A DNA stretch of 64,000 nt from Hyphomicrobiales bacterium. GTDB taxonomy: Bacteria; Pseudomonadota; Alphaproteobacteria; Rhizobiales; Aestuariivirgaceae. This document shows positions 1-64,000 of the stretch, in pieces; positions within the stretch are counted from its first letter, which is position 1, and each line of letters starts with the position of its first letter. Under the pieces are notes generated by a model, which was not told the DNA's origin, did not search any database, and worked only from the letters and a program-made list of their open reading frames with translations. Position numbers and translations under genes: made by a program. Where the stretch lies: the NCBI GenBank assembly GCA_046349315.1, contig JAXMCQ010000005.1, positions 161,701 through 225,700 of the forward strand. The letters are read 5' to 3'.

Positions 1-103
1 CTCCCATCATCGCCAGGCGACATTCTGAAGCTGTAAGCTTATAAGTGAAAGCCGGCTTGGGGAGGAGACAAATGAAGACGCGCTGTCACGCGCATGAAAT
101 GTC

Positions 104-128
104 CATGGCAGCCTTGAGCCCGCCATCC
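104..128. repeat. Hairpin repeat family C, copy 1 (CATGGCnGCC-TTGAG-nnnGCCATCC)
   Basis: The sequence is catggcagccttgagcccgccatcc. Related copies lie at 38761-38786 and 39202-39227. The arms ATGGC/GCCAT can pair. It sits 9 nt upstream of family A copy 1. Confidence 0.6.
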
Positions 129-137
129 GGCTGCATC

Positions 138-221
138 GTCATGCCAGCGGAAGCTGGCATCCCCTGACGCGGTGCCGCTAGCGGAAATGATTCAGGGGAC
201 CCCAGCTTTCGCTGGGGTGAC
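138..221. repeat. 84-bp palindromic MITE-like element, family A, copy 1
   Basis: It starts GTCATGCCAGCGGAAGCTGGCATCCCCTGA and ends TCAGGGGACCCCAGCTTTCGCTGGGGTGAC. These are ~30-bp imperfect terminal inverted repeats, and each is itself a stem-loop. The centre holds the palindrome CCGCTAGCGG. Same-orientation copies lie at 589-672 and 58330-58412. Confidence 0.85.
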
Positions 222-241
222 GGGATGGGTTAGCGTGCAGC

Positions 242-535
242 ATGGCCCGATCGCCTTGCGTCTACATAATGACCGACAAGCGACACGGCACGCTCTATGC
301 CGGCGTGAGCGCCGATCTGTCGCGGCGATCATGGGAGCACCGCGAAGGCCTCTACCCAGGTTTCACCAAGCGTTACGGGCTGAAATTGCTCATCTGGTAC
401 GAGTATCACGATCGCATGGAAGGAGCGATCGCGCGCGAGAAACAGATCAAATCATGGAAACGTGCCTGGAAGATTGAGCTGATCGAAAAGCTCAATCCGA
501 CCTGGCGTGATCTCTATGAGGAATTGAACCAGTAG
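242..535 (+). CDS. GIY-YIG nuclease family protein (small single-domain, 97 aa)
   Basis: ORF track, ATG at 242. The N-terminus CVYIMTDKRHGTLYAGVS...RRSWEH..G plus a conserved downstream Glu/Lys region fits the GIY-YIG fold (COG2827-like mini proteins). Confidence 0.85.
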   Translation: MARSPCVYIMTDKRHGTLYAGVSADLSRRSWEHREGLYPGFTKRYGLKLLIWYEYHDRMEGAIAREKQIKSWKRAWKIELIEKLNPTWRDLYEELNQ

Positions 536-588
536 CCGCCTTGCCAGCGAAAGCTATGTGACCGTTGAACCGCATTCCTTCCGACCCC

Positions 589-672
589 GTCATGCCAGCG
601 AAAGCTGGCATCCCCTGACGTGGTGCCGCTGGCGGAGATGATTCAGGGGGCCCCAGCTCTCGCTGGGGTGAC
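589..672. repeat. 84-bp palindromic MITE-like element, family A, copy 2
   Basis: By hand alignment it has 6 mismatches over 84 nt against copy 1, in the same orientation. A degenerate half-copy (ttgccagcgaaagctatgtg) lies at 541-560. It overlaps the 3' end of the ABC ATPase gene. Confidence 0.85.
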
Positions 673-2673
673 GGCAATGTTGTTTGGTGAAAGCAAATAA
701 CACCTTGCGCGGTGCGCCGCTTCAGGCGCGTTCCACTCCGGCATTTCATGCGCGCAAGGCTCGATGCGCTTGTTGCAACGACCGGCATAAGGGCAACCCC
801 GCGATACGATGTCATCGCTGTCGCGCGCCAATGCCGCACGATCGATCCTGTGATGCGTGTCAGGCTCGAGCACCGCAGCGATGAGCGCTTGCGTATAGGG
901 ATGAAGCGGCGCGCCGCACACCTGATGCGACGGCCCCAACTCGACCAGGCGCCCGCGATAGAGAACCGCGATGCGATGCGCCAATGCTTGGACGACGGCA
1001 AGGTCATGCGAGACGAGAATGCAGGCAACATGCCGCTTGCTGCTCAACTCGCGCAGCAAGCGCAGCACCGAGGCTTGCACCGAAACATCGAGCGCCGACG
1101 TCACCTCATCACAGAGTATGACGTCCGGTTCAGCGGCAAAGGCCCGCGCAATCGCCACGCGCTGGCGCTCGCCGCCCGATAATTGCCCGGGATAGCGGCC
1201 AAGATAGCTCTCATCGAGCCTGACATCGCGCAATAGCGTAGCAGCCCGTTCCCTCACCTCGGCACGCGATGATTTGAAATAGAGCCGCAAGGGCTGGGCA
1301 AGGATTTCTTCGATCGTCTGGCGCGGATTAAGCGAGGCATCCGGGTTCTGGAAGACGAGCTGAATAGCCCGCAATGTCGAGGATGATCTTTCATCGACCG
1401 GCACGGCGAGGTCGATCTTGTCTTCGAATTCGATCCGCCCGCGCGCCAACGGCCAGAGACCCGCAAGCACCTTGAGGATGGTCGACTTGCCGCTTCCCGA
1501 TTCACCGACCAATCCCAATACTTCGCCCTTGCGCAATTCGAGCGTGATGCCCTCAACCGTCATCGGCACGTTGCGTGCGGGCAAGAACCGGTCGAACAGG
1601 CCGGGACGGCGATAGGTCACCGATACCGACTCAAGGTCGAGCAACGCCTTGTCGCCGATAATTTTAGGCGGCCCATCATCATGAGTCACAGCAATCGCGA
1701 GCGCGCCGGTCTCCGGATAAAAGCAGGCGACATGGCCGGCCATCACCTCGCGCAGTTCCGGGGCAGCGGCGAGGCATTGCGATTGCGCCTTCGAGCAGCG
1801 CGGCGCGAAGCGGCAGCCGGGCAGTTTCTGACCCGGCGCCGGCGGTCTTCCCGGGATCGATTGCGGGATCGTCGCGCTGTCGAGCCGCGGGATCGAACCC
1901 AAGAGTGCGCGGGCATAAGGATGCGCCGGCTGCGCCAGGAGATCGGAGGTGGCGCGCTCTTCGACGATCCGGCCGGCATACATGACAACCATGCGTGCGC
2001 TCAATCGCGCGATGACGCCGAGGTCATGGCTGACGCAGACCATTGCCATGCCGGTTGCATCGCGCAATTCAATCAGGAGATCGAGAATGCCGAGCTGTGT
2101 CGTGACATCGAGGCCGGTTGTCGGTTCATCGAGGAGGAGGAGTTCGGGCTCGCCCGCAAGCGCCATCGCGACGGCAACGCGCTGCAACTGGCCGCCCGAC
2201 AATTCATGCGGATAGCGGCGCACCATGAGATCAGGAGTCGGCAGGCGTACGCGCCGCAGGAGATCGATAACGCGCTTGCTGCGCTCGGTTGCGTTGAGTT
2301 TGGTGTGAAGCCGCAAGGCCTCGCCGATCTGCGCGCCGATGCGCGATGTCGGCGTCAAGGCCGTGCCGGCATTCTGCGGCACCAGCGCCATGCGGCCGCC
2401 GCGAATATGAGACAGCGCCGCATCATCGCGATTGAGAAGCTCGGTGTCCTCGAACCGGCAATGACCGCCGGCATGGAAAAGACCGGGCTTGATGATGCCC
2501 ATCATGGCAAGCAGCAAGGTGCTTTTCCCGCAGCCGGACTCGCCTGCAATGCCGAGCGTCTCGCCTTTCGCAAGCGAGAGCGAGACATGATCGACGATCG
2601 GCGCCGGGCCTGTTGCAAGCGGCATGGCGATCGTGAGATCGGAGACTTCGAGGAGCGGCAGTCGTTTGCTCAC
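643..2673 (-). CDS. ABC transporter ATP-binding protein, fused double ATPase (Dpp/Opp peptide/nickel type)
   Basis: ORF 643..3153 trimmed to the GTG at 2671-2673, which overlaps the upstream permease stop (GTGA). It has two Walker A motifs (GESGCGKST, GESGSGKST) and two signature motifs (LSGGQLQR, LSGGERQR). The last ~10 codons and the TGA lie inside repeat copy 2. Confidence 0.9.
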   Translation of the reverse strand: MSKRLPLLEVSDLTIAMPLATGPAPIVDHVSLSLAKGETLGIAGESGCGKSTLLLAMMGIIKPGLFHAGGHCRFEDTELLNRDDAALSHIRGGRMALVPQNAGTALTPTSRIGAQIGEALRLHTKLNATERSKRVIDLLRRVRLPTPDLMVRRYPHELSGGQLQRVAVAMALAGEPELLLLDEPTTGLDVTTQLGILDLLIELRDATGMAMVCVSHDLGVIARLSARMVVMYAGRIVEERATSDLLAQPAHPYARALLGSIPRLDSATIPQSIPGRPPAPGQKLPGCRFAPRCSKAQSQCLAAAPELREVMAGHVACFYPETGALAIAVTHDDGPPKIIGDKALLDLESVSVTYRRPGLFDRFLPARNVPMTVEGITLELRKGEVLGLVGESGSGKSTILKVLAGLWPLARGRIEFEDKIDLAVPVDERSSSTLRAIQLVFQNPDASLNPRQTIEEILAQPLRLYFKSSRAEVRERAATLLRDVRLDESYLGRYPGQLSGGERQRVAIARAFAAEPDVILCDEVTSALDVSVQASVLRLLRELSSKRHVACILVSHDLAVVQALAHRIAVLYRGRLVELGPSHQVCGAPLHPYTQALIAAVLEPDTHHRIDRAALARDSDDIVSRGCPYAGRCNKRIEPCAHEMPEWNAPEAAHRARCYLLSPNNIAVTPARAGAP

Positions 2674-3521
2674 GGCACCGGCGACCTTTGCACACGATCG
2701 ACGCCCAGGACCTTGGCCAGCGAATCGACCGCGAGATTGATGCCGATGATGAGGCTGCTGAGCGCCAGCATCGGCCACACCGCCGTCCAGGGAGCGGCTG
2801 CCATGACGCCGCGCGCATCCGAGATCATCAAGCCCCAATCGGGCGCTGGCGGCGCGACTCCCATACCGAGAAAGGAGAGCGAGCTGACGGCAAGGATGAT
2901 CCACGACCATTGCATGGCGCCCTGCACGGCGAGACTGTCGCGCACATTGGGGAGCAGTTCTTTCAGGATGATGGTCCGGCGCGTTTCGCCGCGCGCCTTC
3001 GCCGCGAGAACGAAATCGCGGGTGACGAAATCGAGTGCGGCACTGCGTGCGAGATAGATGACGGAAAGCCCATAGGAGAAACCGAGCACCGGGATCAGCG
3101 CTGTCGTGCCGGTACCAAGGGCTGCGACGAAAATCATGACGATCAGGATCCACGGGATCGACATCAAGGCATCGGTGCAGCGCATGACGATTTCATCGAG
3201 GCGGCCGCCGACCAGAGCGACGACGATGCCGAGAATGGCACCCCAGATCATTGCAACGATCGTCGCGGCCGTGCTGATCAGCATCGCCTCGCGCCCGCCG
3301 AGCAATGTGCGGGCGAAGACGTCGCGGCCGAGACGGTCGGTTCCGAACCAATGTGCGGCCGACGGCGCTTGCAGGATCGCATCGACATCCTGCTGCGCAT
3401 AATCATAGGGCGCGATCGCCGGGCCGATGATGGCGATAAGGATATGGAAGAGCACGATGCCGAGCCCGATCGCCCCCGAGGGCCGCGAGACGAGATTGCG
3501 CATGAGGGCGACGCCGCTCAT
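2670..3521 (-). CDS. ABC transporter permease (DppC/OppC-like)
   Basis: ORF 2670..4268 trimmed to the ATG at 3519-3521 (ATGA overlap with the upstream stop). The 283-aa product is multi-TM and looks like a binding-protein-dependent permease. Confidence 0.88.
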   Translation of the reverse strand: MSGVALMRNLVSRPSGAIGLGIVLFHILIAIIGPAIAPYDYAQQDVDAILQAPSAAHWFGTDRLGRDVFARTLLGGREAMLISTAATIVAMIWGAILGIVVALVGGRLDEIVMRCTDALMSIPWILIVMIFVAALGTGTTALIPVLGFSYGLSVIYLARSAALDFVTRDFVLAAKARGETRRTIILKELLPNVRDSLAVQGAMQWSWIILAVSSLSFLGMGVAPPAPDWGLMISDARGVMAAAPWTAVWPMLALSSLIIGINLAVDSLAKVLGVDRVQRSPVP

Positions 3522-4468
3522 GCCCGGTGCGTGCGCAGGCGCGGATTGAGGAACAGCGCCAGGAGGTCGGCGCCAAGATTGGTGAGGATGTAGATCGCGC
3601 CGAGGAGCAGCGCGATCGCCTGCACCAAGGGCAGGTCGCGGTCGGAGACGGCATCGACGGCCAATCGGCCGAGTCCAGGGTAATTGAACACGCTTTCGAC
3701 GATGACCACGCCGCCGAGCAACCAGGCGACGGTGAGCCCGATGACGCTGATCGCCGGCAATAGCGAATTGGGCAAGACATGGCGCAAGACGATCTGGCGG
3801 AAGGGCACGCCTTTCAATCGCGCCATCAGCACGAAATCGCTGCCCATGACGTCGATCACCGACGAGCGCACCATGCGCAGGATGTGCGCGGTGAGGATCA
3901 GGCTCAATGTGGCAACCGGCAGCACGGTGCTTGCCAGAAGCTGCATGATCGGCGCCTTGTAGCCCGCCGTCACGACCCCCGCCGTCCAGCCGAGCGTCAC
4001 CGAAAAGACCAGGATCAGGATTGTCGCGGAAACGAATTCGGGGATTGTCATCGCAAAGATCGCCGTTGCCGACACTGCAAGGTCGAAGGGCCGATCGCGA
4101 TAGAGCCCGCACAGAAAGCCTAGGAAAATCGCAATCGGAATGCCGACGATGGCCGCGGCGGCGGCGAGAACGACGGTGTTGCGCAAGCGCCAGCCGACGA
4201 TCTCGGTGATTGGCTTTTCGCGCTGCATGGAGGTTCCGAGATCGCCGGTGAGGACGCCCCCCGCCCATTCCAAGAAGCGTTCCGGCGCCGGCCGGTTGAG
4301 CCCCATCCGCTCGCGGCAGTTCTCGAGCGCCGCACCCTTGCCTTCGCGGCCGAGAAAGGCCGTGCAGGCATCGCCCGGCATGAGTTCGAGGCAGGCGAAC
4401 ACCATGACCGCAATGAAGACCAGCGTGAAGAGCGCCGATCCGATACGCTGGATGATCAGCCGCAGCAC
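3518..4468 (-). CDS. ABC transporter permease (DppB/OppB-like)
   Basis: 316-aa ORF with a GTG start. The N-terminus LRLIIQRIGSALFTLVFIAVMVF is typical of DppB/OppB permeases. Confidence 0.9.
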   Translation of the reverse strand: MLRLIIQRIGSALFTLVFIAVMVFACLELMPGDACTAFLGREGKGAALENCRERMGLNRPAPERFLEWAGGVLTGDLGTSMQREKPITEIVGWRLRNTVVLAAAAAIVGIPIAIFLGFLCGLYRDRPFDLAVSATAIFAMTIPEFVSATILILVFSVTLGWTAGVVTAGYKAPIMQLLASTVLPVATLSLILTAHILRMVRSSVIDVMGSDFVLMARLKGVPFRQIVLRHVLPNSLLPAISVIGLTVAWLLGGVVIVESVFNYPGLGRLAVDAVSDRDLPLVQAIALLLGAIYILTNLGADLLALFLNPRLRTHRA

Positions 4469-4480
4469 GGCCTGCTGCGC

Positions 4481-5974
4481 CTATTCAGCCTTGTCGACGA
4501 GATTCCAGCGGATGTAGTCCTCGGCCAAGGGTTTGATGCCGGTGATCTTGTTGGTCATCACGCGTGTGCCGTTCTGGAGATAGGGGATGAAAGTCCCTCC
4601 CTCCTCGAAGAGCAGCTTCTGCGCATCGCCATAGGCTTTCTTCGCTTCGTTGAAATCAAGCGAACTCCGCGCCTTGTCGAGCGCCGCATCAAAATTCTTG
4701 TTGCTGAAATAGCTTTCGTTCCACGAACTGCCGGTACGATAGGCTTCGTTCAGGATCTGGTCGGCGGGACGTTCGCTCCACGACGTCACCGAAGCCGGCT
4801 TCTTCATCCACACATCGTCCCAATAGCCATCCGACGGAGCGAGATCAACCTTGGCGCGGATACCGGCCTTGGCGACCTGTTGCTGGTAGATCTCGGCGAA
4901 TTGCACCATTCCGGGTTCGAGATCAGCCGTGCTCACCTCGATATCGATGCCATCGGGAAACCCCGCCTCGGCAAGGAGCTTCTTCGCCAATTCGATATCC
5001 TGCGGGCAAGAAATATCGGCATGATAGGGATCGCTCGACTTCACAGGCACGTCGCAGGTGACGCTGGCATTGCCTTCGCCCACCATCAGCTTGATGATTT
5101 CGTCGCGATTGACGGCAACGCGAATGGCCTTGCGTACCTTAGGATCCGTAAAGGGCGCGGTATCGGTGCGAAATGCGATGCCGTACCAGTCGCCAGCCGG
5201 GAAGCTTTGCACGACGAAATTCGGATTGGATTTGTAGGCAGGTTCCTGGTCGCGCGTCACCGAGCCGATATCAAGCTGGCCTGCGAGCATGGCCTGGTTC
5301 CTCGCTTCGCTGTCGGGAATGGCCGTGAATTCGACGCGATCGAGCTTTGGCGCGCCTTCCCAGTAGTCTTTATTGGCGATAAGCACTGTCTTGCCTTCAG
5401 GGTCGTAGCTTTCAAGCTTGAACGGCCCGGTGCCGATGCCGAGCTTGTCATTCGTTGGGCCTGCGCCTTCCGGCAGCATGCGCACGCGATAGTCAAGCAG
5501 CAGCACGGGAAGCCCTGCATGCGGCGAGGAAAGCACGATCTTCGCCGTCAACGGATCGACCACTTCGACATGGTCGATCATGCCCAGCACGGAAGCCACG
5601 GGAGATTCCAATGCCGGATCCTTGATCCGCTCGAGCGTGAATTTGACATCCTTCGCATCGAAGTCGCTGCCGTCGTGGAATTTGACGCCGGGCTGCAACT
5701 TGATCGTCCACTCCGTTGCATCGGCATTGGGCGTCCAGCTCACCGCAAGTTCGGGCACCGGCGAACCATTGTCATCCTGCCGAACAAGGCGGCTATAGAT
5801 CATGTCGTTGACCTCGTAGAAACGATTGGGGGAGATCGGATCGATGCTCTCCTTGCCGCCATAGCTCAGGTCATTGGCGCGAAAGAGCACCTTCTCGGCA
5901 TATGCATATCCTGCCCCTGCCGTCGACAGCATCAATGCCAAAGCGATCGCGCCAAGCCGTCCTGCGATTGTCAT
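4481..5974 (-). CDS. ABC transporter substrate-binding protein, family 5 (peptide/nickel)
   Basis: 497 aa with signal peptide MTIAGRLGAIALALMLSTAGAGYAYA. It is the first gene of the minus-strand operon 643-5974. Confidence 0.9.
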   Translation of the reverse strand: MTIAGRLGAIALALMLSTAGAGYAYAEKVLFRANDLSYGGKESIDPISPNRFYEVNDMIYSRLVRQDDNGSPVPELAVSWTPNADATEWTIKLQPGVKFHDGSDFDAKDVKFTLERIKDPALESPVASVLGMIDHVEVVDPLTAKIVLSSPHAGLPVLLLDYRVRMLPEGAGPTNDKLGIGTGPFKLESYDPEGKTVLIANKDYWEGAPKLDRVEFTAIPDSEARNQAMLAGQLDIGSVTRDQEPAYKSNPNFVVQSFPAGDWYGIAFRTDTAPFTDPKVRKAIRVAVNRDEIIKLMVGEGNASVTCDVPVKSSDPYHADISCPQDIELAKKLLAEAGFPDGIDIEVSTADLEPGMVQFAEIYQQQVAKAGIRAKVDLAPSDGYWDDVWMKKPASVTSWSERPADQILNEAYRTGSSWNESYFSNKNFDAALDKARSSLDFNEAKKAYGDAQKLLFEEGGTFIPYLQNGTRVMTNKITGIKPLAEDYIRWNLVDKAE

Positions 5975-6033
5975 GAGATCCCCTGTATAGACTTTGGGCG
6001 GGATCTGGCGCCCGCCCTTGTGTTTGCCCTAAT

Positions 6034-6059
6034 AAGTGACGTACCCAAGTGACTTACCC
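6034..6059. promoter_or_regulatory. Tandem 13-bp direct repeat in divergent promoter region
   Basis: aagtgacgtaccc / aagtgacttaccc, followed by aag. It lies between the SBP start (5974) and the EEP gene start (6121). Confidence 0.35.
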
Positions 6060-6120
6060 AAGCTAACAACTTGATGACGGACTGGCAAATCGCCGCAACA
6101 GGCGAAGGGGAGAGACCTGC

Positions 6121-7017
6121 GTGTTGATCGTGACCTACAATATCCAATGGGGCATGGGGCAGGATGGGATTGTCGATCTTGCGCGCATCGCTCGCACTGT
6201 CGGCGACGCCGATATCATCTGCCTGCAGGAAGTCGAGCGCGATTGGCGCAAAGGTCCGGATGCGGAAGAAGTGCAGCGGCTTTGCGAATTACTGCCGCGC
6301 CATTTCTGCGCCTTTGCACCGGCAGTCGATCTCGATAACAGCCGCGTCGAAACCGATGGGCGGGTGCATAATGGCCGACGCCAGTATGGCAACCTTACAT
6401 TGTCCCGCTGGCCGATCATGTCCATACGCATATTCCCGCTCACCAAATATCCCGTCTATGGCCATGTCAACGACGCTTCGGTTCTTCTGGAGACCGTCGT
6501 TCAACATGAGAGTGCGCCGTTCCGCGTCTACAACACACACCTCAATTATCTCTCCGCGCGGCAAAGATTGATCCAGGCTAAGGAAGTACTCGCCGTAATC
6601 GCGGACGCGCCCCGCCAAGGCGGATTGGTGACGGGGCCTGGAGCCGCCGACGACCAATTCGGTGCCGACTGGATGGTGCTGCATCGCCACGAGATTCCTG
6701 GCATGCCGCGCCCCGCCTTGCTGATGGGCGATTTCAACATGCGCACCAATTCGGCCGAATATGATGTATTGGCGGGCCTGCCCGATTCCTTTTACGGCCG
6801 CCTTCACGAGGATGATCTTTTTGCGGACGCCCTTACCCTCGCCGGACTTCCCGAGACGGAAGGCGTGACGCATCCAGAAGCCGATCGGACCGGCCTCAGA
6901 CGGATCGACCACATCTTCATGACGAATGACTTCATCCCGCATTTCAAACGCGCCTGGATCGATAATGAAGCCGATGGCTCGGACCACCAGCCGGTGTGGC
7001 TTGAACTTAATTATTGA
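6121..7017 (+). CDS. Endonuclease/exonuclease/phosphatase (EEP) family protein
   Basis: 298 aa with a GTG start preceded by GGGGAGAG. The N-terminal VTYNIQWG and C-terminal GSDHQPVW motifs are typical of the EEP fold. Confidence 0.85.
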   Translation: MLIVTYNIQWGMGQDGIVDLARIARTVGDADIICLQEVERDWRKGPDAEEVQRLCELLPRHFCAFAPAVDLDNSRVETDGRVHNGRRQYGNLTLSRWPIMSIRIFPLTKYPVYGHVNDASVLLETVVQHESAPFRVYNTHLNYLSARQRLIQAKEVLAVIADAPRQGGLVTGPGAADDQFGADWMVLHRHEIPGMPRPALLMGDFNMRTNSAEYDVLAGLPDSFYGRLHEDDLFADALTLAGLPETEGVTHPEADRTGLRRIDHIFMTNDFIPHFKRAWIDNEADGSDHQPVWLELNY

Positions 7018-7029
7018 GGGAGAGCACCC

Positions 7030-8163
7030 TCACTCCTGGCCGCGCTGATCACCGGTGCGGCCGATCGCGATGAGATCGCCGGGGAGCACGGGGCGCTCCG
7101 GCAAGACGACCTCGATCGTCCGCTCCTCGCCGTCGCGCCAGACCTTGACGGTTAGCTTGTCGCCCACCTTGAGCGAGCGCACCACGCCCAGAACATCGTC
7201 GATCGTCTCGAGCTTCTGTCCGTTCACGCTGGTGATGATGTCGCCACCGGCCAGATACTCCTCACTGCCGATCGTCATTGGCAGCAAGCCGCCATGCAGA
7301 CCGCTTTTTTCTGCGGGACTCCCCGGTTCGATCGTCTCAACCATGAGCCCCGCCGGCATTTCGAAGAAAGCGATGAAGAGATCGGGGACGATCTTGCCGT
7401 TGATGCCGTGCCACGGCCGCACCACATGACCTTTGCTGATCAATTGCGGCACGATGTCGGAAAGGGCGGAGGAAGGAATGGCGAAGGCCACGTTGTCGGC
7501 TTTCTGGCCGCTCAATGTCATCATGCCGATGACCCGACCGCATAGATCGACCAAGGGGCCGCCGGAATTCCCGGGATTGACTGCCGCATCGGTCTGGATC
7601 AGCGGCGTCAGCCAGCTCATGGTTGTAACCGGGACTTTCCTGTTAAGGCCGGAAATGATCCCGCGGCTCGCGCTCTTCTCCAGTTCGAAGGGATAGCCGA
7701 CGGTCAGAACCTCCTGACCGATCTCCAAATTCTGCGACTCCCCGAAAGCGGCTGCCGGCCATTTCACTTCTTCTTCGCCATCGCTGACCTTGATGACCGC
7801 GATGTCGGACAGCGGATCGGCACCCACGATTACCGCGGGATAGGCACCTTCCCCGTCCGCCGACACGAGAAGCTGCTTCGCGCCATAGACCACATGCGCA
7901 TTGGTGACGATGTTGCCTTTGTCGTCGAAGACAATGCCGGCGCCCGTCTCCATCTGGACGCGGTCCTTGATGTCGAAGGATTCGATCGACACCGAGAATA
8001 TCCGTACCACCGATGGCGCAATGATACGGAAGGCCTCGGCGGCCGAGTTCTTCTCGCAAGCTGGCGCCGCGTTCGCTGCGGGATTGAGCCACAGGCCGGC
8101 CATCAGCGAGAATACGGCGAGGAAAAATCGACGATGAACAGAAAGGGCGACTGTGAGGTGCAT
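7030..8163 (-). CDS. Trypsin-like serine protease with PDZ domain (S1C, DegP/HtrA-like)
   Basis: 377 aa with an N-terminal signal/anchor. The triad contexts are TNAHVV, DIAVIKV and GNSGGPL. The C-terminal region is PDZ-like. Confidence 0.9.
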   Translation of the reverse strand: MHLTVALSVHRRFFLAVFSLMAGLWLNPAANAAPACEKNSAAEAFRIIAPSVVRIFSVSIESFDIKDRVQMETGAGIVFDDKGNIVTNAHVVYGAKQLLVSADGEGAYPAVIVGADPLSDIAVIKVSDGEEEVKWPAAAFGESQNLEIGQEVLTVGYPFELEKSASRGIISGLNRKVPVTTMSWLTPLIQTDAAVNPGNSGGPLVDLCGRVIGMMTLSGQKADNVAFAIPSSALSDIVPQLISKGHVVRPWHGINGKIVPDLFIAFFEMPAGLMVETIEPGSPAEKSGLHGGLLPMTIGSEEYLAGGDIITSVNGQKLETIDDVLGVVRSLKVGDKLTVKVWRDGEERTIEVVLPERPVLPGDLIAIGRTGDQRGQE

Positions 8164-8229
8164 GGCACAAAGCTTCCCAGGAAGGCAAAGCCCTACTATG
8201 CCACCTTACACAAGCCTTTGATGCATATC

Positions 8230-8257
8230 AAAAAACCGCCAAGCTAAGGCTTGGCGG
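8230..8257 (-). terminator. Rho-independent terminator downstream of the alpha-2-macroglobulin gene
   Basis: On the minus strand: CCGCCAAGC-cuua-GCUUGGCGG followed by UUUUUU (plus-strand A-run 8230-8235). Confidence 0.75.
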
Positions 8258-8281
8258 TCATTGACGCTTAATGACGACGGC

Positions 8282-11200
8282 CTACTGCCGCGGGCCGACC
8301 ACCTCGACCATACCCGATGCGGTTCGGGCATTGAGATAGGGCCGGTACATGTCCTCCACCATCGCCGGCGGCAATGTGAAATTGCCGGGCGTCACGGCTC
8401 GCACCACATAGGCGAGCGTGATGTCGGCATTGTCGCCCGAATCGCGGGTGAAGGAAGCAACGAAGCGGTCGTCACGGAACTCAAGATGCGCGTAATTGCT
8501 GGTCTCCGGCAGCCAACTGAAATTGGCAAGATCAGCGCTCGCAACAAGGGCCGGGTTGTCGATTTCAAAACCTGCCGGCAATAGATCGGCGATCAGGATT
8601 TTCGCGGGCCAGGCATTGGCCTGCTTCACCTTGAGCACCACGACGATGCGCTCGCCCTGCGCGATCCCATCGCTCGGAAGCGCCTCGCCTGCAAGCGAGT
8701 AATAATTCCGCTCAATCGAGAAGCCATCGCCACCCGCGGGCTTTGAGACCACGGGAACGCCGCCATAGCTCAGGATCGCATCGACCGGATGATCGGAACG
8801 GTTGGTAATCTTCACCGGGCCGGCCGATAATTGTTTGGCACCGAGGCGCCGGACGAAATCGCCGGAGACGGACTGACCGTCGACCTCAAGCTCCGGCGAC
8901 TGGGCGCCGGCCGCAAGTGCGCGGGCGGCAAGCAGCATCCAGGAATTCTCCTGCGTGCTGGTATAACGCTGACGCGCCTGATCGCGCGCCACAATCTGGG
9001 TAAGCGCCGGGATGAACGGGGCGCTTGGATCGCTCTCAACCGCGAGTGTCAGAAGCGCCGCGCCGTCGCGAAGGCGCGAGCCGTAATCGAGCCTGGCATA
9101 GTCTTCCTGCGACTGCTTCGACAAGGTCATGAACGCCGCGTTGAGAACACGCACGGCTCTTTCGCGATCGCCATAGAGGGCGAGCGCGGCGCCAATCTGC
9201 GCCTTGGCCAATGGCGTTGTGAAACTGTCGAGTTTGCTCTCGGCGTAGTAGCGAAGATCGCCGACAGAAGCCCGCTTGTTTCGTGCCAGCACATAAAGCG
9301 CATAGGCCACGTCATAGCCGCCATTGCTGAAGTTCTGCTGGTAGGAGAGAACGTTTTGCAGATTGGCGAGCGCCTGATCGAAGGGCAGATCCGGCACGTC
9401 ATAGCCCTGTTCGCGCGCCCGTGTCAGGAAATCGCTGACATAGGAATCAAGCCAGAGATCGCCGCCGCCAGGTCCCCATAGGCCGAAGCTGCCTTCCGAG
9501 GCCTGGTTGGTGAGCACCCGGTAGATCGCTTCCTGGACACGGCCCTTGATGGCGGCATCCGCATCCATGCCGGCGCGCGCCGCCACCTCGTCGAGATAGA
9601 GCAGCGGCAGGGCACGGCTCGTCGTCTGCTCGGCACAACCATAGGGATAGCGATCAAGCGCCTGGACGATGCCGGGAATATCAAGCGCACCGGATCGGGT
9701 AATCGACACCGTGACGTTGCCAGTTCCCGGCACGGTCTCGGCAAGGAGATCGCCGGTTACAGTGAGCGTCTGGCCGGTCGCCAAGGACACGGTACGCCGC
9801 TCGATGGCCGGCGGCTGACCCATACGGACGCCAAGCGCGAGATTGCGCTTGATATCGAGGCCGGACGGATGCGTCAGGCGCAGTTCGACTTCCTGCACGC
9901 CGACGGATGTCGCCGACAAGGGCAAGAGAACGCTGAGGCGCTGGCCCGCTGCAAGCGTGACGGTTTTCGGCAGGCCGGCGATGGCAAGGCCATCGGTCGT
10001 CGCGGCCGACAGTTGATAGTCGCCCGCCGGACCTTCGGCATTGGCGATATCGAGATGGATGCGCGACTGATCGCCGGGCGCGAGGAAGCGCGGCATGCTC
10101 GCGGTCACGACGACCGGATCGCGGACGATCACGTCTTTCGTGGCATGGCCGACGGACTTCGCAGTCCATGCGACCGCCATAACGCGCAATGTTCCGTCGA
10201 ATTGCGGGACGTCGAAGCTGACATTTGCTTTGCCGTCGGCGCCGACCGTCACGATGCCGGAGAAAAGTGCAACAGGCGCCTGTGCAGGCGGCGTTCCGTT
10301 CAAGCCCGGGGCCTCGCCTTCGTCACCACCCCCAGTGCGGATCTGACCGGGCGTTCCGAGTGAGCCATCGATCAACTGGCCATAGACGTCGCGCCAGTCA
10401 TAAGCGAGCTTGCGCTGGCCGAAATACCAGGATTCGGGCGCCGGCGGTTCGAAGCGGGTGAGATTGAGGATGCCCAGATCGACGGCGGCAACCGTAACAA
10501 ACGCCTCCTCGCCCTGAGCGACGCCGGTCAGCGTCAAAGGCACGGACAAGGGCGACAAGGGTCGCGACAGATCGGGACTGCCGATCGCAACCGACAATGT
10601 GCGATCGCTTGCATCCTTGGCGGCATAGGCAAGGCCGATGGCGCGGCCCGGCAGATAGGAGGCTTCCGTCTGCATCGGCCTGAAGAGGGCGGCCGTGACA
10701 TAGGTCCCGTAATCCCAATCAGCGGTCACCGGAATTTCGATATCGGCGCCGGCAGGCCCAACCTCGACCGATTTCATGGCGATGAGCTTCTCGCCCATCA
10801 CCATGACGAGTGCAGTGCCAGCGAAGCGCGGCGTGAGCTTCACCTTGGCCGTATCGCCGACACGATAGCGCTCCTTGTCGAGTGCGATCTGCAAAAAGTC
10901 CGGCGTGTCGGAGGATGACTTCGCAAAATACCATCCAGCCGTGAAGTCGACGCTCGAGGCGGGACCCGTGGCGTCGGGGCTCGTCACTTCGAGGCGATAC
11001 TTGCCCCAGCCGATCTTGCCCGCAACGCGCGCCGGATCGTCGGTGCCGACATCGACCGTACCGTCGGCGACACGCTCGGTATATTCGACCGTGTCATAGC
11101 TCCAGCCATTGCCGGTTTGGTACCATTGATAGTCGTCCTCGACTTTGAGCAGCTCCCATTTGAGGCCGCGGGCTGCGTTGCGCGTGCCGTCGGCAGCAAT

Positions 11201-13771
11201 CGAGATCACATCGAACGTCGCATTGTCGCCTTCGCTTAGGCCGTCCGCATCGAAGAGCGGCTTGATGCCGATACGCGGACCGTCGGGCGCGACGGGGATG
11301 GCGATGCGGCGCTCGACCGCGCGGCCGCCGCCTTCACGCATGCGAACCGCGATCTGGGCTTCATAGAGCCCGGTCGTTTCGGGAAGCTCTCCCGGCTGCA
11401 GAGATATTGTTGCCTTGCCTTCTTCATCCGTGTTGCCGAGTTCCTCGAGCGCCACGCGAAAAGGTTGGATCTCCTCATCGATGAGGCCGAAATTATAGCC
11501 CGGATAAGCCGCAAGCGTGCGAACCGGTGTATAGACCGCCTCGCCTTCGATCCCCAATTCGGAAGCCGGCGCACCATAAAGAAAGCGGCCTGCAAGCTTG
11601 ATCTCGGAGGGAGAAGCGAGTGGCAGAACTTTCAGATCGCTTGAGAGATCGAATTCGATGCGCTCAGGCAGGAAGTCATCGATCAGGAAGCGCATTTCTG
11701 CGAGCGACGCGCCCTTGGGATCGACAAAGGCCGCAGCGCGCCAGGTTCCGCGCATCGCTTCGTCGGGAACATCGATATCGATAGTGCGGCCGCCAAGCTT
11801 TGCATCCGCGCTGACATAGCGCTGGAATTCGACGCCGTCGGGCCGCGTCACCACGATGGTAAGCGGCAGGCCGGCAATGGCATTGGCCTGATCGTCGCGC
11901 GCCAAGGCCGAGAGATGAACGGTCTCGCCGGGACGATAGATGCCGCGATCGGTGTAAAGGAAGACGTCGACCGGGCCTGGCGCATCGCGCCCGCCAACGC
12001 CGCGGTCGCTGAGATCGAAGGCCGTGCGAGTGAGATCGAGGAACGCGTAATCGCCCTCCGCACCGCTTGCCGTGACAAAGGACGGCGCCGCGCCGCCGGT
12101 ACCGCGCAACAGACCACCGGCGAAACTGGCATGGCCCTGCGCATCGCTCTTGGTCGTCCCGAGGATGCGATTGTCGCGCGCGACGAGTTGCACTTCGCTA
12201 TTGGCGATGGGCTTTGCCGAGCCGAGCGACCGCACGAAGACGTCGAGACTCGCTTGGCCATTGAGGGCGGTGAGTCCCAGATCGGAGATGACGAACCACT
12301 GCGTCGCCTGTGCAGTCCAGCTGTCGATCCGCTCACCCTTGGGCCGCGCCATCATCACATAGAGGCCGGGTTCGGTCTTCGGCAGGATTTCGGCCAAGGG
12401 AATAGAGGTCGTCACCTCTTCGTTGAGTTTCTTCTCGACCGCAACGCTACCCGACCAGATTTTCTCGCCGCGATCCTGGGCGAGACTGTCGGCATCGTAG
12501 CCCGACAATTGCGAGAGGAAGTCGCGCCCGCGCATGATCGGACCCAGTCCCCGCGCATCGATGCGATAGAGATCGAGATCAGCTTCGGCGAGATTGACGG
12601 AGACGACCGGGATGGCCTGTCGCCCCGTGCTCGGCAGAACGAAATTCCGCCCGGTGAAGCGCACGCTCGGAAGGCGGTCACGCACATAGGCGGAAATCGT
12701 GACCGGCTTCTCCAGGATTTCCGAATAGATCGACGGCAGCCCTGACCTGACCGTCACCGCATACCGTAGGCCGTGCTTGGCGCCATCGACGCAAAGCTGC
12801 TTCTCGCTGACCGAGACGCTTTCCGCCGGCTTGTCATTGAGGAGAACGAAGGAATCATAAGAAGCGGTGGTCGGCCCGATGGCATCGGAGAATTGCAGGC
12901 AGATGCGCGGCGAGCTCGTATCGGCATCGACTGAATAGTCGACGACCCGGAAGCCGTATTTCGAAAGCGCCACATCATAGGCCGCTTCGAGATAGGCAAG
13001 CGGCGATTGCGCGAGCGCGGCTTTGTAGGCTTCGAGCGTCTTGCGATAATCCTCGATGCGCTCATAGGCTTGCGCTAGGAGGCCGAGCGCCTCGGCGCGC
13101 TCTTCACGCGACGGCGCAATCTGATAGGCCGTCAAGGCTGCGGAAATCGAATCCGCATTAAGCTGGCCGCGGCGGCTTGAATCAACGGCCGCAGCATCGG
13201 CGAGGAAACCACTCAGTTTGCGCCACAGGCCTGCGTCATAGGGTTCAAACGCAACAAGCTGCACCGCGAGATTGACAGCGCCACGATAGTCTTTGATGGC
13301 GACGGAGCGATCCAGATTGACCTTGATGACGGCAGGATCGGCAGTGGCCGAAGGCGGCGTCTCGCGGAGCAATTTTGCATAGGCCTCGGCCGAAGCCACT
13401 GTCTCCGGCGCGACAAAGGGCAATGCCGGCGCGGCCTCGATATCGGGCATGGGCGGCGTGACGAAGACCTTAGCTGCAGTCGCATTGGCAGACTGTGTCA
13501 GCGTGCCGACGCCGCTCTTGAGGAAGCACCACTTGGCTTTGGTGTTGTAGGTGAGCGCCAGACACTTGCTGTCGGCCAGACACTGCGCACTGCAATCCTC
13601 GAGACTCACATCCTTGACGGTCTTGTAGTCGAAGCCCGGATAGTCGGAATTGGGCGTGGTGATGAGCCGTCGCGCGCCGGGCTCCGCCGCTGACGCAATT
13701 CCTCCCGTCCAGATCAGAACCGCGATGAGAAAAAGGGATGCCGAAAGCCAAGAGGAATTGCGCGCGCACAT
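8282..13771 (-). CDS. Alpha-2-macroglobulin family protein (thioester type) with N-terminal PAN/Apple-like module
   Basis: ORF 8282..13900 trimmed to the ATG at 13769-13771, ahead of a signal peptide (cleavage context IASA-AEP, no lipobox Cys). A 4-Cys PAN-like module (EDCSAQCLADSKCLALTYNTKAKWCF) lies at ~13496-13651. The motif YPYGCAEQTTS has its CAEQ codons at 9626-9637. The product is 1829 aa. Confidence 0.88.
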   Translation of the reverse strand: MCARNSSWLSASLFLIAVLIWTGGIASAAEPGARRLITTPNSDYPGFDYKTVKDVSLEDCSAQCLADSKCLALTYNTKAKWCFLKSGVGTLTQSANATAAKVFVTPPMPDIEAAPALPFVAPETVASAEAYAKLLRETPPSATADPAVIKVNLDRSVAIKDYRGAVNLAVQLVAFEPYDAGLWRKLSGFLADAAAVDSSRRGQLNADSISAALTAYQIAPSREERAEALGLLAQAYERIEDYRKTLEAYKAALAQSPLAYLEAAYDVALSKYGFRVVDYSVDADTSSPRICLQFSDAIGPTTASYDSFVLLNDKPAESVSVSEKQLCVDGAKHGLRYAVTVRSGLPSIYSEILEKPVTISAYVRDRLPSVRFTGRNFVLPSTGRQAIPVVSVNLAEADLDLYRIDARGLGPIMRGRDFLSQLSGYDADSLAQDRGEKIWSGSVAVEKKLNEEVTTSIPLAEILPKTEPGLYVMMARPKGERIDSWTAQATQWFVISDLGLTALNGQASLDVFVRSLGSAKPIANSEVQLVARDNRILGTTKSDAQGHASFAGGLLRGTGGAAPSFVTASGAEGDYAFLDLTRTAFDLSDRGVGGRDAPGPVDVFLYTDRGIYRPGETVHLSALARDDQANAIAGLPLTIVVTRPDGVEFQRYVSADAKLGGRTIDIDVPDEAMRGTWRAAAFVDPKGASLAEMRFLIDDFLPERIEFDLSSDLKVLPLASPSEIKLAGRFLYGAPASELGIEGEAVYTPVRTLAAYPGYNFGLIDEEIQPFRVALEELGNTDEEGKATISLQPGELPETTGLYEAQIAVRMREGGGRAVERRIAIPVAPDGPRIGIKPLFDADGLSEGDNATFDVISIAADGTRNAARGLKWELLKVEDDYQWYQTGNGWSYDTVEYTERVADGTVDVGTDDPARVAGKIGWGKYRLEVTSPDATGPASSVDFTAGWYFAKSSSDTPDFLQIALDKERYRVGDTAKVKLTPRFAGTALVMVMGEKLIAMKSVEVGPAGADIEIPVTADWDYGTYVTAALFRPMQTEASYLPGRAIGLAYAAKDASDRTLSVAIGSPDLSRPLSPLSVPLTLTGVAQGEEAFVTVAAVDLGILNLTRFEPPAPESWYFGQRKLAYDWRDVYGQLIDGSLGTPGQIRTGGGDEGEAPGLNGTPPAQAPVALFSGIVTVGADGKANVSFDVPQFDGTLRVMAVAWTAKSVGHATKDVIVRDPVVVTASMPRFLAPGDQSRIHLDIANAEGPAGDYQLSAATTDGLAIAGLPKTVTLAAGQRLSVLLPLSATSVGVQEVELRLTHPSGLDIKRNLALGVRMGQPPAIERRTVSLATGQTLTVTGDLLAETVPGTGNVTVSITRSGALDIPGIVQALDRYPYGCAEQTTSRALPLLYLDEVAARAGMDADAAIKGRVQEAIYRVLTNQASEGSFGLWGPGGGDLWLDSYVSDFLTRAREQGYDVPDLPFDQALANLQNVLSYQQNFSNGGYDVAYALYVLARNKRASVGDLRYYAESKLDSFTTPLAKAQIGAALALYGDRERAVRVLNAAFMTLSKQSQEDYARLDYGSRLRDGAALLTLAVESDPSAPFIPALTQIVARDQARQRYTSTQENSWMLLAARALAAGAQSPELEVDGQSVSGDFVRRLGAKQLSAGPVKITNRSDHPVDAILSYGGVPVVSKPAGGDGFSIERNYYSLAGEALPSDGIAQGERIVVVLKVKQANAWPAKILIADLLPAGFEIDNPALVASADLANFSWLPETSNYAHLEFRDDRFVASFTRDSGDNADITLAYVVRAVTPGNFTLPPAMVEDMYRPYLNARTASGMVEVVGPRQ

Positions 13772-13939
13772 AGGCGTGGTCCTGAATGAGATCGTGAAAA
13801 TTTGAATCGCCGTGATCGGACGCACAATATTCAATAGGGAAGTGTGGCCGTATTCTGTCTGACGTCGCGCCAAAATTTGACCAATTGGAAAAAACCGCAT
13901 AGGCTTCGTTCAGACAAGAAGAATAAGGGAGAGAAATTC

Positions 13940-15286
13940 ATGCCGGCAGCGGAAGGCAGGCCCGGTCCCGATATCGCTTCCGGGCGTCTGGCGGCTGACG
14001 ACTACGCCAAGAACTTCGCCGATCTGCATCCGCCGCTCGATGCGCATGAAGCGCTGGTCGAATCCGATCGCTGCTATTTCTGCTACGACGCGCCCTGCAT
14101 GAATGCCTGCCCGACCGGCATCGACATTCCGCTCTTCATCCGCGAGATCAACACCGGTAATGCGCTCGGCGCCGCCAAGACGATCTTCGATCAGAATATT
14201 CTGGGTGGGATGTGCGCCCGCGTCTGCCCGACCGAGACATTATGCGAGGAGGCTTGCGTCAGGAACGATGCCGAGGGCGAGCCCGTCAAGATCGGACTCC
14301 TTCAGCGGCATGCGACCGACAAGGCGATGGCAGCGAATGCGCAATTCTACAAGCGCGCGGCACTGACTGGAAGGCACGTCGCTGTTGTAGGCGCGGGGCC
14401 GGCGGGGCTGGCCTGCGCGCATCGGCTCGCCATGCATGGCCACGATGTCGTCGTCTTCGATGCCAAGCCGAAGGCAGGCGGTCTCAATGAATACGGCATC
14501 GCCGCCTACAAGACGGTTGCCGATTTTGCCCAGGCCGAGATCGATTACATCTTGAGTATCGGCGGCATTACCATCGAGACCGGCAAGCGGCTCGGCCGTG
14601 ATATCCAGCTTGATGATTTGCGCAAGAAATACAATGCAGTCTTCCTTGGTATCGGCTTGGCCGGCGTGAATCACCTGCATGAGTCAGGCGAAGAATCGCC
14701 GGGCGTTGAGGACGCCGTCGAATTCATCGCCGAGATCCGCCAGGCCGACGATCTGGCGCGCTTGAAGATCGGCCGCCGCGTCGCGGTGATCGGCGGCGGC
14801 ATGACGGCCATCGATGTCGCCGTGCAATCGAAGTTGCTCGGCGCCGAGGATGTCACCATTCTCTATCGGCGCGGCAAGGAAGAGATGAAAGCGAGCGAAT
14901 TTGAGCAGGACCTCGCCCAGACCAATGGCGTCACGATCAAGCATTGGGTGCGGCCGCGGAAAATCGTCGTGAAGGACGGATCGGCTGTCGGCATCGAATG
15001 CGAATATACGCGTGATGAGGACGGCCGGCTGATGGGAACCGGCGAGAAATTCGAGTTCGAGGCCGATATGGTGTTCAAGGCGATCGGCCAGAAATTAGAA
15101 TCCGGCCCCGTGCCGGGCCTCGAACTGATGGACGGCCGTTTGAAAGTTGACCATGAACGGCGCACAAGCCTTCCCGGTGTATGGGCCGGCGGCGACTGTG
15201 CACATGGCGGCCAGGACCTGACAGTTGCCGCCGTCGAGGATGGCAAGCGCGCCGCCGAATCGATTCATCGCGTGCTGTCGCGCTAA
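13940..15286 (+). CDS. preT: NAD-dependent dihydropyrimidine dehydrogenase subunit PreT (GltD-like)
   Basis: Trimmed to the ATG at 13940, which has an AAGGGAGAG SD. It has Cys clusters CYFCYDAPCMNACP and CARVCPTETLCEEAC and dinucleotide fold VVGAGPAGLACA. Confidence 0.85.
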   Translation: MPAAEGRPGPDIASGRLAADDYAKNFADLHPPLDAHEALVESDRCYFCYDAPCMNACPTGIDIPLFIREINTGNALGAAKTIFDQNILGGMCARVCPTETLCEEACVRNDAEGEPVKIGLLQRHATDKAMAANAQFYKRAALTGRHVAVVGAGPAGLACAHRLAMHGHDVVVFDAKPKAGGLNEYGIAAYKTVADFAQAEIDYILSIGGITIETGKRLGRDIQLDDLRKKYNAVFLGIGLAGVNHLHESGEESPGVEDAVEFIAEIRQADDLARLKIGRRVAVIGGGMTAIDVAVQSKLLGAEDVTILYRRGKEEMKASEFEQDLAQTNGVTIKHWVRPRKIVVKDGSAVGIECEYTRDEDGRLMGTGEKFEFEADMVFKAIGQKLESGPVPGLELMDGRLKVDHERRTSLPGVWAGGDCAHGGQDLTVAAVEDGKRAAESIHRVLSR

Positions 15287-15301
15287 TCGAGGAGTTCTCC
15301 C

Positions 15302-16609
15302 ATGGCTGATCTGCGCACCGAATTCTTAGGGATCAAATCGCCAAACCCCTTCTGGCTCGCATCCGCGCCACCGACCGACAAGGAGTATAATGTCGTTCGC
15401 GCCTTCAAGGCAGGCTGGGGCGGCGTTGTCTGGAAGACGCTCGGCGAGGACCCGGCGGTCGTCAATGTCAACGGACCGCGCTATGGCGCGATCTGGGGCG
15501 CCGACCGCCGATTGCTCGGCTTCAATAATATCGAACTGATCACTGACCGTCCGCTGCATACAAATCTCCGCGAGATCAAGCAGGTCAAGCGCGACTGGCC
15601 GAACCGCGCCGTGGTCGTGTCCCTGATGGTGCCCTGCGAGGAAAAAAGCTGGGCGAGCATCCTGCCGCTCGTCGAAGAGACCGGTGCGGACGGTGTCGAG
15701 CTCAATTTCGGCTGCCCGCATGGCATGTCGGAACGCGGCATGGGATCGGCGGTCGGCCAGGTGCCGGAATATATCGAAATGGTGGCGCGCTGGTGCAAGG
15801 CGCATACCCGCATGCCGGTGATCGTCAAGCTCACCCCCAACATCACCGACATTCGCCATCCCGCACGCGCTGCACGCAATGGCGGCGCGGATGCGGTCTC
15901 GCTCATCAACACCATCAATTCGATCGTGAGTGTCGATCTCGATACGATGTCGCCCGAGCCTTCGATCGACGGCAAGGGCACGCATGGCGGCTATTGCGGG
16001 CCGGCCGTAAAGCCCATCGCGCTCAGCATGGTGTCCGAGATCGCTCGCGACAAGGCCACGCGCGGCTTTCCGATTTCGGCGATTGGTGGCATCACCACTT
16101 GGCGCGATGCCGTGGAATTCATGACGCTTGGTGCCACGACGGTTCAAGTCTGCACCGCCGCCATGACCTATGGCTTCGCAATCGTGAAAGAACTGATCTC
16201 CGGAATGTCCAATTGGATGGACGAGAAGGGCTATCGCTCGATCGATGATTTCGTCGGCGCAGCGGTTCCCAATGTCACCGACTGGCAGTTCTTGAATCTC
16301 AATTACATTGCCAAGGCCCATATCAACCAGGACCTCTGCATCAAATGCGGGCGCTGCCACATCGTCTGCGAGGATACGTCGCACCAGGCGATCGCCGCAA
16401 AGAAGAACGGCCAGCGGCATTTCGAGGTCATCGATGCCGAATGCGTCGGCTGCAATCTCTGCGTCAGCGTCTGCCCGGTCGCCGACTGCATCACCATGGT
16501 GGAGATGACATCCGGCACCGATCCGCGCACCGGAAGGAAAATCCACCGCGACTACGCGAATTGGACGACGCACCCGAACAATCCCAACGCGGTCAAGGCG
16601 GCGGAATGA
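15302..16609 (+). CDS. preA: NAD-dependent dihydropyrimidine dehydrogenase subunit PreA
   Basis: 435 aa: a DHODH-like barrel plus C-terminal 2x[4Fe-4S] motifs CIKCGRCHIVC and CVGCNLCVSVCP. Confidence 0.88.
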   Translation: MADLRTEFLGIKSPNPFWLASAPPTDKEYNVVRAFKAGWGGVVWKTLGEDPAVVNVNGPRYGAIWGADRRLLGFNNIELITDRPLHTNLREIKQVKRDWPNRAVVVSLMVPCEEKSWASILPLVEETGADGVELNFGCPHGMSERGMGSAVGQVPEYIEMVARWCKAHTRMPVIVKLTPNITDIRHPARAARNGGADAVSLINTINSIVSVDLDTMSPEPSIDGKGTHGGYCGPAVKPIALSMVSEIARDKATRGFPISAIGGITTWRDAVEFMTLGATTVQVCTAAMTYGFAIVKELISGMSNWMDEKGYRSIDDFVGAAVPNVTDWQFLNLNYIAKAHINQDLCIKCGRCHIVCEDTSHQAIAAKKNGQRHFEVIDAECVGCNLCVSVCPVADCITMVEMTSGTDPRTGRKIHRDYANWTTHPNNPNAVKAAE

Positions 16610-16618
16610 GTCTCTTCA

Positions 16619-16714
16619 CCCTCCCCCTTGTGGGGAGGGCCAGGGTGGGGGTTTTACCACCCGCTTGCATTAGTTATCCGACCCCACCCTTAATCCCTCC
16701 CCAAAAGGGGAAGG
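16619..16714. repeat. Composite hairpin repeat family D (compact copy)
   Basis: Hairpin ccctcccc-ttgt-ggggaggg, then inverted pair agggtgggg...ccccaccct, then hairpin ccctcccc-aaaa-ggggaaggg. It lies between the convergent preA and kinase genes. Confidence 0.6.
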
Positions 16715-16719
16715 GAAAA

Positions 16720-17637
16720 TCAGCCTTTCCTCACCGCGCTGACATGGCGGGCGAAGTCGGGTGTCGCCATCAAGGCCTTGCAGCGTTCGAAGCGGTTGGT
16801 CGCATAGGCCCAAAAATCATCGACGGGATTTTTGTTGGCGTGCTGGATCAGACCCCACAGCGTCCACAACAGATCGCACATCGCCTTGTAGATGACGATG
16901 CGGCCACGCTCGGCAGGCTTTGGCTCGCCTGAGAAATAGGCGCGGATCATCTCTTCTTCCTGTGCTGTATCGAACAGGCCTTCCACCGAAAGATCGCCAA
17001 GATCCCACAATGGGTCGTTCATGCCGGAATATTCCCAGTCGACGACCCACATGCGCTCACCCGTATCGAGGAAGTTCTCGCACAGGGGATCGCAATGACA
17101 GGCGACCAACGGCAGAGGATGCGCGGCGAGTGCTGCACGCACGGACTCCGCCTCGCGCACGACATCATGATAGCCGCGCGGCAACTCGACCTCCTTGGTC
17201 GAAAGCACCTTGAGATAATCGTCGATCATCGCGAAGAGTTCGAAGCGGAAATTGAACTTCGCCGTGCTGTCGTGAAGCTGTCGGAAGGCGCGCCCGGCCC
17301 GTCCCGGGGAACCAGCGCGCGATTTGAAATTGGCGGGCGACATGGTGACCGCACCATCGATATACTTCGTCACCATGATTCCGGTCTTAGGGTCGAAATG
17401 GATGACCTCGGGACTGACACCGGCGCGCGCCGCCTCCCGCGCGGCCACGGCTTCATTGGCACGATTGATGTATTCTTCAGTGCCCTTGCCCGGGATGCGC
17501 AGGCAGAAATCATCGTCGATCCTGAAGACAAGGTTGGTGAGACCGCCGAGCCGTGCGATCTTCGCCGACGCCGCGCGACTGGCGAGCGCGGGAACTGCCG
17601 CGAGCGCCTGTGTGGCCTGGTCGGCATCCCCGGTCAT
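16720..17637 (-). CDS. Choline/ethanolamine kinase family phosphotransferase (LicA/APH-like), copy 2
   Basis: 305 aa with motifs CHCDPLCENFL and VVDWEYSGMNDPLWDLGDL. Its ATG overlaps the upstream stop (ATGA, 17634-17637). Confidence 0.85.
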   Translation of the reverse strand: MTGDADQATQALAAVPALASRAASAKIARLGGLTNLVFRIDDDFCLRIPGKGTEEYINRANEAVAAREAARAGVSPEVIHFDPKTGIMVTKYIDGAVTMSPANFKSRAGSPGRAGRAFRQLHDSTAKFNFRFELFAMIDDYLKVLSTKEVELPRGYHDVVREAESVRAALAAHPLPLVACHCDPLCENFLDTGERMWVVDWEYSGMNDPLWDLGDLSVEGLFDTAQEEEMIRAYFSGEPKPAERGRIVIYKAMCDLLWTLWGLIQHANKNPVDDFWAYATNRFERCKALMATPDFARHVSAVRKG

Positions 17638-20057
17638 GACTTCAATCGCTCCATCTTCGGATCGTAAAGCACGCGCGGACCGCGCTTTGCCTGATAGGGC
17701 GTGCCGAAGGCCTCGATCCGGAAATCGCTTTCATTCGCAATCGCGACCGGCAGATAGCCGAACGCGATGGTTTTCCCGAGCGTGTGGCCGAAATTCGTAC
17801 TCGTCACGGAGCCAACGACATCTCCCTCATGGAAGATCGCTTCTCCGCCATGTAATGGTGCAAAGCCGCCAATGGTGAAGGACACGAGCTTGCGCTTCGG
17901 GCCGTCCTGCTTGATGCGCGAGAGGGCATCGTGACCGATGAACTCACCCTTCTCCAATGCCACCGCGAAGCCAAGGCCCGCTTCATACGGGTTGTAGTCA
18001 GGCCCGATATCGCCCGACCAATAGAGATAGCCCTTCTCCATCCGGCAGGTATCAATCGCCCGGTAGCCGGCATTGGCGATGCCATGCGCCTGCCCCGCCG
18101 CCCACAAACTCTCGTAGACATGGGCGGCATAGTCCTGCCGGATATAGAGCTCATAACCGAGTTCGCCGACATAGCCGATGCGCGCTGCCGAGACGCGCGC
18201 ATTGCCGACTTCGAAACGTTTGATCTTCTGGAACGGAAAGGCCGCGTTCGAGATATCCTCGTCCGTGACGGATTGGAGGATCTCGCGCGATTTGGGCCCG
18301 CAGATATTAATCGTCGCCCAGACTTCGGTGACATCCCGCAGATTGGCCGTGCCATCCTTCGGCAGATGCCGCGTGATCCACTGGGCATCGCGCACGCCGA
18401 AACCCGATCCGGTAATGACGAAGACGAAATCGTCATCGACATTGAACACCGTGACATCGGCCTCGATGCCGCCCTTTTCATTGCAGAGCTGGGTGTAGAC
18501 GGCACGGTCGCGCTCACCCATGAGATCATTGGCAGCGATGCGCTGCATGGCGGCAAGCGCGTTCTTGCCGGAGATTTCGAGAACCGCAAACGACGTCTGG
18601 TCGATGAGCGCCGCCCGCTCGCGGATGGCGCGATGTTCCGCCGCGACGGCGTCAAACCAGTTGGGCTTGCCTTCGAAGGAGGGAACATCGCGCGGCTCGA
18701 AACCTGCCGTCGCAAACCAGTTGGGCCGCTCCCAGCCGAATTTCGATCCATAGACGGCGCCCTTATCCTTGAGGATCGCATAGAGCGGCGAACGCCTGAG
18801 GCCCCGCCCTGCATGCGATTCCTCGCCCGGCCAGTGGATCTTGTAATAGGCGCCATAGGCCTCGACGGCCCGCTCTTCGAGATAGCGGCCTTGTGCATGG
18901 AGCGCACCGAAGCGGCGCACGTCGAACGGCCACAGATCCATGCCGGCATCGCCGTGAAGGATCGTATTCGCCATGGCGAGCCCGGCTCCGCCCGATGCCG
19001 CAATGCCAGCCGTGAATCCACAGGCGACATAGAAATTGTCGAGCTCGGGTGCCAAGCCCATGATCGGCTCGCCATCGGCCGAAACTGGGATCGGCCCGTT
19101 GATGACCGTCTGGATGCCGATTTCGTTGAGCACCGGCAGCCGCTCCGTGGCAGGAAGTGCAAAGAGTTCGAGCCGCTCCATGTTCGGCTCGAACAATTCA
19201 CGGCCGAAATCGAGCGGCGGCATGCCGCGCCAGCAGCCTCTCGAACCGTCCTCCCAGCCGCCGATCGCGAAGGCACCGGTATCGGGCTTGAGATAGAAAT
19301 TCTTGTCGGGATCGCGCAGCGTCGTCAGATCGGCCGCGAGATCAAGCTTCTTCTCGGTGAGAAAATACTGGTGCTCGACAATGCCGGCGGCGAGCGGAAC
19401 GCCGGCCATGGCGCCGACGCGCTTCGCCCAAAGCCCGGCGCAATTCACGAGAATATCGCAGCCGATATTGCCGCCATTCGTTACCACCCCGACGGCGCGC
19501 CGGCCTGCAGTCGCGATCTCCTCGACGCACACACCCTCCTCGATGCGTGCACCATGCATGCGGGCTCCCTTGGCATAGGCCATGGTCAGCGAATAGGGAT
19601 CGATATAGCCGTCGCCCGGTATGAAGGCCGCGCCTTCGATCCCGTCAGTAATGATATAGGGAAAGCGCGCCTTCGCCTCAGCTGCGGTCAGCGAAAAGCA
19701 TTCGACACCGAAACTCTTGGCCTGCGTCATTGAGCGGCGGATTTCGCTCCAGCGGTCACGGCTGCCGGCAAGGCGCAACGAGCCGACCTTCTTCCAGGAA
19801 ATCGGCTGGCCGGTCTCGGCTTCGAGCCGATCGAAGACGGCGACCGAATTCTGCATGAGCCGTGTCAGGTTCTTCTTGCCGCGCAACTGCCCGACAAGAC
19901 CGGCGGCATGCCATGTGCAGCCATGGGTGAGCTGCGCCTTCTCGACGAGCAAAACGTCCTTGGCGCCGTCGCGCGCCAGATGATAGGCAAGCGACGTGCC
20001 GATCGCGCCGCCGCCGATGATGAGGATATGGACGTGGCGGTCCGCGCGGAAACTCAC
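17634..20057 (-). CDS. FAD-dependent oxidoreductase fused to GcvT-like folate-binding domain (dimethylglycine/sarcosine dehydrogenase family), copy 2
   Basis: 807 aa with FAD fold ILIIGGGAIGTSLAYHLA, motif CTWHAAGL, and a C-terminal aminomethyltransferase-like region. The GTG start overlaps the upstream stop. Confidence 0.88.
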   Translation of the reverse strand: MSFRADRHVHILIIGGGAIGTSLAYHLARDGAKDVLLVEKAQLTHGCTWHAAGLVGQLRGKKNLTRLMQNSVAVFDRLEAETGQPISWKKVGSLRLAGSRDRWSEIRRSMTQAKSFGVECFSLTAAEAKARFPYIITDGIEGAAFIPGDGYIDPYSLTMAYAKGARMHGARIEEGVCVEEIATAGRRAVGVVTNGGNIGCDILVNCAGLWAKRVGAMAGVPLAAGIVEHQYFLTEKKLDLAADLTTLRDPDKNFYLKPDTGAFAIGGWEDGSRGCWRGMPPLDFGRELFEPNMERLELFALPATERLPVLNEIGIQTVINGPIPVSADGEPIMGLAPELDNFYVACGFTAGIAASGGAGLAMANTILHGDAGMDLWPFDVRRFGALHAQGRYLEERAVEAYGAYYKIHWPGEESHAGRGLRRSPLYAILKDKGAVYGSKFGWERPNWFATAGFEPRDVPSFEGKPNWFDAVAAEHRAIRERAALIDQTSFAVLEISGKNALAAMQRIAANDLMGERDRAVYTQLCNEKGGIEADVTVFNVDDDFVFVITGSGFGVRDAQWITRHLPKDGTANLRDVTEVWATINICGPKSREILQSVTDEDISNAAFPFQKIKRFEVGNARVSAARIGYVGELGYELYIRQDYAAHVYESLWAAGQAHGIANAGYRAIDTCRMEKGYLYWSGDIGPDYNPYEAGLGFAVALEKGEFIGHDALSRIKQDGPKRKLVSFTIGGFAPLHGGEAIFHEGDVVGSVTSTNFGHTLGKTIAFGYLPVAIANESDFRIEAFGTPYQAKRGPRVLYDPKMERLKS

Positions 20058-22501
20058 GCCTTCACCCTTTCATTCTTCGGATCGTAAAGCGCCTCGAGAT
20101 GAACCGTTGCCGGCACCTTCTCCTTGGCGACGACGAGTTCATACTTGCCGGAGCGGATGTAATCCTCATTTACCCCGCCGCCATTACGCACATAGCCGAA
20201 GCCTATCGGCTTGCCGATTGTGTAGCCATAACCGCCGCTGGTGAGATAGCCGGCAAAGGCGCCGTCGCGCAGGATCGTCTCGCGACCGAGCAGAACGACA
20301 TTCGGATCGAGCGTGGTGAAGCCGACGAGTTTCTTCGGCAGGGCCGAATTGGCGATCCTCTCGCACGCCTCGCGGCCCAGGAATGATTGACCGCCTTTAA
20401 GCTTCACCGCCCAGCCGAGCCCTGCCTGGAAGGGATCGTCATTGGCGGTAATGTCGGAACTCCAGGCGCGATAGCCCTTCTCGAGACGCAAGGCTTCGAG
20501 CGCGCGATAGCCCGTGGGCCGCGAGCCAAGCGGCTCTCCCACCATCATCAGGGCATCGAAGATCTCGCCGGCCGCACCGATCGGCATGTGCAATTCCCAA
20601 CCAAGCTCGCCCACATAGGTGACACGCAAGGCCCTCACCTTGTGCCCAGCAATGTCGATGATGCGCGCATGGCCGAACGGAAAACCGGCATTGGAGACAT
20701 CGCTGCTGGTCACGCGCGCCAGGATTTCTCGCGACCTGGGGCCCATCAGCGAGAGCGTACCCCAGGCTTCGGTGACATCCTCGATGTGGGCATCGAGGCC
20801 GGGTTTGATGTGATCGCGAATCCAGCCGAAATCATGGGTGCGGAATCCGGTGCCGGTGACGACGTAGAAATGATCGTCCGCCAATCGTGTGACGGTGAGA
20901 TCGCTTTCGATCCCGCCGCGCGAATTGAGCAATTGCGTGTAGATGACGCGGCCCGGCGCCTTGGCGATGTCATTCGCACAAATCCAGGAAAGCGCCGCTG
21001 CGGCATCCCGGCCCTTCACTTCGAACTTGGCGAAGGAGGATTGATCGAAGACGCCAGCCGCTTCGCGCACCGCGCGATGCTCGGCACCCACCGCATCGAA
21101 CCAGTTCTGACGCCCCATGACATAGATGTCCTTGGGCTCCACACCCTTGGGCGCGAACCAGTTGGGGCGCTCCCAGCCGAGCTTCGAGCCGAAGCAGGCA
21201 TTGCGCGCTTTCAACCGCTCATAGAGCGGCGACACGATGCGTGGCCGCCCGCTCCCATACTCCTCATGCGGAAAGCCAATCGTGTAGTGCTTGGCGCAAG
21301 CCTCAAGCGTGCGGGCGCAAACCCAATCACGATCCTTGTGGAGATCGGAGAAGCGCCGGATATCGACCACCCAGAGATCCATCGGCGCTTCGCCGGTCTT
21401 CGCCCATTGTGCGAGAACCCAGCCCGCGCCGCCGGCGCTTGCGATGCCGAAGGCATTGAAGCCGGCGCCGACATAGAAATTCTTCAATTCCGGCGCGGCA
21501 CCAAGAATGAAGTTGCCATCCGGCGTGAAGCTTTCCGGCCCGTGGATCATCTTCTTGATGCCGGTCTGGCCGAGTGCCGGCACGCGGGCCAGTGCTTGGC
21601 CCATATGCTGCTCGAAATGGTCCCAGTCATCCTCGAACAGCTGAAACTCGAAATTGTTCGGCACATCGCCAAGCGTCCAGGCGACGGGATCGGGCTCGTA
21701 GCCGCCAAAGACGAGCCCGCCGACCTCTTCCTTGAAATAGGTGCGCCGGTCGGGATCGCGGATCGTCGCCACGTCGGTGGCAAGGCCATCGACTTTCTCG
21801 GTGATCACATATTGGTGCTTCACCGGCTGCAAGGGAACCGAAACGCCGGCCAAGGCGCCGATCTGCCTCGCCCACTGGCCGCCGCAATTGACGACCGTTT
21901 CGCAGGTGATCCGCCCCTGGTTGGTGACGACCGCGACGACGCGGCCTTCCTTGATCTCGAAGCCTTCGACGCGGACTCCCTCGATGAGCCGTGCGCCATG
22001 CATGCGCGCGCCCTTGGCCAATGACTGGGTAATGTCCGATGGGCTCGCCTGCCCGTCGGTCGGAAGGAAGGTCGAGCCGACGAGGTCGCTCGTATCGAGC
22101 AGGGGCCAAAGCTTCTTCGTTTCGTCCGGCGACAGCAAATGCATGTCCATGCCGAAGCTCTGCGCCGTTGTCGCCAGGCGCTTGAACTCCGTCCAGCGAT
22201 CCTCGTTGCAGGCGAGACGCAGGCAGCCGGTCATCTTCCAGCCGGTCTCGAGCCCCGTTTCCTTGTCCAATCGCTTATAGAGATCGACCGAATATTTGAG
22301 GACCTGGGTAATCGAAGCGGAAGACCGCAACTGGCCGACAAGACCTGCCGCATGCCAGGTCGAGCCCGATGTCAGCTTGTTCTGTTCGAGGAGGACGACA
22401 TCGGCCTTATGATCGCGGGCCAGATGATAAGCGGTCGAGCAGCCGATGATGCCGCCGCCGATCACTACGATCTCGGCGCGATCCGGAATTCCCTGTGTCA
22501 T
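20054..22501 (-). CDS. FAD-dependent oxidoreductase fused to GcvT-like folate-binding domain (dimethylglycine/sarcosine dehydrogenase family), copy 1
   Basis: 815 aa with VVIGGGIIGCSTAYHLA and STWHAAGL. It is a clear paralog of 17634-20057. Its ATG overlaps the upstream stop (22498-22501). Confidence 0.88.
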   Translation of the reverse strand: MTQGIPDRAEIVVIGGGIIGCSTAYHLARDHKADVVLLEQNKLTSGSTWHAAGLVGQLRSSASITQVLKYSVDLYKRLDKETGLETGWKMTGCLRLACNEDRWTEFKRLATTAQSFGMDMHLLSPDETKKLWPLLDTSDLVGSTFLPTDGQASPSDITQSLAKGARMHGARLIEGVRVEGFEIKEGRVVAVVTNQGRITCETVVNCGGQWARQIGALAGVSVPLQPVKHQYVITEKVDGLATDVATIRDPDRRTYFKEEVGGLVFGGYEPDPVAWTLGDVPNNFEFQLFEDDWDHFEQHMGQALARVPALGQTGIKKMIHGPESFTPDGNFILGAAPELKNFYVGAGFNAFGIASAGGAGWVLAQWAKTGEAPMDLWVVDIRRFSDLHKDRDWVCARTLEACAKHYTIGFPHEEYGSGRPRIVSPLYERLKARNACFGSKLGWERPNWFAPKGVEPKDIYVMGRQNWFDAVGAEHRAVREAAGVFDQSSFAKFEVKGRDAAAALSWICANDIAKAPGRVIYTQLLNSRGGIESDLTVTRLADDHFYVVTGTGFRTHDFGWIRDHIKPGLDAHIEDVTEAWGTLSLMGPRSREILARVTSSDVSNAGFPFGHARIIDIAGHKVRALRVTYVGELGWELHMPIGAAGEIFDALMMVGEPLGSRPTGYRALEALRLEKGYRAWSSDITANDDPFQAGLGWAVKLKGGQSFLGREACERIANSALPKKLVGFTTLDPNVVLLGRETILRDGAFAGYLTSGGYGYTIGKPIGFGYVRNGGGVNEDYIRSGKYELVVAKEKVPATVHLEALYDPKNERVKA

Positions 22502-23385
22502 AGCTTCCCATATTTGAATTCATATCCCGCCAGCATGTTCTCAAACCGGTCGCGATACTCTTCCGCATAGGCGACGTAGTCGACGCCGGGGGCATTGAGA
22601 TAGAGTTCCGAAATCATGCCCCACATCGATTCGCGTAAAGCCGACGCCGTTTTCATGGCATCGAAGCTGCGCCAGAGGGACTCGTCGGCCCTCTTGCCGA
22701 AATAGGTCTCGAGCAATACCTGCTCTTCCGTTCTCCCGAAGGAATTATTCGCAGCAATATTGGCAAGGTCGAACATCGCCGTGCCGAAGGCGCCATATTC
22801 CCAATCGATGAGCCACAAGCGCTTGCCGTCATCCATGAAATTGGTCGGCAACAGATCGTGATGACCGAAGACGATCGGAAGCGGCACTTGCGCGGCTTCG
22901 AGCTTCTCGCAGATTTCAAGCCAGCGCGGCAGATCGGGAACATGCCGATGATTGGCAATCTTCAAAGTATTGGCATAGTCGCGCAGCACGTGGAATACCC
23001 AGAAAATCGATCCAGGGCCCGTCATCCGCTTGCCGAGTTCGCGATGGCAGCGCTTGACGATCTCGACACAGCGCACTGAATTGGCGCGCACGTCGGTCTC
23101 GGTATAGGTGCGCGCCTTGATGTGGCGAACCACCATGATGCCCGGTTCGCTATAGATGAGCTCCGGCGAGAGCCCCGCCTCGAAGGCGGCGCGCGTCACA
23201 TGAAGTTCGCGCTCGCGGAAGACGTGATGGGCGGGATAGTCCTGGCCGACGCGCGCCACATAGGTGCCGGTATCGTCCCTGACGGTGAAGCTCGCATTGC
23301 TCACCCCACCGGTCAGCGGCTTGATGTCGATGGCGCCCTTCCACAACGAAAGGTCGCGCACGCGCTGTTCGGCGGTCTTGCTCAT
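22498..23385 (-). CDS. Choline/ethanolamine kinase family phosphotransferase (LicA/APH-like), copy 1
   Basis: ORF 22498..23547 trimmed to the ATG at 23383-23385, 8 nt after the permease stop. Motifs are FGHHDLLPTNFM and LIDWEYGAFG..MFDLANI. Confidence 0.82.
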   Translation of the reverse strand: MSKTAEQRVRDLSLWKGAIDIKPLTGGVSNASFTVRDDTGTYVARVGQDYPAHHVFRERELHVTRAAFEAGLSPELIYSEPGIMVVRHIKARTYTETDVRANSVRCVEIVKRCHRELGKRMTGPGSIFWVFHVLRDYANTLKIANHRHVPDLPRWLEICEKLEAAQVPLPIVFGHHDLLPTNFMDDGKRLWLIDWEYGAFGTAMFDLANIAANNSFGRTEEQVLLETYFGKRADESLWRSFDAMKTASALRESMWGMISELYLNAPGVDYVAYAEEYRDRFENMLAGYEFKYGKL

Positions 23386-23392
23386 GCTCGGC

Positions 23393-25375
23393 CTATGCGA
23401 TTCCCATTTTGCGCTTGCGCTTGGCGACCCAGGCGGTGATGAGCCGGTCGGCGATGATGCCGATGAAGGCGATCGCCAGACCCGCCACCAAGCCTCTGCC
23501 GGTATCGGCCTTGGACAAGGCCTTGAAAACTTCCTGGCCGAGATCACGCGTGCCGATCATGGCGCAGATGATGATCATGCTGAGGGCGAGCAGTATCGTC
23601 TGGTTGATGCCGAGCATGATTTCCGGAATGGCGACAGGCAATTGCACCCGCCAGAAGAGCTGGCGCTTGGTGCAGCCCGAAACGATCCCCGCTTCCATCA
23701 ATTCCTGCGGCACCTGGCGGAGGCCGTGATTGGTGTAGCGGATGGCGGGAACGATGGCGAAAGCGACGGTAGCGATCAAGGCCGTAAAATCACCGATGCG
23801 GAACAGCATCACCGCCGGAATGATGAAACAGAACATCGGGATCGTCTGTAGCGTATCGATGACCGGGGTCACGATCTTCTCGAAGCGGTCATGCCGCGAG
23901 GCCAGCACGCCGATCGGGATGCCAAGTGCCGCAGCGATGAAAGAGGCGGCGCCGCAAAGATAGAGCGTCGCCATGGTCTGGACCCAAAGCCCCGTCACCG
24001 CGCAGAAGCTTGCCAGCAATGCCACGACGAGGGCGAGCCGCCAGGTGCCCAGCCGATATCCGGCATAGGCGAGCGTGAGCATGACGCCGAGCCACGGCAG
24101 ACTTTCAAACAATGCCCGCAATGGATTGAGCACATAGATGAGGACCGCGACGCGCACGGCTTCGATTGCATCGAAGAAATGCAAGTTGACCCAATCGACA
24201 GCATCCTTCCACATCGGTCCCGTCGTGAAGGTGATTGCTTTGGGCACGGAAGCGAAGGCCGGGATCGCGATGCTGACCAGCGTTGTGACGACGAGAATGC
24301 CGAGCGCGATTGCCAAATTCGGATGACGTGTAAGGAATGAGGCCTTCACCTCCTTCTTGTCTTCATAACGCTGGACAGCGGCCGCCTGGCTGAGCCGATC
24401 GAGTACGATGGCCAGCACCACGATGCACAGTCCCGCCTCCATGGCGGGGCCGACTTTCAATGCACGAAGCGCCAGAAGGACGTCGTAGCCGAGACCCCCC
24501 GCTCCGATCATCGAGGAGATGATCACCATGTTGAGCGCCAGCATGATCACCTGGTTCACGCCAAGCATGAGCGAAGGCTTTGCCGCCGGCACCAGCACGC
24601 GCCACATCTTTTGCCGCCGGGTGCAGCCAGCCATGTCGGCGAAATCCTTTATCTCGGAAGGTATCTTTTCGAGACCGAGGATCGTCGCGCGCACCATCGG
24701 CGGTGTCGCGAAAAGGCCTGTCGCGAGCAACGCCGAGACCGGATTATTGCCGAACAGAAGCAACATCGGGATGAGATAGGCGAAGGTCGGAATCGTCTGC
24801 ATGAGATCGAGCGCCGGCGTGATGATGAGCTGGTTCGCGCGCGGCGATCGATAGCCCCAGATGCCGATCAGGAGGCCGGTGACGACGCAGATCGGGACGC
24901 AGACGACTATCAGCGCCAAGGTGAGCATGGCGCTGTCCCATTGCCGGAACAGGGCGATATAGAGAAAACCTATTCCGGCAAGGAGCGCCAACCGGATCCC
25001 ACCCAATGCATGGCCAAGCAAAGCCATCGCTGCGCAAATGCCGATCCAGGAAAGGCGCGGCAGTATCACTGACCAGTCGCCGATGACGAACTTGTAGCTC
25101 TTCGCTAACAGCGCAAAGGAAACCTGCAACGGCACATTGATGATCGCGACGAGGCTGCGCGTGAACCACGTGAAGTTCACCTTCACCCAGTTCATGAAAG
25201 CGCTGATCCAATCCGCGAAGGGAAAGACCAGATGGTCAGGGTAGTCGGAGCCGCCGGGGATTATATAAGCCAGCACGAAGGCAGCGACGATGACGCTAAG
25301 CGTCATTGCGATGCGACTCGCTGGGTGTGCGGGTGGCAGCGCGTGGCGCGCATCGCTGAGGACGGCCTCGCTCAC
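23393..25375 (-). CDS. Quaternary-amine (glycine betaine/choline type) ABC transporter permease, fused two-module ProW-like
   Basis: 660 aa and highly hydrophobic, with two tandem permease modules. The GTG start overlaps the ATPase stop (GTGA at 25372-25375). Confidence 0.85.
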   Translation of the reverse strand: MSEAVLSDARHALPPAHPASRIAMTLSVIVAAFVLAYIIPGGSDYPDHLVFPFADWISAFMNWVKVNFTWFTRSLVAIINVPLQVSFALLAKSYKFVIGDWSVILPRLSWIGICAAMALLGHALGGIRLALLAGIGFLYIALFRQWDSAMLTLALIVVCVPICVVTGLLIGIWGYRSPRANQLIITPALDLMQTIPTFAYLIPMLLLFGNNPVSALLATGLFATPPMVRATILGLEKIPSEIKDFADMAGCTRRQKMWRVLVPAAKPSLMLGVNQVIMLALNMVIISSMIGAGGLGYDVLLALRALKVGPAMEAGLCIVVLAIVLDRLSQAAAVQRYEDKKEVKASFLTRHPNLAIALGILVVTTLVSIAIPAFASVPKAITFTTGPMWKDAVDWVNLHFFDAIEAVRVAVLIYVLNPLRALFESLPWLGVMLTLAYAGYRLGTWRLALVVALLASFCAVTGLWVQTMATLYLCGAASFIAAALGIPIGVLASRHDRFEKIVTPVIDTLQTIPMFCFIIPAVMLFRIGDFTALIATVAFAIVPAIRYTNHGLRQVPQELMEAGIVSGCTKRQLFWRVQLPVAIPEIMLGINQTILLALSMIIICAMIGTRDLGQEVFKALSKADTGRGLVAGLAIAFIGIIADRLITAWVAKRKRKMGIA

Positions 25376-26435
25376 GGGCGAAGACCTGCCTGATCGCGTC
25401 CGGCCAGAAGATCGATCACGGCCTTGGGCGAAATCTCGCCAACCGTCTTGCCTGCGTCATCGACGACGGCGAAGGGAAGATCAGAGGCCACGATCTCAGG
25501 CGCAAAGCTTGCGACCTTGGCGACGGCCGTGACCGTCCCGCCATGCCTCGCTTCAGCCGCACTGGGCCGCATAAGGCTTTGCGCCGAGAGCACCTTGGCG
25601 CGATTAACATCACGGGTGAACTCGGCGACATAATCGGTCGCAGGATGCGTGACGAGTTCTTCCGGCGTGCCGATCTGGATGATCTCACCATCCTTCATAA
25701 TAGCGATGCGATCGGCCAACCGGATCGCTTCGTCGAAGTCATGCGTGATGAAGATGATCGTCTTCTTGAGCACGCCCTGCAGCCGCATCAATTCGGCCTG
25801 CATCTCGCGCCGGATCAAAGGATCGAGCGCGGAGAAAGGCTCGTCGAGAAACCAGATCTCCGGCGCCACCGCCAGTGAACGCGCAATGCCGACGCGCTGC
25901 TGCTGGCCCCGGATAATTCCCGCGGATAGTGGCTTTCGCGCCCGGTAAGGCCGACAAGGTCGATCATCTCGCGCGCGCTTCAATCGCTTCAGCTTGTCGA
26001 CGCCCTGGACGGCCAACGGAAAGGCGACATTCTCGATGACGGTCAGATGCGGCAGCAGCGCGAAATGCTGGAACACCATGCCCATCTTGTGACGGCGGAT
26101 TTCGATGAGTTGCGCTTCGCTCGCCTTCAAAAGATCGCGGCCGTCGAAAACGACATCGCCAAGGTCGGCTCGATGAGTCGCGACAGGCAGCGCACGAGCG
26201 TCGACTTGCCGGACCCCGAAAGTCCCATGACAATGAATATCTCGCCCTCGTTCACATCGAGGCTGGCGCGCCGAACCGCACCGATCAGCTTGGCTTGCGC
26301 AAGATCGCTCGAACCGGCTTCGCCGCGACGTTCGCGCATGAACGCATCGGCGCCGGGACCGAACACCTTCCAGAGATTTCGGCAGGAGAGCTTAGGCCTT
26401 GAACTATCGGCGGCGCGCGGCGTCGCACGAGTCAT
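25372..26435 (-). pseudogene. ProV/OpuAA-like ABC ATPase disrupted by three indels
   Basis: The N-terminal piece (ATG 26435, Walker A GLSGSGKSTLVRCL) stops at 26127-26129. Reading GDVVFDGRDLLKASEAQL requires a 1-nt shift at ~26161. A second and third shift (CG repeat 25969-25978, C4 run 25907-25910) garble MIDLVGLTGRESHYPRELSGG into DDRPCRPYRARKPLSAGIIRG, which destroys the LSGGQ signature. Confidence 0.8.
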
Positions 26436-26511
26436 GCGAAGTGTCCTTGAGCAGAATGGTCGTCGCGTGGAAAGCAAAAGGCCGGGCGCCAATGACGCCC
26501 GGCCCTGATGA

Positions 26512-27474
26512 TCACTGCGCCCAGGCCTTCCACTTGGCCTCGTTGTCCGTCACCCACTTAGCGGCAACGTCGTCGATCGTCTTGCCTTCGAGATCGACTT
26601 CAGCCGAGAGCTTGTTCAGCTCGTTGACGTCGATTTGATAGGCCTGCGCAACCTTGTGGGCGAGCGGCCACTTGTCCTTCATGCCGGCCCAGGAGTACTT
26701 CCAGATCTCGCCATGCGGCTTGCCGCAATCATGGGCCTTGTCCGGATTGATGCCCCACTTCGGATCGGTATAGCATTCGGGCGTATATTCGGGGAATTGC
26801 ACCCATTCGCCTTCATACTTCGAAGGCGCCCAATGCGGCGAGTAGATCCACAGCATGATCGGCGCCTTGCGCTGATAGGCCGAATCGAGTTCGGCGAACA
26901 TCGCCGCGTCGGTTCCGGCATGGATGACGGTGAAGGGAAGACCCAAGGCCTCGACGCGTTCATCATCGAAGCCTTCCCAAGTCACCGGACCGCCAACATA
27001 GCGGCCCTTGGGCGCCGTTTCGGCGGTCGAGAAGGCTTCGGCGCATTTCGGATCCTTTAGCGCTTCCCAATTGGGCAGTCCCGGGCACTTCTCTTTCATG
27101 TAGAGCGGATACCACCACTCTTCTTTTGCCTTCGGCCCGAGCATGCCGAGCTTTTCCGTTTGCCCGGTCGCGTCCGAGGCCTTCATCGCCTCGCCGGCCG
27201 TCGTATCCCAGAATTCGAGGCCGACGGTGAGGTCGCCATTGGTGAGGCCGGTGGTCAGGCTCGAAAGATAATCGGCCGTCGGATACTCGACCGTGTAGCC
27301 GAGCTTCTCGAGGATTCCGCCAAGGATCTTGGCGTTGATATTGACGCTGGTCCAGTCGAACTGGGCGATTTTGATCGGATCGTTCGATTCGACCGCCTGT
27401 GCTGCGGGTGCAAAGCACAACGCAGCCGAGACGGCCAAGGCGCTCAACGCGCCGGCAAGGCGTAGCTTCATCAT
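26512..27474 (-). CDS. Glycine betaine/choline-type ABC substrate-binding protein (ProX/OpuAC-like)
   Basis: ORF 26512..27852 trimmed to the ATGATG at 27469-27474, which has a GGAGGAAGG SD. Signal peptide is MMKLRLAGALSALAVSAALCFAPAAQA. The mature protein is Trp-rich. Confidence 0.85.
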   Translation of the reverse strand: MMKLRLAGALSALAVSAALCFAPAAQAVESNDPIKIAQFDWTSVNINAKILGGILEKLGYTVEYPTADYLSSLTTGLTNGDLTVGLEFWDTTAGEAMKASDATGQTEKLGMLGPKAKEEWWYPLYMKEKCPGLPNWEALKDPKCAEAFSTAETAPKGRYVGGPVTWEGFDDERVEALGLPFTVIHAGTDAAMFAELDSAYQRKAPIMLWIYSPHWAPSKYEGEWVQFPEYTPECYTDPKWGINPDKAHDCGKPHGEIWKYSWAGMKDKWPLAHKVAQAYQIDVNELNKLSAEVDLEGKTIDDVAAKWVTDNEAKWKAWAQ

Positions 27475-27634
27475 AGGGGTACCTTCCTCCTGCAGCTGCA
27501 CAGTTCTCCGATGCCCGACACGGCAAGGGCGCGCAGTCGCAAACAGTCTCCGGCGCAATCGCAACTCTGTCAATCGGGCCGCAGGGGTAAACTGTGGGTT
27601 TTTGTGAGTTTGGCTGCAAAATTCTTGATTGCAC

Positions 27635-27670
27635 GCCCGATTTGTGTGCGAATGCTCGCAAAAATCGGGC
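27635..27670. promoter_or_regulatory. Inverted repeat gcccgattt-N18-aaatcgggc in the DeoR / ABC divergent promoter region
   Basis: Perfect 9-bp arms at 27635-27643 and 27662-27670, immediately upstream of the DeoR start. Confidence 0.4.
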
Positions 27671-27678
27671 AAAACCAC

Positions 27679-28473
27679 ATGGGCCTCCAAACTGGACAGC
27701 TCTCCACGCGCCAATCGGACCTGCTGCGCGCGGTACGCGAACGCGGCACTGCCGCACTCGTCGATCTGGCGCGCGAATTCAACGTCTCGCAGGAAACGAT
27801 CAGGCGGGATGTGAAGCGACTGGCGGCTGAGGGCCAGGTGCTGAGGCGCCACGGCAATGTCGCCGTACCCTATAGCGTCGGCGAGGCGCCCTTCGAGCGG
27901 CGCTTGCGCGAGAATGCTGCCGCCAAACGGGCTATTGCGCGGCGCGCCGCCGAAATGGTCGAGGACGGCGACAGCATAATCCTCGACACCGGCACCACCA
28001 CCAGCATCTTCGCGCGCGAATTGCTCAAGCGCGTCAATCTCACCGTCATCACCAACTCATCCGATATCGCCCGCACGCTCGCCACCGTGAACGGCAATCG
28101 CGTCTACATGGCGGGCGGCGAACTCAACGGCGACAATGGCGCGGCCTTCGGTCCTTCGACCATCGATTTCGTCGCGCAGTTTCGCGCCAAGCACGCCATG
28201 GTGACGATCGCCGGACTGACTGCCGAATTGGGCCCGATGGATTCGCATCTCGCCGAAGCCGAATTCGCGCGCATGGTCCTTTCGCGGGGCGACAACCGCG
28301 TGATCCTCACCGATCAATCTAAGTTCGATCGCGTGGCACTCATCAAGATTTGCGGATTTGAGGACTTTAATCGATTGGTGACTGACGCGAGCCCGCCGCC
28401 CTCCCTCGCCGCGCGATTGACGCAGGCCGGTATCACCGTCGAGATCGCCGATCAGGGCTTGGGTCGAATATAG
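27679..28473 (+). CDS. DeoR family transcriptional regulator
   Basis: ORF 27511..28473 trimmed to the ATG at 27679 (alternative start at 27652). It has an N-terminal HTH (LVDLAREFNVSQETIRRDVKRL) and a DeoR C-terminal sensor-like domain. Confidence 0.85.
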   Translation: MGLQTGQLSTRQSDLLRAVRERGTAALVDLAREFNVSQETIRRDVKRLAAEGQVLRRHGNVAVPYSVGEAPFERRLRENAAAKRAIARRAAEMVEDGDSIILDTGTTTSIFARELLKRVNLTVITNSSDIARTLATVNGNRVYMAGGELNGDNGAAFGPSTIDFVAQFRAKHAMVTIAGLTAELGPMDSHLAEAEFARMVLSRGDNRVILTDQSKFDRVALIKICGFEDFNRLVTDASPPPSLAARLTQAGITVEIADQGLGRI

Positions 28474-28763
28474 AGCCCGTAGAGATAGGCAACGCCGATC
28501 GAGATGCCGATCACCACCAAGAAGAGCACCGCGACAATGATCGCGGCCTTCACGACCGATTTGCCCGGAACGCCAGGCTGTGCGAGCGGCAGAAGATTAT
28601 TGGCAAGCCCCGCCAACACCACGAGGCCGCAGCCGATGCCGAACAATGCCAGGCTGAACGGCTGAAAAATCAAGGCCAGAGCGATAACGCCAAGCCCGAT
28701 GATCGAGAATTCGACCGTCCGCGCCGTGCTGGGCTTCATACCCGATGCCGGAATCTCTTTCAT
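28452..28763 (-). CDS. Small integral membrane protein (3 predicted TM), unknown function
   Basis: 103 aa. Its ATG overlaps the stop of the upstream ABC ATPase (ATGA at 28760-28763). It has hydrophobic segments but no recognisable family. Confidence 0.55.
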   Translation of the reverse strand: MKEIPASGMKPSTARTVEFSIIGLGVIALALIFQPFSLALFGIGCGLVVLAGLANNLLPLAQPGVPGKSVVKAAIIVAVLFLVVIGISIGVAYLYGLYIRPKP

Positions 28764-29848
28764 GCCCGCACCGCCTGGCCGCTGCTGTCGAAAATATGGG
28801 TTTGTGTCGGATCGCAGGCGAGCCGCACCTTTTCGCCGATCTTGAAGCGCTTTTCGCGCGGCACGACCATGCGAAGGTCCTGCCCTTCCGCTCCGCGCGC
28901 GTGAATCAGCGTTTCGGCACCCATAGGCTCGACGAGTTCAACCGCCGCACCGAGCGTGTCCGGAAGATTGTCGGACACGGGAAGCAAAGCGCGTGGGCGA
29001 ATGCCGATCGTCAATTGGCCGGACTTGAGCCGCGACGCCGCACCGTCGACCTTGAGACCGATTTCGTCGGAGCCGACCGTGAACCGCGCTTTGCCGCCAT
29101 CGATCGATTTGACTGCCGCCGGGATCAGATTCATCTGCGGCGTGCCGATGAAGCTTGCGACGAAGAGATTGGCGGGCTTGGCGAAGACTTCATGCGGCGT
29201 GCCGATCTGCTCGATCAATCCGTCCTTCATGATGGCGATGCGATTGGCCATGGTCAGCGCTTCGAGCTGGTCGTGGGTGACGATGACGGTCGCCTTCGAC
29301 AGGCCGGTCAATACTTCCTTGATCTGCCCGCGCATGGTCTGGCGCAATTCGACGTCGAGACGCGACAACGGCTCATCGAAAAGGAAGCAGCTGGGATCAC
29401 GCACGATGGCACGCGCAACGGCCACACGCTGTTTCTCGCCCTCGGAAACCTGGCCGGGCATGCGGTCGAGCACCTCAGTCAGGTGTAAAATCTCCGCGAC
29501 TTTTCGAACCCGTGCGTCTCGCGCCGTCTTGTCGAGATTCTCGTAGTGAAGCGGCATAGCGATGTTCTGGCCGACGGTCAGCGCCGGATAGAGCGCGTAG
29601 AACTGGAACACCATGGCGATGTTGCGCTTTTCGGGCGCCAACTCGTTCATGCGCTTTCCGCCGATAACGATGTCGCCTGACGTCGCGCGCTCGAGACCGG
29701 CGATCATCCGCAACGTGGTGGTCTTGCCGCAGCCCGAGGGGCCCAAGAGGCAGACGACCTCGCCTGCCGTGACCGACAGATCGACATCCTTGACGGCGAC
29801 GAAATCACCGAAGCGCTTCGTGATTTTCCGGCATTCGATCGTCGACAT
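28760..29848 (-). CDS. Sugar ABC transporter ATP-binding protein (MalK/UgpC-like), copy 2
   Basis: 362 aa with Walker A GPSGCGKTT, signature LSEGEKQRVAVARA, and a C-terminal TOBE-like region. Confidence 0.9.
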   Translation of the reverse strand: MSTIECRKITKRFGDFVAVKDVDLSVTAGEVVCLLGPSGCGKTTTLRMIAGLERATSGDIVIGGKRMNELAPEKRNIAMVFQFYALYPALTVGQNIAMPLHYENLDKTARDARVRKVAEILHLTEVLDRMPGQVSEGEKQRVAVARAIVRDPSCFLFDEPLSRLDVELRQTMRGQIKEVLTGLSKATVIVTHDQLEALTMANRIAIMKDGLIEQIGTPHEVFAKPANLFVASFIGTPQMNLIPAAVKSIDGGKARFTVGSDEIGLKVDGAASRLKSGQLTIGIRPRALLPVSDNLPDTLGAAVELVEPMGAETLIHARGAEGQDLRMVVPREKRFKIGEKVRLACDPTQTHIFDSSGQAVRA

Positions 29849-30792
29849 CAGCGCTTCACCGTACCGAAGGTCACGCCGCGCAGCAGGTGATTCTGCAGGA
29901 AGAAGGTCACCAGGAAGACCGGAATGAGGAAGAGCGTCTCGATGGCGGCGAGCAACGTCCAGTCAGTTCCACGCCCGCCCGAAGAAACGGCCTGGTTCAT
30001 GGCCACCGGCACGGTGCGGGTATCGGCGCTGGAGAGCAGCAGCGCGAAGAGGAACTCGTTCCAGGTGAGGATGAGGCCGAAGACGAACGTCGCGGCGAGG
30101 CCGGCCACTACCTGTGGCAGGCAGATCTTGAAGAATACCCTTATGCCGGAAGAACCATCGAGCCGTGCCGCATCCTCAACATCGGGCGACAATTCATCGA
30201 AGAAGCTCTTCATCATCCAGATGGTGAAGGCGAGATTGAAGGCCGTATAGAGCATGATGATGCCGGGATACTTGCCCGACAGGCCCACCACGCGGAACAT
30301 CAAGATCACCGGAATGATGACGACAATGGCGGGCAGCATGCGCGTCGTCAGGATGATGAAGAGATAGGTGTCGTTACCCTTGAGCGGATAACGCGAGAAG
30401 CCGAAGGCGGCCACCGTGCCGATGACGAGGGCGAGCAAGACCGAGACCGTGGCGATGAAGATCGAATTGAAGAAATAGAGGTCGAAACCGGTGGACTCGG
30501 GCGCTCCGCCCACGGTCATGGAGCGCGAGAAAACCGAGCCGAAGTTTTCCAGCGTCGGGACGAAGACGAATTGCTCGGGAATAAGGCCGAATAGCGACGT
30601 CGGCGAGAGTGTCGGCGGCACTGACAGCGCCTGGTCCTGCGGCTTGATGGCCGTGAAAATGATCATCAGGACCGGCAGAAAGTAGATGAACGCGAAGATT
30701 GCGACGATGAGGGTGCGTCCCCAACCCGCTTCGCCGACGCCGCTCGCCTTGCGAAATCCGAGGAACTGCCCGATCGATGTCATGTCGGCCAT
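29848..30792 (-). CDS. Carbohydrate ABC transporter permease (MalG-like)
   Basis: 314 aa, multi-TM, with EAA-loop-like DVEDAARLDGSS. Confidence 0.88.
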   Translation of the reverse strand: MADMTSIGQFLGFRKASGVGEAGWGRTLIVAIFAFIYFLPVLMIIFTAIKPQDQALSVPPTLSPTSLFGLIPEQFVFVPTLENFGSVFSRSMTVGGAPESTGFDLYFFNSIFIATVSVLLALVIGTVAAFGFSRYPLKGNDTYLFIILTTRMLPAIVVIIPVILMFRVVGLSGKYPGIIMLYTAFNLAFTIWMMKSFFDELSPDVEDAARLDGSSGIRVFFKICLPQVVAGLAATFVFGLILTWNEFLFALLLSSADTRTVPVAMNQAVSSGGRGTDWTLLAAIETLFLIPVFLVTFFLQNHLLRGVTFGTVKR

Positions 30793-30795
30793 CGG

Positions 30796-31857
30796 TCAGA
30801 CTCCCTGTGAGCGGCGATTGGCGAGGTAGAGATACAAGTTGGTCAGCACGATCACGATGAACAGCATGATATAGGAAATGGCGGCACCTTCGCTGGTCTT
30901 GTTTTGCTCGTTGGCGATGCGGATAAGGTGATACGAGATCGTCATCGTGTCATTGGCGCCCTTTGTAAGCAGGATCACGAGGTCAGCGAGCTTGAAAGCC
31001 TCGATGGTGCGGAAGAGCAGTGCCAACAGCAGCAACGCGCGGATATAGGGGAAGGTGATCGTCCAGAACTGCCGCCATTTCGAAACCCGATCGACGGCCG
31101 CCGCCTCGTAAAGATACTTCGGCACCGAGACGAGGCCAGCGAGCACCAGCAGCATGACGAAGGGCGACCACATCCAAGCATCGGCAAAAACGATGCCGGC
31201 GACTGCGCCGACCTTGTTGCCCATCAGGATGAACTGGCCGCCGGTGAAGGAGTTCACGACATAAGAGAGAATGCCAAAAGTCGGATCGTAGTAATAGGTA
31301 AAGAAAACGCCCGACGCGACGACCGAAAGCATCATTGGCGTCAGAACCAGGATCATCAGGTATCTGCGCAATGGAAACTGCTTGGCGAAGAGCATGGCCA
31401 GGAGAAAGCCGACGATCATCTGCGCGGTGACGGTGAAGATCACGAACATCGCCGTGTTGACGAGCGCACTCCAATTGGCGGTGGCGGCGAGATCATTGGT
31501 CAGCGCCTTGGTGTAATTGGCCAACCCGACGAAGCGAATGTTCGGCAAGTTTGCCCGATAAGAGAAGAACGACAGACCCAGCGACCACAGCAGCGGAAAG
31601 ATGTTCATGACGAAGAGGACGGCGATGGCGGGCGCCACCAGGAGTCCTCCGAAATAGCGGCGCCGGAAGGCGTTGACCACGAAGGCTGCGGCCACCATCG
31701 CGGCCATCAGGCCGACCACCCAGAAGGAGGCCTCAACCGGCAGCGCGGCCACCGCGATCACTGAGACGACAACGCCCACGATAATGGCGAGGCGCCAGTT
31801 GTCCGGAGACAGATTGACGAGACCCGGAGGGTCGGCGGTCGCGGTCATCGAATTCAT
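30796..31857 (-). CDS. Carbohydrate ABC transporter permease (MalF-like)
   Basis: 353 aa, multi-TM, with EAA-loop-like YEAAAVDRVSKWRQF. Confidence 0.88.
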   Translation of the reverse strand: MNSMTATADPPGLVNLSPDNWRLAIIVGVVVSVIAVAALPVEASFWVVGLMAAMVAAAFVVNAFRRRYFGGLLVAPAIAVLFVMNIFPLLWSLGLSFFSYRANLPNIRFVGLANYTKALTNDLAATANWSALVNTAMFVIFTVTAQMIVGFLLAMLFAKQFPLRRYLMILVLTPMMLSVVASGVFFTYYYDPTFGILSYVVNSFTGGQFILMGNKVGAVAGIVFADAWMWSPFVMLLVLAGLVSVPKYLYEAAAVDRVSKWRQFWTITFPYIRALLLLALLFRTIEAFKLADLVILLTKGANDTMTISYHLIRIANEQNKTSEGAAISYIMLFIVIVLTNLYLYLANRRSQGV

Positions 31858-31929
31858 TGAAGCTGCATCTTGAGAGCGTCAGACGAAAAGGACGCGAGGA
31901 GACGTGCTCCCCGCGTCCCAGGTTCAGTG

Positions 31930-33369
31930 TTACTGGATCAGGCCAGCGTCCTTCAGGAGGTCTTCCTGATACTTGGCGACGTTGTCCATCGTCGTCTTGG
32001 CGTCCTGCTTGCCAGTGATGGCCAGGTCGAACTGGTCCTGCTGCTGGGTGAGCATGTCGAAGAACTGCGGGATATGCCACATGTCCTTCTGCCAATCGAG
32101 CGACGACGCCCAAGCACGGTTCCACGGACGATAGGTCACGTACTTGGGATCCTCGTACACGGCCTTGATGGCTGACTGGCCACCGCCGGCGGCGAACTGG
32201 TGCTGGATCTCAGGCGACAGCCACCACTTCACGAAATCCACCGCTTCCTTGATCTGCGCGTCGGTGGTCCAGGTGGTCAGAACGAACGGTTGTCCACCGA
32301 TCTGTGAAGTACGATTGATCTTGCCGTCAGCGCCGCGCACGCCTGGCGCCATACCAAACACCAGCTTGTCGGAGACCTTGGAGGTCTTCGGATCGAGCGA
32401 GGCTTCACCCAGGCCGATCCAGTCGATGTTCATGGCGACCTTGCCTTCACGGAAGAGCTGGTCGGACACGAAGATGTCCATGGTGCCGGTCTTGACCACC
32501 GGAGGCATGTACTTGAGCAGGCTGAGGAAGTGCTCCATGCCCTCAACCGACTTCTCGGAGTTTACGACGCCTTCGGCATGGCCGGTCGGTGCCTTGGTTT
32601 CATCCCAGATGCTGCCGCCGTGTTGCCAGATGAAGGAGTGGACCGAGCTGGTCGAAAAGTCGTAGCCCTTACCGGCCTGATAGGCGATTCCATAGAAATC
32701 GTCGTCAAGCGTCTGGCCGGCGAGCTTCTCGCCCTTCTTGCGCATGAAGAACTCGCCGATGTGCTCGAACGTGGTCCAATCCATGTTGTCGATTTCTTCG
32801 CCCGTGCAAGGCAGCTTCTCATTATACTTCGCCTGGAAGTTCTTCTGCTCCTCTTCGTTGCAGAGCACGTCCTTGCGGCCGTAGGTTACCAGCACGTCAG
32901 GGAACTGCGGGAAGCCGTAGTAGTTGGGCGTTGAGTTGGGATAGGTCGAATAGGCGTTCAAGATCGCCGGATGCATGCTGTCGAGGACAGCCTTGAATTC
33001 GGGATCGGCATCGAGAAGGTCGTTCACTTTGCGGTAGTAGCCGCCTTCAATGAAGGCGCCGAGCCACTGCGAGTCCGAGACGATGAAGTTGTACTTCTTC
33101 TCGCCCGACGTCAGCGAAGCGTTGACGCGGGTGTAGAAATCCGGCCACGGAATGAAGTCGACGTCGAGCTTCACAGTGTTGCCGGACTTCGGCTTGTACT
33201 GCTCGTCGAAGAACTTCTTCATGATGCGGGTCGGCGGCCAATCCGGCACCGCCATCGTCAGCGTAACCTCTTCGGCTTTCACCGGAGCAAGGCTTGCGCC
33301 CGCCACGGTCATTACGGCCGCCATGGCCGAAGCCGATGCGAGCCCTTTCAGCATTAACTTAACGGTCAT
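31930..33369 (-). CDS. Extracellular solute-binding protein (CUT1 sugar ABC family)
   Basis: 479 aa with signal peptide ...AAVMTVAGASLAPVKA and a GGGAGGA SD upstream. Confidence 0.85.
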   Translation of the reverse strand: MTVKLMLKGLASASAMAAVMTVAGASLAPVKAEEVTLTMAVPDWPPTRIMKKFFDEQYKPKSGNTVKLDVDFIPWPDFYTRVNASLTSGEKKYNFIVSDSQWLGAFIEGGYYRKVNDLLDADPEFKAVLDSMHPAILNAYSTYPNSTPNYYGFPQFPDVLVTYGRKDVLCNEEEQKNFQAKYNEKLPCTGEEIDNMDWTTFEHIGEFFMRKKGEKLAGQTLDDDFYGIAYQAGKGYDFSTSSVHSFIWQHGGSIWDETKAPTGHAEGVVNSEKSVEGMEHFLSLLKYMPPVVKTGTMDIFVSDQLFREGKVAMNIDWIGLGEASLDPKTSKVSDKLVFGMAPGVRGADGKINRTSQIGGQPFVLTTWTTDAQIKEAVDFVKWWLSPEIQHQFAAGGGQSAIKAVYEDPKYVTYRPWNRAWASSLDWQKDMWHIPQFFDMLTQQQDQFDLAITGKQDAKTTMDNVAKYQEDLLKDAGLIQ

Positions 33370-33424
33370 CCTAGGTATCCTCCCTTTTTCTAACCGTAGT
33401 GCTGCACTTCAGAACGGCTGCGGG

Positions 33425-34510
33425 TCAGCGTATCGCCTCACCCGTTGCCGCCTCGAAGACGTGGATTTTGGACGGATCGATCACGATCGGCGCTGAATCG
33501 CCAAGATTCATTCCGCTCGCCTGTTGTTCGGGCAGCACGATCCGCAAGGTCTGCCCATTGGCTTCCACTGATACGATGGTGACATCGCCCAATGGTTCGA
33601 TGAGATGAACCGTCGCCGCGAGCGCCCGATCCCCGTTCTTGGCCAGTCTGATGTCGTTCGGCCTGATCCCGAGAATGCGTTTGCTTGACGGGTTTGCCGT
33701 GGCGCGGCTGTCCGTCCCGACAATGCCCAATGGCGTGTCGAAGGACGCCGCCTCGCTCCGCTCAACCGCTTCGATGAGGTTCATGTGCGGGGAGCCGATC
33801 TTGGTCGCCACATAGAGATTGGCCGGCGAAAGGTAGAGTTCATCGGGTGTGCCGCGCTGCACAACCGCGCCGTCGCGCATGACCGCGATCTCCTCGCCCA
33901 TCGACAGGGCTTCGAGTTCATCGGGCGTTGCATAGACGATCGTGATGCCGAACTGCCGGTGCAGGCGCTTCAGCTCCGCACGCATGTCATTGCGCAGCTT
34001 CGCATCGAGGTTGGTGAGCGGTTCATCGAGTAACAGAATGCTGGGCCGGCGGATCAATGAACGGCCGAGCGCCACGCGCTGTTGCTCGCCGCCCGACAAA
34101 GTGTTGGGCTTGCGCTCGAGACGATGCGTGAGTTTCAGCGTCTCGGCAGTTTCCTTCACGCGCCTATCGATCTCGGCAGAGCTGACTTTTGCCTCGCGCA
34201 AGGGATAGGCGAAATTGTCGTAGACGGAGAGATGCGGGTAAAGCGCGAAGGACTGGAACACCATCGACACGCCGCGGCCTGCGATCGGCGCATCGGTGAC
34301 ATCGCGTCCGGAAATCGTCACGGTTCCGGCATCGGGACGCACGAGACCGGCAATGGTGCGCAGGGTCGTGGTCTTGCCGACCGAACTCGGACCGAACAAG
34401 GCAAAGAACTGACCCGGCTTGACGTCGAAGCTCAGTCCGTCAAGTGCGCGGACGCGGCCATAGGATTTGGAGACGCGGGAAAGGCTGAGCGGCGAACCGG
34501 TCTGGCTCAT
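33425..34510 (-). CDS. Sugar ABC transporter ATP-binding protein (MalK/UgpC-like), copy 1
   Basis: ORF 33425..34561 trimmed to the ATG at 34508-34510. It has Walker A GPSSVGKTT and signature LSGGEQQRVALGRS. Confidence 0.88.
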   Translation of the reverse strand: MSQTGSPLSLSRVSKSYGRVRALDGLSFDVKPGQFFALFGPSSVGKTTTLRTIAGLVRPDAGTVTISGRDVTDAPIAGRGVSMVFQSFALYPHLSVYDNFAYPLREAKVSSAEIDRRVKETAETLKLTHRLERKPNTLSGGEQQRVALGRSLIRRPSILLLDEPLTNLDAKLRNDMRAELKRLHRQFGITIVYATPDELEALSMGEEIAVMRDGAVVQRGTPDELYLSPANLYVATKIGSPHMNLIEAVERSEAASFDTPLGIVGTDSRATANPSSKRILGIRPNDIRLAKNGDRALAATVHLIEPLGDVTIVSVEANGQTLRIVLPEQQASGMNLGDSAPIVIDPSKIHVFEAATGEAIR

Positions 34511-34635
34511 GACAAGAGCCCTCGCGCAGCGCAGGTGCGCGGCGCAAATCCGCAGGCACACAGTTCCTTCTCACGCTTCGCAGCGCCGCCTTTCCGCACC
34601 GATCCTCCCATTACGCTTTCTACAATTCTTGATTC

Positions 34636-34648
34636 TTGGTCCTACCAA
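34636..34648. promoter_or_regulatory. TTGGT-N3-ACCAA palindrome (FadR/GntR-type operator candidate)
   Basis: ttggtcctaccaa lies in the AT-richer divergent intergenic region 34511-34816. It matches the generic GntR/FadR-subfamily core tGGT-N-ACCa. A GntR/FCD regulator is encoded at 36897-37598. Confidence 0.45.
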
Positions 34649-34816
34649 TACAATCATTCGATCTTATCGGCAAGCGACGAAAACTGTTCGCATCCAAGAG
34701 CCTGCACAATTTTTGCGCACCACTTGAGCCGCGAACGCGGCTGAGATATACAGGTTCCAACCAAGAACTGGTCTGGCCAGACGGCCAAGACTTTCGCTGA
34801 TAGGGAGGAACCAAAA

Positions 34817-35704
34817 ATGCACCTTTCGACCCACAATTGGATGCGCGCCGAACCGCTGGAAACGACGCTCGCCCGTATCAGCAAGCTTGGTTATGAGAGC
34901 ATCGAGATCAGCGGCGAGCCGACTCAATATGAAACCAAGGCAACGCGCAAGGCCCTGAAGGATTACAAAATCCGCTGCTGGGGCTCGGTGACGCTGACTT
35001 TGGCCGATCGCAACCTTGCCGCGAAGAATCCCAAGCAGCGCGCCGCCACCGTCGACTACATGAAGAGCGTAATCACCATGGTCTCGGAGCTCGAAGGCGA
35101 GATCATCACGCTGGTTCCGGCGACCGTCGGCAAGATTACGCCCGATTCTTCGCCCGAGCAGGAATGGCAGTGGCTGATCGAGGGCGTGAAGGAGTGCTAT
35201 GAGCACGGCAAGAAGAAGGGCGTGCGCATCGCCATCGAGCCGCTCAACCGTTTCGAGACCTATATTCTGAACCGCGCCGACCAGGCCTTGGCCCTGGCCG
35301 AAGCAGTCGGACCCGATTGCGGCGTCTGCCTCGATGCCTTCCACCTCAATATCGAAGACGAGGACATGTACGCCTCGATCCGCAAGGCCGGGAAGCGGCT
35401 CTACGACTTCCATGTTGCCGACAACAACCGCATGGCGCCCGGCCAAGGCGCGCTCGATTGGAAGAAGATCGTCAAGACGCTGAAAGATACAGGCTATGAC
35501 GGCGCCCTGACCGTCGAATTCGTGGCGCCCGTCGACCGCACGCCGGCGACCAAGTATCCCAATGCGGTTGAGAAGAACCCGGTCAACATCTCGCGCGAGC
35601 AGCTCAAATTTATCCAGGACCACGGCTCGAGCCTGTTGAGCGAGGAGTTCTACTCCATGCTGGTCAAGAAATCGGCTGAGACCATCCTGCCGCTGATTAA
35701 GTAA
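34817..35704 (+). CDS. Sugar phosphate isomerase/epimerase (xylose isomerase-like TIM barrel)
   Basis: 295 aa; ATG preceded by GGGAGGAA. The motifs IEPLNRFE and DAFHLNIED are typical of this family. Confidence 0.85.
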   Translation: MHLSTHNWMRAEPLETTLARISKLGYESIEISGEPTQYETKATRKALKDYKIRCWGSVTLTLADRNLAAKNPKQRAATVDYMKSVITMVSELEGEIITLVPATVGKITPDSSPEQEWQWLIEGVKECYEHGKKKGVRIAIEPLNRFETYILNRADQALALAEAVGPDCGVCLDAFHLNIEDEDMYASIRKAGKRLYDFHVADNNRMAPGQGALDWKKIVKTLKDTGYDGALTVEFVAPVDRTPATKYPNAVEKNPVNISREQLKFIQDHGSSLLSEEFYSMLVKKSAETILPLIK

Positions 35705-35727
35705 GCGCTGAAAAGGCGCAAATCATC

Positions 35728-36897
35728 ATGCGCATTACGCATGTCGAAGCGACGTGGGTGCGGATTCCGATCGAGGAAAAGCGCCAGCACAAGAGCGACT
35801 TCGGCCAGATCAAGACCTTCGATGCGGCACTCGTGCGCATCGAGACCGATGCCGGCATCATCGGCTGGGGCGAGGGCAAGAACGCCGCGGGAAGCTCCGG
35901 CGAATATGCCGGCATCATAGCGCTCATCAACAAGGAAATCGCGCCCCGCCTCATCGGGCGCGACCCACGCGACATCGGCACGATCTGGGAAAGCCTCTAT
36001 AGCGGCGTGCGCTATCACCATGTCGTGTCGCGCGGCCATGTCATGCCGGAGCTTTCGCGGCGCGGCCTGACCGTGGCGGCGATCAGCGGCATCGACATCG
36101 CGCTCTGGGATATTCTCGGCAAGTCGCTCGACGTGCCGGTCTGGCGTCTGCTCGGCGGCAAGAAGGCCGACAGGCTTCCGGCTTATGCCTCGGGCGGCTG
36201 GGCACCCGCCGATAAGATCGGCGAACAGCTCCAATCCTATGTCGATGCCGGCGGCTTCAGGGCCGTGAAAATGCGGGTCGGCGCCATGGACGGCGCGGCG
36301 CGTGTCTCGGCCGAGCGCGTCAAGGCGGCGCGCGCCGCCCTCGGACCCGATATCGACATCATGGTCGATGCGCACGGCACCTTCACGGTGGGCGAAGCCA
36401 AGCGCTTTGCGCATCTGGTGCGCGATTGCGATTTGGCCTGGTTCGAAGAGCCGGTCACGTGCGAAGACAAGGTAGGCATTGCCGAACTGCGCGCCGCGAC
36501 CAATATTCCGATCGCCTGCGGGGAGAGCGAATTCACCCGCTATGATTTCCGCGATCTCATCACGGCGCGCTGCTGCGACATTCTCCAGCCCGATCTCGCA
36601 ACCTGCGGCGGCATCAGCGAAGGCCGGCATATCGCTTCGCTCGCCTCGACCTTCAACCTGCGGCTCGCGCCGCATCTCTGGGCGGGTGCACCGGCCTTTT
36701 TCGCCGGCATGCATCTTTGCGCCGCAAGCCATGCGAGCTTCATCCTCGAATATTCGCTCGGCGCCAACCCGATGCTGCACGACATCATCGAGGAGAAGAT
36801 CCGCGTCGAGGACGGGATGATCGCCATTTCCGATAGGCCGGGACTCGGCTTCACGATCAAGGAAGACGTTCTCGCGAAGCACGCCGTGAGGGCCTGA
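35728..36897 (+). CDS. Enolase-superfamily enzyme (mandelate racemase / acid-sugar dehydratase-like)
   Basis: 389 aa. The metal-ligand contexts are MVDAHG, WFEEP and ACGESE. Confidence 0.88.
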   Translation: MRITHVEATWVRIPIEEKRQHKSDFGQIKTFDAALVRIETDAGIIGWGEGKNAAGSSGEYAGIIALINKEIAPRLIGRDPRDIGTIWESLYSGVRYHHVVSRGHVMPELSRRGLTVAAISGIDIALWDILGKSLDVPVWRLLGGKKADRLPAYASGGWAPADKIGEQLQSYVDAGGFRAVKMRVGAMDGAARVSAERVKAARAALGPDIDIMVDAHGTFTVGEAKRFAHLVRDCDLAWFEEPVTCEDKVGIAELRAATNIPIACGESEFTRYDFRDLITARCCDILQPDLATCGGISEGRHIASLASTFNLRLAPHLWAGAPAFFAGMHLCAASHASFILEYSLGANPMLHDIIEEKIRVEDGMIAISDRPGLGFTIKEDVLAKHAVRA

Positions 36898-37598
36898 TGA
36901 TCGAGCCGCGCGATCTCCTGGCCAAGCTGACCGCGCTTCTCATGAAGACCCGCGATGAGCCCGGCACGCGCATGCCCTCCGAGCGCACATTGGCCGAGCA
37001 TTTCGGCGTGAGCCGCGGGCAGATTCGCGAAGCGCTCGCCATTTTGGAAGTGCTGCGCGTCGTCGAGCGCAAGGCCAAATCGGGCATCTACCTGACCGAG
37101 AACCGCTCCAGCATCGAGGCACTCGCCTTCTTCGCGCAGGCCGGCTTGCCGCTCACGCCGGAAGAAGTCTACCAGGCGGTCGAGATGCGCAAGATCCACG
37201 AGATCACCGCCGTGAGGCTGGCCTGCGAGCGCGCCAAGCTCGAGAATTTCGACCGCATGCGCGAGGTGCTCGACAGGAGCGCCAAGCGGATCGAGAATGC
37301 GCAGCCGATCAACATCGAGGATCGCGACTTCCACCTCGAGATCGTGCGCGCCACGCAGAACAATGTCTTCTTCAAGATCGTCAATGTCTTCTATCTGATG
37401 AGCGAGCGCCGCCTGCCGCTCTATTTTGCAAGCCCTGAACGCTCGCGCCGCTCGCATGAGGAGCATTTGCGCATCTTCGAATCGCTGGCCAAGCGCGATT
37501 CGGCAAACGCCATGTCATTGATGAGCGCCCATTTGCAGGGTGTCGAAAGCTACTGGAACGATCTCATCGCCCAATCCGATCTTGTTCCCTCGGCCTGA
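36897..37598 (+). CDS. GntR family transcriptional regulator (FadR/FCD subfamily)
   Basis: 233 aa with N-terminal wHTH MPSERTLAEHFGVSRGQIREAL and a helical FCD-like C-terminus. It overlaps the upstream stop by 1 nt. Confidence 0.88.
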   Translation: MIEPRDLLAKLTALLMKTRDEPGTRMPSERTLAEHFGVSRGQIREALAILEVLRVVERKAKSGIYLTENRSSIEALAFFAQAGLPLTPEEVYQAVEMRKIHEITAVRLACERAKLENFDRMREVLDRSAKRIENAQPINIEDRDFHLEIVRATQNNVFFKIVNVFYLMSERRLPLYFASPERSRRSHEEHLRIFESLAKRDSANAMSLMSAHLQGVESYWNDLIAQSDLVPSA

Positions 37599-37599
37599 C

Positions 37600-38568
37600 A
37601 TGCCGACCGTCTATTCGACCCACCCGCTTCATCCCGATGCCGTTGCACTTTTGGGCAGCGCGGCCACGCTCAAAGTCGCAACGGCACTCGATGCCGGAGC
37701 GCTCGCGCGCGAAGGCCATGCTTGCGACATCGTCATCGTCCGCGCGCCCTTGCCGGAAGAAATTTTCGGCGAAGGCACAAAGCTGAAGGCCGCGATCCGC
37801 CATGGTGCGGGCGTCGACATGATCCCGGTCGAGGCCGCGACCAAAGCCGGCGTGCTCGTCGCCAATGTTCCGGGCGTCAATGCCAGCTCGGTTGCCGAGC
37901 ATGTGGTATTTTCGGCGATCGCCTTGCTCCACCGCTTCCGCCTGCTCGACCGCGATCTGCGCGCCAAGGGCTGGCTTGAGGCGCGCGAATATTCTTTGAG
38001 CAATCACGATCTCGCCGGCCGCGCCATTGGCATTGTCGGCATGGGCGCAGTCGGCAAGGCGATCACCAGTGCCTTTGGCGGGCTCGGCGTGAAGCTTCTC
38101 GGTTTCAGCCCGAGCGGGCGCAATTTTCCCGGGCAGGTCGCGAGCTTGCCACTCGATGACGTGATCGCCGCCAGCGATATCCTGGTTCTCTGCTGTCCCT
38201 TGAAGCCCGAGACGCGCGGGCTGATCGATGCGCGGCGATTTTCTCTGCTCAAGCGCGGCTCGATCCTGATCAATGTATCGCGCGGACCGGTCGTCGATGA
38301 GGCAGCACTTATTGAAGCATTGCGGACCGGACACTTGTGGGGCGCGGCACTTGACGTCTTCAACACCCAGCCCCTGCCCCGCGATCACGCCTTCTTCTCA
38401 TTCGACAATGTGATCATCACGCCACACATGGCAGGGATCACCGAAGAGAGCATGGCGCGCATGGGAACCGGTGCGATCGCCGAGGCATTACGCGTCTTGC
38501 GCGGCGAATTGCCGGTGAACCTGATCAATCCGGATGTGGTCGAAGCCTACCGTCGGCGGTTCGGGTAG
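37600..38568 (+). CDS. D-isomer specific 2-hydroxyacid dehydrogenase family protein
   Basis: ORF 37540..38568 trimmed to the ATG at 37600, 2 nt after the GntR stop. It has NAD fold GIVGMGAVGKAI and catalytic-region context SRGPVVDEAAL...HMAG. Confidence 0.85.
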   Translation: MPTVYSTHPLHPDAVALLGSAATLKVATALDAGALAREGHACDIVIVRAPLPEEIFGEGTKLKAAIRHGAGVDMIPVEAATKAGVLVANVPGVNASSVAEHVVFSAIALLHRFRLLDRDLRAKGWLEAREYSLSNHDLAGRAIGIVGMGAVGKAITSAFGGLGVKLLGFSPSGRNFPGQVASLPLDDVIAASDILVLCCPLKPETRGLIDARRFSLLKRGSILINVSRGPVVDEAALIEALRTGHLWGAALDVFNTQPLPRDHAFFSFDNVIITPHMAGITEESMARMGTGAIAEALRVLRGELPVNLINPDVVEAYRRRFG

Positions 38569-38616
38569 GCATTCAGTATACAGATGAACGCGCGAGCTTG
38601 CGCGCGTCCGTCAGCT

Positions 38617-38743
38617 CTCCTTCTCCCCGCGAACGCGGGGAGAAGGAGCCCGCAGGGCGGATGAGGGGCACTTCTCGCCATGAACGCTTGCCCCTCACCC
38701 GGCGCATGCGCGCCACCCTCTCCCCGCTGAAGCGGGGCGAGGG
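38617..38743. repeat. Composite hairpin repeat family D
   Basis: Hairpin ctccttctcccc-gcgaac-gcggggagaaggag, then inverted pair atgaggggca...tgcccctcac, then hairpin ccctctcccc-gctgaa-gcggggcgaggg. Confidence 0.7.
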
Positions 38744-38760
38744 ACAAAAGACCGTGAGTT

Positions 38761-38786
38761 CATGGCCGCCCTTGAGGTGGCCATCC
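38761..38786. repeat. Hairpin repeat family C, copy 2
   Basis: catggccgcccttgaggtggccatcc, related to 104-128 and 39202-39227. Confidence 0.6.
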
Positions 38787-38821
38787 AGCCTGGTTGGACG
38801 GAGAAGAGCTTGCAAATTCTT

Positions 38822-38916
38822 GTCATTGCCGGACTTGGTCCGGCAATCCAACGATCAACCAACTCAGTTTACGGAGTGTCGGCACAATGGATCGCCGGAA
38901 TGAATCCGGCGATGAC
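38822..38916. repeat. 95-bp palindromic element with family-A architecture (variant A')
   Basis: Its ends are gtcattgccggacttggtccggcaatcca ... tggatcgccggaatgaatccggcgatgac. It has the same GTCAT-hairpin-ATCC / GGAT-hairpin-ATGAC termini as family A. Confidence 0.7.
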
Positions 38917-38976
38917 AAATAAAGAGAGCCGTCATGTCGGCGAAAGATGGAAAGGTTGCGCGGACGCCTTGGTTTT

Positions 38977-39127
38977 CCCTCTCCCCTCGTGGGAGAGGGC
39001 GGCATGCGGGAGCATGCCGGGTGAGGGGGCAGCGCAAACTTACCAACGTCTGACACTCGGCTCGTTACCCCTCACCCGCCTCGGGCCTTACGGCCCTCGT
39101 CGCCCTCTCCCACAAGGGGAGAGGGGA
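38977..39127. repeat. Composite hairpin repeat family D (long copy)
   Basis: Left hairpin ccctctcccctcgtgggagaggg, ggtgagggg...cccctcacc pairing, right module cccctcacccgcctcgggccttacggccctcgtcgccctctcccacaaggggagagggga. The right ~62 bp is nearly identical to 46150-46210. Confidence 0.8.
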
Positions 39128-39201
39128 GGTGATCTGTATACGGAGTATAATATTGCTTCTTAGCTCAGTTGAAGTGACGACCGGGCTCCCAAAAAGCTCT
39201 C

Positions 39202-39227
39202 CATGGCAGGCCTTGAGCCTGCCATCC
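39202..39227. repeat. Hairpin repeat family C, copy 3
   Basis: catggcaggccttgagcctgccatcc, with a perfect stem ATGGCAGGC / GCCTGCCAT. Confidence 0.65.
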
Positions 39228-39365
39228 AGGCTGGACCGGCGGGTTCCCCGGGTCGAGCCCGAGGACAGGCAAGCCGCCGATGGAGAGTAAGTTAGGATCA
39301 CGCAAGCGTCATCGCCTGCCGGGGGCGGCAGCGACGTCGAAGTTCACTGCAGGTGGAACTTGGCC

Positions 39366-40119
39366 CTAAGACGTGTCGTCGCGCGGCGGGTTGCCGAGGC
39401 GCGCGAGCCAGTCGCAGTCCTTGAGGATCTGGTCGACCTCGTGGATGTTCCGCTGGCGGTATCCGGGAGGCCGTCCGGAGCGCAACGGGCCGGAGCGCTC
39501 AGGCCGGCGCTCGTCGAAGGGTTTGGCGTCCCAGCGGGCAAGCCGCATCGCATGGCGCGGGATGTCCTGAACCGCGTCCAGAACGGCGACGAGCCGGCGG
39601 ACCAGGTGCTTTGCACTGACCATGCCGTCATCGACTTTCTCCTCGACAACGGGCGCAGCGGGTGCGGGCTCGCGGCCGACCGAATTCGCGCATCATCCGC
39701 TCCCAGGGGATAGAGGATCACCGAGGACGCGGACGCGCGGCTCGGGTCCACGGAGCTTCTTCTTCCTGAACCGGCGGCCCTGGCGCCTGAGGGGATCGAA
39801 CAGGTTGAACAGGAAGCCGCGCTTGCGCTGGTTTGCCACCTTCACCTTCGGCCTTGGTCTTGTCCGCGCTGGATGTCTTTGGCTTGCCTGAAGCCGGACG
39901 CCGGGGCTTATGCTCGAGCACGATGTCACGCGCCGCGGCGACGATGAGCCGTCTCACCGCTGATTCCGCCGACCGCAATCTTGAGAGGATAAACCGGTGG
40001 AGCGGCCTCGCTATGCGCTCGACGGTGCCACCCTCAGTCAGCCCGATCTCGGCAAACAGCGCCAAGACGACGCCCAAGAGCGGTACGCGTTTGCTTTCGA
40101 TGGCCAATTCCCAGTTCAT
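39366..40119 (-). pseudogene. Conserved hypothetical protein gene, broken by at least two frameshifts
   Basis: One coherent protein is spread over three frames. The pieces are: MNWELAIESKRVPLLGVVLALFAEIGL...RRLIVAAARDIV (from 40119); KRGFLFNLFDPLRRQGRRFRKKKLRGPEPRVRVL (frame of ORF 39693..39929); and EPAPAAPVVEEKVDDGMVSAKHLVRRLVAVLDAVQDIPRHAMRLARW...RSGRPPGYR (to 39366). Confidence 0.6.
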
Positions 40120-40200
40120 TGCCGCTCAATAGAACAGAAAAGGAACTTCGTCAATCATAAAATTCGGGTGGCCTCCAATTTTTTGGTACCTCTCTTTTTC

Positions 40201-40295
40201 GTCATCCCGGCGTAAGCCGGGACCCAACTATCCGCGTGAAGGCTGTTGGCGATCCATCACGGTGAAAGATGGGTCCCGGCTTTCGCCGGGATAAC
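40201..40295. repeat. 95-bp palindromic element, family B
   Basis: Its ends are gtcatcccggcgtaagccgggaccca ... tgggtcccggctttcgccgggataac, with the same architecture as family A. A solo half-copy tggatcccggctttcgccgggatgac lies at 40391-40416. Confidence 0.7.
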
Positions 40296-40312
40296 GGTGG
40301 TTGGTTGTTCAA

Positions 40313-40480
40313 CCCCTCACTCGCCCCGGATTAAATCCGGGGCACCCTCTCCCGCAAGGGGAGAGGGGAAATGCTCCGTAGGCGGAAAGATGGATCCCGG
40401 CTTTCGCCGGGATGACGGTGGTGAGTGGTTCTGCCCTCACCCGGCGCTTCGCGCCACCCTCTCCCGCGCTATGCGCGGGC
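40313..40480. repeat. Mosaic of family D half-elements and a family B half-copy
   Basis: It contains cccctcac..gccccggattaaatccggggc..accctctcccgcaaggggagagggga, then a B half-copy, then ccctcacccggcgcttcgcgccaccctctccc (compare 38692-38722). Confidence 0.6.
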
Positions 40481-40543
40481 CAAGCGCGGCTTTCGCGGCC
40501 GCAAGGGCGACGGTTGACTTGGTCAACCCCAAATCATTCTGCG

Positions 40544-41692
40544 CTAAGGCGCTGCTGGCTTCACCCACGCACTGTTCTTCGCCGCCGACTGAAGCACCGC
40601 CTCGACGAAGGCGAGGCCTTCGACTCCGGCTTCTGCAACGGGCGCCAGCAAAGCCGGCTCATGCGGTGCCCTACCCTCGGCCTGCGCATGGATGAGTTCG
40701 GCATAATCGCGATAGAGATTGGCAAAGCCTTCGACGAAGCCTTCAGGCAATCCAGCAACGAGGCGCGTGCCGTGCTTTGCGGCGGGCGATGCCGCATGGC
40801 CGCGATAGACGATGCGCGGCGATCCTTCGAGCGGGCGCAGATGCAGGGATTCCGGCAAGGACTGATCCCAGGCAAGGCTTCCGGTCTCGCCATAGACGCG
40901 CAGGCGCAGGCCGACCGGTTCACCCGCTGCAACCATGCTCGCCCATAATTGTCCGCGTGCGCCGCCCTGATAGCGCAAGGCGACGAAGGCATTGTCCTCG
41001 AGCTTGCGGCCCGGGACATAGGTCTGGATATCGGCCGAGAGTTCATCAAGCATGAGGCCGGTGACGAACTTCGCCAGATGCAGCGCATGCGTGCCGATAT
41101 CGGCGACAACACCGCTCGGGCCAGCAATCGCCGGATCGATGCGCCAGGTCTGCTTGACGCCTTCGGCTTCAAGCGGAACCGAAAGCCAGCCCAGGAGAAA
41201 CTCGACCTGGACAAGACGTACGCGGCCGATCTCGCCTTGCGCGACGAGCTCGCGCGCTTCGCGCACCAAGGGATAGCCGGTGTAGTTATAAGTGACGCCG
41301 AGCAGCCTGCCCTTTGCCGCCGCGAGATCGCGCAAGGCGGCTGCCTCGGCAAGACTTGTCGCGAGGGGCTTGTCGCAAATGACATCGATGCCCTTGTCAA
41401 GGAAGGCGCGGGCGATCGCACCATGCGAATGATTGGGTGTGACGATGCTGACGACTTCGACGCCGTCCTTGCGCTGCGCTTCCTTCTCCGCCATCTCGGC
41501 ATAGCTCGCATAGCTGCGATCAGACGCGATGTGGCAATCGGCGGCTGAGAGATGCGCGCGCTCGGGATCGGACGACAAAGAGCCGGCGACGAGTTCGTAG
41601 CCGTCATCGAGCCGCGCCGCCATGCGGTGGATATGGCCGATGAAGGCCCCGCGGCCGCCGCCCACCATTCCCCAACGCAATCGTCTCGGCAT
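40544..41692 (-). CDS. Gfo/Idh/MocA family oxidoreductase
   Basis: 382 aa with N-terminal Rossmann WGMVGGGRGAFIGHIH and a family-typical middle region ICDKPLA. Confidence 0.88.
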   Translation of the reverse strand: MPRRLRWGMVGGGRGAFIGHIHRMAARLDDGYELVAGSLSSDPERAHLSAADCHIASDRSYASYAEMAEKEAQRKDGVEVVSIVTPNHSHGAIARAFLDKGIDVICDKPLATSLAEAAALRDLAAAKGRLLGVTYNYTGYPLVREARELVAQGEIGRVRLVQVEFLLGWLSVPLEAEGVKQTWRIDPAIAGPSGVVADIGTHALHLAKFVTGLMLDELSADIQTYVPGRKLEDNAFVALRYQGGARGQLWASMVAAGEPVGLRLRVYGETGSLAWDQSLPESLHLRPLEGSPRIVYRGHAASPAAKHGTRLVAGLPEGFVEGFANLYRDYAELIHAQAEGRAPHEPALLAPVAEAGVEGLAFVEAVLQSAAKNSAWVKPAAP

Positions 41693-41696
41693 GGCT

Positions 41697-42641
41697 CTAA
41701 CCCTTGATCTTCCAGCTCTTCATCACGTCCAGTGTGTGATCGAATGACAGGATGCCGGCATCCGAGCCAAGCCCGGTCGCCACCAAGCCGGCGGCCGCTT
41801 GCGCGAAACGCACCGAGGTTTGCGGATCCATCTTGTTGTGAAGACCAGCGATGAAGCCGGCATCGAAGGCATCGCCGCAACCCGTCGTGTCGACGACCTT
41901 GATGTCATAGGCCGGGCTCTTGAAGCGCGTGCCGTCGCGATGCGCGTAAAAGGCACCCTCGCCGCCAAGCGTGAAGACGCAGCAGGCAGCGCCATTGTCG
42001 ATATAGAAACGCGCGCAATCCTCCGGCGTCGATTGTCCGCTCATGTCGCGGGCTTCCTCGATCGACGGCATGAAGTAATCGATGAAGGGCAAGAGCGGCT
42101 TGACGATGCCGATCGTCTCAGCACTCGCCGCGATGAGATCGAACGTCACGATGCGCCCGCGCCGCTTGGCTTCTTGAAGCAGGATGCGGCTCGGCTCGCC
42201 ATCGAGCTTCTTCAAGAGGCCGGTGCCGCCGAGATGGATGATCGGTGCATCGAAGACCTGATCATAGGCGGAAGGGGGCACATCGAAATGATCGGAGGCG
42301 CCGCGTACATGCAAGGCCGGCCGCTCGCCATTGCGCCTGACATTGAGGATCGTCGCCGAGGTCTGGATGCCCTTCAACTGCTGCATCGCCGAGACGTCGA
42401 TTCCGTGCTTCTTGAGCGTGAACAACACCCAGTCGGCCTTTTCATCGTCGCCGACGGCACCGACCGCGAGGCTCTTGAGCCCGAGCTTTGCCGTATCGAC
42501 AACCGTGCCGCCCGCCGTGCCGGCAACCGTCAGCCTGATCTCTTCGATGAAATCGACATTGCCGCGATCGGGAATGCGATCGACCGGCCGGCCGAGCACA
42601 TCGAGGATATAGAGCCCGATGACCGAGACATCATGCTTCAT
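41697..42641 (-). CDS. PfkB family carbohydrate kinase
   Basis: 314 aa. The C-terminal motif DTTGCGDAFDAGF is typical of ribokinase/PfkB kinases. Confidence 0.88.
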   Translation of the reverse strand: MKHDVSVIGLYILDVLGRPVDRIPDRGNVDFIEEIRLTVAGTAGGTVVDTAKLGLKSLAVGAVGDDEKADWVLFTLKKHGIDVSAMQQLKGIQTSATILNVRRNGERPALHVRGASDHFDVPPSAYDQVFDAPIIHLGGTGLLKKLDGEPSRILLQEAKRRGRIVTFDLIAASAETIGIVKPLLPFIDYFMPSIEEARDMSGQSTPEDCARFYIDNGAACCVFTLGGEGAFYAHRDGTRFKSPAYDIKVVDTTGCGDAFDAGFIAGLHNKMDPQTSVRFAQAAAGLVATGLGSDAGILSFDHTLDVMKSWKIKG

Positions 42642-42650
42642 GAAAGTGCC

Positions 42651-43409
42651 TCAGTATGTCGCGCGGCCGCCGGTCAAATCGAATGTGAAGCCCGTCGTGA
42701 AGCTGCAGGCTGGCGAGACGATCCAGGCGATGAGGCTTGCGGCTTCCTCGAGCTCGCCGCAGCGCTTCATCGGGATCTTGTCAGTCATGTACTTGACCTG
42801 CGCATCGGGGAGTGCGGCGACCATCGGCGTGCGGATGACGGCGGGGGCCAATGCATTGATGGTGACGCCGGTCTCGGCATAGTCTTTCCCTATCGCCTTT
42901 ACGAGGCCGATCAACCCGGCCTTGGTCGCCGAATAGGCAGCCATGCCGGGATTGCCCTCTTTACCCGCGATCGAGGCGATGTGAAGAATGCGGCCATAGT
43001 TGTGCTCCAGCATGTGCGGCAAGACCGCTTGCGTGGCGATGAGGGCACCTTTCAGATTGATCTCGTAGACGCGATCGAAATCCTCAAGCGAGACGTCATG
43101 TGTCTTGATGCCGGTCTTGCCGGTAATGCCCGCGCAATTGACGAGCCCGTGCAATTGCCCGTGTGACTTGATGAAGCCGGCGATCGCCGCGTTGAGCTTG
43201 GCGGGATCGACCACATCGGCCGCTGCCGCACTCGCCTTGCCGCCCTTGGCCGCGATCGCTTGAGCGGCCTCCTTCGCACCGGCCTCGTCGCGATCGATGC
43301 ACAGGACTGTGACGCCGTGCCCGGCCAGGAACTCCGCCGCGGCGCGCCCGATCCCGCTTGCCGCGCCGATCACCGCAACCCTATAGGGCTGCTTGTCGAA
43401 ATAATTCAT
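42651..43409 (-). CDS. SDR family oxidoreductase
   Basis: ORF trimmed to the ATG at 43407-43409. It has GAASGIGRA, YSATK and NALAPAVIRTPM. Confidence 0.85.
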   Translation of the reverse strand: MNYFDKQPYRVAVIGAASGIGRAAAEFLAGHGVTVLCIDRDEAGAKEAAQAIAAKGGKASAAAADVVDPAKLNAAIAGFIKSHGQLHGLVNCAGITGKTGIKTHDVSLEDFDRVYEINLKGALIATQAVLPHMLEHNYGRILHIASIAGKEGNPGMAAYSATKAGLIGLVKAIGKDYAETGVTINALAPAVIRTPMVAALPDAQVKYMTDKIPMKRCGELEEAASLIAWIVSPACSFTTGFTFDLTGGRATY

Positions 43410-43523
43410 AACGCCCCCCATTCTCTGTTGGCCGCAGTTTATGGCGGCGCGCCGGAAAACAAGCAAGGCTGCCGCTTGCATGGGTGCTGCTCTCGATTAG
43501 GATGGCATCGGGAGGAATTTCAA

Positions 43524-44291
43524 ATGTCGTGGATTGATCGATTTTCCATCACGGGCAAGCGCGCCTTGGTGACCGGTGCCTCGAAGGGCATCGGTCTTGA
43601 GATCTGCGCGGTCCTCGCCGAGGCCGGCGCCGACATCGCCGCGGTGGCGCGCGACAAGCAGGGCCTCGCCGAGGCAAAAAACTTGGTCGAGAAGAGCGGC
43701 CGGCGCTGCGCGGTGATCGAAGCCGATCTTGCCGAGACCGACGAGACCCGCCATGCGGCGCGCGCGGCCCTCAAGGAATTCGGCACCATCGACATTCTCG
43801 TCAACAATGCCGGCATCGCGCTCGTCGAGCCCTTGCTCAAGGCAAGCGTCGAGAACTGGGACCGCACCATGGCGGTCAATCTAAGGGCGCCTTTCATTCT
43901 CGCGCAGGAACTGGCGCCCGCCATGATCGCGCAGAAATCCGGCAAGATCATCAATATCTCATCGCAGGCCGGCGTCATCGGCCTCGACGATCATGCCGCC
44001 TATTGCGCCTCGAAAGGCGGCATCAACCAACTGACCCGCGTCATGACCAGCGAATGGGCGCGGCACGGCATCAATTGCAATGGTGTGTGCCCCAACATCA
44101 TCCTGACGCCGATGGGCGAGCAGGTCTGGGGCGATCCGGCAAAGAGCAAGCCGATGCGCGACAAAACTCCGCTCGGCCGCTTCGGCAAGCCCGTCGAGGT
44201 TGCCGACCTCGTCCTCTATCTCGCCTCGCCCGCCTCGAATTTCGTCAATGGCGAGATGATCATGATCGACGGCGGTTTTACTGCCCTTTAG
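43524..44291 (+). CDS. SDR family oxidoreductase
   Basis: ORF trimmed to the ATG at 43524, which has a GGGAGGAA SD. It has TGASKGIG, NNAG and YCASKGG. Confidence 0.88.
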   Translation: MSWIDRFSITGKRALVTGASKGIGLEICAVLAEAGADIAAVARDKQGLAEAKNLVEKSGRRCAVIEADLAETDETRHAARAALKEFGTIDILVNNAGIALVEPLLKASVENWDRTMAVNLRAPFILAQELAPAMIAQKSGKIINISSQAGVIGLDDHAAYCASKGGINQLTRVMTSEWARHGINCNGVCPNIILTPMGEQVWGDPAKSKPMRDKTPLGRFGKPVEVADLVLYLASPASNFVNGEMIMIDGGFTAL

Positions 44292-44754
44292 TGTTGGTTT
44301 TGGATGAGCGACGCTTTGCCCGTGATCTGACATTGGCGGCGCTCGCTGGGCGCCCTTCTTCATCCTCCGCCCAATCGAGAGCGAGACCAAGCTCCTTGGC
44401 GTGCGCGGCGAGCCTGGTGTAACGCTCGCGCAGATGATCGATCTCGGCCTCCGTCATGCTCTCAAGATCGATCAGCGTATTGCTTGCGCCCGTCGTCGCG
44501 CGGATGAGTTCATCGATCTTGATCTGCAGGGCCTTGGTGTCGCGATTTTGCGAATTCTGGATGAGAAAGACCATCAGGAACGTGACAATCGTCGTGCTTG
44601 TATTGATCGTGAGCTGCCAAACATCCGAATAATCGAAGAAGGGGCCTGCCGCGGCCCAGACGATCACCAATCCAGCCGCGATGACGAATGCAATCGGGCT
44701 GCCGGTCCAACATGAGGCGGCAGCAGCAAAACGAGTAAAGATTTTGTCAAGCAT
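44278..44754 (-). CDS. Low-affinity iron permease family protein (Fet4-like small membrane protein)
   Basis: 158 aa. The pattern TGSPIAFVIA...WQLTINTSTTIVTFLMVFLIQNSQNRD..A.Q.K.DELI is characteristic of this family. Confidence 0.8.
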   Translation of the reverse strand: MLDKIFTRFAAAASCWTGSPIAFVIAAGLVIVWAAAGPFFDYSDVWQLTINTSTTIVTFLMVFLIQNSQNRDTKALQIKIDELIRATTGASNTLIDLESMTEAEIDHLRERYTRLAAHAKELGLALDWAEDEEGRPASAANVRSRAKRRSSKTNTKGQ

Positions 44755-44783
44755 GATGCACCTCTTCGCAACGTTCGTTCATA

Positions 44784-45998
44784 TCAACGCGGTTCGAAGT
44801 ACTTTGCGCCAGATGCCTTTCTGCCGCGAACCCACGCCGCCGCGATATCGGCAGCAATGACGCTAAAGGTAATGCCGTTGCCGCCGGCGCCGAGCACCGC
44901 AAGGCAATGAGGGAGACCGTCGGGCTCGGCGATGATCGGCAACCCGTCATCCGTCTCGGCGAAGTTTCCCGCCCATCGATGGGCGATTTCAAGCCGCCGT
45001 CCCGGCAGGAGTTCATGCAACTTGCGCAAGATGGTCTTGGACTTCGATGCGATCAGGCGATCGCGCGTTTCTTCATCCGCGAAATCCTCGTCCTCGCCGC
45101 CCGCGATTATGCGGTTGTCGGGCGTCGTTCGAAGATAGAGATAGGGATCGGACGCCTCCCAGATGATCTTGCGATCAGGCCAAAGCTGCTCGCGCGACAG
45201 CGGTTTCGTTGCCAGCGCCCATGTCGAGATCACATCATATGACGAGCGCGGAATCTGCTTCAGCGTCTCGTAACCCGTGGCGAAAATGACGCGTCGCGCC
45301 TCGAAGGCCATGCCATCCTTGGTAAGAAGACCAACCTGGCTCGGCCCCGATTCGCACACCGCCACTTCGCTGGGGCTGATGAGCGTTGCCCCTTTGGCCT
45401 GAGCCCGCGTCAGCAGGCCTTTGGCGAGCCTCACCGGATCGAGTTCACCGGCGACGCGCGAGACGATGGCTCCCGAGCGATCGAAGCCATGCCCGTCGCG
45501 CAAGACTTTCGCATCGACGAAGTGCGACGGCAGGCCGGATTTCTCGCGCAGATCCGCTTCGGCCTTGAGTGCCCGAAAGCCATGTGCATCGCCGGCAAGA
45601 TAAAGCGCCTCGCGAGACCGCCAGGCGCAGGCGATGTTCTCTTCGCGGATCAGGCGCTCAAGATGGCGCACGGCGTCGAGCGACAGGCGATAGATATCCT
45701 GTGCCGCGCGCAAACCACGCAGTTCCGCAAGCTCGGTCAGTGTACGGTCGATATCCCATTGGATGAGTGCGGTGCTCGCCGCGGTACTGCCGTGAAGAGG
45801 CCGCCGTCGATCGAGAATGAGGACGCTCAGGCCAAGGGACGTCAGACGGTGCGCGATCAGCGCGCCGGTGATGCCCGCTCCAACAATGACGACGTCCCAC
45901 AATTTGCGGGGAGCATCCGAAGCAATTTTGAGGCGGGGCTCGCCCATGGCCAGCCAGTACGGATCGCCGCCGCGCAATTTCCGCTTATGAGTGACCAT
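44784..45998 (-). CDS. FAD-dependent oxidoreductase (DAO family)
   Basis: 404 aa with dinucleotide fold DVVIVGAGITGALIAHRL. Confidence 0.82.
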   Translation of the reverse strand: MVTHKRKLRGGDPYWLAMGEPRLKIASDAPRKLWDVVIVGAGITGALIAHRLTSLGLSVLILDRRRPLHGSTAASTALIQWDIDRTLTELAELRGLRAAQDIYRLSLDAVRHLERLIREENIACAWRSREALYLAGDAHGFRALKAEADLREKSGLPSHFVDAKVLRDGHGFDRSGAIVSRVAGELDPVRLAKGLLTRAQAKGATLISPSEVAVCESGPSQVGLLTKDGMAFEARRVIFATGYETLKQIPRSSYDVISTWALATKPLSREQLWPDRKIIWEASDPYLYLRTTPDNRIIAGGEDEDFADEETRDRLIASKSKTILRKLHELLPGRRLEIAHRWAGNFAETDDGLPIIAEPDGLPHCLAVLGAGGNGITFSVIAADIAAAWVRGRKASGAKYFEPR

Positions 45999-46058
45999 GC
46001 CGCGCTCAAAACGTGGCAGGGCTGAGGTGGTTCCTTAACCACTCGCTTTCTTTACTTT

Positions 46059-46210
46059 CCCTCTCCCCTCGCGGGAGAGGGCGGATTGAGCGAAGCGAAA
46101 TCCGGGTCAGGGGGCGGTGCCACGCGACTATCATCAGTCATTTGCTATACACCCCTCACCCGCCTCGGGCCTTCGGCCCTCGTCGCCCTCTCCCGCAAGG
46201 GGAGAGGGGA
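46059..46210. repeat. Composite hairpin repeat family D (long copy)
   Basis: It has the same modular layout as 38977-39127: left hairpin ccctctcccctcgcgggagaggg, and a right module that differs from 39067-39127 at only a few positions. Confidence 0.8.
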
Positions 46211-46229
46211 AGTGTCCTTCTCTCTGCGG

Positions 46230-46982
46230 CTACAGCGAAACCGAGATCCCGCCATCGACGGCAAGAACATGTCCGTTCACATAGCTCGCCGCATCGGACG
46301 CAAGAAAGATGACCGCGCCGCCAAGCTCTTCCGGCTTGGCCCAGCGGCCCGAAGGCGTGCGCCTTTCGACCCACGCGGTAAACTCCTTGTCCTCGAGCAG
46401 GGCCGTGTTGAGTTCGGTCGCAAAATAGCCCGGCGCGATCGCATTGACGGTCACGCCATGCCGCCCGATTTCAGCTGCCATCGATTTTGTCAGTCCGTGC
46501 AATCCCGACTTTGCCGCGACATAGCCGTGGATCGTCGGCCGCGCCAGGATCCCGGCGACCGATCCTGTGTTGATGATGCGTCCGTATTTGCGCGGCAGCA
46601 TGACGCGCGCGGCTTCGCGCGACAGGCGGAAACAGGATGTGAGATTGGCAGCGAGGATACGTTCGAAATCGCTGTCTTCCCATTCTATCAGCGGACGGCG
46701 ATGCTGGATGCCGGCATTATTGACGAGGATGTCGAGCTTGCCGTGGCGCTTGACGATATCGGCGATTGCCGCAGGGCCGGCCTTGGCATCGGTGACGTCA
46801 AAGGCCGCATATTCCGCCCTTGGTATCTTTGCGGCGACGGCGCGCAACGTGTCCGGATCGCGGCCATTGAGCACGACGATGGCACCGCGGCTGGCCAAGG
46901 CCTCGGCCATGGCAACCCCAAGGCCGCGCGACGCTCCTGTTACGAGAGCAACGCGCCCCTCAAGCGAGAATATGTCCTTCAT
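46230..46982 (-). CDS. SDR family oxidoreductase (gluconate 5-dehydrogenase-like)
   Basis: The ORF track start at 46988 is a TTG. The ATG at 46980-46982 has a GAGGAGGG SD. It has TGASRGLG, NNAG and YVAAKSG. Confidence 0.85.
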   Translation of the reverse strand: MKDIFSLEGRVALVTGASRGLGVAMAEALASRGAIVVLNGRDPDTLRAVAAKIPRAEYAAFDVTDAKAGPAAIADIVKRHGKLDILVNNAGIQHRRPLIEWEDSDFERILAANLTSCFRLSREAARVMLPRKYGRIINTGSVAGILARPTIHGYVAAKSGLHGLTKSMAAEIGRHGVTVNAIAPGYFATELNTALLEDKEFTAWVERRTPSGRWAKPEELGGAVIFLASDAASYVNGHVLAVDGGISVSL

Positions 46983-46998
46983 CACCAATCCCTCCTCG

Positions 46999-47025
46999 TA
47001 AAAAAGGCGGGAGTTGCCTCCCGCC
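46999..47025 (-). terminator. Rho-independent terminator after the ribose-type SBP gene
   Basis: On the minus strand: GGCGGGAG-gcaa-CUCCCGCC followed by UUUUUU (plus-strand A-run 47000-47005). Confidence 0.75.
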
Positions 47026-47050
47026 TCGTGATTGTCAAGCTCAAACCGAA

Positions 47051-48052
47051 TTACTTGGCGATGCAGGTATCGGCTGTCTCGGGCGTGCAGACGTCAAGAC
47101 CCGTATAGGTCGGATCGGCCGGAGCCGGCTTGCCGTCCTTCATGTCCTTGAGCGCATTCATCGTCTTGTAGCCCATTTCAAACGGACGCTGGCCGACCTG
47201 GCCGAGCGACAGGCCTTCCTTCATCTGGTCGATCTGCACCGGCAGCGTGTCGGCAACGATCAGTGCCAGCGCCTTCGAGGCAATCTTGTCCTTGTAAGGA
47301 CCGACCGCCGCGCGGTTGGCGTCCGGAATGAACTGCGGGAAGCCGCCCGTCGGGATGAAGGCATCGAGGTTGGGATTCTTGGCCATGATGTCTTCAAACT
47401 GCTGCACCGAACGCGGGAAGTCGTCGTCGGTATAGAGCGGGCAACCTTCGATTTCCGTCCAGCCATTCTGGCCGGTCAGGCGATCGCCGGGCGAAGCAGC
47501 CGAGGCCTTGCCCGACAATGTGTCGCGGATGCCCTGCATGCGTTCATTGTGGTTGGCCGCGGCCGCGCCACCTGACTGAATGCAGATCGTGCCGCCATTC
47601 GGCTTGGCAGCCATGGCGAGCTTGGCGAGGTTCGTGCCGATCTCGTAATTATGCGTGCCGATATAGGCGACGCGGAGATCCTTGTTCTCGGGCAGGAGGT
47701 CCGAGTCCCAGGTAAGAACCGGGATGCCGGCTTCCTTCGCCGCTTGGAGTGCAACCGCCATAGCCGCGGCGTTCGAGGGCGAAACGGCGATGCCGTCGAC
47801 CTTCTTGGCCACGAGGTCCTGCACGATCGTCACTTGCTCGTCGCCGCCGCCATGCTCGCCGGGTCCGATATACATGCATTCGAAAGCACCGTTCGATTCC
47901 GCTTCGGCCTTTTTGCAGCCGTCGCGAGCCTGATCGAAGAACGGGTTGTTCATGTTCTTCGGCACCAGCGCGAATACATATTTCTGCTGGGCAGACGCGG
48001 CTGCGGTCATTGCGATCATCGCAACGGCGGCAGCCAGGACAAATCTCTTCAT
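47051..48052 (-). CDS. Sugar ABC transporter substrate-binding protein (ribose/monosaccharide, PBP type I)
   Basis: Trimmed to the ATG at 48050-48052, which has a GGAGGAAG SD. Signal peptide is MKRFVLAAAVAMIAMTAAASA. Confidence 0.88.
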   Translation of the reverse strand: MKRFVLAAAVAMIAMTAAASAQQKYVFALVPKNMNNPFFDQARDGCKKAEAESNGAFECMYIGPGEHGGGDEQVTIVQDLVAKKVDGIAVSPSNAAAMAVALQAAKEAGIPVLTWDSDLLPENKDLRVAYIGTHNYEIGTNLAKLAMAAKPNGGTICIQSGGAAAANHNERMQGIRDTLSGKASAASPGDRLTGQNGWTEIEGCPLYTDDDFPRSVQQFEDIMAKNPNLDAFIPTGGFPQFIPDANRAAVGPYKDKIASKALALIVADTLPVQIDQMKEGLSLGQVGQRPFEMGYKTMNALKDMKDGKPAPADPTYTGLDVCTPETADTCIAK

Positions 48053-48110
48053 TTTTACTTCCTCCACATTTTAACGACAGGGGGAAGGCTTGCACTGCCT
48101 TCCTGGTTTT

Positions 48111-49220
48111 CTAACGGTGTTTTCGGGGAAACAGCCTTTCCAGCATTGCAGCGACAAGTGACTTGCCGCCGGTCTGCATGCCGAGAAGCACCGCGAGAAT
48201 GATGAAGGCGCCGACAAAGGCACCTTGCCAATTGGAATCGATACCGGCCATCAGCAACGCATTGCGGATGACCTCCAGAAGCGCCGAGCCGACGATCGCA
48301 CCGAATGCCGTGCCGGCGCCGCCCATGAGATTGGCGCCACCGATTACTGTTGCCGCGATCACGCGCAACTCATAGCCCTGCCCCATGGCGTTGATCGCCG
48401 AACCATTATAGCCAAGCAGCAGGAGCGAGGCGACGGAGGCCGTGAAAGCGCAAAAGACATAGGCCTGGAACTTGATCCAGTCGACGGGCACACCGGTGAG
48501 CCGTGCCGCCTGCTCATTGCCGCCGATCGCGAAGAGATGTCGGCCCCAGGGCTTGAAGTTGAAGACGTATCCGACCACCAGCGCCAGCGCGATCATCACC
48601 CAGAAATGGACCGATACTTGCGGAATCCAATCAGGTATTGAATCACCCGGCACCTGATGCGGCCATTTCGCCTGCCCGATCGCCTTGACGATCGGCGCGT
48701 CCGGTCCAAATTTGTAGAGCATCTGGTTGGCCGAGAACACGACCGCGAGCGAGCGCGCGATCGACAGCATGCCGAGTGTCACCACGAATGACGGCATGCC
48801 GACATAGGCGACGAAGAAACCGTTGAAGGCGCCGCAAGCAAGCCCGGATAGCAAGCCCATCGCGAAGGCGATGTACCAGGGATACTCCCAGGTGAGAAAG
48901 AGGCCGGCGACAATGGCCACAAGACCCATGACCGAACCAACGGAAAGATCGATGCCGCCGGTGATGATCACCACCGTCATGCCAAGCGCCATGATGCCGA
49001 ACGGCGCGAAATTGCGCATCATGTTGGAGGCGTTCTCGGCCGTGCCAAAAGTCGGCTCGATCGATGCCATCCAAACGATCAGCACTAGCAGCGCGATCGT
49101 CACCCAGAACGCCTGGCTCGCGAACATGCGTTGAAGCCAGGTCTGTTCCTTGATGCCGACGACGTCGGAGAGCGATGCGTGATCTGTCTGGGGCGCGGTT
49201 TGTTCGACGCTATGCTGCAC
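48111..49220 (-). CDS. Sugar ABC transporter permease (RbsC-like)
   Basis: 369 aa, GTG start, multi-TM. It overlaps the ATPase 3' end by 11 nt. Confidence 0.85.
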   Translation of the reverse strand: MQHSVEQTAPQTDHASLSDVVGIKEQTWLQRMFASQAFWVTIALLVLIVWMASIEPTFGTAENASNMMRNFAPFGIMALGMTVVIITGGIDLSVGSVMGLVAIVAGLFLTWEYPWYIAFAMGLLSGLACGAFNGFFVAYVGMPSFVVTLGMLSIARSLAVVFSANQMLYKFGPDAPIVKAIGQAKWPHQVPGDSIPDWIPQVSVHFWVMIALALVVGYVFNFKPWGRHLFAIGGNEQAARLTGVPVDWIKFQAYVFCAFTASVASLLLLGYNGSAINAMGQGYELRVIAATVIGGANLMGGAGTAFGAIVGSALLEVIRNALLMAGIDSNWQGAFVGAFIILAVLLGMQTGGKSLVAAMLERLFPRKHR

Positions 49221-49950
49221 GGATCGCCCCCGTAATCAGGCCGGTGATTTCTTCCGGCGAAGTGAGCGCCGTCGGCTTGTCGGCAACCTTGGTGCCGCGC
49301 CGCAGCACGATGATACGGTCGGACACCGCAAAGACGTCTGGCATGCGGTGGCTGATCAGCATCACGGCCACGCCCTGCCCTTTGAGCCGGCGTATGAGTT
49401 CGAGGACCTCCGCCACTTGGCGAACTGAAATGGCTGCGGTCGGCTCGTCCATCAGGACCATCTTGGCATTGGAGAGACGCGTGCGCGCGATGGCGACCGC
49501 CTGGCGCTGGCCGCCCGACATCTTCTTCACGAGGTCGCGCGGCCGCGTTTCGGATTTCAGTTCGGCGAAGAGTTCTCCGGCGCGATCGATCATCGCCTGC
49601 TTGTCGAGAACCTTGAAAGGCCACACGCCCTTCGTCAATTCGCGCCCTAGAAACACATTCTGCGCCGCCGTCAGATTATCGGCCAATGCCAGGTCCTGAT
49701 AGACGACCTCAATCCCCTTGCCGCGCGCATCGAGCGGCTTGTGGAAGTGGCAGACCTCGTCATCGACGGCGAGTTCACCTTCGCTCGGCGGGAAATTGCC
49801 GGCGATGAGCTTAACCATGGTCGACTTGCCGGCGCCATTGTCGCCCATCAGCCCGACGACTTCGCCCGGCTGCACGGTAAGGCTGACATCGGTCAGCGCC
49901 CGGATTGCTCCAAAATTCTTTGAAACATTGCGGATGTCGAGCAATGTCAT
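49210..49950 (-). CDS. Sugar ABC transporter ATP-binding protein (single ABC domain)
   Basis: ORF trimmed to the ATG at 49948-49950, which has a GGGAGGGAAG SD. It has Walker A GDNGAGKST and signature MSGGQRQAVAIAR. Confidence 0.88.
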   Translation of the reverse strand: MTLLDIRNVSKNFGAIRALTDVSLTVQPGEVVGLMGDNGAGKSTMVKLIAGNFPPSEGELAVDDEVCHFHKPLDARGKGIEVVYQDLALADNLTAAQNVFLGRELTKGVWPFKVLDKQAMIDRAGELFAELKSETRPRDLVKKMSGGQRQAVAIARTRLSNAKMVLMDEPTAAISVRQVAEVLELIRRLKGQGVAVMLISHRMPDVFAVSDRIIVLRRGTKVADKPTALTSPEEITGLITGAIRAA

Positions 49951-50069
49951 CCGGCTTCCCTCCCGAAGCTTGCGTCCAGGCGCCGGCTCTGTGTCCGGTT
50001 CTCGTGTCTGGATCGGCTCACTATAGGGGCGCGAGTCGCCATTGCCAGTGAAAAACACCGGGACAATGC

Positions 50070-50900
50070 TCAGCCCTCGAGTGGCGCCGGCTGCGGCGCG
50101 CTTTCGTAACATCCAAGCACGGATTGATCGAAGTCGATGATCGAACCGGTCATAAGGCCAGATTCATCGCTCGCGAGATAGCCGACCGCGCGCGCCACCT
50201 CGTCGGTCTTGAGCATACGCCCGGTGGGCAGCCCAGCTTCCGCCTTTTTCCGCCAGCCATCCGTGGCGCCGTGATAGGTCTTCATGATCCGGTCTTCGCC
50301 GGGCGTATCCATCCAGCCGATGCAAAGCCCGTTCACCCTGATGCCGTGCCGCATCAGGCTGAAGCCGACATTCTTGGTGAGCGTGATGAGGGCGCCCTTG
50401 GACGCGCAATAGGCGGTGATGAAACTCTGGCCGCCATGGCCCGACATCGAGATGATGTTGACGATCGTGCCCTTGATCTTCTCGCGCTGCATGACCTTCG
50501 CGGCATCCTGCATGAGGAAGAAAGGTGCCCGCACATTGACCGCGAACATACGGTCGAAAAGTTCGGGGCTCGTATCCCAGATTGTTCCACGGTCGGTGAT
50601 CGCTGCGACATTGGCGAGCGTGTCGATACGCCCGAAGGCCTTGTCCGCCGCCCTGATCACCTTTTGGGCATCTTCGACTTTTGCCAGATCTGCAGGCACG
50701 AACAGCGACTTGACGCCCTTTTCCTCGAGCGCCTTGCTCACCCGCAATCCATTCGCTTCATTCCGCCCGCAAATCGCGATGCCCTCGGCGCCGCGATCGG
50801 CCATGAGATGGGCAATAGTCTCGCCGAGACCCTGCGTTCCACCTGTAATGACGGCGATTTTGCCGGCTAGCGATAGATTCTTGTAGCTCGACGCATCCAC
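50070..50900 (-). CDS. SDR family oxidoreductase
   Basis: 276 aa, GTG start. It has TGGTQGLG and YCASKGA. Confidence 0.85.
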   Translation of the reverse strand: MDASSYKNLSLAGKIAVITGGTQGLGETIAHLMADRGAEGIAICGRNEANGLRVSKALEEKGVKSLFVPADLAKVEDAQKVIRAADKAFGRIDTLANVAAITDRGTIWDTSPELFDRMFAVNVRAPFFLMQDAAKVMQREKIKGTIVNIISMSGHGGQSFITAYCASKGALITLTKNVGFSLMRHGIRVNGLCIGWMDTPGEDRIMKTYHGATDGWRKKAEAGLPTGRMLKTDEVARAVGYLASDESGLMTGSIIDFDQSVLGCYESAPQPAPLEG

Positions 50901-51052
50901 TCTGGCGCTCCCATTTCCACCCGCTTGAGCGATTGGAATTTTTGTTCTATTTTTTCTTTACTCAAGAATGAACGTTGCATAAATGCACCGGAATGGCAAC
51001 GCAAAAATCTGCGCGGCCGGGCTATTTGTCACACAAATGGGAGCTTGGTGGG

Positions 51053-52042
51053 ATGATTGGAGTTGCCGTTCTCGGAGCCGGGCGGATCGGAAAAATTCAC
51101 GCCCGCAATGTCACGCTCAATCCGCGCTGCAAGCTCGTGGCCGTCGCCGATCCGATGAAGGACGCAGCGACTGCACTCGCCGGGGCACTTGGCGCGGAAG
51201 CCATGACCGATGCCCGCGCCACGATTGCGCGCCCCGATGTGCAGGCGATCATCGTCGGAACGCCGACCGACACGCATGTCGACTTCACGCTCGATGCTGC
51301 CCGCCGCGGCAAGGCGGTACTCTGTGAAAAGCCGATCGACCTCGATATCAACAAGGCCGATGCCGCGGTTGCCGAGATCGAGAAGCTCGGCGCCAAGGTG
51401 ATGATCGCTTTCAATCGCCGCTTCGACCCGAGTGCCGCGGCACTTAAGAGGGCGATCGATGCCGGTGCCATTGGCGAGGTCCACCAGGTCATCATCACCA
51501 GCCGTGATCCCTCGCCCCCACCTGCGACCTATACCAATTCCGGCGGCATCTTCCGCGACATGACCATCCATGATTTCGATATGGCGCGCTTCCTCCTCGG
51601 CGAGGAGCCTGTCGAAGTCGTCGCTTCCGCAAGCTGTCTCGTCGATCCGGCGATCGGCAAGTCCGGCGACTTCGATACTTTGATGGTCATCCTCAAGACC
51701 AAATCGGGCCGCCAGTGCCACATCAACAACAGCCGCAAGGCTGTTTATGGCTACGACCAGCGCTTCGAAGTCTTCGGCTCTTCCGGCATGCTGATGAACG
51801 ACAATCTCCGCGCCACCACCTTGCGCGGCTATACCGAGGCGCAAACCGAAATCCGCGATCCCCTGCTCAACTTCTTCCTCGAGCGCTATGACGATGCCTA
51901 TCGCAGCGAACTCAACGCCTTCATCGATGCGGTTGCCGATGGCAAGCCGATGCCGGTCACCGCGCGCGACGGCCGCCAGGCCTTGCGGCTCGCCGATGCC
52001 GCGCTTGAATCGGCCACGACCGGCCGCGCCGTGAAAGTCTGA
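51053..52042 (+). CDS. iolG: Inositol 2-dehydrogenase (IdhA/IolG-like, Gfo/Idh/MocA family)
   Basis: ORF trimmed to the ATG at 51053. From memory, long stretches match rhizobial IdhA (GAGRIGK.HA, CEKPIDLD, FNRRFDP, ITSRDPSPPP, GGIFRDMTIHDFDMARFLLGEEPVEV, YGYDQR.EV.GS). Confidence 0.82.
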   Translation: MIGVAVLGAGRIGKIHARNVTLNPRCKLVAVADPMKDAATALAGALGAEAMTDARATIARPDVQAIIVGTPTDTHVDFTLDAARRGKAVLCEKPIDLDINKADAAVAEIEKLGAKVMIAFNRRFDPSAAALKRAIDAGAIGEVHQVIITSRDPSPPPATYTNSGGIFRDMTIHDFDMARFLLGEEPVEVVASASCLVDPAIGKSGDFDTLMVILKTKSGRQCHINNSRKAVYGYDQRFEVFGSSGMLMNDNLRATTLRGYTEAQTEIRDPLLNFFLERYDDAYRSELNAFIDAVADGKPMPVTARDGRQALRLADAALESATTGRAVKV

Positions 52043-53169
52043 TGCCGATGCGCGACATCGGTGTCGGCATCATCGGCACAGGCTTCATGGGCAAGGCCCA
52101 CGCCTTTGCCTATCGCGCCGTATCGGGCATTCTCCCCGTCTCGCTCCGCCCTGTCTTGCGCGTGGTCGCCGACAATAATCGTGAAGCCGGGCTTGCGACG
52201 CAAAAGCAACTCGGCTTCGAGAAATTCACCGCCGACTGGACCGAACTTGTCCGCGACCCGGGCGTCGAGATCGTCTCGATCACCACGCCCAATGTCGTTC
52301 ACCGCGAAATGGCGCTCGCCGCGATCGCTGAAGGCAAGCATGTCCATTGCGAGAAGCCGATCGCGCCGAGTGCTGATGACGCGCGCGCCATGATGGAGGC
52401 GGCAGAGGCGAAAGGCGTCAAGACGCAGGTCGGGTATAATTACATCAAGAACCCGCTGCTGGTTCTTGCCCGCGACATGATCGCTTCGGGCGAGCTTGGT
52501 GAGATCACCGGCTTTCGCGGCATCCATGCCGAGGATTACATGGCAAGCCCGGATGTTCCCTATGGCTGGCGCGTCGATCCCTCGGGCGGTGGCGGCGCGG
52601 TCGCCGATCTCGGCAGCCACATTGTCGGCATGGCGCGCTTTCTCTTAGGACCGATCGCATCTGTGAATGCCGATCTCGAAACCATCGTGAAATCGCGCCC
52701 CATCGCGCCGGGCTCGAACGAACGCCGAGAGGTCAAGGTCGACGATATCGCGCGGCTCACCGTGCGTTTCGCGCGCGGCTGCGGCGGACAGATCGAGGCC
52801 AATTGGGTGGCGACCGGCCGCAATATGGATCTGGGCTTCCAGCTCTACGGCACCAAGGCCTCGCTCGCCTTCACCCAGGAGCGCTTCAACGAACTCCTCT
52901 ATTACAAGGCGGGAGGACCCAAGGGCCGCAAGGGTTATCAGAAGATCGAAGCGGGACCCGAGCACTATCCTTACGGTCTCTTCTGCGTCGCACCGGGCCA
53001 TCAACTTGGCTTCAACGATCTGAAGACGATCGAAGTCGCCGACTTCCTCGACACGATTTCAGGCGGTCAGCCAAAAGGCCCGGATTTCCGCGAGGCGTGG
53101 GAGATCCAGAAGGTGATCGATACCGCGATCCGTTCGTCGCGCGAGCGGCGCTGGCTCGATATCGCGTGA
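52042..53169 (+). CDS. Gfo/Idh/MocA family oxidoreductase
   Basis: 375 aa with VGIIGTGFMGKAHAFAY and CEKPIA. Its ATG overlaps the iolG stop by 1 nt (TGATG). Confidence 0.88.
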   Translation: MPMRDIGVGIIGTGFMGKAHAFAYRAVSGILPVSLRPVLRVVADNNREAGLATQKQLGFEKFTADWTELVRDPGVEIVSITTPNVVHREMALAAIAEGKHVHCEKPIAPSADDARAMMEAAEAKGVKTQVGYNYIKNPLLVLARDMIASGELGEITGFRGIHAEDYMASPDVPYGWRVDPSGGGGAVADLGSHIVGMARFLLGPIASVNADLETIVKSRPIAPGSNERREVKVDDIARLTVRFARGCGGQIEANWVATGRNMDLGFQLYGTKASLAFTQERFNELLYYKAGGPKGRKGYQKIEAGPEHYPYGLFCVAPGHQLGFNDLKTIEVADFLDTISGGQPKGPDFREAWEIQKVIDTAIRSSRERRWLDIA

Positions 53170-54401
53170 CGACCCGCGAAAACTGCCTGGCGCGCGACCG
53201 CGCCGATCCTCTGGCGGGGAAGCGCTCAGCATTCGTGCTTCCCGAAGGCGTTGTCTATCTCGATGGTAATTCGCTCGGCGCCTTGCCGCGCAATGTTGCC
53301 GCGCGCGTCGCCGACACGATCGACAGGCAATGGGGTGCAACCCTCATCAAATCCTGGAACGAGCATGGCTGGTTCGACCTGCCGCGAAAAATCGGCGATC
53401 GCATCGCGAGACTGATCGGCGCGCCACGGATGAGCGTCGTTGCCTGCGACACGATCTCGGTCAATCTCTATAAATTGCTTGGCGCGGCGATTGCGTTGCG
53501 GCCCGGTCGCCATGTCATTCTCTCCGACACCGGCAATTTTCCGACTGACCTCTATATGATGCAGGGCTTGATCCGCCTGCTCGACCGCGGTCTCGAACTG
53601 CGCCTTGTCGAGCCGGAGGATGTCGAAGCTGCGATCGCCGATGATGTCGCGGTCGTCTCGCTGACCGAAGTCGACTACCGCACCGGACGCCGGCATGACA
53701 TGAAGCGATTGACGGCGCGGGCGCACGCGGCCGGCGCGCTCATGATCTGGGATCTCGCGCATTCCGCCGGCGCCTTCCCGGTCGATCTCGAAGGCTGCAA
53801 CGCCGATTTTGCGGTGGGCTGCACTTACAAGTATCTGAATGGCGGGCCTGGCGCCCCGGCCTTTCTCTATGTACGGCCCGATCTCCAGGGTCGGATTGAA
53901 TCGCCGCTCTCCGGCTGGTGGGGCCATGAAGCGCCGTTCGCTTTCGACACGGATTATCGCCCGGCACCGGGCATTCTCCGCCAGCAATGCGGCACGCAGG
54001 CGATCCTTGCGATGGCGGCGCTCGATTCGGCGCTTGATGTCTGGGACGATGTCGACCTCGCTGAACTGCGCCGCAAATCCGAAGCGCTGTGCGAACTCTT
54101 CATCGCTGAAGTTGAGAGCCGCAACCGGAAGCACGGCGTAAAGCTCGCCGGCCCGCGGGACATGCGCGAGCGCGGTTCGCATGTCTCCTTTCACTGCCCC
54201 GAAGGCTATGCAGTCATGCAGGCACTCATCGCGCAAGGCGTGATCGGCGATTTCCGCGCGCCCGATATCGTCCGCTTCGGCATCACGCCGCTCTACACGC
54301 GCTTCGTCGATATCTGGGACGCGGCCGACATTCTCACGCGCATCCTCGATGAGCGATTGTGGGATGATCCGCGTTTCAAATCGCGCAAGGCGGTGACGTG
54401 A
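53166..54401 (+). CDS. kynU: Kynureninase
   Basis: ORF 52803..54401 trimmed to the GTG at 53166-53168, which overlaps the upstream stop (GTGA). By recollection it is similar end to end to Pseudomonas kynureninase (LPEGV.YLDGNSLGA, GNFPTDLY, WDLAHSAGA.PVDL, GCTYKYLNGGPG with the PLP lysine). Confidence 0.88.
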   Translation: MTTRENCLARDRADPLAGKRSAFVLPEGVVYLDGNSLGALPRNVAARVADTIDRQWGATLIKSWNEHGWFDLPRKIGDRIARLIGAPRMSVVACDTISVNLYKLLGAAIALRPGRHVILSDTGNFPTDLYMMQGLIRLLDRGLELRLVEPEDVEAAIADDVAVVSLTEVDYRTGRRHDMKRLTARAHAAGALMIWDLAHSAGAFPVDLEGCNADFAVGCTYKYLNGGPGAPAFLYVRPDLQGRIESPLSGWWGHEAPFAFDTDYRPAPGILRQQCGTQAILAMAALDSALDVWDDVDLAELRRKSEALCELFIAEVESRNRKHGVKLAGPRDMRERGSHVSFHCPEGYAVMQALIAQGVIGDFRAPDIVRFGITPLYTRFVDIWDAADILTRILDERLWDDPRFKSRKAVT

Positions 54402-55024
54402 GCCGCATCATTGATATTTCGCAACCGCTCGATCCCGGCATGGCGGGATTCCCGGGCGATACCCCGTACCAGGAAGCGCAGACCTTTCGCATCGGGCCGA
54501 ACTGTCCGGTCAATGTCGCGCAAATATCATTGTCGGTGCATTGCGGCACCCATGCCGATGCGCCCTTGCATTATGCCGCCGATGGCAAGCCGATCGGCGC
54601 ACTCGATCTCGAACCCTTCATCGGCCCTTGCCGGGTGATCGATGCACGTGGCATGGGCCCGCTTTGTGAACCGCAGCAGATCGAGGCGTATCTCAAGGAT
54701 GCACCATCGCGCATTCTCCTGCGCCTGACCGACGGATTCGATCCGCATGTCTGGCCGACAGGCTTTCGCGCGCTGTCCGCCGCAACTATCGAGTTGCTGA
54801 CCTCGCGCAGCGTGCGTCTCGTCGGCATCGATACACCCTCCGTCGATCCTGAAACCTCGAAAGACCTGCCGGCCCATAACGCGGCTTTGCGCACCGACAT
54901 GCGCATCCTCGAAAATCTTGTCCTAACGCATGTCGCTCAAGGCGACTATGAACTGATCGCGCTCCCCTTGCGCTTCTCGAACCTCGACGCCTCGCCGGTC
55001 CGCGCCGTGCTCCGCACAGTGTAA
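54398..55024 (+). CDS. kynB: Kynurenine formamidase (cyclase family)
   Basis: 208 aa. The GTG overlaps the kynU stop. It has the metal-binding motif HCGTHADAPLHY. Confidence 0.85.
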   Translation: MSRIIDISQPLDPGMAGFPGDTPYQEAQTFRIGPNCPVNVAQISLSVHCGTHADAPLHYAADGKPIGALDLEPFIGPCRVIDARGMGPLCEPQQIEAYLKDAPSRILLRLTDGFDPHVWPTGFRALSAATIELLTSRSVRLVGIDTPSVDPETSKDLPAHNAALRTDMRILENLVLTHVAQGDYELIALPLRFSNLDASPVRAVLRTV

Positions 55025-55026
55025 TT

Positions 55027-55073
55027 CCCTCGCCCCGGTGGGGCGAGGGAGGGGCCCGTTGCGAAGCAACGGG
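55027..55073. repeat. Two adjacent GC hairpins between the convergent kynB and DUF559 genes
   Basis: ccctcgcccc-ggtg-gggcgaggg (family D-like) and cccgttgc-gaa-gcaacggg. There is no U-run, so terminator function is uncertain. Confidence 0.5.
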
Positions 55074-55086
55074 AGGGTGCGGGGGA

Positions 55087-55470
55087 TCAGGTGCATCCGA
55101 TAATCGACAGGTCAGTTTTAGGGACACGCGCAAACTTGTCGGGTTCAATCAGGGAGCGGATTGTTTCAGGAACACCATCCAGATTATCGAATGCTTCTCT
55201 ATTCCAGAATCTCACCACGATGTAGCCCGCGGCCTCAACCTCGCGCGTGCGGGCCCCATCTTCCACTTTGCGCTCGGCATGCTGGCCACCATCAAGTTCG
55301 ATAATCAAGCGCGCATCAGTACTGATGAAATCAGCGATATAGTTTAGGATTGGAACTTGTCGACGAAATTTCCGTCCGCACAACTGGCGGTTCCCCAGCC
55401 TCGACCACAGAAGAGCTTCCGCACTTGTCTGATCCCGTCGTAGTCGTCGCGCGGTATGATGCGTTGGCAT
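55087..55470 (-). CDS. DUF559 domain endonuclease-like protein (Vsr-like fold)
   Basis: 127 aa. The pattern ARRLRRDQTSAEALLWSRL..R.L.G.KFRRQ..I..YIADF......LIIELDG..H is typical of DUF559. It is visibly more AT-rich than its flanks. Confidence 0.85.
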   Translation of the reverse strand: MPTHHTARRLRRDQTSAEALLWSRLGNRQLCGRKFRRQVPILNYIADFISTDARLIIELDGGQHAERKVEDGARTREVEAAGYIVVRFWNREAFDNLDGVPETIRSLIEPDKFARVPKTDLSIIGCT

Positions 55471-55524
55471 GATACTTGATCGGACGCCGCCGAGCCGCCC
55501 AGGTCAAGCCGGACCGGCCGGAGA

Positions 55525-55561
55525 CCCCCTCACCCTAACCCTCTCCCCGCCGGGGAGAGGG
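55525..55561. repeat. Family D half-element upstream of DUF559 gene
   Basis: ccccctcaccctaaccctctccccgccggggagaggg. Confidence 0.6.
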
Positions 55562-55603
55562 AACTTCATTTTCCGTCGCCCCTTTTGGAGGAGGAAGAAA
55601 AAG

Positions 55604-56038
55604 TCATATCCTCTCATTCTCGATGAGGTTCTTCAAAAGCACGACCTCGAATTCATGCGAGGCTGTGAGCCGCCGCCAGCGATCATCATCCATCGCCATC
55701 GCGCGCCACGCCATAAAGGTCAAGACAGAATGCCCAGCATCGAGCCCCAGATGCGCGCCCGGAACGACACGCACCTGGATGCGCGGCACCAGCGCTTCCC
55801 GGTTGCCGCCAAGCTTGTAGTCGATCGACAACCGCTCTCTGTCCGCATCGATGCGCACGAGAATCCGGTTGCCATCGAAAATGCTCGTTCCCGTGACGAG
55901 CCCGTCCGCCGCAATCTTCGTCTCCCATGTGCCGAATGACCAGCGATGAAGCTTCGCCGGATCGGCCATGATCGCGAAAACATGCTCCGCCGGCTGCCTA
56001 ACGACGATCGACGTGATATGCGACTGCCCGGCGCTCAT
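55604..56038 (-). CDS. SRPBCC (START/polyketide cyclase-like) family protein
   Basis: 144 aa. The N-terminal pattern ...I.....P.E.VF..M.DP..L..W is typical of SRPBCC proteins. Its ATG overlaps the upstream stop (ATGA at 56035-56038). The assignment is tentative. Confidence 0.6.
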   Translation of the reverse strand: MSAGQSHITSIVVRQPAEHVFAIMADPAKLHRWSFGTWETKIAADGLVTGTSIFDGNRILVRIDADRERLSIDYKLGGNREALVPRIQVRVVPGAHLGLDAGHSVLTFMAWRAMAMDDDRWRRLTASHEFEVVLLKNLIENERI

Positions 56039-56652
56039 GCCGCCGCCTCCGCCGCAACACTCGGCGGCTCCGTTGTGTTGACGACGAGAATGCGCACGGG
56101 CTTCTCGCCCTCGGCCAAATAGGCGTGCCCCATGCGTGAATCGAAATAGACGCTGTCGCCGGCCTCGAGCCGCAAAGGTTCGTAAAATTCGCTGGCAAGT
56201 ATCAAGACGCCGTCCATCACATAGACGAATTCTTCACCCGCATGCCGCGACAACCCGCCCGCTTCTTCGACAGAGCGCATCGACACGGTGTTGATTGCCG
56301 GATGCATCTTCTTGTTGGCAAGATCAGTACAGAGCACCAGCGCCTCGTAGCGTGCGGTATCGAGCGGCGCACCTTCGCCCTTCCGGCACACGCTACGGAT
56401 GCCATTGCCAATCGGCTTCTGATCCTCGCCGAAGAATCGCGTGATGTCGACATCGAGCGCTTGCGACAGCATGTAGAGATGATGTGCACTGACCAATGTC
56501 TGATCGTTTTCGACGCGCGAAAGGGTTGCTTCCGACAATCCCGCCAATGCCGCAAGTTCGGCGAGCGACTTGCCGCGCTCCTTGCGCAATGCCTTGATCC
56601 GCGGGCCGATCGGCAGCCCTATGCTGCGCGCCTCATCGCGGCTCATGCCCAT
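56035..56652 (-). CDS. XRE family transcriptional regulator with C-terminal cupin domain
   Basis: ORF trimmed to the ATG at 56652 (alternative start at 56646). It has HTH IKALRKERGKSLAELAALAGLSEATLSRVEND and a cupin-like HAGEEFVYVMDG...GDSVYFDSRMGH. Confidence 0.82.
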   Translation of the reverse strand: MGMSRDEARSIGLPIGPRIKALRKERGKSLAELAALAGLSEATLSRVENDQTLVSAHHLYMLSQALDVDITRFFGEDQKPIGNGIRSVCRKGEGAPLDTARYEALVLCTDLANKKMHPAINTVSMRSVEEAGGLSRHAGEEFVYVMDGVLILASEFYEPLRLEAGDSVYFDSRMGHAYLAEGEKPVRILVVNTTEPPSVAAEAAA

Positions 56653-58324
56653 ACTCGCTACGCGCCGCTGCCGGCGTAACCAAGCCCGCCGCGAGATCGG
56701 CCTCGACAAGCGAAGCCTCGCGCTTCTTCGCATCGCCGAATCCACCACCGCCGGGAAGCTCCACGACCAGGCTGTCGCCGGTTGGCACGATATGAATGCC
56801 CTTGTCGGCCAGCGCCTTGCCCGAGCCTAATCGCGCATGGCCTTTACGACCGGGCTTTCCGCCGTCGCGGCCTTGTGCCGGATTGTGAATGCGATCGAAG
56901 GTCGCCGCAGAGATCGTGAAGGGAACCGCCTCGCGATTGGCGATCTCGATGGTCTGGCTCAAACCGCCTCGCCATTCGCCGGCACCTCCCGAATCCGCCA
57001 GATATTCCTTGCGCTTGAACCACAAAGGGCACTGGCCCTCGGTGACCTCGACCGGGATCGTCCCGACGCCCGACGGGAACGCCGTGGTTGCGAGCCCGTC
57101 CTTGCCTGGCCTGCCGCCAATGCCGCCGAGCCCGATATTGATCACGCCGAAGGATTTCGCCTTCGCGGTTTCGGCCGCTGGCACGCGGCCATGGGCGCTG
57201 TTGAGCGAGAGGATCCAGATCGATCCCGCACTTTCCGCCTGCACCTTGCCGGGAAGCGCCTGCGCGAGGCAGCCGAACACCGCGTCCGCTAGCATCTGAC
57301 CGATCACATGCCGCGCCGTGACCGGCGACGGCCTTGTCGGATCGACACAGGTTCCCGCCTCGGTGACGAGATCGAAGCAGTTGAGCGAACCGATATTGTT
57401 CGGCACATGCGGCGCGATCACCGCCTTGAGCCCGAACACCGAATAGGCATGCGTATAGGTGCGCGGGCTGTTGATGCCGTAGATCGAGGCGGGTGATGAG
57501 CCCGAGAAATCGATGGTGATCTTGCCGCGTCTGATGGTGAGCTTGGCCTTGAGCAGGATCGCGCTCTCATAGCCGTCGAGCGGCATTTCGTAAGTCCACT
57601 CGCCTTCCGGCAATTGCCTGATCGCCTCGCGCGCCGCCTTTTCCGATTGCGTCAGGATATGTTTGGCGAGCGGCTCGATGGTCGTGAGTTTGAACTCCTT
57701 CGTCATGTCGAGAAGGCGCCGCGCGCCGGTGTCATTGGCGCTGATGAGGGAGAGAAGATCGCCGCGCACCTCGACCGGATTGCGCGAGTTCGCAAGGATG
57801 ATCGACATCAATTCTTCATTGATCTTGCCTTCCTTCCGCAGCATGAGATGTGGAATGAGCGTACCTTCCTCGAATGAGGAATTGGCCTTGGCCGACATGC
57901 CGACGCCGCCGACATCGATGACATGGCAGGTGGAGGCGAAGATCGCGACCGGCCTCTTGCCGATGAAGACGGGCGTCATCATCACATAGTCGAAGAGATG
58001 CCCGGTGCCGAGCCAGGGATCATTGGTGATGTAGACATCGCCCGGCTTCATCGATGCGACCGGGTATTTGTGGAAGAAGTGGCTGACTGCTGTCGCCATG
58101 GTATTCACGTGGCCGGGCGTGCCGGTCATCGCCTGCGCGATCATCCGGCCCTTGGTGTCATAGACGCCGGCCGAGAGATCGCCCGCTTCGCGGGTGATCG
58201 TACCGAAGGCGGTGCGGAGCAGCGATTGCGCCTGCTCTTCGACGACAGCGATGAGACGGTTCCACATCACCTGCGTGCGGATGGCGGCGAGGGCATTAGT
58301 GGGTGTGTTACTACGGTTTTTCAT
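56633..58324 (-). CDS. hyuB: Hydantoinase B / oxoprolinase family protein
   Basis: 563 aa. The N-terminus IRTQVMWNRLIAVVEEQAQSLLRTAFGTITREAGDLSAGVYD is typical of HyuB. Confidence 0.88.
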   Translation of the reverse strand: MKNRSNTPTNALAAIRTQVMWNRLIAVVEEQAQSLLRTAFGTITREAGDLSAGVYDTKGRMIAQAMTGTPGHVNTMATAVSHFFHKYPVASMKPGDVYITNDPWLGTGHLFDYVMMTPVFIGKRPVAIFASTCHVIDVGGVGMSAKANSSFEEGTLIPHLMLRKEGKINEELMSIILANSRNPVEVRGDLLSLISANDTGARRLLDMTKEFKLTTIEPLAKHILTQSEKAAREAIRQLPEGEWTYEMPLDGYESAILLKAKLTIRRGKITIDFSGSSPASIYGINSPRTYTHAYSVFGLKAVIAPHVPNNIGSLNCFDLVTEAGTCVDPTRPSPVTARHVIGQMLADAVFGCLAQALPGKVQAESAGSIWILSLNSAHGRVPAAETAKAKSFGVINIGLGGIGGRPGKDGLATTAFPSGVGTIPVEVTEGQCPLWFKRKEYLADSGGAGEWRGGLSQTIEIANREAVPFTISAATFDRIHNPAQGRDGGKPGRKGHARLGSGKALADKGIHIVPTGDSLVVELPGGGGFGDAKKREASLVEADLAAGLVTPAAARSEYGHEPR

Positions 58325-58329
58325 TTTCC

Positions 58330-58412
58330 GTCATGCCAGCGAAAGCTGGCATCCCCTGAGAATGTGCCGTTACTGAAATGATTCAGGGGACCCCAGCTTT
58401 CGCTGGGGTGAC
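58330..58412. repeat. 83-bp palindromic MITE-like element, family A, copy 3
   Basis: Its termini are identical or near-identical to copies 1 and 2, and its centre has diverged. It fills most of the 103-nt hyuA-hyuB spacer. Confidence 0.85.
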
Positions 58413-58427
58413 GATGAAGAAAATTCG

Positions 58428-60503
58428 TCATCCCTTCTTCTCCAGCACGATGTAACCGAGACTGTCGATGCGCGCGCTGAAATTGGCGCCGACGATCGTC
58501 GACGTCTCGTCTTCGGCAATGATTGCGGGTCCCTTGATGCGGGCGCCCGGCGCCATGTCAAAGCGCCAATAGACCGGCGTATCGACCATCTTGCCCAATG
58601 CCGCGTCATAGACCTTGCGCTTGGCTTTAGGCTTCGGTGCGGCCGCAGCCTTCACCGGCTTTGCCCGCTTCGCCGGCTCGGCGCGCGAAGACGCCGTCAC
58701 CGACCAGGTGATCGCCTCCGCTTCCATGCCTTCGATGGTGAGGCCGTAGATCTGCCGATAGAGCCGCTCGAATTCGGTGCGCAGCTTGGCGCCGTCGGCC
58801 TGGGTCAAATGCTTGACCGGAACCTTGATGCGGATTTCATGGCCCTGCCCCACATAGCGACAATCGGCAATGCGCTGGATGGTGACTGCCTGACCCTTGA
58901 GTGCCGGCTTGACCACTTCCATCGCATCTTTTGTCATCCGATCGAGCAAGTCATTCACCCGTTTCGCATCGAAACTGTCGAGGCTCACGGCCGCGCTGCG
59001 TGTCACCTCATAGGCGATCGGCGCGCGCAGAAATCCGATTGCCGAACCAACGCCCGCGCCCTTCGGCACGAGAATGGTATCGACTCCGACCTTTTCGGCA
59101 AGCCGGCAGGCATGCAATGGCGCGCCGCCTCCGAAAGCGATCATCGTGCAGGCGGAAATATCCTTGCCGCGCTCGATCGCATGGACGCGCGCCGCATTCG
59201 CCATGTTCTCTTCGACGATCTCGGCGACACCCGCCGCCGGCCAGAAATCTTCGAGCCCCAAGGGCATGCCGATATTGCGCTTGAGCGCCTGCGCCGCCCC
59301 GGTCTCGTCGAGCTTGATCTTGCCGCCCGCGAAATAGGCGGGATCGATCTTGCCGAGTGCGAGATTGGCGTCGGTCACCGCGGGCTCGGTACCGCCACGC
59401 GCATAGCACACAGGTCCCGGCGTCGAACCGGCACTGTCTGGTCCGACGGTGATGCGGCCAAGCTTGTCGACCCGCGCTATCGAGCCGCCGCCGGCGCCGA
59501 TCTCGACCATTTCAATGACCGGAATGCGCACCGGCAGGCCCGAACCCTTCATGTCGCGATAGGCGCGGGCGATCTCGAATTTGCGCGCCCGTTCCGGTTC
59601 GCCGTCGGTGAGGAGGCAGATTTTTGCCGTCGTGCCACCCATGTCGAAGGACAATACTTCGTCGAGCCCACATTCCTGCGCGATGCGCCCTGCCAGGATG
59701 GCGCCGCCAGCTGGCCCGGATTCAACAAGGCGGATCGGAAACCGTGCCGCGGTTTCGAGCGTCGTGAGCCCGCCGCCCGACATCATGAGGAAGAGCGGCG
59801 CTTTCAACCCCATGGCCCGCAAGGCCTCGCCAAGCCGGTTGAGATAGCCCGACATCAATGGGCGCACATAGGCATTGGCGACCGTCGTCGAGAACCGTTC
59901 ATATTCGCGAATTTCCGGTGCCACTTCGCTCGACAGGCAGAGCGTCACGTCCTTCGGCAATTTCCCGCGTAAGAGATCGCGAATCCGCTTCTCATGCGCA
60001 TCATGCGCATAGGCATGGAGCAGGCCGATGGCCACCGCGCCGACCCTCTCGGCGATGATCTTCTCGGCAATGTCAGCGACATTGCTTTCATCGAGCGGGA
60101 TCAGCACATCGCCGGTGACTGCAAGCCTCTCGCGCACGGTGTAGCGCCGCGTGCGCGGTACAAGTGGCGACGGCCGATCGATCATCAAGTCGTAATGATC
60201 GAAGCGCTTTTCATAACCCTGCTCTATGATATCGCGGAAACCTTCGGTCGTGATGAAGGCGGTCTTGGCACCCTTGCGTTCGATCAGCGCATTGGTGGCA
60301 AGCGTCGTTCCATGGATGAAAACGCTGACGTCCTTCGCCGCGATTTTCGCTTCATCCAGAACCAATTTGATGCCTTCGAGCACGCCAAGTTCAGGCGCCT
60401 CGGTGGTCGTAAGCACCTTGCCACTGAAGCGCTTTTTGCCGGCTTCGAGCACGATATCGGTGAAAGTGCCGCCGATATCGGCGGCGAGTTTGATGTCGCT
60501 CAT
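58428..60503 (-). CDS. hyuA: Hydantoinase A / oxoprolinase family protein
   Basis: ORF trimmed to the ATG at 60501-60503. The N-terminus is KLAADIGGTFTDIV (ASKHA-fold ATPase). The product is 691 aa. Confidence 0.88.
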   Translation of the reverse strand: MSDIKLAADIGGTFTDIVLEAGKKRFSGKVLTTTEAPELGVLEGIKLVLDEAKIAAKDVSVFIHGTTLATNALIERKGAKTAFITTEGFRDIIEQGYEKRFDHYDLMIDRPSPLVPRTRRYTVRERLAVTGDVLIPLDESNVADIAEKIIAERVGAVAIGLLHAYAHDAHEKRIRDLLRGKLPKDVTLCLSSEVAPEIREYERFSTTVANAYVRPLMSGYLNRLGEALRAMGLKAPLFLMMSGGGLTTLETAARFPIRLVESGPAGGAILAGRIAQECGLDEVLSFDMGGTTAKICLLTDGEPERARKFEIARAYRDMKGSGLPVRIPVIEMVEIGAGGGSIARVDKLGRITVGPDSAGSTPGPVCYARGGTEPAVTDANLALGKIDPAYFAGGKIKLDETGAAQALKRNIGMPLGLEDFWPAAGVAEIVEENMANAARVHAIERGKDISACTMIAFGGGAPLHACRLAEKVGVDTILVPKGAGVGSAIGFLRAPIAYEVTRSAAVSLDSFDAKRVNDLLDRMTKDAMEVVKPALKGQAVTIQRIADCRYVGQGHEIRIKVPVKHLTQADGAKLRTEFERLYRQIYGLTIEGMEAEAITWSVTASSRAEPAKRAKPVKAAAAPKPKAKRKVYDAALGKMVDTPVYWRFDMAPGARIKGPAIIAEDETSTIVGANFSARIDSLGYIVLEKKG

Positions 60504-60522
60504 GGGGTGGATTATCGCCGCG

Positions 60523-60559
60523 TCTTTCAATTTTGCAAGGAAGTTTCGCTATTGAAAGA
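60523..60559. promoter_or_regulatory. Inverted repeat TCTTTCAAT-N19-ATTGAAAGA in the hyuA / kynureninase-like divergent promoter region
   Basis: Perfect 9-bp arms at 60523-60531 and 60551-60559 within the 83-nt intergenic region. Confidence 0.4.
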
Positions 60560-60586
60560 TCGCCCAATTTGGGAAATGATCGGGGC

Positions 60587-61813
60587 ATGACCCGCGATCA
60601 CGCCATCGCCCTCGACAGTGCAGACAAGCTCATGTTTCTGCGCGATTTTTTCGAGTTGCCGGAGGGCCTGATCCATCTCGATGCCAATTCCGTCGGCCCC
60701 ATGCCGAAAGCCACGCGCGAAGCGGCCAAGGGCCTTCTCGACGACTGGGTGACGCTCCGTCGCCGCGGCTGGGCCGAGCGCCAATGGCTTGATATGCCTT
60801 CGCTTTTGGGCGACGCGATCGCCCCCATGATCGGTGCCGGCAAGGGCGAAGTCGTGATGTGCGACTCGACCACGCTCAACCAGTTCAAGGCCGTCGCGCA
60901 CGCGCTATGCATCAATGCAAACCGCAATGTGATCGTCACCCAGAGCGGCAATTTTCCCACCGATTTGCACGTTCTAGAGGGTCTAAAACACGTCTTTTCG
61001 CGCGATTTGCGCGTCATTTTCTGCGCCTCAGAAGACGAAGCTGTCGCCGCCCTGAACGGCGATGGCGCGGTCGCCGCCTTGAGCCATGTCGACTACCGCT
61101 CCGGCGAGCGCTGGAACATGAAGCGCGTCACCAAATCCGCGCATGACAAGGGCGTGCTCACCGTCTGGGACGTCTCGCATTCCGCCGGTGCCGTGCCCGT
61201 CGATGTGCGTGCCGCCGACGCCGATTTCGTCATCGGCTGCGGCTATAAATATCTCTGTTCTGGCCCAGGCGGGCCGGCCTTCATCTATGCAAAGCCCGGG
61301 CTTGCCGATCGCGCTCATCCGGCGATTGCCGGCTGGATGGGTCATGCCGATGTCTTCGCCTTCGCAGGCGAGTATGAACCGCATCCCGGCGTCAAGCGCT
61401 TCCTGACCGGAACGCCGCCGGTCGGTGCCAATGAACTGGCGAAACCCCTCCTCGACATCTGGCCCAAGGTCGATCCCCAGGCATTGTGGGCCAAGCACAA
61501 GTCACTCACCGACACTCTAATCGCGCTTCTCAAATCCGAATGCGGGCCGCTCGGCGTGACGGTGACGTCGCCGGAAGATCACGCGCGCCGCGGCGGCAAT
61601 GTCAGCTTTTCATCGCCTGGCGCCGGCTCGGTCGTCGAAGCCTTGCTCGACCAAGGCGTCATCCCGTCCTTCCGCAAGCCCGACGCAATCCGCTTCGGCG
61701 TCTCCCCACTCGTCATCCGCCATGTCGATATTTACGACGCGGTCCAGCACCTGAAGCATGTGCTTGAAGCCGAAATCTGGAAGCAGCCGAAATACGCCAA
61801 GGTTGCGGTATGA
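60587..61813 (+). CDS. Kynureninase family PLP-dependent hydrolase, second paralog
   Basis: ORF trimmed to the ATG at 60587. It aligns by eye to the 53166-54401 product (GNFPTDLH, WDVSHSAGAVPVD, GCGYKYLCSGPGGPAF, FRKPDAIRFG). Confidence 0.82.
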   Translation: MTRDHAIALDSADKLMFLRDFFELPEGLIHLDANSVGPMPKATREAAKGLLDDWVTLRRRGWAERQWLDMPSLLGDAIAPMIGAGKGEVVMCDSTTLNQFKAVAHALCINANRNVIVTQSGNFPTDLHVLEGLKHVFSRDLRVIFCASEDEAVAALNGDGAVAALSHVDYRSGERWNMKRVTKSAHDKGVLTVWDVSHSAGAVPVDVRAADADFVIGCGYKYLCSGPGGPAFIYAKPGLADRAHPAIAGWMGHADVFAFAGEYEPHPGVKRFLTGTPPVGANELAKPLLDIWPKVDPQALWAKHKSLTDTLIALLKSECGPLGVTVTSPEDHARRGGNVSFSSPGAGSVVEALLDQGVIPSFRKPDAIRFGVSPLVIRHVDIYDAVQHLKHVLEAEIWKQPKYAKVAV

Positions 61814-62898
61814 CACGCCATCCGATTCTCGGACCCAACAGATTCAAGCTCGGTATCTTCTCCGCCAATGCCGATGGCGGCCTCACCCTCACCACCGTTC
61901 CCGAACGCTGGCAGGCGCGCTGGGATGACATTGCCGAGGTCGCCCGCATGGCCGATCGCGCCGGCATCGAATTCTTCCTGCCCATCGCGCGCTGGAAAGG
62001 CTTCGGCGGTGCGACCAATTCGCGCGAACATTCTTTCGAGACGTTCACCTTTGCCGCTGCGATTGCCGCGATCACCGAAAAGATCGGCGTCTTCTCGACC
62101 ATTCACGTGCCGATGATCCATCCCGTCTATGCGGCGAAAGCCCTGGCGAGCGTCGACAACATCAGCCACGGCCGCGCCGGTCTCAATATCGTTGCCGGCT
62201 GGAATCCGGACGAATTCGCGATGTTCGGCATCGAGGCCGAAGCCGAGCGCTATGCCCAGGCGCTCGAATGGTACGAAATCATCTGCCGGATCTATTACGA
62301 GCCGAAGCCTTTCGATTTCGACGGGCGCTTTTACAAACTGCGCAATGTCTCGGGCAAACCGCGGCCCGCGCAATTGCCGCGCCCCGTAACACTCAATGCC
62401 GCCTTCGGTCCGCCGGGCCGCGATTTCGCGGCGAAGTCGTCGGACTTCCTGTTCACGACCTTTTCCGACATCGAGGCGGGCAAGGCGCACATCGCCGATA
62501 TTCGCGAGCGTGGCGCCCGTGAAGGCCGCGAACTCGGCGTCTTCACCACGTGTCATGTCGTCTGCCGGCCGAGCCAGGACGAGGCCGAGGCCTATTACGA
62601 GCGCTACGCCGTGACGATGGCGGATAAGGGCGCCGTCGACTATCACATGTCGCAGAAGCAGAAATTTGCAGGCTCGCATGATGAGGCGACTTTCCGTCTC
62701 CATGCCAAGCGCTTCGCCGGCGGCGCCGGCACCTATCCCCTGATCGGCACGCCGGAAAAGATCGCCACCGAAATGGCGCGCATGAGCGAGGCCGGCTTCG
62801 CCGGTACGACCGTGAGCTTCGTCAACTTCAAGGACGAATTGCCGTATTTTATCGAGAGCGTATTGCCGCTTATGAGGGAAACAAGTCTGCGGGCGTAG
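61810..62898 (+). CDS. LLM class flavin-dependent monooxygenase (RutA/DszA-like group)
   Basis: 362 aa. Its ATG overlaps the upstream stop (ATGA at 61810-61813). The motifs are RWKGFGG.T, SHGRAGLNIVAGWNPDEF.MFG. Confidence 0.82.
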   Translation: MTRHPILGPNRFKLGIFSANADGGLTLTTVPERWQARWDDIAEVARMADRAGIEFFLPIARWKGFGGATNSREHSFETFTFAAAIAAITEKIGVFSTIHVPMIHPVYAAKALASVDNISHGRAGLNIVAGWNPDEFAMFGIEAEAERYAQALEWYEIICRIYYEPKPFDFDGRFYKLRNVSGKPRPAQLPRPVTLNAAFGPPGRDFAAKSSDFLFTTFSDIEAGKAHIADIRERGAREGRELGVFTTCHVVCRPSQDEAEAYYERYAVTMADKGAVDYHMSQKQKFAGSHDEATFRLHAKRFAGGAGTYPLIGTPEKIATEMARMSEAGFAGTTVSFVNFKDELPYFIESVLPLMRETSLRA

Positions 62899-62899
62899 A

Positions 62900-63190
62900 C
62901 TATAACTCTTCCCATGTGTTGCGACGCGCGCCGTGAATGATCCGGAGGATAACAACCTCGCCCGCAAAAATCTTGTAGTAAAGCACATAGGGTTAGCGAA
63001 GCAGCGGGAGACGCCTGACACCCGGTCTGTCTGCAATCTCCCGCGCAGACATCGGAAATTGCGCGATTCGTTTGACTACATTGTCCAGTCGCTGAACAAA
63101 TTGACGAGCAGCAGCCGGATTGTTGGTTTCGATATCTACGAGAATTGCTTCAAGTTCGACCAGCGCTAGTCTCGAAAACCGGACTCTCAT
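62900..63190 (-). pseudogene. ParE/RelE-family toxin interrupted by an in-frame TAA
   Basis: The 65-aa ORF ends ...RRLPLLR at a TAA (62993-62995). The same frame continues PYVLYYKIFAGEVVILRIIHGARRNTWEEL to a TAG at 62900-62902. The expected YPY motif implies a TAC/TAT to TAA change. Confidence 0.75.
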
Positions 63191-63417
63191 CCGCGTCGAT
63201 ATTTGGCCAGCAGCTTCTCAACTTCCTGCTCCGTCGCGATCTCGCCCCGCTCCACGGCCGCTAGCCCTTCATCGATTGCATGCAGTTCCTCTGTCGTCGC
63301 GCGATAGGGACCAGCCCGCCGTTCCTCGATTTCAAGCGCGATCTGAGCAAGTTCCTCTTGATCCTCCCGCGGCCACCGGGCAATGCGGATCAGCATCTGT
63401 TTGATTTCTGCATTCAT
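63187..63417 (-). CDS. Putative type II antitoxin cognate to the ParE-like toxin
   Basis: 76 aa, acidic. Its stop overlaps the toxin ATG (ATGA at 63187-63190). I did not confidently recognise the family. Confidence 0.6.
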   Translation of the reverse strand: MNAEIKQMLIRIARWPREDQEELAQIALEIEERRAGPYRATTEELHAIDEGLAAVERGEIATEQEVEKLLAKYRRG

Positions 63418-63515
63418 ATCGAAAGATTACCACGATAACTTTCTTACGGAAAGTATTGCATGATGTTCATTGCAGGCTACGCTCGTCAAAATCACAAGCC
63501 GCTGGAGCAACGCAC

Positions 63516-64000
63516 ATGGAATGGCTGAACGAGCCGAAACTATGGAAGGCCTCTGGCGATAGGATCACGCTTACGACTGAGGACAGGACCGATTTCTGGC
63601 AGAACACCTTCTACGGCTTTCAGCACGATAACGGTCATTTCTACTTCGACAGGGTCACCGGCGATTTCACGGCCGAAGTGTCATTCACCGCTGCCTATGA
63701 GCAGCTCTACGACCAGGCCGGACTCATGCTGCGCTTATCCGAACATCACTGGATCAAGGCCGGCGTCGAATTCGTCGACGGGAAATGCAGGCTGGCGACG
63801 GTTCTGACGCGCGACTTGTCCGACTGGGCCTTAGGCCCGGAAGTTGATCGGCGCGCCAAGCTGCGCTTGCGCATGATACGCCTGAATGACGCCGTCTGCG
63901 TACAATGGGCACCTGAAGATCCTGCGACGCCCTACGAGACCTTGCGGCTTGGTCCGATATCGCACGGTAGTGCGATGGTGGGGCCCATGTCCTGCTCGCC
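63516..64000 (+). CDS. DUF1349 domain protein (concanavalin A-like fold), 5' partial; runs off the window
   Basis: My own translation from the ATG at 63516 (GGAG upstream) gives MEWLNEPKLWKASGDRITLTTEDRTDFWQNTFYGFQHDNGHFYF...QAGLMLRLSEHHWIKAGVEFVDG. The frame is open to the window end. It is absent from the ORF track because it is incomplete. Confidence 0.7.
   Translation, partial: MEWLNEPKLWKASGDRITLTTEDRTDFWQNTFYGFQHDNGHFYFDRVTGDFTAEVSFTAAYEQLYDQAGLMLRLSEHHWIKAGVEFVDGKCRLATVLTRDLSDWALGPEVDRRAKLRLRMIRLNDAVCVQWAPEDPATPYETLRLGPISHGSAMVGPMSCS

Follow-up and report, generated by a model that had tools for sequence, protein, structure and literature searches.

The window, by which we mean the whole 64-kb stretch of DNA analysed, contains a single GIY-YIG gene, which encodes a protein of 97 aa and lies between two direct repeats of 87 nt (Table 1). 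The repeats are 93 % identical, with 6 mismatches in the repeat search. The preliminary description of this DNA had reported two direct copies around the gene at 138-221 and 589-672; both were confirmed, with slightly wider borders. The third copy that it had noted about 58 kb away was also found by BLASTN (91 and 87 % identity to the copies upstream and downstream of the gene, respectively), and the BLASTN search of the 64-kb window revealed no full copies of this family (family A) beyond these three. A half-copy directly after the stop codon, earlier placed at 541-560, is present as a truncated module of 20 nt, although its position is 536-555. The same truncation occurs in the homologous locus L002 (at 3287-3306), and the truncated module was thus inherited by both cassettes.

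Table 1 Features of the gene-repeat locus and of related repeats in the window
Feature	Position	Strand	Description
ssnA-like gene	242..535	+	97-aa single-domain GIY-YIG nuclease by Pfam, homology and AF2 model
SRM doublet 1	137..223	.	Upstream of gene; folding, repeat search
Doublet 1, left module	137-164	+	CGTCA TGCCAGC GGAA GCTGGCA TCCCC
Doublet 1, central stem	within 137..223	.	TCCCCTGA...TCAGGGGA
Doublet 1, right module	195-222	-	CGTCA CCCCAGC GAAA GCTGGGG TCCCC; fits published SRM pattern
Truncated left module	536..555	+	20 nt, CCGCCTTGCCAGCGAAAGCT, abuts stop codon; hairpin ends past loop
SRM doublet 2	588..674	.	Downstream of gene; left module 588-615 (+), right module 646-673 (-)
Doublet of another GTCA-hairpin-TCC family	38822..38916	.	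Stems TTGCCGGAC and TCGCCGGA
Two third-family modules	40201-40222, 40395-40416	+, -	Stem TCCCGGC; 40390-40417 fits SRM pattern
Solo SRM doublet, family A	58329..58413	.	Spacer between two minus-strand hydantoinase-type genes; no nuclease gene nearby

All three family-A repeats are doublets of two inverted modules, each consisting of CGTCA, a hairpin of 7-8 bp and TCC. Each repeat is an imperfect palindrome (in doublet 1 the arms, 137-183 and 176-222, are 79 % complementary), and each end folds alone as ssDNA into a hairpin of 8 bp (-9.2 kcal/mol with z -4.3, and -9.6 kcal/mol with z -4.8), as had been proposed for the inverted-repeat ends. Entire doublets fold as ssDNA with -27 to -32 kcal/mol (z -4.6 to -8.6). 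The left stem TGCCAGC/GCTGGCA and the right stem CCCCAGC/GCTGGGG, earlier considered to reflect compensatory changes, are both present in 3/3 copies, but within the window their difference counts as one inherited trait of the family, not as three independent events. Real covariation is seen only across other genomes, with 27 different stems in one GTCA...TCC frame; since the hairpin scan demanded perfect stems, this count describes stem diversity and is not an unbiased test of covariation, and for this reason we relied on a tetramer-permutation control.

Doublet 2 contains the stop codon (643-645) of a minus-strand ABC-transporter ORF. In the syntenic relative L116 the solo doublet is conserved at the corresponding site, and the metagenome contig JAESFU010000846.1 is syntenic with the window at 87-89 %. 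A 13-nt perfect inverted match (89-101 and 742-754) lies outside the cassette on both sides, and alignment gave no extension of it. Elsewhere in the window, a DUF559 mini-gene (55087-55470) within its own hairpin inverted repeats may be a second, unrelated example of such a design.

Relationship to the Ssn nucleases and their repeats

The protein matched Pfam PF01541 (GIY-YIG; E=4.6e-13, residues 5-78) and no other Pfam domain, and an NCBIfam search gave no match. Its AF2 model is one compact domain (pLDDT 95), with UPF0213, Slx1 and UvrC-N as the nearest folds.

Chenal et al. (Nat Commun 2025; PMC11893778) have described SsnA of Neisseria, a GIY-YIG protein of 94 aa which binds the NTS/dRS3 hairpin repeat as ssDNA and cuts just upstream of it, whereas the RNA form of the repeat is not bound. 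The Ssn family, defined by CDD cd10448 (GIY-YIG_unchar_3) with a homology criterion of E<1e-10, cleaves only ssDNA, on one strand and upstream of the hairpin, and Ssn-related motifs (SRM) flank homologues from across the bacteria (PMC11893778). Mutations of Y6, Y17 and E64 abolish cutting by N. meningitidis (Nm) SsnA, which reads both stem sequence and shape; four homologues were assayed, including Neisseria and Wolbachia enzymes, and homologues vary in specificity and exact cut site (PMC11893778).

The window protein shares 54 % identity over 91 residues with the SsnA ORF (94 aa) of N. gonorrhoeae, and the E values (4e-39 pairwise, 6e-28 by tblastn) are far below 1e-10. With 97 aa and no added DNA-binding domain it also has the single-domain build of about 90-100 residues typical of the family. 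The gonococcal ORF sits in an NTS array and has Y6, Y17 and E64; judging from its length, these residues and its context it is probably the orthologue of NMV_0044. Residues Y8, Y19 and E66 of the window protein align with the catalytic Y6, Y17 and E64 of Nm SsnA and are, together with R29, H33 and N85, invariant among 31 homologues. The published SRM pattern, HGTCWY..YYVSBRH..WNVSBRG..RNCYNB (PMC11893778), matched five modules in the window, compared to 0.61 expected from shuffles. Matches flank the gene on both sides (195-222 on the minus and 588-615 on the plus strand), and the modules 137-164 and 646-673 are each one position off the pattern. Judged by sequence, the gene and its repeats are a further example of the partnership of Ssn nucleases and SRM repeats. 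The preliminary description had not been aware of any characterisation of such an association; it was characterised in 2025, including the analogy to REP, RAYT and IS elements (PMC11893778).

Linkage of gene and repeats across loci

That the nuclease and the flanking repeats belong together in a REP/RAYT-like layout, as proposed earlier, was supported by a comparison drawing on 85 homologous loci and by the published biochemistry (PMC11893778). At least one module was located within 400 bp in 22 of 25 close homologues, and 15 of the 25 had modules on both sides. The density of GTCA followed by a hairpin was 1.52 per kb beside the gene, compared to 0.23 per kb elsewhere in the loci (6.6-fold), and none of 23 control tetramers exceeded 0.30 per kb. 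Upstream and downstream flanks resembled each other in 28 of 51 homologous loci but at only 5 of 318 control positions. The family of the stem shifts with the protein clade, whereas the CGTCA/TCC frame is unchanged. The link between gene and repeat is not due to chance. Stems of the other module families of the window have the same company: the type at 38822..38916 also flanks an Ssn homologue in L010, and TCCCGGC flanks one in L005. tRNA genes, considered as alternative flanking repeats, were rejected for the close relatives (none within the flanks of L001-L051) and occur as flanks only in distant relatives of the Bacteroidota type.

The flanking doublets of the window share 94-97 % identity with those of L002, compared to 84 % for the DNA of the gene, the synonymous sites of which are near saturation (dS ~1). 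The repeat sequence is therefore constrained or homogenised. When the link was assessed from the side of the repeat, the gene was nearby in 2 of 80 metagenome loci with the left module, which is weak in absolute terms and is expected of a dispersed repeat; most copies thus act, if at all, far from the gene. The preliminary description had stated that homologues lacking flanking repeats, or repeat-rich genomes lacking the gene, would count against the association. Both exist, as 29 % of homologues are without SRM nearby and 19 % of SRM-rich genomes are without the gene, but the link is not overturned by them (PMC11893778).

We consider it highly probable that an ssnA-type gene is surrounded here by the SRM repeats cognate to it and that its product is a nuclease of the Ssn family, with an activity assigned by analogy. 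Direct observations are the anatomy of the locus, the homology and conserved catalytic residues of the protein, the agreement of the repeats with the published motif and the statistical association across taxa; the activity, the cut sites and the host role suggested in the following are those that the studied relatives would predict. Like the Neisseria and Wolbachia enzymes, the protein would ignore duplex DNA and RNA, and would bind a module only when the strand is single-stranded and the hairpin folded. Recognition would read the stem sequence and the oriented flanks, and the bound strand would be cut a few nucleotides 5' of CGTCA. Cuts are predicted just left of 137, 588 and 58329 on the plus strand and just right of 222, 673 and 58413 on the minus strand; these positions are extrapolated, since homologues differ in specificity and exact cut site. 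In the host, the enzyme may restrict incoming single strands bearing SRM, as in Neisseria, and/or may serve the upkeep and spread of the repeats. The role of SsnA in Neisseria, limiting natural transformation (PMC11893778), need not hold for an alphaproteobacterium-like host.

Mobility and other explanations

It is possible, as a tentative extension of the Ssn/SRM reading and not as its replacement, that SRM-ssn-SRM is an autonomous mobile element with hairpin ends. Ssn might then nick the ends of the element on ssDNA and host replication or repair finish the move, and the gene-less doublets of 57-100 nt might be non-autonomous derivatives, as MITEs are to IS elements and REPINs to RAYTs. In L002 the cassette 137-675 is found again, truncated module included, set among unrelated genes, and the similarity begins exactly at 137 (CGTCATGCC) and ends at 675 (GGTGACGG). 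No two of six close homologues (74-100 % identical) share their neighbours. A single inverted pair encloses the gene in 10 of the 15 loci with modules on both sides: the plus module precedes the protein match by 40-172 nt, and the minus module follows it by 12-109 nt. Locus L095 is a complete unit of ~380 bp, the ends of which (left ~31 nt, right ~29 nt) are the same as those of the gene-less L089, L096 and L099. As in MITE and IS elements with terminal inverted repeats, doublets are imperfect palindromes, and the gene units L095 and L131 have terminal inverted repeats of 30-45 nt. Contigs as different in GC content as 43 and 65 % share an identical 25-nt module, and the L002 protein has Y8N in its GIY motif, as expected of decaying copies. 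The IS-like idea is also raised in the published discussion (PMC11893778).

Several observations point the other way. No target-site duplication was found in 54 doublets, flank matches being no commoner than between flanks of different copies. An all-against-all comparison of 208 sequences, with window/L116 as the one informative syntenic pair, gave no clean empty site. In that single pair one doublet is conserved, and one orthologous intergenic site of L116 has a doublet absent from the window, as mobility would predict, but the difference there is a wholesale replacement of the spacer. The hyuA-hyuB doublet has stayed put across ~12 % sequence divergence. Strong purifying selection (dN/dS of 0.04 compared to L002) and ~60 % protein identity across phyla are as compatible with a host function as with a selfish one. 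To our knowledge, GIY-YIG nucleases hydrolyse DNA without a strand-transfer or ligation step, and the joining step is therefore left without a candidate enzyme. Of the earlier suggestion that the nuclease recognises or mobilises the repeats, recognition is made probable by the biochemistry of the family; mobilisation is unproven. The exact-end cassette in two contexts and the gene-less doublets sharing both termini are supportive only. Should mobility nevertheless apply, which we regard as conceivable but doubtful, SRM-ssn-SRM units (~380-540 bp) would be the smallest autonomous bacterial mobile elements known, moved as ssDNA by a GIY-YIG hydrolase, with the doublets (57-100 nt, CGTCA...TGACG, no target duplication) as gene-less derivatives; they would form a convergent counterpart of RAYT/REPIN on another nuclease fold.

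A free-standing endonuclease of the homing type, for which repeats spread by other means serve only as landing sites, is a less likely explanation of the locus. If a solo doublet suffered a break or gap, a doublet-gene-doublet copy would serve as template for the repair, so that the gene is copied in and the target regenerated on both sides; we judge this improbable as well. The gene between two complete direct doublets, as in the window, L002, L011, L018 and L085, is the expected repair product. GIY-YIG mini-genes of distant Bacteroidota, located between a tRNA gene and its second copy, follow the same logic with another repeated target, and in S. meliloti the whole unit is in a tandem repeat. 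The known GIY-YIG homing enzymes, however, have a separate DNA-binding domain and cut duplex DNA, in a phage, intron or organelle setting, whereas the window protein is the bare domain of 97 aa and belongs to a family which cuts only ssDNA (PMC11893778). A tblastn search of 50,697 phage records found no homologue, and a phage origin was rejected. The commoner layout, with the gene in a single inverted pair, cannot be explained by repair from a two-doublet template, and the stem family follows the protein clade, which speaks for cognate partners and against an opportunistic use.

It is very unlikely that the hairpins act at the RNA level, terminating, stabilising or directing the processing of transcripts of the mini-gene and others, with the nuclease unrelated to them. 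Doublets do lie in intergenic spacers, including one inside an operon at 58.3 kb, and fold strongly, but the hairpins have no following T-tract and the terminator scan passed over them: in positions 1-900 the doublets were not called as intrinsic terminators, nor was a promoter-like site found. Rfam gave no match in the window and, among 19 related loci, only a tRNA hit, and SsnA does not bind the RNA form of its repeat (PMC11893778). Nor would this view account for the association of the conserved, oriented CGTCA/TCC frame with a single protein family in different phyla. Chance flanking of a small gene by an abundant REP-like repeat is hardly credible and was rejected: intergenic DNA of these genomes is rich in repeats of this kind (L016 has 14 modules within 8 kb), but two of the three family-A copies in 64 kb flank the sole GIY-YIG gene, and the flank-control counts, the density beside the gene and the published genome-wide statistics (PMC11893778) speak against it.

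The value of the Ssn/SRM reading is mostly in annotation. The gene at 242-535 can be named as a probable Ssn-family ssDNA endonuclease and the 87-nt repeats as SRM doublets, and the other GTCA-hairpin families of the window become readable as SRM likewise. The locus provides a new candidate pair of enzyme and site, with a stem unlike those tested so far, which is of practical interest because Ssn enzymes are under development as site-specific ssDNA cutters. The question of where the hundreds of SRM copies originate, and whether Ssn drives their spread, is sharpened. Three observations bear on it, none of them decisive: the exact ends of the cassette, the gene-less doublets with shared termini, and repeats far better conserved than synonymous sites.

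Comparison with known systems

The phage and organelle enzymes I-TevI, I-BmoI and the Seg proteins share with the window protein the catalytic domain and the appearance of a small selfish gene between other genes, but differ in their C-terminal DNA-binding domain, duplex cutting and genomic setting. UPF0213 (YhbQ/BH0048) and Slx1 are the nearest solved folds, and Slx1 is a structure-selective nuclease; identity is only ~24 % (sequence E=0.03), and Slx1, which depends on Slx4 and additional domains, cleaves branched duplex DNA. We know of no repeat partnership for UPF0213 or Slx1.

With the 'peel and paste' elements of the IS200/IS605 type the locus shares subterminal hairpins read on ssDNA and a cleavage offset from them (both, for the window protein, by family analogy), and the lack of target-site duplication. 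Fold and chemistry differ, the ends of IS200/IS605 are not mutual inverted repeats, and transposition has been demonstrated for them. The REP/RAYT systems are similar in having one small nuclease gene inside inverted hairpin repeats, of which there are also numerous copies without a gene, frequently arranged as inverted doublets, in the conserved tetranucleotide 5' of the hairpin (GTAG in REP, GTCA here), and in an enzyme working on folded single strands, which for the window protein is presumed from its family. RAYTs are, however, HUH-Y1 transposases (IS200/IS605-type) which form a covalent intermediate and can rejoin DNA, whereas Ssn, a GIY-YIG hydrolase, is not homologous to them and has no known joining activity, and the likeness is thus in layout only.

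The neisserial dRS3/NIME repeats belong to the same class of modules: the gonococcal locus has 16 modules of the form GTCA TTCCCGC...GCGGGAA TCYAG in 1.6 kb around the homologue, that is, arrays with another stem sequence instead of the isolated doublets of the window. The Ssn/SRM system of Neisseria differs from the locus correspondingly, with TTCCCGC stems compared to TGCCAGC and CCCCAGC, and with NIME-type arrays compared to orderly doublets of two modules and a paired central stem. In the host of the window, which looks like a soil alphaproteobacterium, the ssDNA that matters may come from elsewhere than natural transformation, and Neisseria SsnA is known from biochemistry, the window member from sequence. 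The two nevertheless share a single-domain GIY-YIG protein of ~95 aa with the same catalytic Tyr/Tyr/Glu, oriented hairpin repeats on both sides of the gene with a CGTCA leader and a TC(C) tail, and many dispersed copies of the repeat without the gene.

The nuclease gene and its repeats

The only GIY-YIG ORF of the 64-kb window is bracketed by direct copies of a hairpin repeat, with a partial copy after the gene and a further full copy far downstream, as was accurately stated in the preliminary description. The 87-nt element (doublet) is composed of two modules, inverted relative to each other: the left one reads CGTCA TGCCAGC GRAA GCTGGCA TCC on the + strand and the right one CGTCA CCCCAGC GAAA GCTGGGG TCC on the − strand. 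Between the two modules TCCCCTGA pairs with TCAGGGGA. In single-stranded DNA folding the modules each give an 8-bp hairpin of their own, and the fold of the complete doublet is much more stable than that of shuffled sequences (z −4.6 to −8.6). The left and right stems differ by two bases, which keeps the local hairpins perfect and weakens left-right pairing, and the difference is thus compatible with selection on the local hairpins.

Features of the window and of related mini-gene loci
Feature	Position	Strand	Description
Doublet 1	137-223		87 nt; 93 % identical to doublet 2, direct orientation
GIY-YIG ORF	242-535	+	GIY-YIG domain alone (PF01541, E = 4.6e-13)
Partial copy	536-555		20 nt, directly 3' of the stop codon of ORF 242-535
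Doublet 2	588-674		87 nt; direct copy of doublet 1
Third full copy	58329-58413		same repeat family
DUF559 ORF	55087-55470	−	127 aa, Vsr-like, PD-(D/E)xK; inside own hairpin inverted repeats (55013-55575)
Arms around DUF559 ORF	55013-55049 and 55539-55575		inverted, 37 nt each
CCCTC(G/T)CCCC hairpins	38977, 39103, 40345, 46059, 46186, 55027, 55539		
GTCA-hairpin-TCC family	38822-38916		stems TTGCCGGAC/TCGCCGGA; no nuclease gene nearby
GTCA-hairpin-TCC family	40201-40416		stem TCCCGGC; no nuclease gene nearby
tRNA-associated GIY-YIG mini-genes	e.g. L058 3874-4304, L077 3890-4309, L061 3854-4310, L059 141-659		loci L052-L082 of other genomes

The ORF of an ABC-transporter ATPase on the minus strand (3153 down to 643) passes through a terminator-like hairpin (715-700) and ends in doublet 2, which supplies the stop codon (643-645) and contains the final ~11 codons (643-674). 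A 13-nt perfect inverted match, CGCGCATGAAATG, flanks the whole unit at 89-101 and 742-754 and on alignment did not extend beyond 13 nt.

Among plasmid and chromosome records, tblastn detected an ORF of Neisseria gonorrhoeae with 54 % identity, embedded in an array of 16 modules GTCA TTCCCGC ... GCGGGAA TCYAG, which we take to be the neisserial dRS3 repeat. The neisserial SsnA is a 94-aa GIY-YIG protein that binds the NTS repeat, defined as CGTCATTCCCGCGMAVGCGGGAATCYRG, as single-stranded DNA only and on one strand only, and cleaves a few nucleotides upstream of it (Chenal et al., Nat Commun 2025, PMC11893778). Cutting is abolished by Y6A, Y17A and E64A and depends most on the three bases before the palindrome, binding depends most on the C after it, and transformation by NTS-bearing DNA is reduced by SsnA (PMC11893778). 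The association of nuclease and repeat, for which the preliminary description knew of no earlier characterisation, was thus already published in 2025.

By the homology criterion of that paper the window protein is a homologue of SsnA (pairwise E = 4e-39). The catalytic residues Y8, Y19 and E66 are present and are invariant in 31 homologues, and the protein is a single compact GIY-YIG domain with UPF0213, Slx1 and UvrC-N as the nearest solved folds. The published pattern of the Ssn-related motif (SRM) has five matches among the modules of the window, where 0.61 would be expected. Both flanks of the gene have one match each, and the remaining two gene-flanking modules are one position off the pattern. 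On these grounds the locus is very probably a new example of the published Ssn/SRM kind.

Gene and repeat in other genomes

Homologous loci were gathered both by exact-protein look-up and by a scan with one genome per species. The upstream and downstream 350-nt flanks were alike (E ≤ 1e-5) in 28 of 51 loci, compared to 5 of 318 control positions taken from these loci, and the unit common to the flanks was always 'GTCA + hairpin + TCC'. Beside the gene (up to 400 bp away) the density of such hairpins was 1.52 per kb, and over the remainder of the loci it was 0.23 per kb. Hairpins with one of the 23 other permutations of G/T/C/A in front gave at most 0.30 per kb. The proposed link between nuclease and repeat is borne out by these values and by the 25 closest homologues, 22 of which had at least one module nearby and 15 had modules on both sides. 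For bacterial Ssn homologues in general, at least one SRM nearby has been reported in 71 % and SRMs on both sides in 42 %, and of the genomes that contain over 200 SRMs, 81 % have a gene for a homologue (PMC11893778).

The frame of the modules was shared by 27 different stems among 60 modules, with C preceding GTCA in 42 and the tail TCC in 39. Distant modules on the same contig usually had the stem family of the gene-adjacent ones. The exact left module was found in 80 metagenome loci, only two of which had the gene nearby; most copies were gene-less doublets of 57-100 nt. Tandem ~97-bp repeats with a short doublet in each were seen in locus L001 (3296-3830), several left modules with a 41-nt period in L131 (3667-3814), and a tandem duplication of a gene fragment plus module in Sinorhizobium meliloti (L207, 2701-3460).

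In L002, a locus with unrelated neighbour genes, a protein 91 % identical to the window protein is found in the same layout of doublet, gene, truncated module and doublet. The similarity starts exactly at CGTCATGCC (137) and stops at GGTGACGG (675). In this copy (2974-3267) residue 8, the first of the catalytic tyrosines, is Asn (Y8N); gene callers predict an 88-aa product that begins at Met10. Nm SsnA with Y6A, a change at the equivalent position, loses cutting and keeps binding (PMC11893778), so by analogy the L002 nuclease may be catalytically dead.

Other hairpin families and mini-genes

Each arm around the DUF559 ORF contains the hairpin CCCTC(G/T)CCCC..GGGG(C/A)GAGGG, of which the window has seven copies against 0 expected. 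Besides the two copies in the arms there are five more, and four of these are arranged as gene-less pairs (38977/39103 and 46059/46186) at a spacing of ~126 nt. In the syntenic relative L116 the DUF559 insert is absent. Beyond this ORF the sequence compared contained just two of the DUF559 type (L042, about 1093-1380; L030, about 2310-2604), and both are likewise bracketed by hairpin-bearing inverted repeats. The locus may represent a second pairing of a mini-nuclease with a hairpin repeat, for which a literature search found no describing paper.

The two additional GTCA-hairpin families and the CCCTCTCCC hairpins are interspersed among one another and form a BIME/NIME-like mosaic. The stems of the two GTCA families also flank Ssn homologues in two other loci (L010 and L005), a sequence match which suggests more ssn paralogues elsewhere in the source genome.

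Bacteroidota, Patescibacteria and Verrucomicrobiota have more distant GIY-YIG mini-genes of 80-95 aa, with 35-44 % identity to the window protein. These lie 30-60 nt downstream of a gene for tRNA-Pro, Val or Ile, and some continue into a second copy of that tRNA, often partial or variant. Flank repeats (E ≤ 1e-5) were present in 19 of 25 such loci and an SRM in none of the 25; the Ssn paper does not mention them (PMC11893778). We regard the DUF559 locus, the tRNA-flanked genes and the extra GTCA-hairpin families as leads rather than findings.

Predicted cutting, constraint and possible mobility

By analogy with the tested homologues, a module would fold once its DNA has become single-stranded, whether at replication forks, in the course of repair or when the DNA comes in by conjugation or transformation. 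The window protein would then bind the hairpin together with the CGTCA leader and TC tail, and nick the module-bearing strand just 5' of the leader. The predicted cuts lie left of 137 and 588 on the + strand and right of 222 and 673 on the − strand, in both cases 451 nt apart, so that each same-strand pair would enclose one doublet and the gene. In 54 doublets (L086-L165 and the window) the ~10 nt outside the ends were strand-asymmetric, G-poor left of CGTCA and C-poor right of TGACG; this would coincide with the stretch of predicted Ssn cutting.

Comparison with L002 shows strong purifying selection on the window protein (dN/dS 0.04). Identity of the flanking doublets between these two loci is 94-97 % despite synonymous sites of the gene near saturation, which indicates that the repeat itself is constrained or continually homogenised. 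Such constraint agrees with the sequence-specific recognition reported for SsnA.

It is possible, but rather unlikely, that the SRM-ssn-SRM unit is in addition an autonomous mobile element. The cassette ends are exact in both contexts, the neighbours of six close homologues differ in every case, and the gene inside a single inverted pair is the commoner layout (10 of 15). L095 is a complete unit of ~380 bp and agrees with gene-less doublets at its left end as well as at its right end. The same 25-nt module is also found in contigs of 43 % and 65 % GC, and one orthologous spacer has a doublet in L116 and none in the window. However, no target-site duplication was found at 54 doublets and no clean empty site was found, the doublet between the hydantoinase-type genes hyuA and hyuB is stably kept between the window and L116, and to our knowledge no joining chemistry is known for GIY-YIG enzymes, which counts against autonomy. 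In L083 an IS30-like insertion sequence (1706-2826; HTH_38 and rve, 1707-2717) splits the doublet downstream of an Ssn homologue, sitting between its left and right modules.

Returning to the Ssn/SRM assignment, the REP/RAYT-like layout recognised in the window has its counterpart in the discussion of the Ssn paper, in which NTS-ssnA-NTS is likened to an insertion sequence and the same comparison with RAYT, REP and BIME is drawn (PMC11893778).

Follow-up and report, generated by a model that had tools for sequence, protein, structure and literature searches.

A conserved pairing of a choline-kinase-family enzyme with a DMGDH-type flavoprotein and its possible role in N-methylated ethanolamine catabolism

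Introduction

LicA of Streptococcus pneumoniae supplies phosphocholine for cell-surface decoration, and enzymes of the dimethylglycine dehydrogenase (DMGDH) family act on substrates that carry an anionic group. In Eubacterium limosum, choline must be phosphorylated by the LicA-like kinase MthK before folate-linked demethylation, and the authors reason that its demethylase family evolved on carboxylated amines and that the phosphate gives it an acidic handle (PMC12155760). The demethylation is carried out by MthB/MthC/MthA, an anaerobic MttB-family/corrinoid methyltransferase system that takes quaternary phosphocholine as its substrate, removes one methyl as methyl-THF and ends at dimethylaminoethanol phosphate, and MthK can return the phosphate of the product to the substrate (PMC12155760, J Biol Chem 2025). 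The original prediction for the locus described here could name no characterised pathway that pairs an amino-alcohol kinase with folate-linked N-demethylation; E. limosum MthK/MthBCA does so with another demethylase family (PMC12155760). Ethanolamine itself is imported by a TRAP transporter in Phaeobacter sp. MED193 and enters a gamma-glutamyl pathway of the FGase, GS, ALDH and Fe-ADH families, which operates without kinase or demethylase (PMC10132767, Sci Adv 2023).

Results

Organisation of the locus

The locus lies in a 64-kb stretch of DNA from a Hyphomicrobiales bacterium (the window), and its minus-strand order of SBP, ATPase, permease, kinase A, DH1, DH2 and kinase B, with a divergent DeoR gene, is as predicted (Table 1). 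The last four genes are joined by 4-nt overlaps (ATGA at 22498-22501, GTGA at 20054-20057 and ATGA at 17634-17637) that suggest translational coupling; the fixed stoichiometry also claimed for them does not follow, since stop/start overlaps do not indicate it. The DH1/DH2 overlap is not conserved, with a 58-nt spacer at this position in the near-identical metagenome contig L003. Kinase A starts at ATG 23385, 7 nt past the permease stop, and not at the GTG 23547 given by the ORF lister. No phosphatase or ethanolamine-catabolic genes were found within the window.

Table 1. Coordinates of the genes and other features of the locus.
Feature	Position	Strand	Description
SBP gene	26512-27474	-	TmoX-related periplasmic binding protein, 320 aa; signal peptide ends AQA
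ProV-like ABC ATPase gene	25372-26435	-	ORF split by three frameshifting deletions
Fused double ProW-type ABC permease	23393-25375	-	660 aa; two BPD_transp_1 stretches
Kinase A (core, choline/ethanolamine family)	22498-23385	-	295 aa; Pfam Choline_kinase, APH
DH1 (core DMGDH-like flavoprotein + folate domain)	20054-22501	-	815 aa
DH2 (second DMGDH-like flavoprotein + folate domain)	17634-20057	-	807 aa; GTG start
Kinase B (LicA-like, choline/ethanolamine family)	16720-17637	-	305 aa; Pfam Choline_kinase, APH
DeoR/GlpR-family regulator gene	27679-28473	+	start uncertain: 27652 or 27679
G+C-rich hairpin, SBP/ATPase intergenic	26478-26506	-	13-bp stem, 10 G-C pairs, T-rich tail
Divergent regulatory region	27475-27678	.	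between SBP and DeoR genes

The importer and the regulatory region

The permease passes the NCBIfam choline ABC permease model TIGR03416 (421 bits, cut-off 363). The ATPase gene is broken, which the original prediction missed: compared with the intact 354-aa copy in L003, with which it shares ATG 26435, it has frame-breaking deletions of 1 nt near 26162, 2 nt near 25971 and 1 nt near 25909, none within a long homopolymer, and the tblastn pieces switch between two reading frames. Because of this, uptake via this transporter may have been lost, and this strain may be losing the locus. The hairpin is also present in L003 and probably acts within the operon as an attenuator or as a stabiliser of the RNA, lifting SBP expression over that of the membrane parts.

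The SBP scores 173 bits for Pfam OpuAC and falls below both the ChoX (24.6 bits against 379) and ProX (48 against 215) models. Its closest solved relative is TmoX (4XZ6, E = 1.3e-65, about 38% identity), and its pocket consists of W55, W102, A106, E131, W177, W220 and Y222, the differing positions in TmoX being F106, F220 and W222 (PMC8918994). The aromatic cage of TmoX and Glu131 are thus kept, and replacement of F106 by Ala or Gly provides space for a larger substituent. This signature is common to all 12 kinase-linked SBPs examined (that of the window and 11 from relatives) and is absent from the Tdm-linked SBP on the same Salipiger plasmid.

The DeoR product was recognised by HTH_DeoR (44 bits) and DeoRC (156 bits) and scores below every NCBIfam equivalog cut-off. 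The divergent region contains a TTGACA -35 box on the minus strand (27573-27568), CACA boxes at 27592-27598 and at 27602-27608, and AATCGGGC/GCCCGATT in three copies. Across 48 loci, CCACAAA/TTTGTGG has a density of 2.76 per kb in the intergenic regions that correspond to this one, against 0.137 per kb in the rest of those loci, and we regard these repeats as a putative operator; the window carries near-variants rather than the exact heptamer.

The kinases and dehydrogenases

Both kinases carry the HxDxxxxN (Brenner) and (I/V)DWEY motifs, pass the Pfam Choline_kinase cut-off of 29 bits (kinase A 55 bits, kinase B 72 bits; APH 52 and 64 bits, respectively) and fall among the choline kinases rather than the antibiotic or homoserine kinases. 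Kinase B matches the Mesorhizobium loti structural-genomics protein 3DXQ (E = 3.4e-157) and LicA (4R77, E = 3.2e-37), and retains the full LicA choline pocket, T29, D176, Y197, E213, W251, W254 and Y268. A total of 3842 database sequences are related to kinase A at E <= 1e-10, with identities of about 70% for many. Its pocket is unlike that of LicA, with Asn at the E213 equivalent and only one of the two tryptophans kept in all orthologues examined.

DH1 and DH2 are about 44% identical and, as expected from the original prediction, both combine DAO, FAO_M, GCV_T and GCV_T_C domains (251, 59, 281 and 64 bits in DH1; 211, 65, 251 and 67 bits in DH2) and carry the covalent-FAD motif, GSTWHAAGL in DH1 and GCTWHAAGL in DH2. 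The best solved relative of DH1 is rat DMGDH (4P9S, E = 1.8e-157); H50 at the covalent-FAD position, H229 and Y255 (H225 and Y259 of dimethylglycine oxidase, DMGO) are conserved, and both proteins retain the folate-site Asp along with the covalent-FAD His and the catalytic His/Tyr. Where DMGDH and DMGO have a common His (rat 377, DMGO 364), DH1 and DH2 have Ser or Ala; DH1 also has the clade-specific basic residues K228, R252 and R253, which are neighbours of the catalytic residues along the chain. DH2 belongs to a clade of its own, whose genes go together with kinase B, and its covalent-FAD His and His/Tyr dyad are kept in 15/15 orthologues.

A conserved two-gene core with an optional module

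Of 92 related loci, 78 had enough downstream sequence and 83 enough upstream room for comparison. DH1 lies directly after kinase A in 63 of the 78, spanning Hyphomicrobiales, Rhodobacterales and Rhodospirillales, and the arrangement is more than chance; in the other 15 the kinase A homologue has no DH1 next to it, which counts against the reading that we prefer below. Two kinase-dehydrogenase modules do exist, but not as the fixed kinase-DH-DH-kinase block that had been proposed: the conserved core is kinase A and DH1, usually with a divergent DeoR gene (49/83 loci), and DH2 with kinase B is an optional module, added in about one fifth of the loci and having its own DeoR gene in Cereibacter.

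Genes linked to the core in relatives

Five genomes provide the most informative contexts; three of these belong to Rhodobacterales, and their kinase shares only 43-45% identity with kinase A. In Nitratireductor OM-1 the divergent DeoR gene, kinase and dehydrogenase are followed directly by the ethanolamine permease EutH (663 bits, cut-off 575). Salipiger abyssi has kinase, DH, ETFbeta, ETFalpha, FolD and PurU in a row, then N-formylglutamate-amidohydrolase-like, GS-like, aldehyde dehydrogenase and Fe-alcohol dehydrogenase genes, and then GlyA, SdaA and HAD; in Cereibacter sphaeroides, kinase-DH1 is directly followed by FGase, GS, ALDH, Fe-ADH and HAD. The FGase, GS, ALDH and Fe-ADH families constitute the MED193 pathway (PMC10132767), and both genomes have the gamma-glutamyl genes from ethanolamine to glycine complete. 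GS-like, RpiR and amidohydrolase genes adjoin the DeoR gene in Shinella.

The Ruegeria and Salipiger clusters, which the HisN scoring covered, contain phosphatases that most resemble histidinol-phosphatase (247 and 234 bits, below the cut-off of 275), and Cereibacter has an Inositol_P-family gene at the equivalent position. Other neighbours are a CoxMSL molybdenum hydroxylase behind DeoR in ~40 Aestuariivirga-type loci and a SAM methyltransferase adjoining kinase B in three loci, and our best model accounts for neither. Kbl and Tdh (threonine to glycine) lie 5-9 kb from several Aestuariivirga-type loci, in this one lineage only.

Discussion

A proposed route for methylated ethanolamines

We would give about even chances to the reading that the cluster is a catabolic operon for the import of N,N-dimethylethanolamine and/or N-methylethanolamine, their O-phosphorylation, stepwise THF-linked demethylation of the phospho-esters and ethanolamine catabolism. 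The amino alcohol would enter through the TmoX-related ABC importer and be phosphorylated on its hydroxyl group by the choline-kinase-family enzyme, after which the DMGDH-type flavoproteins would oxidise the N-methyls of the phospho-ester one at a time, with tetrahydrofolate accepting the one-carbon unit and ETF probably the electrons. Kinase A and DH1 would likely serve the less methylated substrate, and DH2 and kinase B a more methylated, choline-like one. The resulting phosphoethanolamine would be dephosphorylated, in some relatives by the HisN-like phosphatase, and elsewhere the kinase may pass the phosphate on to the next substrate molecule; ethanolamine would then be converted to glycine.

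A methylated ethanolamine-series substrate is supported by EutH and the gamma-glutamyl genes beside the kinase-dehydrogenase pair, as well as by the choline-kinase affinity of both kinases, the complete choline pocket of kinase B and the SBP pocket, and it is parsimony that places the kinase before the dehydrogenase and the phosphatase last. Phospho-intermediates are suggested because kinase and phosphatase, the latter found beside the pair in other genomes, flank only the dehydrogenase step, and because DeoR-family regulators typically sense phosphorylated intermediates; the repressor here probably senses a phospho-intermediate of the route. DMGDH-type flavoenzymes cannot oxidise a quaternary nitrogen, and phosphocholine is therefore excluded as their substrate. 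Thus, of the stepwise phospho-amino-alcohol demethylation originally predicted, the methylated ethanolamine and the phospho-intermediates are backed by gene context and the phosphocholine start is not tenable, entry at the dimethyl or monomethyl stage being more likely. Phosphorylation followed by dephosphorylation would cost ATP, a point against the proposed route.

The order could be the opposite, with the dehydrogenases demethylating free amino alcohols and the kinases acting later on ethanolamine, or only making a phosphorylated DeoR inducer that the phosphatase resets. The kinase A pocket, without the acidic rim residue and one choline-pocket Trp, could suit a less methylated amine, most loci lack a phosphatase, and the 15 loci without DH1 also fit this order. 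We nevertheless consider it unlikely, since a free amino alcohol is without the anionic group that DMGDH-family substrates carry, and the close coupling of kinase A to DH1, seen in 63 loci, favours a role in metabolism over one in signalling. The need for an acidic group on the demethylase substrate has also been argued in PMC12155760. Furthermore, the linked gamma-glutamyl pathway takes free ethanolamine (PMC10132767), and a later kinase would divert this product.

The same enzyme logic might act on another N-methylated hydroxy compound, such as N-methyl-aminopropanol, N-methylserine, N-methylhomoserine or a betaine-lipid headgroup fragment, given that the substrate is deduced from neighbouring genes only, that many loci are without ethanolamine genes and that a zwitterion would be compatible with the asparagine rim of kinase A. 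This too seems improbable: EutH and the gamma-glutamyl set are ethanolamine-specific, the small aromatic cage that forms the SBP pocket has the size for TMAO or choline, and Kbl and Tdh, which would otherwise favour it, look like backbone synteny at their distance and in their single lineage. Very unlikely is a glycine-betaine branch with DH1 as dimethylglycine dehydrogenase, DH2 as sarcosine dehydrogenase, a choline/betaine importer and phosphocholine made for another use, for despite the mammalian DMGDH and bacterial DMGO as best solved DH1 relatives, the identical catalytic residues, the choline permease match and the complete choline pocket of kinase B, none of the loci examined has betaine-demethylating, BetA/BetB or sarcosine-oxidase genes and ethanolamine genes are linked instead, the SBP falls short of the ChoX and ProX models, the DMGDH/DMGO His is replaced and three basic residues are gained in DH1, and the kinase-dehydrogenase coupling across three orders would be left without a reason.

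Comparison with known systems

We found no published description of the preferred flavoprotein route in the literature; it would be a flavoprotein version of a known kinase-then-demethylation logic, widespread and testable. As in E. limosum, a LicA-like kinase would act before N-demethylation and the methyl carbon would reach tetrahydrofolate. Unlike that system, the operon contains no MttB or corrinoid genes by gene and domain content, its demethylases are aerobic DMGDH-family FAD enzymes limited to tertiary and secondary amines, and the route would yield methylene-THF and appears to continue to the ethanolamine level. With mammalian DMGDH/sarcosine dehydrogenase and Arthrobacter DMGO, the dehydrogenases share the four-domain architecture, covalent-FAD His motif, His/Tyr dyad and folate-domain Asp, and ETF genes follow DH1 in Salipiger; DH1 and DH2 are, however, only distantly similar to DMGDH, and their context is kinase, DeoR and ethanolamine genes rather than betaine catabolism.

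The importer resembles TmoXWV, the TMAO importer of Ruegeria pomeroyi and SAR11, in its operon layout with a fused double permease and in Trp55, Trp102, Glu131 and Trp177 of the SBP, but every kinase-linked SBP has F106 to A/G, F220 to W and W222 to Y, and the locus is not beside tdm; in Salipiger the two systems are neighbours and differ in their signatures. Kinases A and B share the Brenner and choline-kinase motifs with LicA and 3DXQ, and the choline-binding residues are complete in kinase B; unlike LicA, kinase A has an altered pocket, and licC and licD genes are absent here. The gamma-glutamyl set of the MED193 pathway is absent from the window, whereas in Salipiger and Cereibacter its four enzyme families lie just downstream of kinase-DH1.

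Organisation of the operon and its disrupted ATPase gene

The operon claimed in the original prediction, an ABC importer with two choline-kinase-family proteins (kinase A and kinase B) and two flavoproteins resembling dimethylglycine dehydrogenase (DMGDH), DH1 and DH2, is real, but its ATPase gene is disrupted, which had gone unremarked. The three 4-nt stop/start overlaps, ATGA, GTGA and ATGA, are present in the window sequence, and the Brenner, IDWEY and (S/C)TWHAAGL motifs are all found in the window proteins.

Features of the operon, its surroundings and related loci (window positions unless a locus is named)
Feature	Position	Strand	Remarks
PreT/PreA-like dihydropyrimidine dehydrogenase pair	13844-16609		convergent with kinase B; same neighbours in L003
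Kinase B, choline-kinase family	16720-17637	-	
DH2, DMGDH-like flavoprotein	17634-20057	-	DAO, FAO_M, GCV_T, GCV_T_C
DH1, DMGDH-like flavoprotein	20054-22501	-	DAO, FAO_M, GCV_T, GCV_T_C
Kinase A, choline-kinase family	22498-23385	-	295 aa; start is ATG at 23385
Fused double ProW-type permease	23393-25375	-	
ProV-like ATPase	25372-26435	-	frame broken
Hairpin between SBP and ATPase genes	26478-26506		G+C-rich, 13-bp stem, T-rich tail; kept in L003
Periplasmic binding protein (SBP), OpuAC-type	26512-27474	-	320 aa, signal peptide
DeoR/GlpR regulator	ends 28473		divergent to operon
Long ORFs without Pfam match	35650-36882, 40561-43166, 61732-63036		
Kynureninase-like	53163-54398, 60533-61813		
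HyuB	56633-58324		
HyuA	58428-60530		
Class I SAM methyltransferase	L001 10927-11568		Shinella
Class I SAM methyltransferase	L004 13326-13952		Paracoccaceae MAG
Class I SAM methyltransferase	L039 ~11955-12575		Albidovulum
CoxM-CoxS-CoxL, example locus	L011 5363-9828		same strand as DeoR
Second TmoX-like ABC system, then aminomethyltransferase-family Tdm-like gene	L091 15582-20001		Salipiger abyssi pPABY1

The reading frame of the ATPase gene changes three times, as judged by tblastn with a Shinella orthologue as query, and alignment to the intact 354-aa gene of L003, a near-identical metagenome contig whose kinase A is 98% identical to that of the window, shows that 1 nt is missing near 26162, 2 nt near 25971 and 1 nt near 25909. 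No long homopolymer occurs at any of the three deletions, which favours real pseudogenisation over read error, and we consider it more likely that the gene is truly pseudogenised than that it was misread. The remaining genes of the operon have their full length. The strong hairpin that separates the SBP gene from the ATPase gene probably serves within the operon as an attenuator or stabiliser, and a simple scan for sigma-70 promoters across the locus found sites no commoner than in shuffled sequence. The neighbouring PreT/PreA-like pair is probably unconnected with the operon, and the long ORFs without Pfam match are likely to be shadow ORFs or degraded sequence.

A core pair and an accessory module

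At E <= 1e-10 the database contains 3842 relatives of kinase A, mainly from environmental Alphaproteobacteria and in many cases about 70% identical; with the Salipiger kinase as query, at least 7910 are found at E <= 1e-40. Species-representative genomes hold at least 573 confirmed relatives, and the loci examined were 80 of them together with plasmid and assembly loci. By tblastn mapping, DH1 lies directly 3' of kinase A in 63 of the 78 loci with sufficient downstream sequence, the other 15 having kinase A without an adjoining DH1. The same mapping locates a DeoR gene in 49/83 related loci, the fused-permease ABC system in 22/92, DH2 in 18 and kinase B in 22. The dehydrogenases and the kinases each form two clean clades, with identities of 58-92% among DH1 orthologues, 49-76% among DH2 orthologues, 42-47% between the two dehydrogenase clades and 24-33% between kinase A-type and kinase B-type proteins.

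DH2 and kinase B travel together, and the two stand apart in Cereibacter as a unit with its own DeoR gene; thus the operon is composed of a core, kinase A with DH1, and an accessory module, DH2 with kinase B, rather than a single indivisible kinase-DH-DH-kinase block. In L003 a 58-nt gap takes the place of the overlap between DH1 and DH2. An exact look-up of DH1 in the assembly collection found no record.

Catalytic residues of the dehydrogenases

The DAO, FAO_M, GCV_T and GCV_T_C domains all exceed their cut-offs in both DH1 and DH2. Residues H50, H229 and Y255 of DH1 align with H48, H225 and Y259 of dimethylglycine oxidase (DMGO); the covalent-FAD histidine and the His/Tyr dyad are kept in 51-52 of 52 DH1 orthologues and in 15 of 15 DH2 orthologues, and the folate-site aspartate equivalent to DMGO D552 is present in the sequences GGIESD (DH1) and GGIEAD (DH2). 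Based on the retention of these residues, both enzymes can safely be predicted to perform folate-coupled oxidative N-demethylation.

The substrate sites were compared through alignment contrasts only. A histidine common to DMGDH and DMGO is Ser or Ala in DH1 and DH2, and the clade-specific residues K228, R252 and R253 of DH1 adjoin the catalytic residues; DH2 carries E228, K252, K61 and K62. Several active-site-proximal residues differ, and gene context argues against dimethylglycine or sarcosine as the substrate.

The kinases belong with choline kinases

In keeping with the original prediction, the two kinases group with choline kinases and not with antibiotic or homoserine kinases, as judged by Pfam, NCBIfam and their solved relatives, 3DXQ and LicA. 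Kinase B scores 72.1 bits and kinase A 55.1 bits against PF01633 (Choline_kinase; cut-off 29), in both cases more than against APH, and the NCBIfam search of both kinases reported no aminoglycoside or homoserine kinase model. The Brenner (HxDxxxxN) and choline kinase ((I/L/V)xxID(F/W/Y)E(Y/F)) motifs, as defined in PMC4364537, correspond to HHDLLPTN and LIDWEY in kinase A and to HCDPLCEN and VVDWEY in kinase B. By alignment, kinase B retains all residues of the LicA choline pocket (T29, D176, Y197, E213, W251, W254 and Y268; PMC4364537), and in the kinase A orthologues, without exception, the rim glutamate E213 is replaced by Asn and only one of the two tryptophans is kept.

The top NCBIfam match is GntI, yet the scores of 148 and 127 bits fall so far under the cut-off of 357 that membership was rejected, and the likeness would reflect a common dimethylamino-binding kinase fold. 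The thiamine kinase model, ThiK, gave 63 and 61 bits, also far under its cut-off of 299.

A modified pocket in the importer binding protein

The closest solved relative of the SBP is the TMAO-binding protein TmoX (4XZ6; E = 1.3e-65, ~38% identity), whose TMAO pocket is formed by W55, W102, F106, E131, W177, F220 and W222 (PMC8918994). The window SBP retains W55, W102, E131 and W177 and has A106, W220 and Y222 in place of F106, F220 and W222. The exchanges of F106 to Ala or Gly, F220 to Trp and W222 to Tyr are found in all 12 kinase-linked SBPs compared, that of the window and 11 relatives. On the Salipiger abyssi plasmid (L091) there is another TmoX-like ABC system, with a gene resembling the TMAO demethylase Tdm behind it. 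The SBP of that system, encoded 15 kb from the kinase-linked one, retains F220 and W222, thus providing a within-genome control for the kinase-linked signature. The pocket residues indicate that the kinase-linked SBPs are a distinct specificity class, with a predicted cation-pi cage, a hydrogen-bonding glutamate and extra room.

The importer is therefore set apart from TmoXWV by its pocket and by an operon in which ORF, Pfam and NCBIfam searches found no tdm-like gene. Nor does it match the ChoXWV or ProU systems in all three components: the permease alone passes its model (TIGR03416; 421 bits against a cut-off of 363), whereas the SBP falls under the cut-offs of TIGR03414 (24.6 against 379) and ProX (48 against 215), and the ATPase is frameshifted.

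Regulator and putative operator region

The DeoR gene product matches HTH_DeoR at its N-terminus (43.7 bits) and DeoRC at its C-terminus (156.1 bits) in Pfam and reached none of the NCBIfam equivalog cut-offs. Regulators of this family usually sense phosphorylated inducers, and a phosphorylated inducer would fit here. Across 48 loci, the density of CCACAAA is 2.76 per kb in the DeoR-operon intergenic regions and 0.137 per kb in the rest of the locus (~20-fold), and in these intergenic regions TTCGGTCAA-like and CCACA(A/G) boxes lie immediately 5' of a TTGACA hexamer. The window has near variants of CCACAAA at 27592-27608 and three copies of AATCGGGC/GCCCGATT at 27475-27678.

Gene context in relatives

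In Salipiger abyssi the transporter, kinase and DH1 genes are followed by those for ETF beta, ETF alpha, FolD and PurU, then by N-formylglutamate-amidohydrolase-like, glutamine-synthetase-like, aldehyde dehydrogenase and iron alcohol dehydrogenase genes, and finally by GlyA, serine ammonia-lyase and a HAD hydrolase. The four families from the N-formylglutamate-amidohydrolase-like to the iron alcohol dehydrogenase gene, and a HAD hydrolase, lie directly 3' of DH1 in a Cereibacter sphaeroides assembly. These four are those of the Phaeobacter MED193 ethanolamine pathway, namely gamma-glutamylglycine amidohydrolase, ethanolamine gamma-glutamylase and two dehydrogenases (PMC10132767). In Shinella, GS-like, RpiR and amidohydrolase genes adjoin DeoR, and in Nitratireductor sp. 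OM-1 the kinase-DH pair is followed by an EutH ethanolamine permease that exceeds its NCBIfam cut-off. Since ethanolamine genes stand next to the pair in relatives, the pathway appears to end in free ethanolamine; few genomes supply these decisive contexts, and three of them are Rhodobacterales whose kinase is only 43-45% identical to that of the window. Elsewhere in the window, searches for genes of ethanolamine breakdown, phosphatases, ETF or C1-folate metabolism found none.

An inositol-monophosphatase-family gene lies directly 3' of DeoR in Salipiger (with a 4-nt overlap) and Cereibacter and after DH1 in Ruegeria; the Ruegeria and Salipiger proteins best match histidinol-phosphatase, slightly below its cut-off. 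Histidinol-phosphatase hydrolyses an amino-alcohol phosphate ester. Within the linked clusters, kinase and phosphatase bracket the dehydrogenase step only.

Two kinds of neighbour fall outside what the proposed model explains. CoxM-CoxS-CoxL genes follow DeoR on the same strand in about 40 Aestuariivirga-type loci (within L009-L069), in the position held by the HisN-like phosphatase in Rhodobacterales, and this molybdenum hydroxylase is absent from the window. A class I SAM methyltransferase of 208-213 aa, for which a specific family was sought and no match found, occurs in three loci, all without DH2; its gene lies between those of DH1 and kinase B and runs on the opposite strand.

Kynureninase-like, HyuA/HyuB, DUF1615, Kbl/Tdh and GltB-like proteins were set aside as pathway members, as the kynureninase-like and Hyu genes of the window, probably backbone synteny, lie 30 kb away and the other candidates are absent from it. 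The kynureninase-like and Hyu families are direct neighbours of kinase A and DH1 in Aestuariivirga-type loci. In L093 and L094, HyuA-HyuB-SDR abuts DeoR, and there is recurrence in Rhodospirillales too.

Proposed pathway

In the proposed pathway, a tertiary or secondary N-methylated ethanolamine would be taken up and phosphorylated at its hydroxyl, and the N-methyl groups of the phospho-ester would be oxidised one by one, yielding methylene-tetrahydrofolate and reduced ETF. The resulting phosphoethanolamine would be dephosphorylated to ethanolamine, which would be converted to glycine. In light of its complete choline-type pocket, kinase B would act with DH2 at the dimethyl stage, and kinase A with DH1 at the monomethyl stage. 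Organisms with the core only would use monomethylethanolamine (MMEA) alone, or their DH1 would accept both methylation levels.

The outline of the original interpretation, stepwise demethylation of a phosphorylated amino alcohol, is retained, but the entry of phosphocholine needs correction, as does the treatment of the four enzymes as one block. DMGDH-type enzymes need a free lone pair on the substrate amine, and quaternary amines require Rieske oxygenases or methyltransferases; the nitrogen of phosphocholine is quaternary, so phosphocholine cannot be the entry substrate of the dehydrogenases.

Taken together, we see about an even chance that the system is a flavoprotein variant of kinase-primed, folate-linked N-demethylation acting on choline-series amino alcohols. 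The wider proposal, a widespread aerobic 'phosphate-handle' pathway of Alphaproteobacteria in which N-methylated ethanolamines are phosphorylated and then demethylated as phospho-esters by DMGDH-type enzymes, is put forward more tentatively, at somewhat below even probability. If it holds, DH1 and DH2 would be the first flavoprotein phospho-N-methylethanolamine dehydrogenases, and the phosphoethanolamine methylation series of plants and Plasmodium would be run in reverse.

Sources of dimethylethanolamine (DMEA) and MMEA are the methylated phospholipids of bacteria and algae, the demethylation of choline under anaerobic conditions, and industrial use. No assigned genes for their aerobic catabolism were found in the literature, and the pathway, if correct, would supply the missing aerobic sink for the DMEA and MMEA derived from methylated phospholipids and anaerobic choline demethylation. 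With thousands of members of the kinase family in soil, freshwater and marine metagenomes, the route, so far unannotated, could connect lipid headgroups, one-carbon metabolism and nitrogen cycling on a sizeable scale. A role would also follow for PDB 3DXQ and for many genes annotated as 'FAD-dependent oxidoreductase' or 'phosphotransferase'. The cluster occurs in culturable Cereibacter sphaeroides, Salipiger abyssi, Shinella and Ruegeria and is thus directly testable.

Comparison with the Mth system

A full-text literature search for a choline kinase with a DMGDH-like enzyme in a methylated ethanolamine pathway found no description except that of Eubacterium limosum; no paper on the flavoprotein route was found in these full texts, which leave out most subscription journals, so an earlier description is possible. 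In E. limosum, demethylation of choline by the corrinoid system MthB/C/A requires prior phosphorylation by the LicA-like kinase MthK; one methyl group goes to tetrahydrofolate and dimethylaminoethanol phosphate is left, and the authors see phosphorylation as the source of the acidic group needed by that demethylase family (PMC12155760). MthK also passes the phosphate back to fresh choline (PMC12155760). By analogy, the two kinases of the operon may recycle phosphate from product to substrate, and we speculate that such recycling would explain the loci without a phosphatase, which are most of them, including the window.

The demethylases of the two systems are not homologous: those of the window operon are DAO/GCV_T flavoproteins only, and no MttB-family methyltransferase, corrinoid protein or corrinoid:THF methyltransferase was found in it. 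The operon would therefore work like Mth and not be a member of it. If the pathway is correct, the principle of an acidic handle, in which an amino alcohol is phosphorylated for its demethylase, would extend to flavoenzymes, and the operon would be the aerobic, flavin-dependent counterpart of Mth at the next methylation levels.

Follow-up and report, generated by a model that had tools for sequence, protein, structure and literature searches.

The window, the whole 64,000-nt stretch of DNA analysed here, carries six genes in two divergent groups (Table 1). Profile matches in Pfam and NCBIfam bore out the families and the layout that a preliminary description had given for them, and the junctions agreed as well. 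The ATG of the SRPBCC gene overlaps the stop codon of the XRE gene (ATGA at 56035-56038), Kyn2 and the LLM gene share 4 nt (ATGA at 61810-61813) and are translationally coupled, 83 nt separate the two halves (60504-60586), and the canonical kynU-kynB pair, placed about 6 kb away in that description, lies 6.2 kb upstream. The XRE gene most likely starts at the ATG at 56646 or 56652, overlapping the hyuB stop codon; a start at 56748 was rejected in favour of these.

Table 1. Features of the divergent cluster and its neighbours, in window coordinates.
Feature	Coordinates	Strand	Basis or remark
Canonical kynU-kynB pair, neighbour	53166..55024	+	kynU ~53166-54401, kynB 54398-55024
SRPBCC (Bet v 1-fold) small protein, 144 aa	55604..56038	-	last gene of hyuA operon; Polyketide_cyc2 sub-threshold
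XRE-type HTH + cupin transcription regulator, ~203 aa	56035..56646	-	HTH_3, Cupin_2
HyuB, predicted metal-containing hydrolytic subunit, ATP-dependent lactamase type	56633..58324	-	Hydantoinase_B 457 bits
hyuA-hyuB spacer, 103 nt	58325..58427	none	gene coordinates
HyuA, ATP-binding (ASKHA-fold) subunit	58428..60503	-	Hydant_A_N, Hydantoinase_A, Hydant_A_C
Divergent promoter/operator region, 83 nt	60504..60586	none	putative operator boxes
Kyn2, kynureninase-subfamily PLP enzyme, 408 aa	60587..61813	+	KYNU_C, Aminotran_5, GYKYL
LLM-class flavin-dependent monooxygenase, SfnG/RutA subgroup	61810..62898	+	Bac_luciferase 187 bits
Start of ~7.6-kb insertion splitting the cluster	62899..64000	none	holds DUF1349

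HyuA contains DIGGTFTD (residues 9-16), DMGGT (287-291) and GSTPGP (359-364), which correspond to the P1, P2 and adenosine motifs. In HyuB, D49, H109, D112 and H134 do not vary, and their spacing resembles that of the CapB metal tetrad (the Asp-His-Asp-His site defined for caprolactamase). HyuA scored 484 bits against the CapA model and HyuB 169 bits against the CapB model (cut-off 1000 for each). Among PDB entries, HyuA matched the N-methylhydantoinase 7HK5 with 386 bits and 6YRA_A with 342 bits, compared with 270 and 230 bits for carboxylases. HyuB matched 7HK5 with 149 bits and 6YRA_B with 115 bits, compared with 88 and 42 bits for carboxylases, and the NCBIfam ranking agrees. Judged by these scores, the nearest solved relatives of the pair are lactam hydrolases, not carboxylases. 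HyuAB could instead be an ATP-dependent ketone carboxylase of the acetone/acetophenone carboxylase type, acting on an aryl ketone or aldehyde around the Kyn2 step. Such enzymes belong to the same superfamily and share the metal tetrad. ATP-dependent carboxylases also carry small extra subunits, which the SRPBCC protein as a small third component recalls. However, the SRPBCC protein is unrelated to those subunits, and kynureninase products are acids, not ketones. Together with the scores above, this makes a carboxylase highly improbable.

Phylogenetic placement of the hydantoinase pair, proposed in the preliminary description, put the window HyuB in an exclusive clade of kynureninase-linked HyuB proteins (support 100). 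Ten HyuB sequences from genomes of the same order without Kyn2 all fell outside the linked clade. The branching of this clade resembles the Kyn2 tree.

Kyn2 matched KYNU_C with 86.5 bits, TIGR01814 with 236 bits (cut-off 246.4) and PDB 1QZ9 with 342 bits. It is 42% identical to the canonical KynU of the same genome. In a kynureninase tree the Kyn2 proteins form a separate clade (support 99), and genes of this type are rare (3 of 200 genomes of the same order). The PLP lysine context GYKYL is present as first described, and the catalytic set of Kyn2 is intact (PLP Lys, Asp and carboxylate-binding Arg). S35, W62, F123, D195, K221, W250, T276 and R369 are invariant in 15 diverse Kyn2 sequences, and Y220 is found in at least 90%. 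The Trp/Thr pair of bacterial kynurenine specificity, strictly conserved among kynurenine-preferring bacterial enzymes (PMC11329768), is also kept. Retention of this pair along with the catalytic residues indicates an aryl-ketone-type substrate. Clade-specific residues are R59, H304, G337, G347, E351, S361 and V406. Two of these changes, Ile to Arg59 adjoining the specificity Trp and Asp to Ser361, may favour a substrate with more negative charge, which the opening of a lactam would provide.

The SRPBCC protein scored 21.1 bits against Polyketide_cyc2, under the cut-off of 27.4. Its fold was confirmed at the level of an AF2 model (pLDDT 92), which Foldseek matched with probability 1.0 to 2QPV and to PR-10, PYL and ARO/CYC folds. 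W33, R86, R112, W121, H128 and E131 are invariant, and H7 occurs in at least 90% of the sequences. The XRE-cupin protein gave 51 bits with HTH_3, 49 bits with Cupin_2 and 42 bits with the PuuR model (cut-off 211).

The promoter region between the halves holds the perfect 9-bp inverted repeat noted earlier, TCTTTCAAT-N19-ATTGAAAGA at 60523-60559, with 100% complementarity. Inside it is a central TTTGCAAG box, and the repeat itself lies within a block, TCTTGCAA-A-TTTGCAAG...ATTGCAAGA, that is conserved in relatives. The window copy of this block carries a symmetric, compensatory G>T / C>A change. TTGCAA-type boxes are conserved in the divergent promoter, and the palindrome is plausibly part of a conserved, putative TTGCAA-box operator. 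On each strand, hexamers resembling -35 promoter elements fall on the boxes, which is weak evidence.

To the right of the LLM gene, the cluster at first sight ends at 62898. This was ruled out: outside the window, after a gap of about 7.6 kb, it continues at L089:8215-14985 (= G000:C5:232214-238984). The resumed portion encodes a HisC-like aminotransferase, a LivJ-type substrate-binding protein (SBP), two ATPases and two permeases of the ABC importer, and an SDR. The insertion of about 7.6 kb that parts these genes from the LLM gene carries, beyond the window, DUF3604, an alpha/beta hydrolase, a class IV aminotransferase and BacA. In relatives the LLM, aminotransferase, SBP and ABC genes are contiguous, with no insertion. 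The window covers the left two-thirds of the module, which is conserved and presumably catabolic; the preliminary description overlooked both the insertion and the genes on its far side (aminotransferase, ABC importer and SDR). The nearest solved relatives of the SBP are Leu/Ile/Val-binding proteins.

We surveyed 43 loci of the Kyn2 clade. HyuAB adjoins Kyn2 in 37 of them, which span Alpha-, Beta- and Gammaproteobacteria, Rokubacteria and one Myxococcota-labelled MAG. The other six mostly have insufficient contig flank, with full 10-kb flanks only in Pseudovibrio (L038 and L043). SRPBCC orthologs are found in most Kyn2/HyuAB loci, and XRE-cupin orthologs of 43-69% identity in many. The conserved core is therefore Kyn2, HyuA/HyuB and the small SRPBCC protein, often with XRE-cupin; membership of the SRPBCC protein had been overlooked. 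The same combination of genes is found in dozens of genomes that are not related to one another, which is beyond chance. Gene order varies by lineage. It is divergent in Alphaproteobacteria; the Rokubacteria locus L021 reads SBP-SRPBCC-Kyn2-HyuA-HyuB, all in one direction and with overlaps of 1-8 nt. An uptake system usually lies beside the core, a LivJ-type ABC importer here and TRAP elsewhere; both suit a carboxylate or amino-acid substrate. The module can now be described as rare, conserved across several phyla, and possessing its own kynureninase branch and its own ring-opening amidase branch.

Co-conservation of the divergent halves, left as a question in the preliminary description, holds for HyuAB with Kyn2 and fails for the LLM gene. 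The monooxygenase was seen only in loci whose Kyn2 shares 65% or more identity with the window copy, so its pairing with the kynureninase, as first described, is specific to the closest relatives. Elsewhere its position is filled by a bicupin or a CDGSH-bicupin, which have no detectable sequence homology to each other. Because these oxygenase-like accessories differ by lineage, the reactions around the core may vary, perhaps along with the substrate. LLM homologs at 56-74% identity occur in a different conserved cluster with flavin reductase, HpcH aldolase, FAD oxidase and a PF04199 cyclase; we found no flavin reductase for the LLM enzyme within the present cluster. It scored 171 bits against the SfnG model (cut-off 383), 143 bits against the RutA model (cut-off 498) and 139 bits against PDB 8T0U. 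Of the RutA/DszA likeness proposed earlier, the RutA part stands, SfnG and RutA being nearest, and the DszA part does not. In this lineage the LLM enzyme and the HisC-like aminotransferase are additions to the core.

Some loci carry only one half. In the sister genus, HyuAB (~79% identity) occurs with a LacI regulator and without Kyn2, SRPBCC or XRE, and Pseudovibrio has XRE, a bicupin, Kyn2 and ABC genes with no HyuAB within 10 kb. Either half can therefore stand alone. This would fit two units that function independently and are only carried side by side: Kyn2 would be an extra isozyme of kynureninase, acting on kynurenine or hydroxykynurenine, and HyuAB with SRPBCC would degrade an unrelated lactam (5-oxoproline or aliphatic). 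The Kyn2 score just below the kynureninase equivalog cut-off fits as well. However, the linkage persists across phyla and through several rearrangements, including translationally coupled co-directional operons. The exclusive linked HyuB clade with its Kyn2-like branching and the single putative operator shared by the divergent promoters also argue against independence, and the sister-genus HyuAB still adjoins a kynureninase gene. We consider independent units unlikely. The canonical kynU-kynB pair abuts the cluster also in L001, L004 and the sister genus, and is possibly linked to it functionally.

Taken together, the module probably serves to degrade a cyclic amide that derives from tryptophan and has not been described before. 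The earlier, generic guess of cyclic-amide or N-heterocyclic/aryl-amino catabolism can be narrowed to an aromatic lactam, probably derived from tryptophan or kynurenine. On the sequence evidence, we give roughly even chances to ATP-dependent opening of an aromatic amino-acid lactam combined with β,γ-cleavage, yielding alanine and an aryl acid. The transporter types, the adjoining kynU-kynB pair and the absence of tryptophan 2,3-dioxygenase described below agree with this reading, and the skt skatole cluster of Rhodococcus, also described below, offers a precedent. The imported substrate would be an aromatic amino acid with a cyclic amide, most plausibly of the oxidised tryptophan/kynurenine type, e.g. 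oxindolyl- or dioxindolyl-alanine; an oxindolylalanine-type substrate specifically is rather doubtful. HyuA would use ATP to phosphorylate the lactim, which would then be hydrolysed at the metal site of HyuB; the opened ring would carry a new carboxylate and an aryl amine. Kyn2 would then act as kynureninases do, breaking the Cβ-Cγ bond in a retro-Claisen or retro-aldol step to give L-alanine and a 2-aminophenyl acid. Kynureninases show retro-aldol activity on γ-hydroxy substrates. The SRPBCC protein may bind or hand over the aromatic intermediate, and XRE-cupin may keep the two promoters repressed, with relief once its cupin domain is occupied by a compound of the pathway. The LLM enzyme and the HisC-like aminotransferase may prepare the substrate (e.g. 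by hydroxylation) or process the product. Term searches pairing the family names found no literature linking the protein families of the module, and no orthologous cluster with an established substrate.

Salvage of kynurenate, or of another 4-quinolone-2-carboxylate, would use the same enzymes differently. HyuAB would open the vinylogous lactam of kynurenic acid with ATP to 4-(2-aminophenyl)-2,4-dioxobutanoate, SRPBCC would keep this product from re-cyclising, the HisC-like aminotransferase would convert it to L-kynurenine, and Kyn2 would yield anthranilate and alanine. The full kynurenine-type Trp/Thr motif, the carboxylate-compatible transporters and the adjoining kynU-kynB pair fit this scheme, and enzymes of the HyuAB family transfer phosphate to enol or lactim oxygens. 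An aminotransferase follows the LLM gene in this lineage and Kyn2 in L031, L034 and L041. Tryptophan 2,3-dioxygenase (TDO, PF03301) was not found in the genome, which is 100% complete by marker genes, and its absence also fits; a search for the IDO family found it nowhere, the positive control included. However, the minimal L021 operon has no aminotransferase and the SBP looks amino-acid-type. Opening of an aromatic 4-quinolone is unprecedented for the HyuAB family, and the diketo acid re-cyclises spontaneously, which is established chemistry. To our knowledge no genes are assigned to bacterial kynurenate catabolism, and a literature term search found none. We judge kynurenate salvage quite unlikely.

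A similarly low probability is given to a substrate that is not aromatic, a lactam formed from a 2-amino-4-oxo-dicarboxylic acid (4-oxo-pyroglutamate type or 4,6-dioxopipecolate / dihydroxypicolinate type). HyuAB would open the N-acyl lactam and free the α-amine, and Kyn2 would give alanine and a dicarboxylate. An example would be the late steps in the classical "quinoline pathway" by which Pseudomonas degrades kynurenate, steps that have no genes assigned. The pathway finishes with alanine, which Horibata et al. reportedly described in 1961 as a final product of kynurenate breakdown. This is the most parsimonious reading of the minimal SBP-SRPBCC-Kyn2-HyuA-HyuB operon because no further enzyme is needed. 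The substrate keeps a carboxylate, suiting TRAP uptake, and the extra Arg59 and lost Asp of Kyn2 fit a dicarboxylate. However, the invariant stacking Trp and Thr argue for an aryl group, no set of genes for ring hydroxylation or ring cleavage recurs consistently in the loci, and we know of no abundant natural source of such lactams.

The preferred reading, an aromatic amino-acid lactam, can be compared with four known systems. Kyn2 shares its fold with KynU of Pseudomonas fluorescens (1QZ9; kynA-kynB-kynU anthranilate pathway) and keeps its PLP Lys-Tyr motif, Asp, carboxylate-binding Arg, stacking Phe and Trp/Thr pair. However, Kyn2 belongs to a distinct clade with seven clade-specific substitutions, including Arg59 and Ser361, and in the surveyed loci is never beside kynA, being embedded with HyuAB and SRPBCC. 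CapAB caprolactamase (Pseudomonas jessenii, 6YRA) and the fused N-methylhydantoinase (7HK5/9H03) are ATP-dependent hydrolases of the HyuA/HyuB family and the best PDB and NCBIfam matches of the window pair. They share its two-subunit architecture, three HyuA ATP motifs and HyuB Asp-His-Asp-His site. In contrast, the window pair is far under the equivalog cut-offs, forms a separate kynureninase-tied clade and has an SRPBCC companion. In the known pathways ring opening is followed by an omega-transaminase (caprolactam) or a carbamoylase (creatinine), with no PLP C-C hydrolase. The FMNH2-dependent RutA (Rut pathway) and SfnG (dimethylsulfone monooxygenase) belong to the same LLM subgroup as the window enzyme, and RutA cleaves a cyclic amide oxidatively. 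However, the window enzyme is well below both equivalog cut-offs, and the cluster lacks rutB-G and sfn partners. Finally, the skatole-induced skt cluster of Rhodococcus ruber R1 combines a flavin monooxygenase, the caprolactamase-like HyuAB pair SktIJ and an SDR, with an indole-derived substrate (bioRxiv 10.1101/2024.12.29.630347). It lacks kynureninase, SRPBCC and XRE-cupin, uses a monooxygenase of another family, and its functions are likewise deduced only from induction and similarity. The logic implied there runs from indole to oxindole and then to ATP-dependent lactam opening.

The six genes proposed in the preliminary description were confirmed by ORF listing and profile searches of the window, and the 83-nt divergent spacer and its perfect inverted repeat were found as claimed. 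The overlap of the SRPBCC start with the regulator stop and the 4-nt overlap of the Kyn2 and LLM genes are likewise present in the sequence. Because the regulator gene overlaps both hyuB and the SRPBCC gene, we treat hyuA, hyuB, the XRE-cupin gene and the SRPBCC gene as one operon. The canonical kynU-kynB pair ends 580 nt away from the SRPBCC gene; a DUF559 gene separates the two.

Features of the cluster and of related loci. Coordinates without a prefix are window positions; L089 is the stretch continuing beyond the right end of the window, G000:C5 is the contig of the window, and L029, L037 and L042 are loci from the genome scan.
Feature	Position	Strand	Size or sequence	Remark
hyuA	58428-60503	minus		ORF listing and profile search
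hyuA-hyuB spacer	between hyuA and hyuB	minus-strand arm	103 nt	
hyuB	56633-58324	minus		ORF listing and profile search
XRE-HTH/cupin regulator	most likely start ATG 56646	minus		start overlaps hyuB stop
SRPBCC protein	55604-56038	minus	144 aa	ATG overlapped by regulator stop
hyuA/kyn2 divergent spacer	60504-60586		83 nt	
Perfect inverted repeat	60523-60559		TCTTTCAAT-N19-ATTGAAAGA	in the 83-nt spacer
Kyn2, kynureninase family	60587-61813	plus		profile search
LLM-class monooxygenase	61810-62898	plus		4-nt overlap with Kyn2 gene
Inserted block	62899-64000 and L089:600-8200 (G000:C5:224599-232199)			
CDGSH-bicupin fusion	L029:11240-12313; L037:11303-12370; L042:11257-12327; others		~355 aa	

One genome per species was scanned with an alignment of relatives of Kyn2, the second kynureninase paralog, and the resulting 80 loci with 10-kb flanks were compared by tblastn, ORF clustering and Pfam. 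In the tree, the 43 kynureninases that resemble Kyn2 more than they do the canonical enzyme formed a single clade (support 99), and HyuA/HyuB adjoin Kyn2 in 37 of these 43 loci. Among the six others, full 10-kb flanks are available only in two Pseudovibrio loci (L038 and L043); of the remaining four, two are short contigs (L002 and L032) and two break off near the Kyn2 gene (L023 and L027). All kynureninase-linked HyuB sequences fall into one clade (support 100), which agrees with the linkage seen in the loci. Ten HyuAB pairs from genomes of the same order without Kyn2 lie outside this clade; their HyuA is 51-58% identical to that of the window and their HyuB only 45-50%. Kyn2-type genes are rare, occurring in 3 of 200 sampled genomes of the order. 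Carriers are found among Alpha-, Beta- and Gammaproteobacteria and Rokubacteria, and include one MAG labelled Deltaproteobacteria/Myxococcota. The SRPBCC gene accompanies Kyn2 and HyuAB in most loci and the XRE-cupin regulator in about half. Gene order varies: in a rokubacterial locus (L021), SBP (transporter binding protein), SRPBCC, Kyn2, HyuA and HyuB follow one another on one strand with overlaps of 1-8 nt. HyuAB and the kynureninase, each from a dedicated clade of its own, are joined with the SRPBCC protein in a rare, phylogenetically wide module, which also has uptake genes and a conserved putative operator.

Coupling is not strict, however. Pseudovibrio has Kyn2 without HyuAB, the oxygenase-like partner differs by lineage, and a sister genus of the same family (L090 = G164:C49 and L091 = G081:C12) carries 79%-identical HyuAB, with Kyn2, SRPBCC, XRE and LLM absent. 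This HyuAB lineage has lost Kyn2, SRPBCC and XRE; it is under a divergently oriented regulator of the LacI type, and genes for an aldehyde dehydrogenase and a Gfo/Idh/MocA protein are close by.

Several side observations were made in the scans. L044 (4474-13620) and L046 have a canonical-type kynureninase 5 kb away from a distantly related HyuAB pair (42% and 32% identity). The interval holds amidase genes, and this may be an independent instance of kynureninase-HyuAB proximity. Two basal members of the module, L049 and L068, have an isochorismatase-family hydrolase, two aldo-keto reductases and an arylmalonate-decarboxylase/maleate-isomerase-family protein around HyuAB-Kyn2, with an AMP-ligase in L049 only. 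In composition, the set recalls pyridine-ring (maleamate) pathways. Four studies supplied wastewater and activated-sludge metagenomes that contain DNA nearly identical to window positions 58428-62898 (word shares of at least 0.2), and small, unverified shares were seen in rhizosphere and biofilm runs.

The plus-strand arm had been described as a kynureninase coupled to an LLM monooxygenase. This pairing did not hold as the unit, since LLM is lineage-specific: it is restricted to loci whose Kyn2 is at least 65% identical to that of the window, and we rejected it as the core partner of Kyn2. The core is Kyn2, HyuAB and SRPBCC; the co-conservation of the two divergent halves stands for HyuAB with Kyn2 and fails for LLM. 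The LLM protein has a Bac_luciferase TIM-barrel domain (187 bits, Pfam), which makes it an LLM-class flavin monooxygenase, and it stays below the NCBIfam equivalog cut-offs for RutA (143 bits vs 498) and SfnG (171 vs 383). No flavin reductase, rut or sfn genes were found in the cluster or its continuation. LLM orthologs of at least 80% identity occur only inside the Kyn2-HyuAB cluster.

In other lineages, different proteins follow Kyn2. Two close relatives (L004 and L009) have a 375-aa bicupin in place of LLM and the aminotransferase, and gammaproteobacterial and Rhodospirillales MAGs have a CDGSH-(2Fe-2S)-bicupin fusion after Kyn2. This fusion combines two CDGSH iron-sulfur motifs with a His-x-His...Glu...His cupin, matched no NCBIfam model and shows no detectable sequence homology to the bicupin. 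A 403-aa neighbour of LLM homologs was compared as a possible relative of the bicupin and rejected.

Many LLM homologs (56-74% identity) belong to another conserved cluster, found in metagenome loci L107-L153. It contains a GntR regulator, flavin reductase, HpcH/HpaI aldolase, V4R protein, FAD-linked oxidase, AMP-ligase, class I/II aminotransferase, a TRAP or SBP_bac_5 transporter and a PF04199 cyclase of the KynB/isatin-hydrolase family. The aminotransferase and aldolase there might serve as a keto-acid equivalent of cleavage by a kynureninase-type enzyme. Two of these loci (L130 and L131) also have a canonical-like kynureninase, and in L122 a bicupin like that of L004 and L009 lies immediately upstream of LLM.

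Directly after LLM, relatives have genes for a HisC-like aminotransferase, a LivJ-type SBP, two ATPases, two permeases and an SDR. In the genome of the window, the aminotransferase, ABC and SDR genes lie ~7.6 kb downstream of LLM, outside the window (L089:8215-14985). By this comparison of gene order, a block of ~7.6 kb is inserted between LLM and the aminotransferase. It contains a toxin-antitoxin remnant, DUF1349, a 753-aa DUF3604 protein, an alpha/beta hydrolase, a class IV aminotransferase, BacA/SbmA and a 229-aa ORF with no assigned family. A metagenome contig (L103; Kyn2 93% and LLM 95% identical) has DUF1349 directly after LLM and, ~4.7 kb farther along, the aminotransferase gene.

The regulator has an N-terminal HTH_3 and a C-terminal cupin domain (Pfam) and scores 42 bits against the PuuR equivalog, whose cut-off is 211. 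In loci that carry it, TTGCAA, TTTCAA or TTGAAA boxes recur in the hyuA-kyn2 spacer and form a candidate operator; the window has three boxes of this type. Among the closest relatives, the spacer is well conserved only in a ~40-nt block, TCTTGCAA-A-TTTGCAAG...ATTGCAAGA. The window has TTTCAA in the left box and TTGAAA in the right, a symmetric double change that keeps the inverted repeat, as would be expected of a site for a dimeric DNA-binding protein. The location of the repeat in the conserved block and this change are consistent with its proposed role as a putative regulator site. Both strands have promoter-like -35 hexamers at the positions of the boxes (4 sites vs 2.4 expected, a weak signal). 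Loci without the XRE gene have different spacer motifs and regulators (GntR, LacI, LysR).

Kyn2 is 42% identical to the canonical KynU of the window and scores 236 bits against the TIGR01814 kynureninase equivalog, just below the 246.4 cut-off. Its catalytic residues align with those of 1QZ9. Among 15 diverse clade members, K221 (PLP-Lys), D195 (PLP-N Asp), W250 (phosphate), R369 (substrate carboxylate) and F123 (stacking) are invariant, and Y220, the Tyr preceding the PLP-Lys, is present in at least 90%. The paralog has therefore retained its catalytic residues. A Trp/Thr pair at the positions of human H102/N333 is strictly conserved in kynurenine-preferring bacterial kynureninases (PMC11329768). 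W62 and T276 of Kyn2 are this pair and are invariant in the 15 members, which, with the catalytic residues, points to an aryl (2-aminobenzoyl-like) group in the substrate. A non-aromatic 4-oxo lactam is kept as a rival substrate. Seven positions set the Kyn2 clade apart from canonical enzymes, including Ile>Arg59, three residues ahead of the specificity Trp, and Asp>Ser361. We read these changes as a possible adaptation to a more anionic substrate. So far, kynureninases have been regarded as a family with one function. The existence of a conserved sister subfamily that has partner enzymes of its own implies that there is a second physiological substrate.

HyuA has Hydant_A_N (163 bits), Hydantoinase_A (278) and Hydant_A_C (53) domains, and the adjacent subunit HyuB has Hydantoinase_B (457 bits; Pfam). 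Caprolactamase is characterized by the ASKHA motifs DxGGTxxD, DxGGT and GxxPGP and by an Asp-His-Asp-His metal site (PMC8453981). All three ATP-binding motifs are present in HyuA (residues 9-16, 287-291 and 359-364), and the HyuB metal site D49/H109/D112/H134 is invariant in 36 sequences. By domains and motifs, the pair belongs to the ATP-dependent hydrolase/carboxylase superfamily. Its scores come near no NCBIfam equivalog cut-off: 484 and 169 bits against CapA and CapB (1000 each), and 277 and 107 bits against the acetophenone/acetone carboxylases (1500). Apc- or Acx-type extra subunits were not found in the cluster by ORF listing or profile search. The kynureninase-linked HyuB sequences form a separate clade; the nearest solved structures are the fused N-methylhydantoinase 7HK5 and caprolactamase 6YRA, with acetophenone and acetone carboxylase structures scoring lower. 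A housekeeping 5-oxoprolinase was rejected, as the clade is rare and tied to kynureninase genes.

The SRPBCC protein scored 21.1 bits in the Pfam sequence model, below the 27.4 cut-off. Its AF2 model (pLDDT 92) has a Bet v 1-type helix-grip, the fold that in this superfamily encloses a ligand cavity, and matches 2QPV, PR-10, PYL and ARO/CYC folds with probability 1.0; by fold, the protein belongs to the SRPBCC (Bet v 1-like) superfamily. His, Arg, Trp and Glu residues are invariant or nearly so.

Several features link the module to tryptophan metabolism. The canonical kynU-kynB pair adjoins the cluster in the genome of the window, L001 and L004, and is nearby in L009 and L011. In the sister genus HyuAB still adjoins it, the two being convergent and ~165 nt apart in L090. 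The genome of the window, 100% complete by marker genes, has no match to tryptophan 2,3-dioxygenase (TDO, PF03301) and no intradiol dioxygenase (PF00775). PF01231 (IDO) gave no match there, nor in any control genome, which makes this negative uninformative. Five Rieske oxygenase alpha subunits are present. The nearest solved relatives of the LivJ-type SBP are Leu/Ile/Val-binding proteins; for the TRAP SBPs found in other loci, the nearest solved TRAP SBPs indicate no ligand.

We propose that HyuAB would open a lactam at the cost of ATP and that Kyn2, after or before lactam opening, would cut the side-chain Cβ-Cγ bond to give L-alanine and an aryl acid. As substrates we favor aromatic amino acids that carry a lactam, such as those of the oxindolyl-alanine or dioxindolyl-alanine type. 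A γ-hydroxy ring-opened product could be cleaved by Kyn2 through a retro-aldol variant; kynureninases perform retro-aldol cleavage on dihydrokynurenine. The opening of kynurenate by HyuAB is kept as a rival. We consider it rather unlikely that the module encodes an ATP-dependent, TDO-bypassing branch for tryptophan metabolites that has not been described before, in which a dedicated HyuAB opens a stable aromatic lactam, the dedicated kynureninase Kyn2 splits the product into alanine and an anthranilate-type acid, and SRPBCC is an obligatory helper. Candidate lactams for such a branch are oxindolyl- or dioxindolyl-alanine from oxidized tryptophan, or the vinylogous lactam kynurenic acid.

To our knowledge, no genes have been assigned to the bacterial catabolism of oxidized tryptophan products or kynurenate. 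Lying beside kynU-kynB in a genome without TDO, the module may explain the use of either. Our literature search found no relevant paper joining kynureninase with the hydantoinase or oxoprolinase families, no orthologous cluster with an established substrate, and nothing relevant on kynurenate degradation genes. The enzyme families are known, but neither their combination nor the two dedicated subfamilies have been described in the literature searched. Should kynurenate be the substrate, these would be the first genes for its bacterial breakdown, and if the TDO-bypassing branch is real, SRPBCC would count as a new, obligatory helper protein for a HyuAB enzyme. HyuAB-type enzymes are among the few known biocatalysts that hydrolyze chemically stable 5- to 7-membered lactams, and each new specificity is of interest for the biodegradation of nylon monomers and heterocycles. 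Carriers of the module include wastewater, soil and marine bacteria. With few genes and several cultured carriers, its function is directly testable. Among cultured strains, Taklimakanibacter albus YIM B02566 has the LLM type of cluster and Hoeflea sp. TYP-13 and Maritalea sp. S77 the bicupin type, whereas Pseudovibrio ascidiaceicola DSM 16392 naturally lacks HyuAB.

Compared with the canonical kynA-kynB-kynU pathway, Kyn2 belongs to a separate clade and the genome lacks a PF03301 match. With caprolactamase, the module has in common the three ATP motifs of HyuA and the Asp-His-Asp-His site of HyuB. In a skatole preprint (bioRxiv 10.1101/2024.12.29.630347), the induced cluster consists of a flavin monooxygenase, a caprolactamase-like pair and an SDR. 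The functions there were inferred, as they are here, and the cluster offers a precedent for a route from indole to oxindole and on to ATP-dependent lactam opening.
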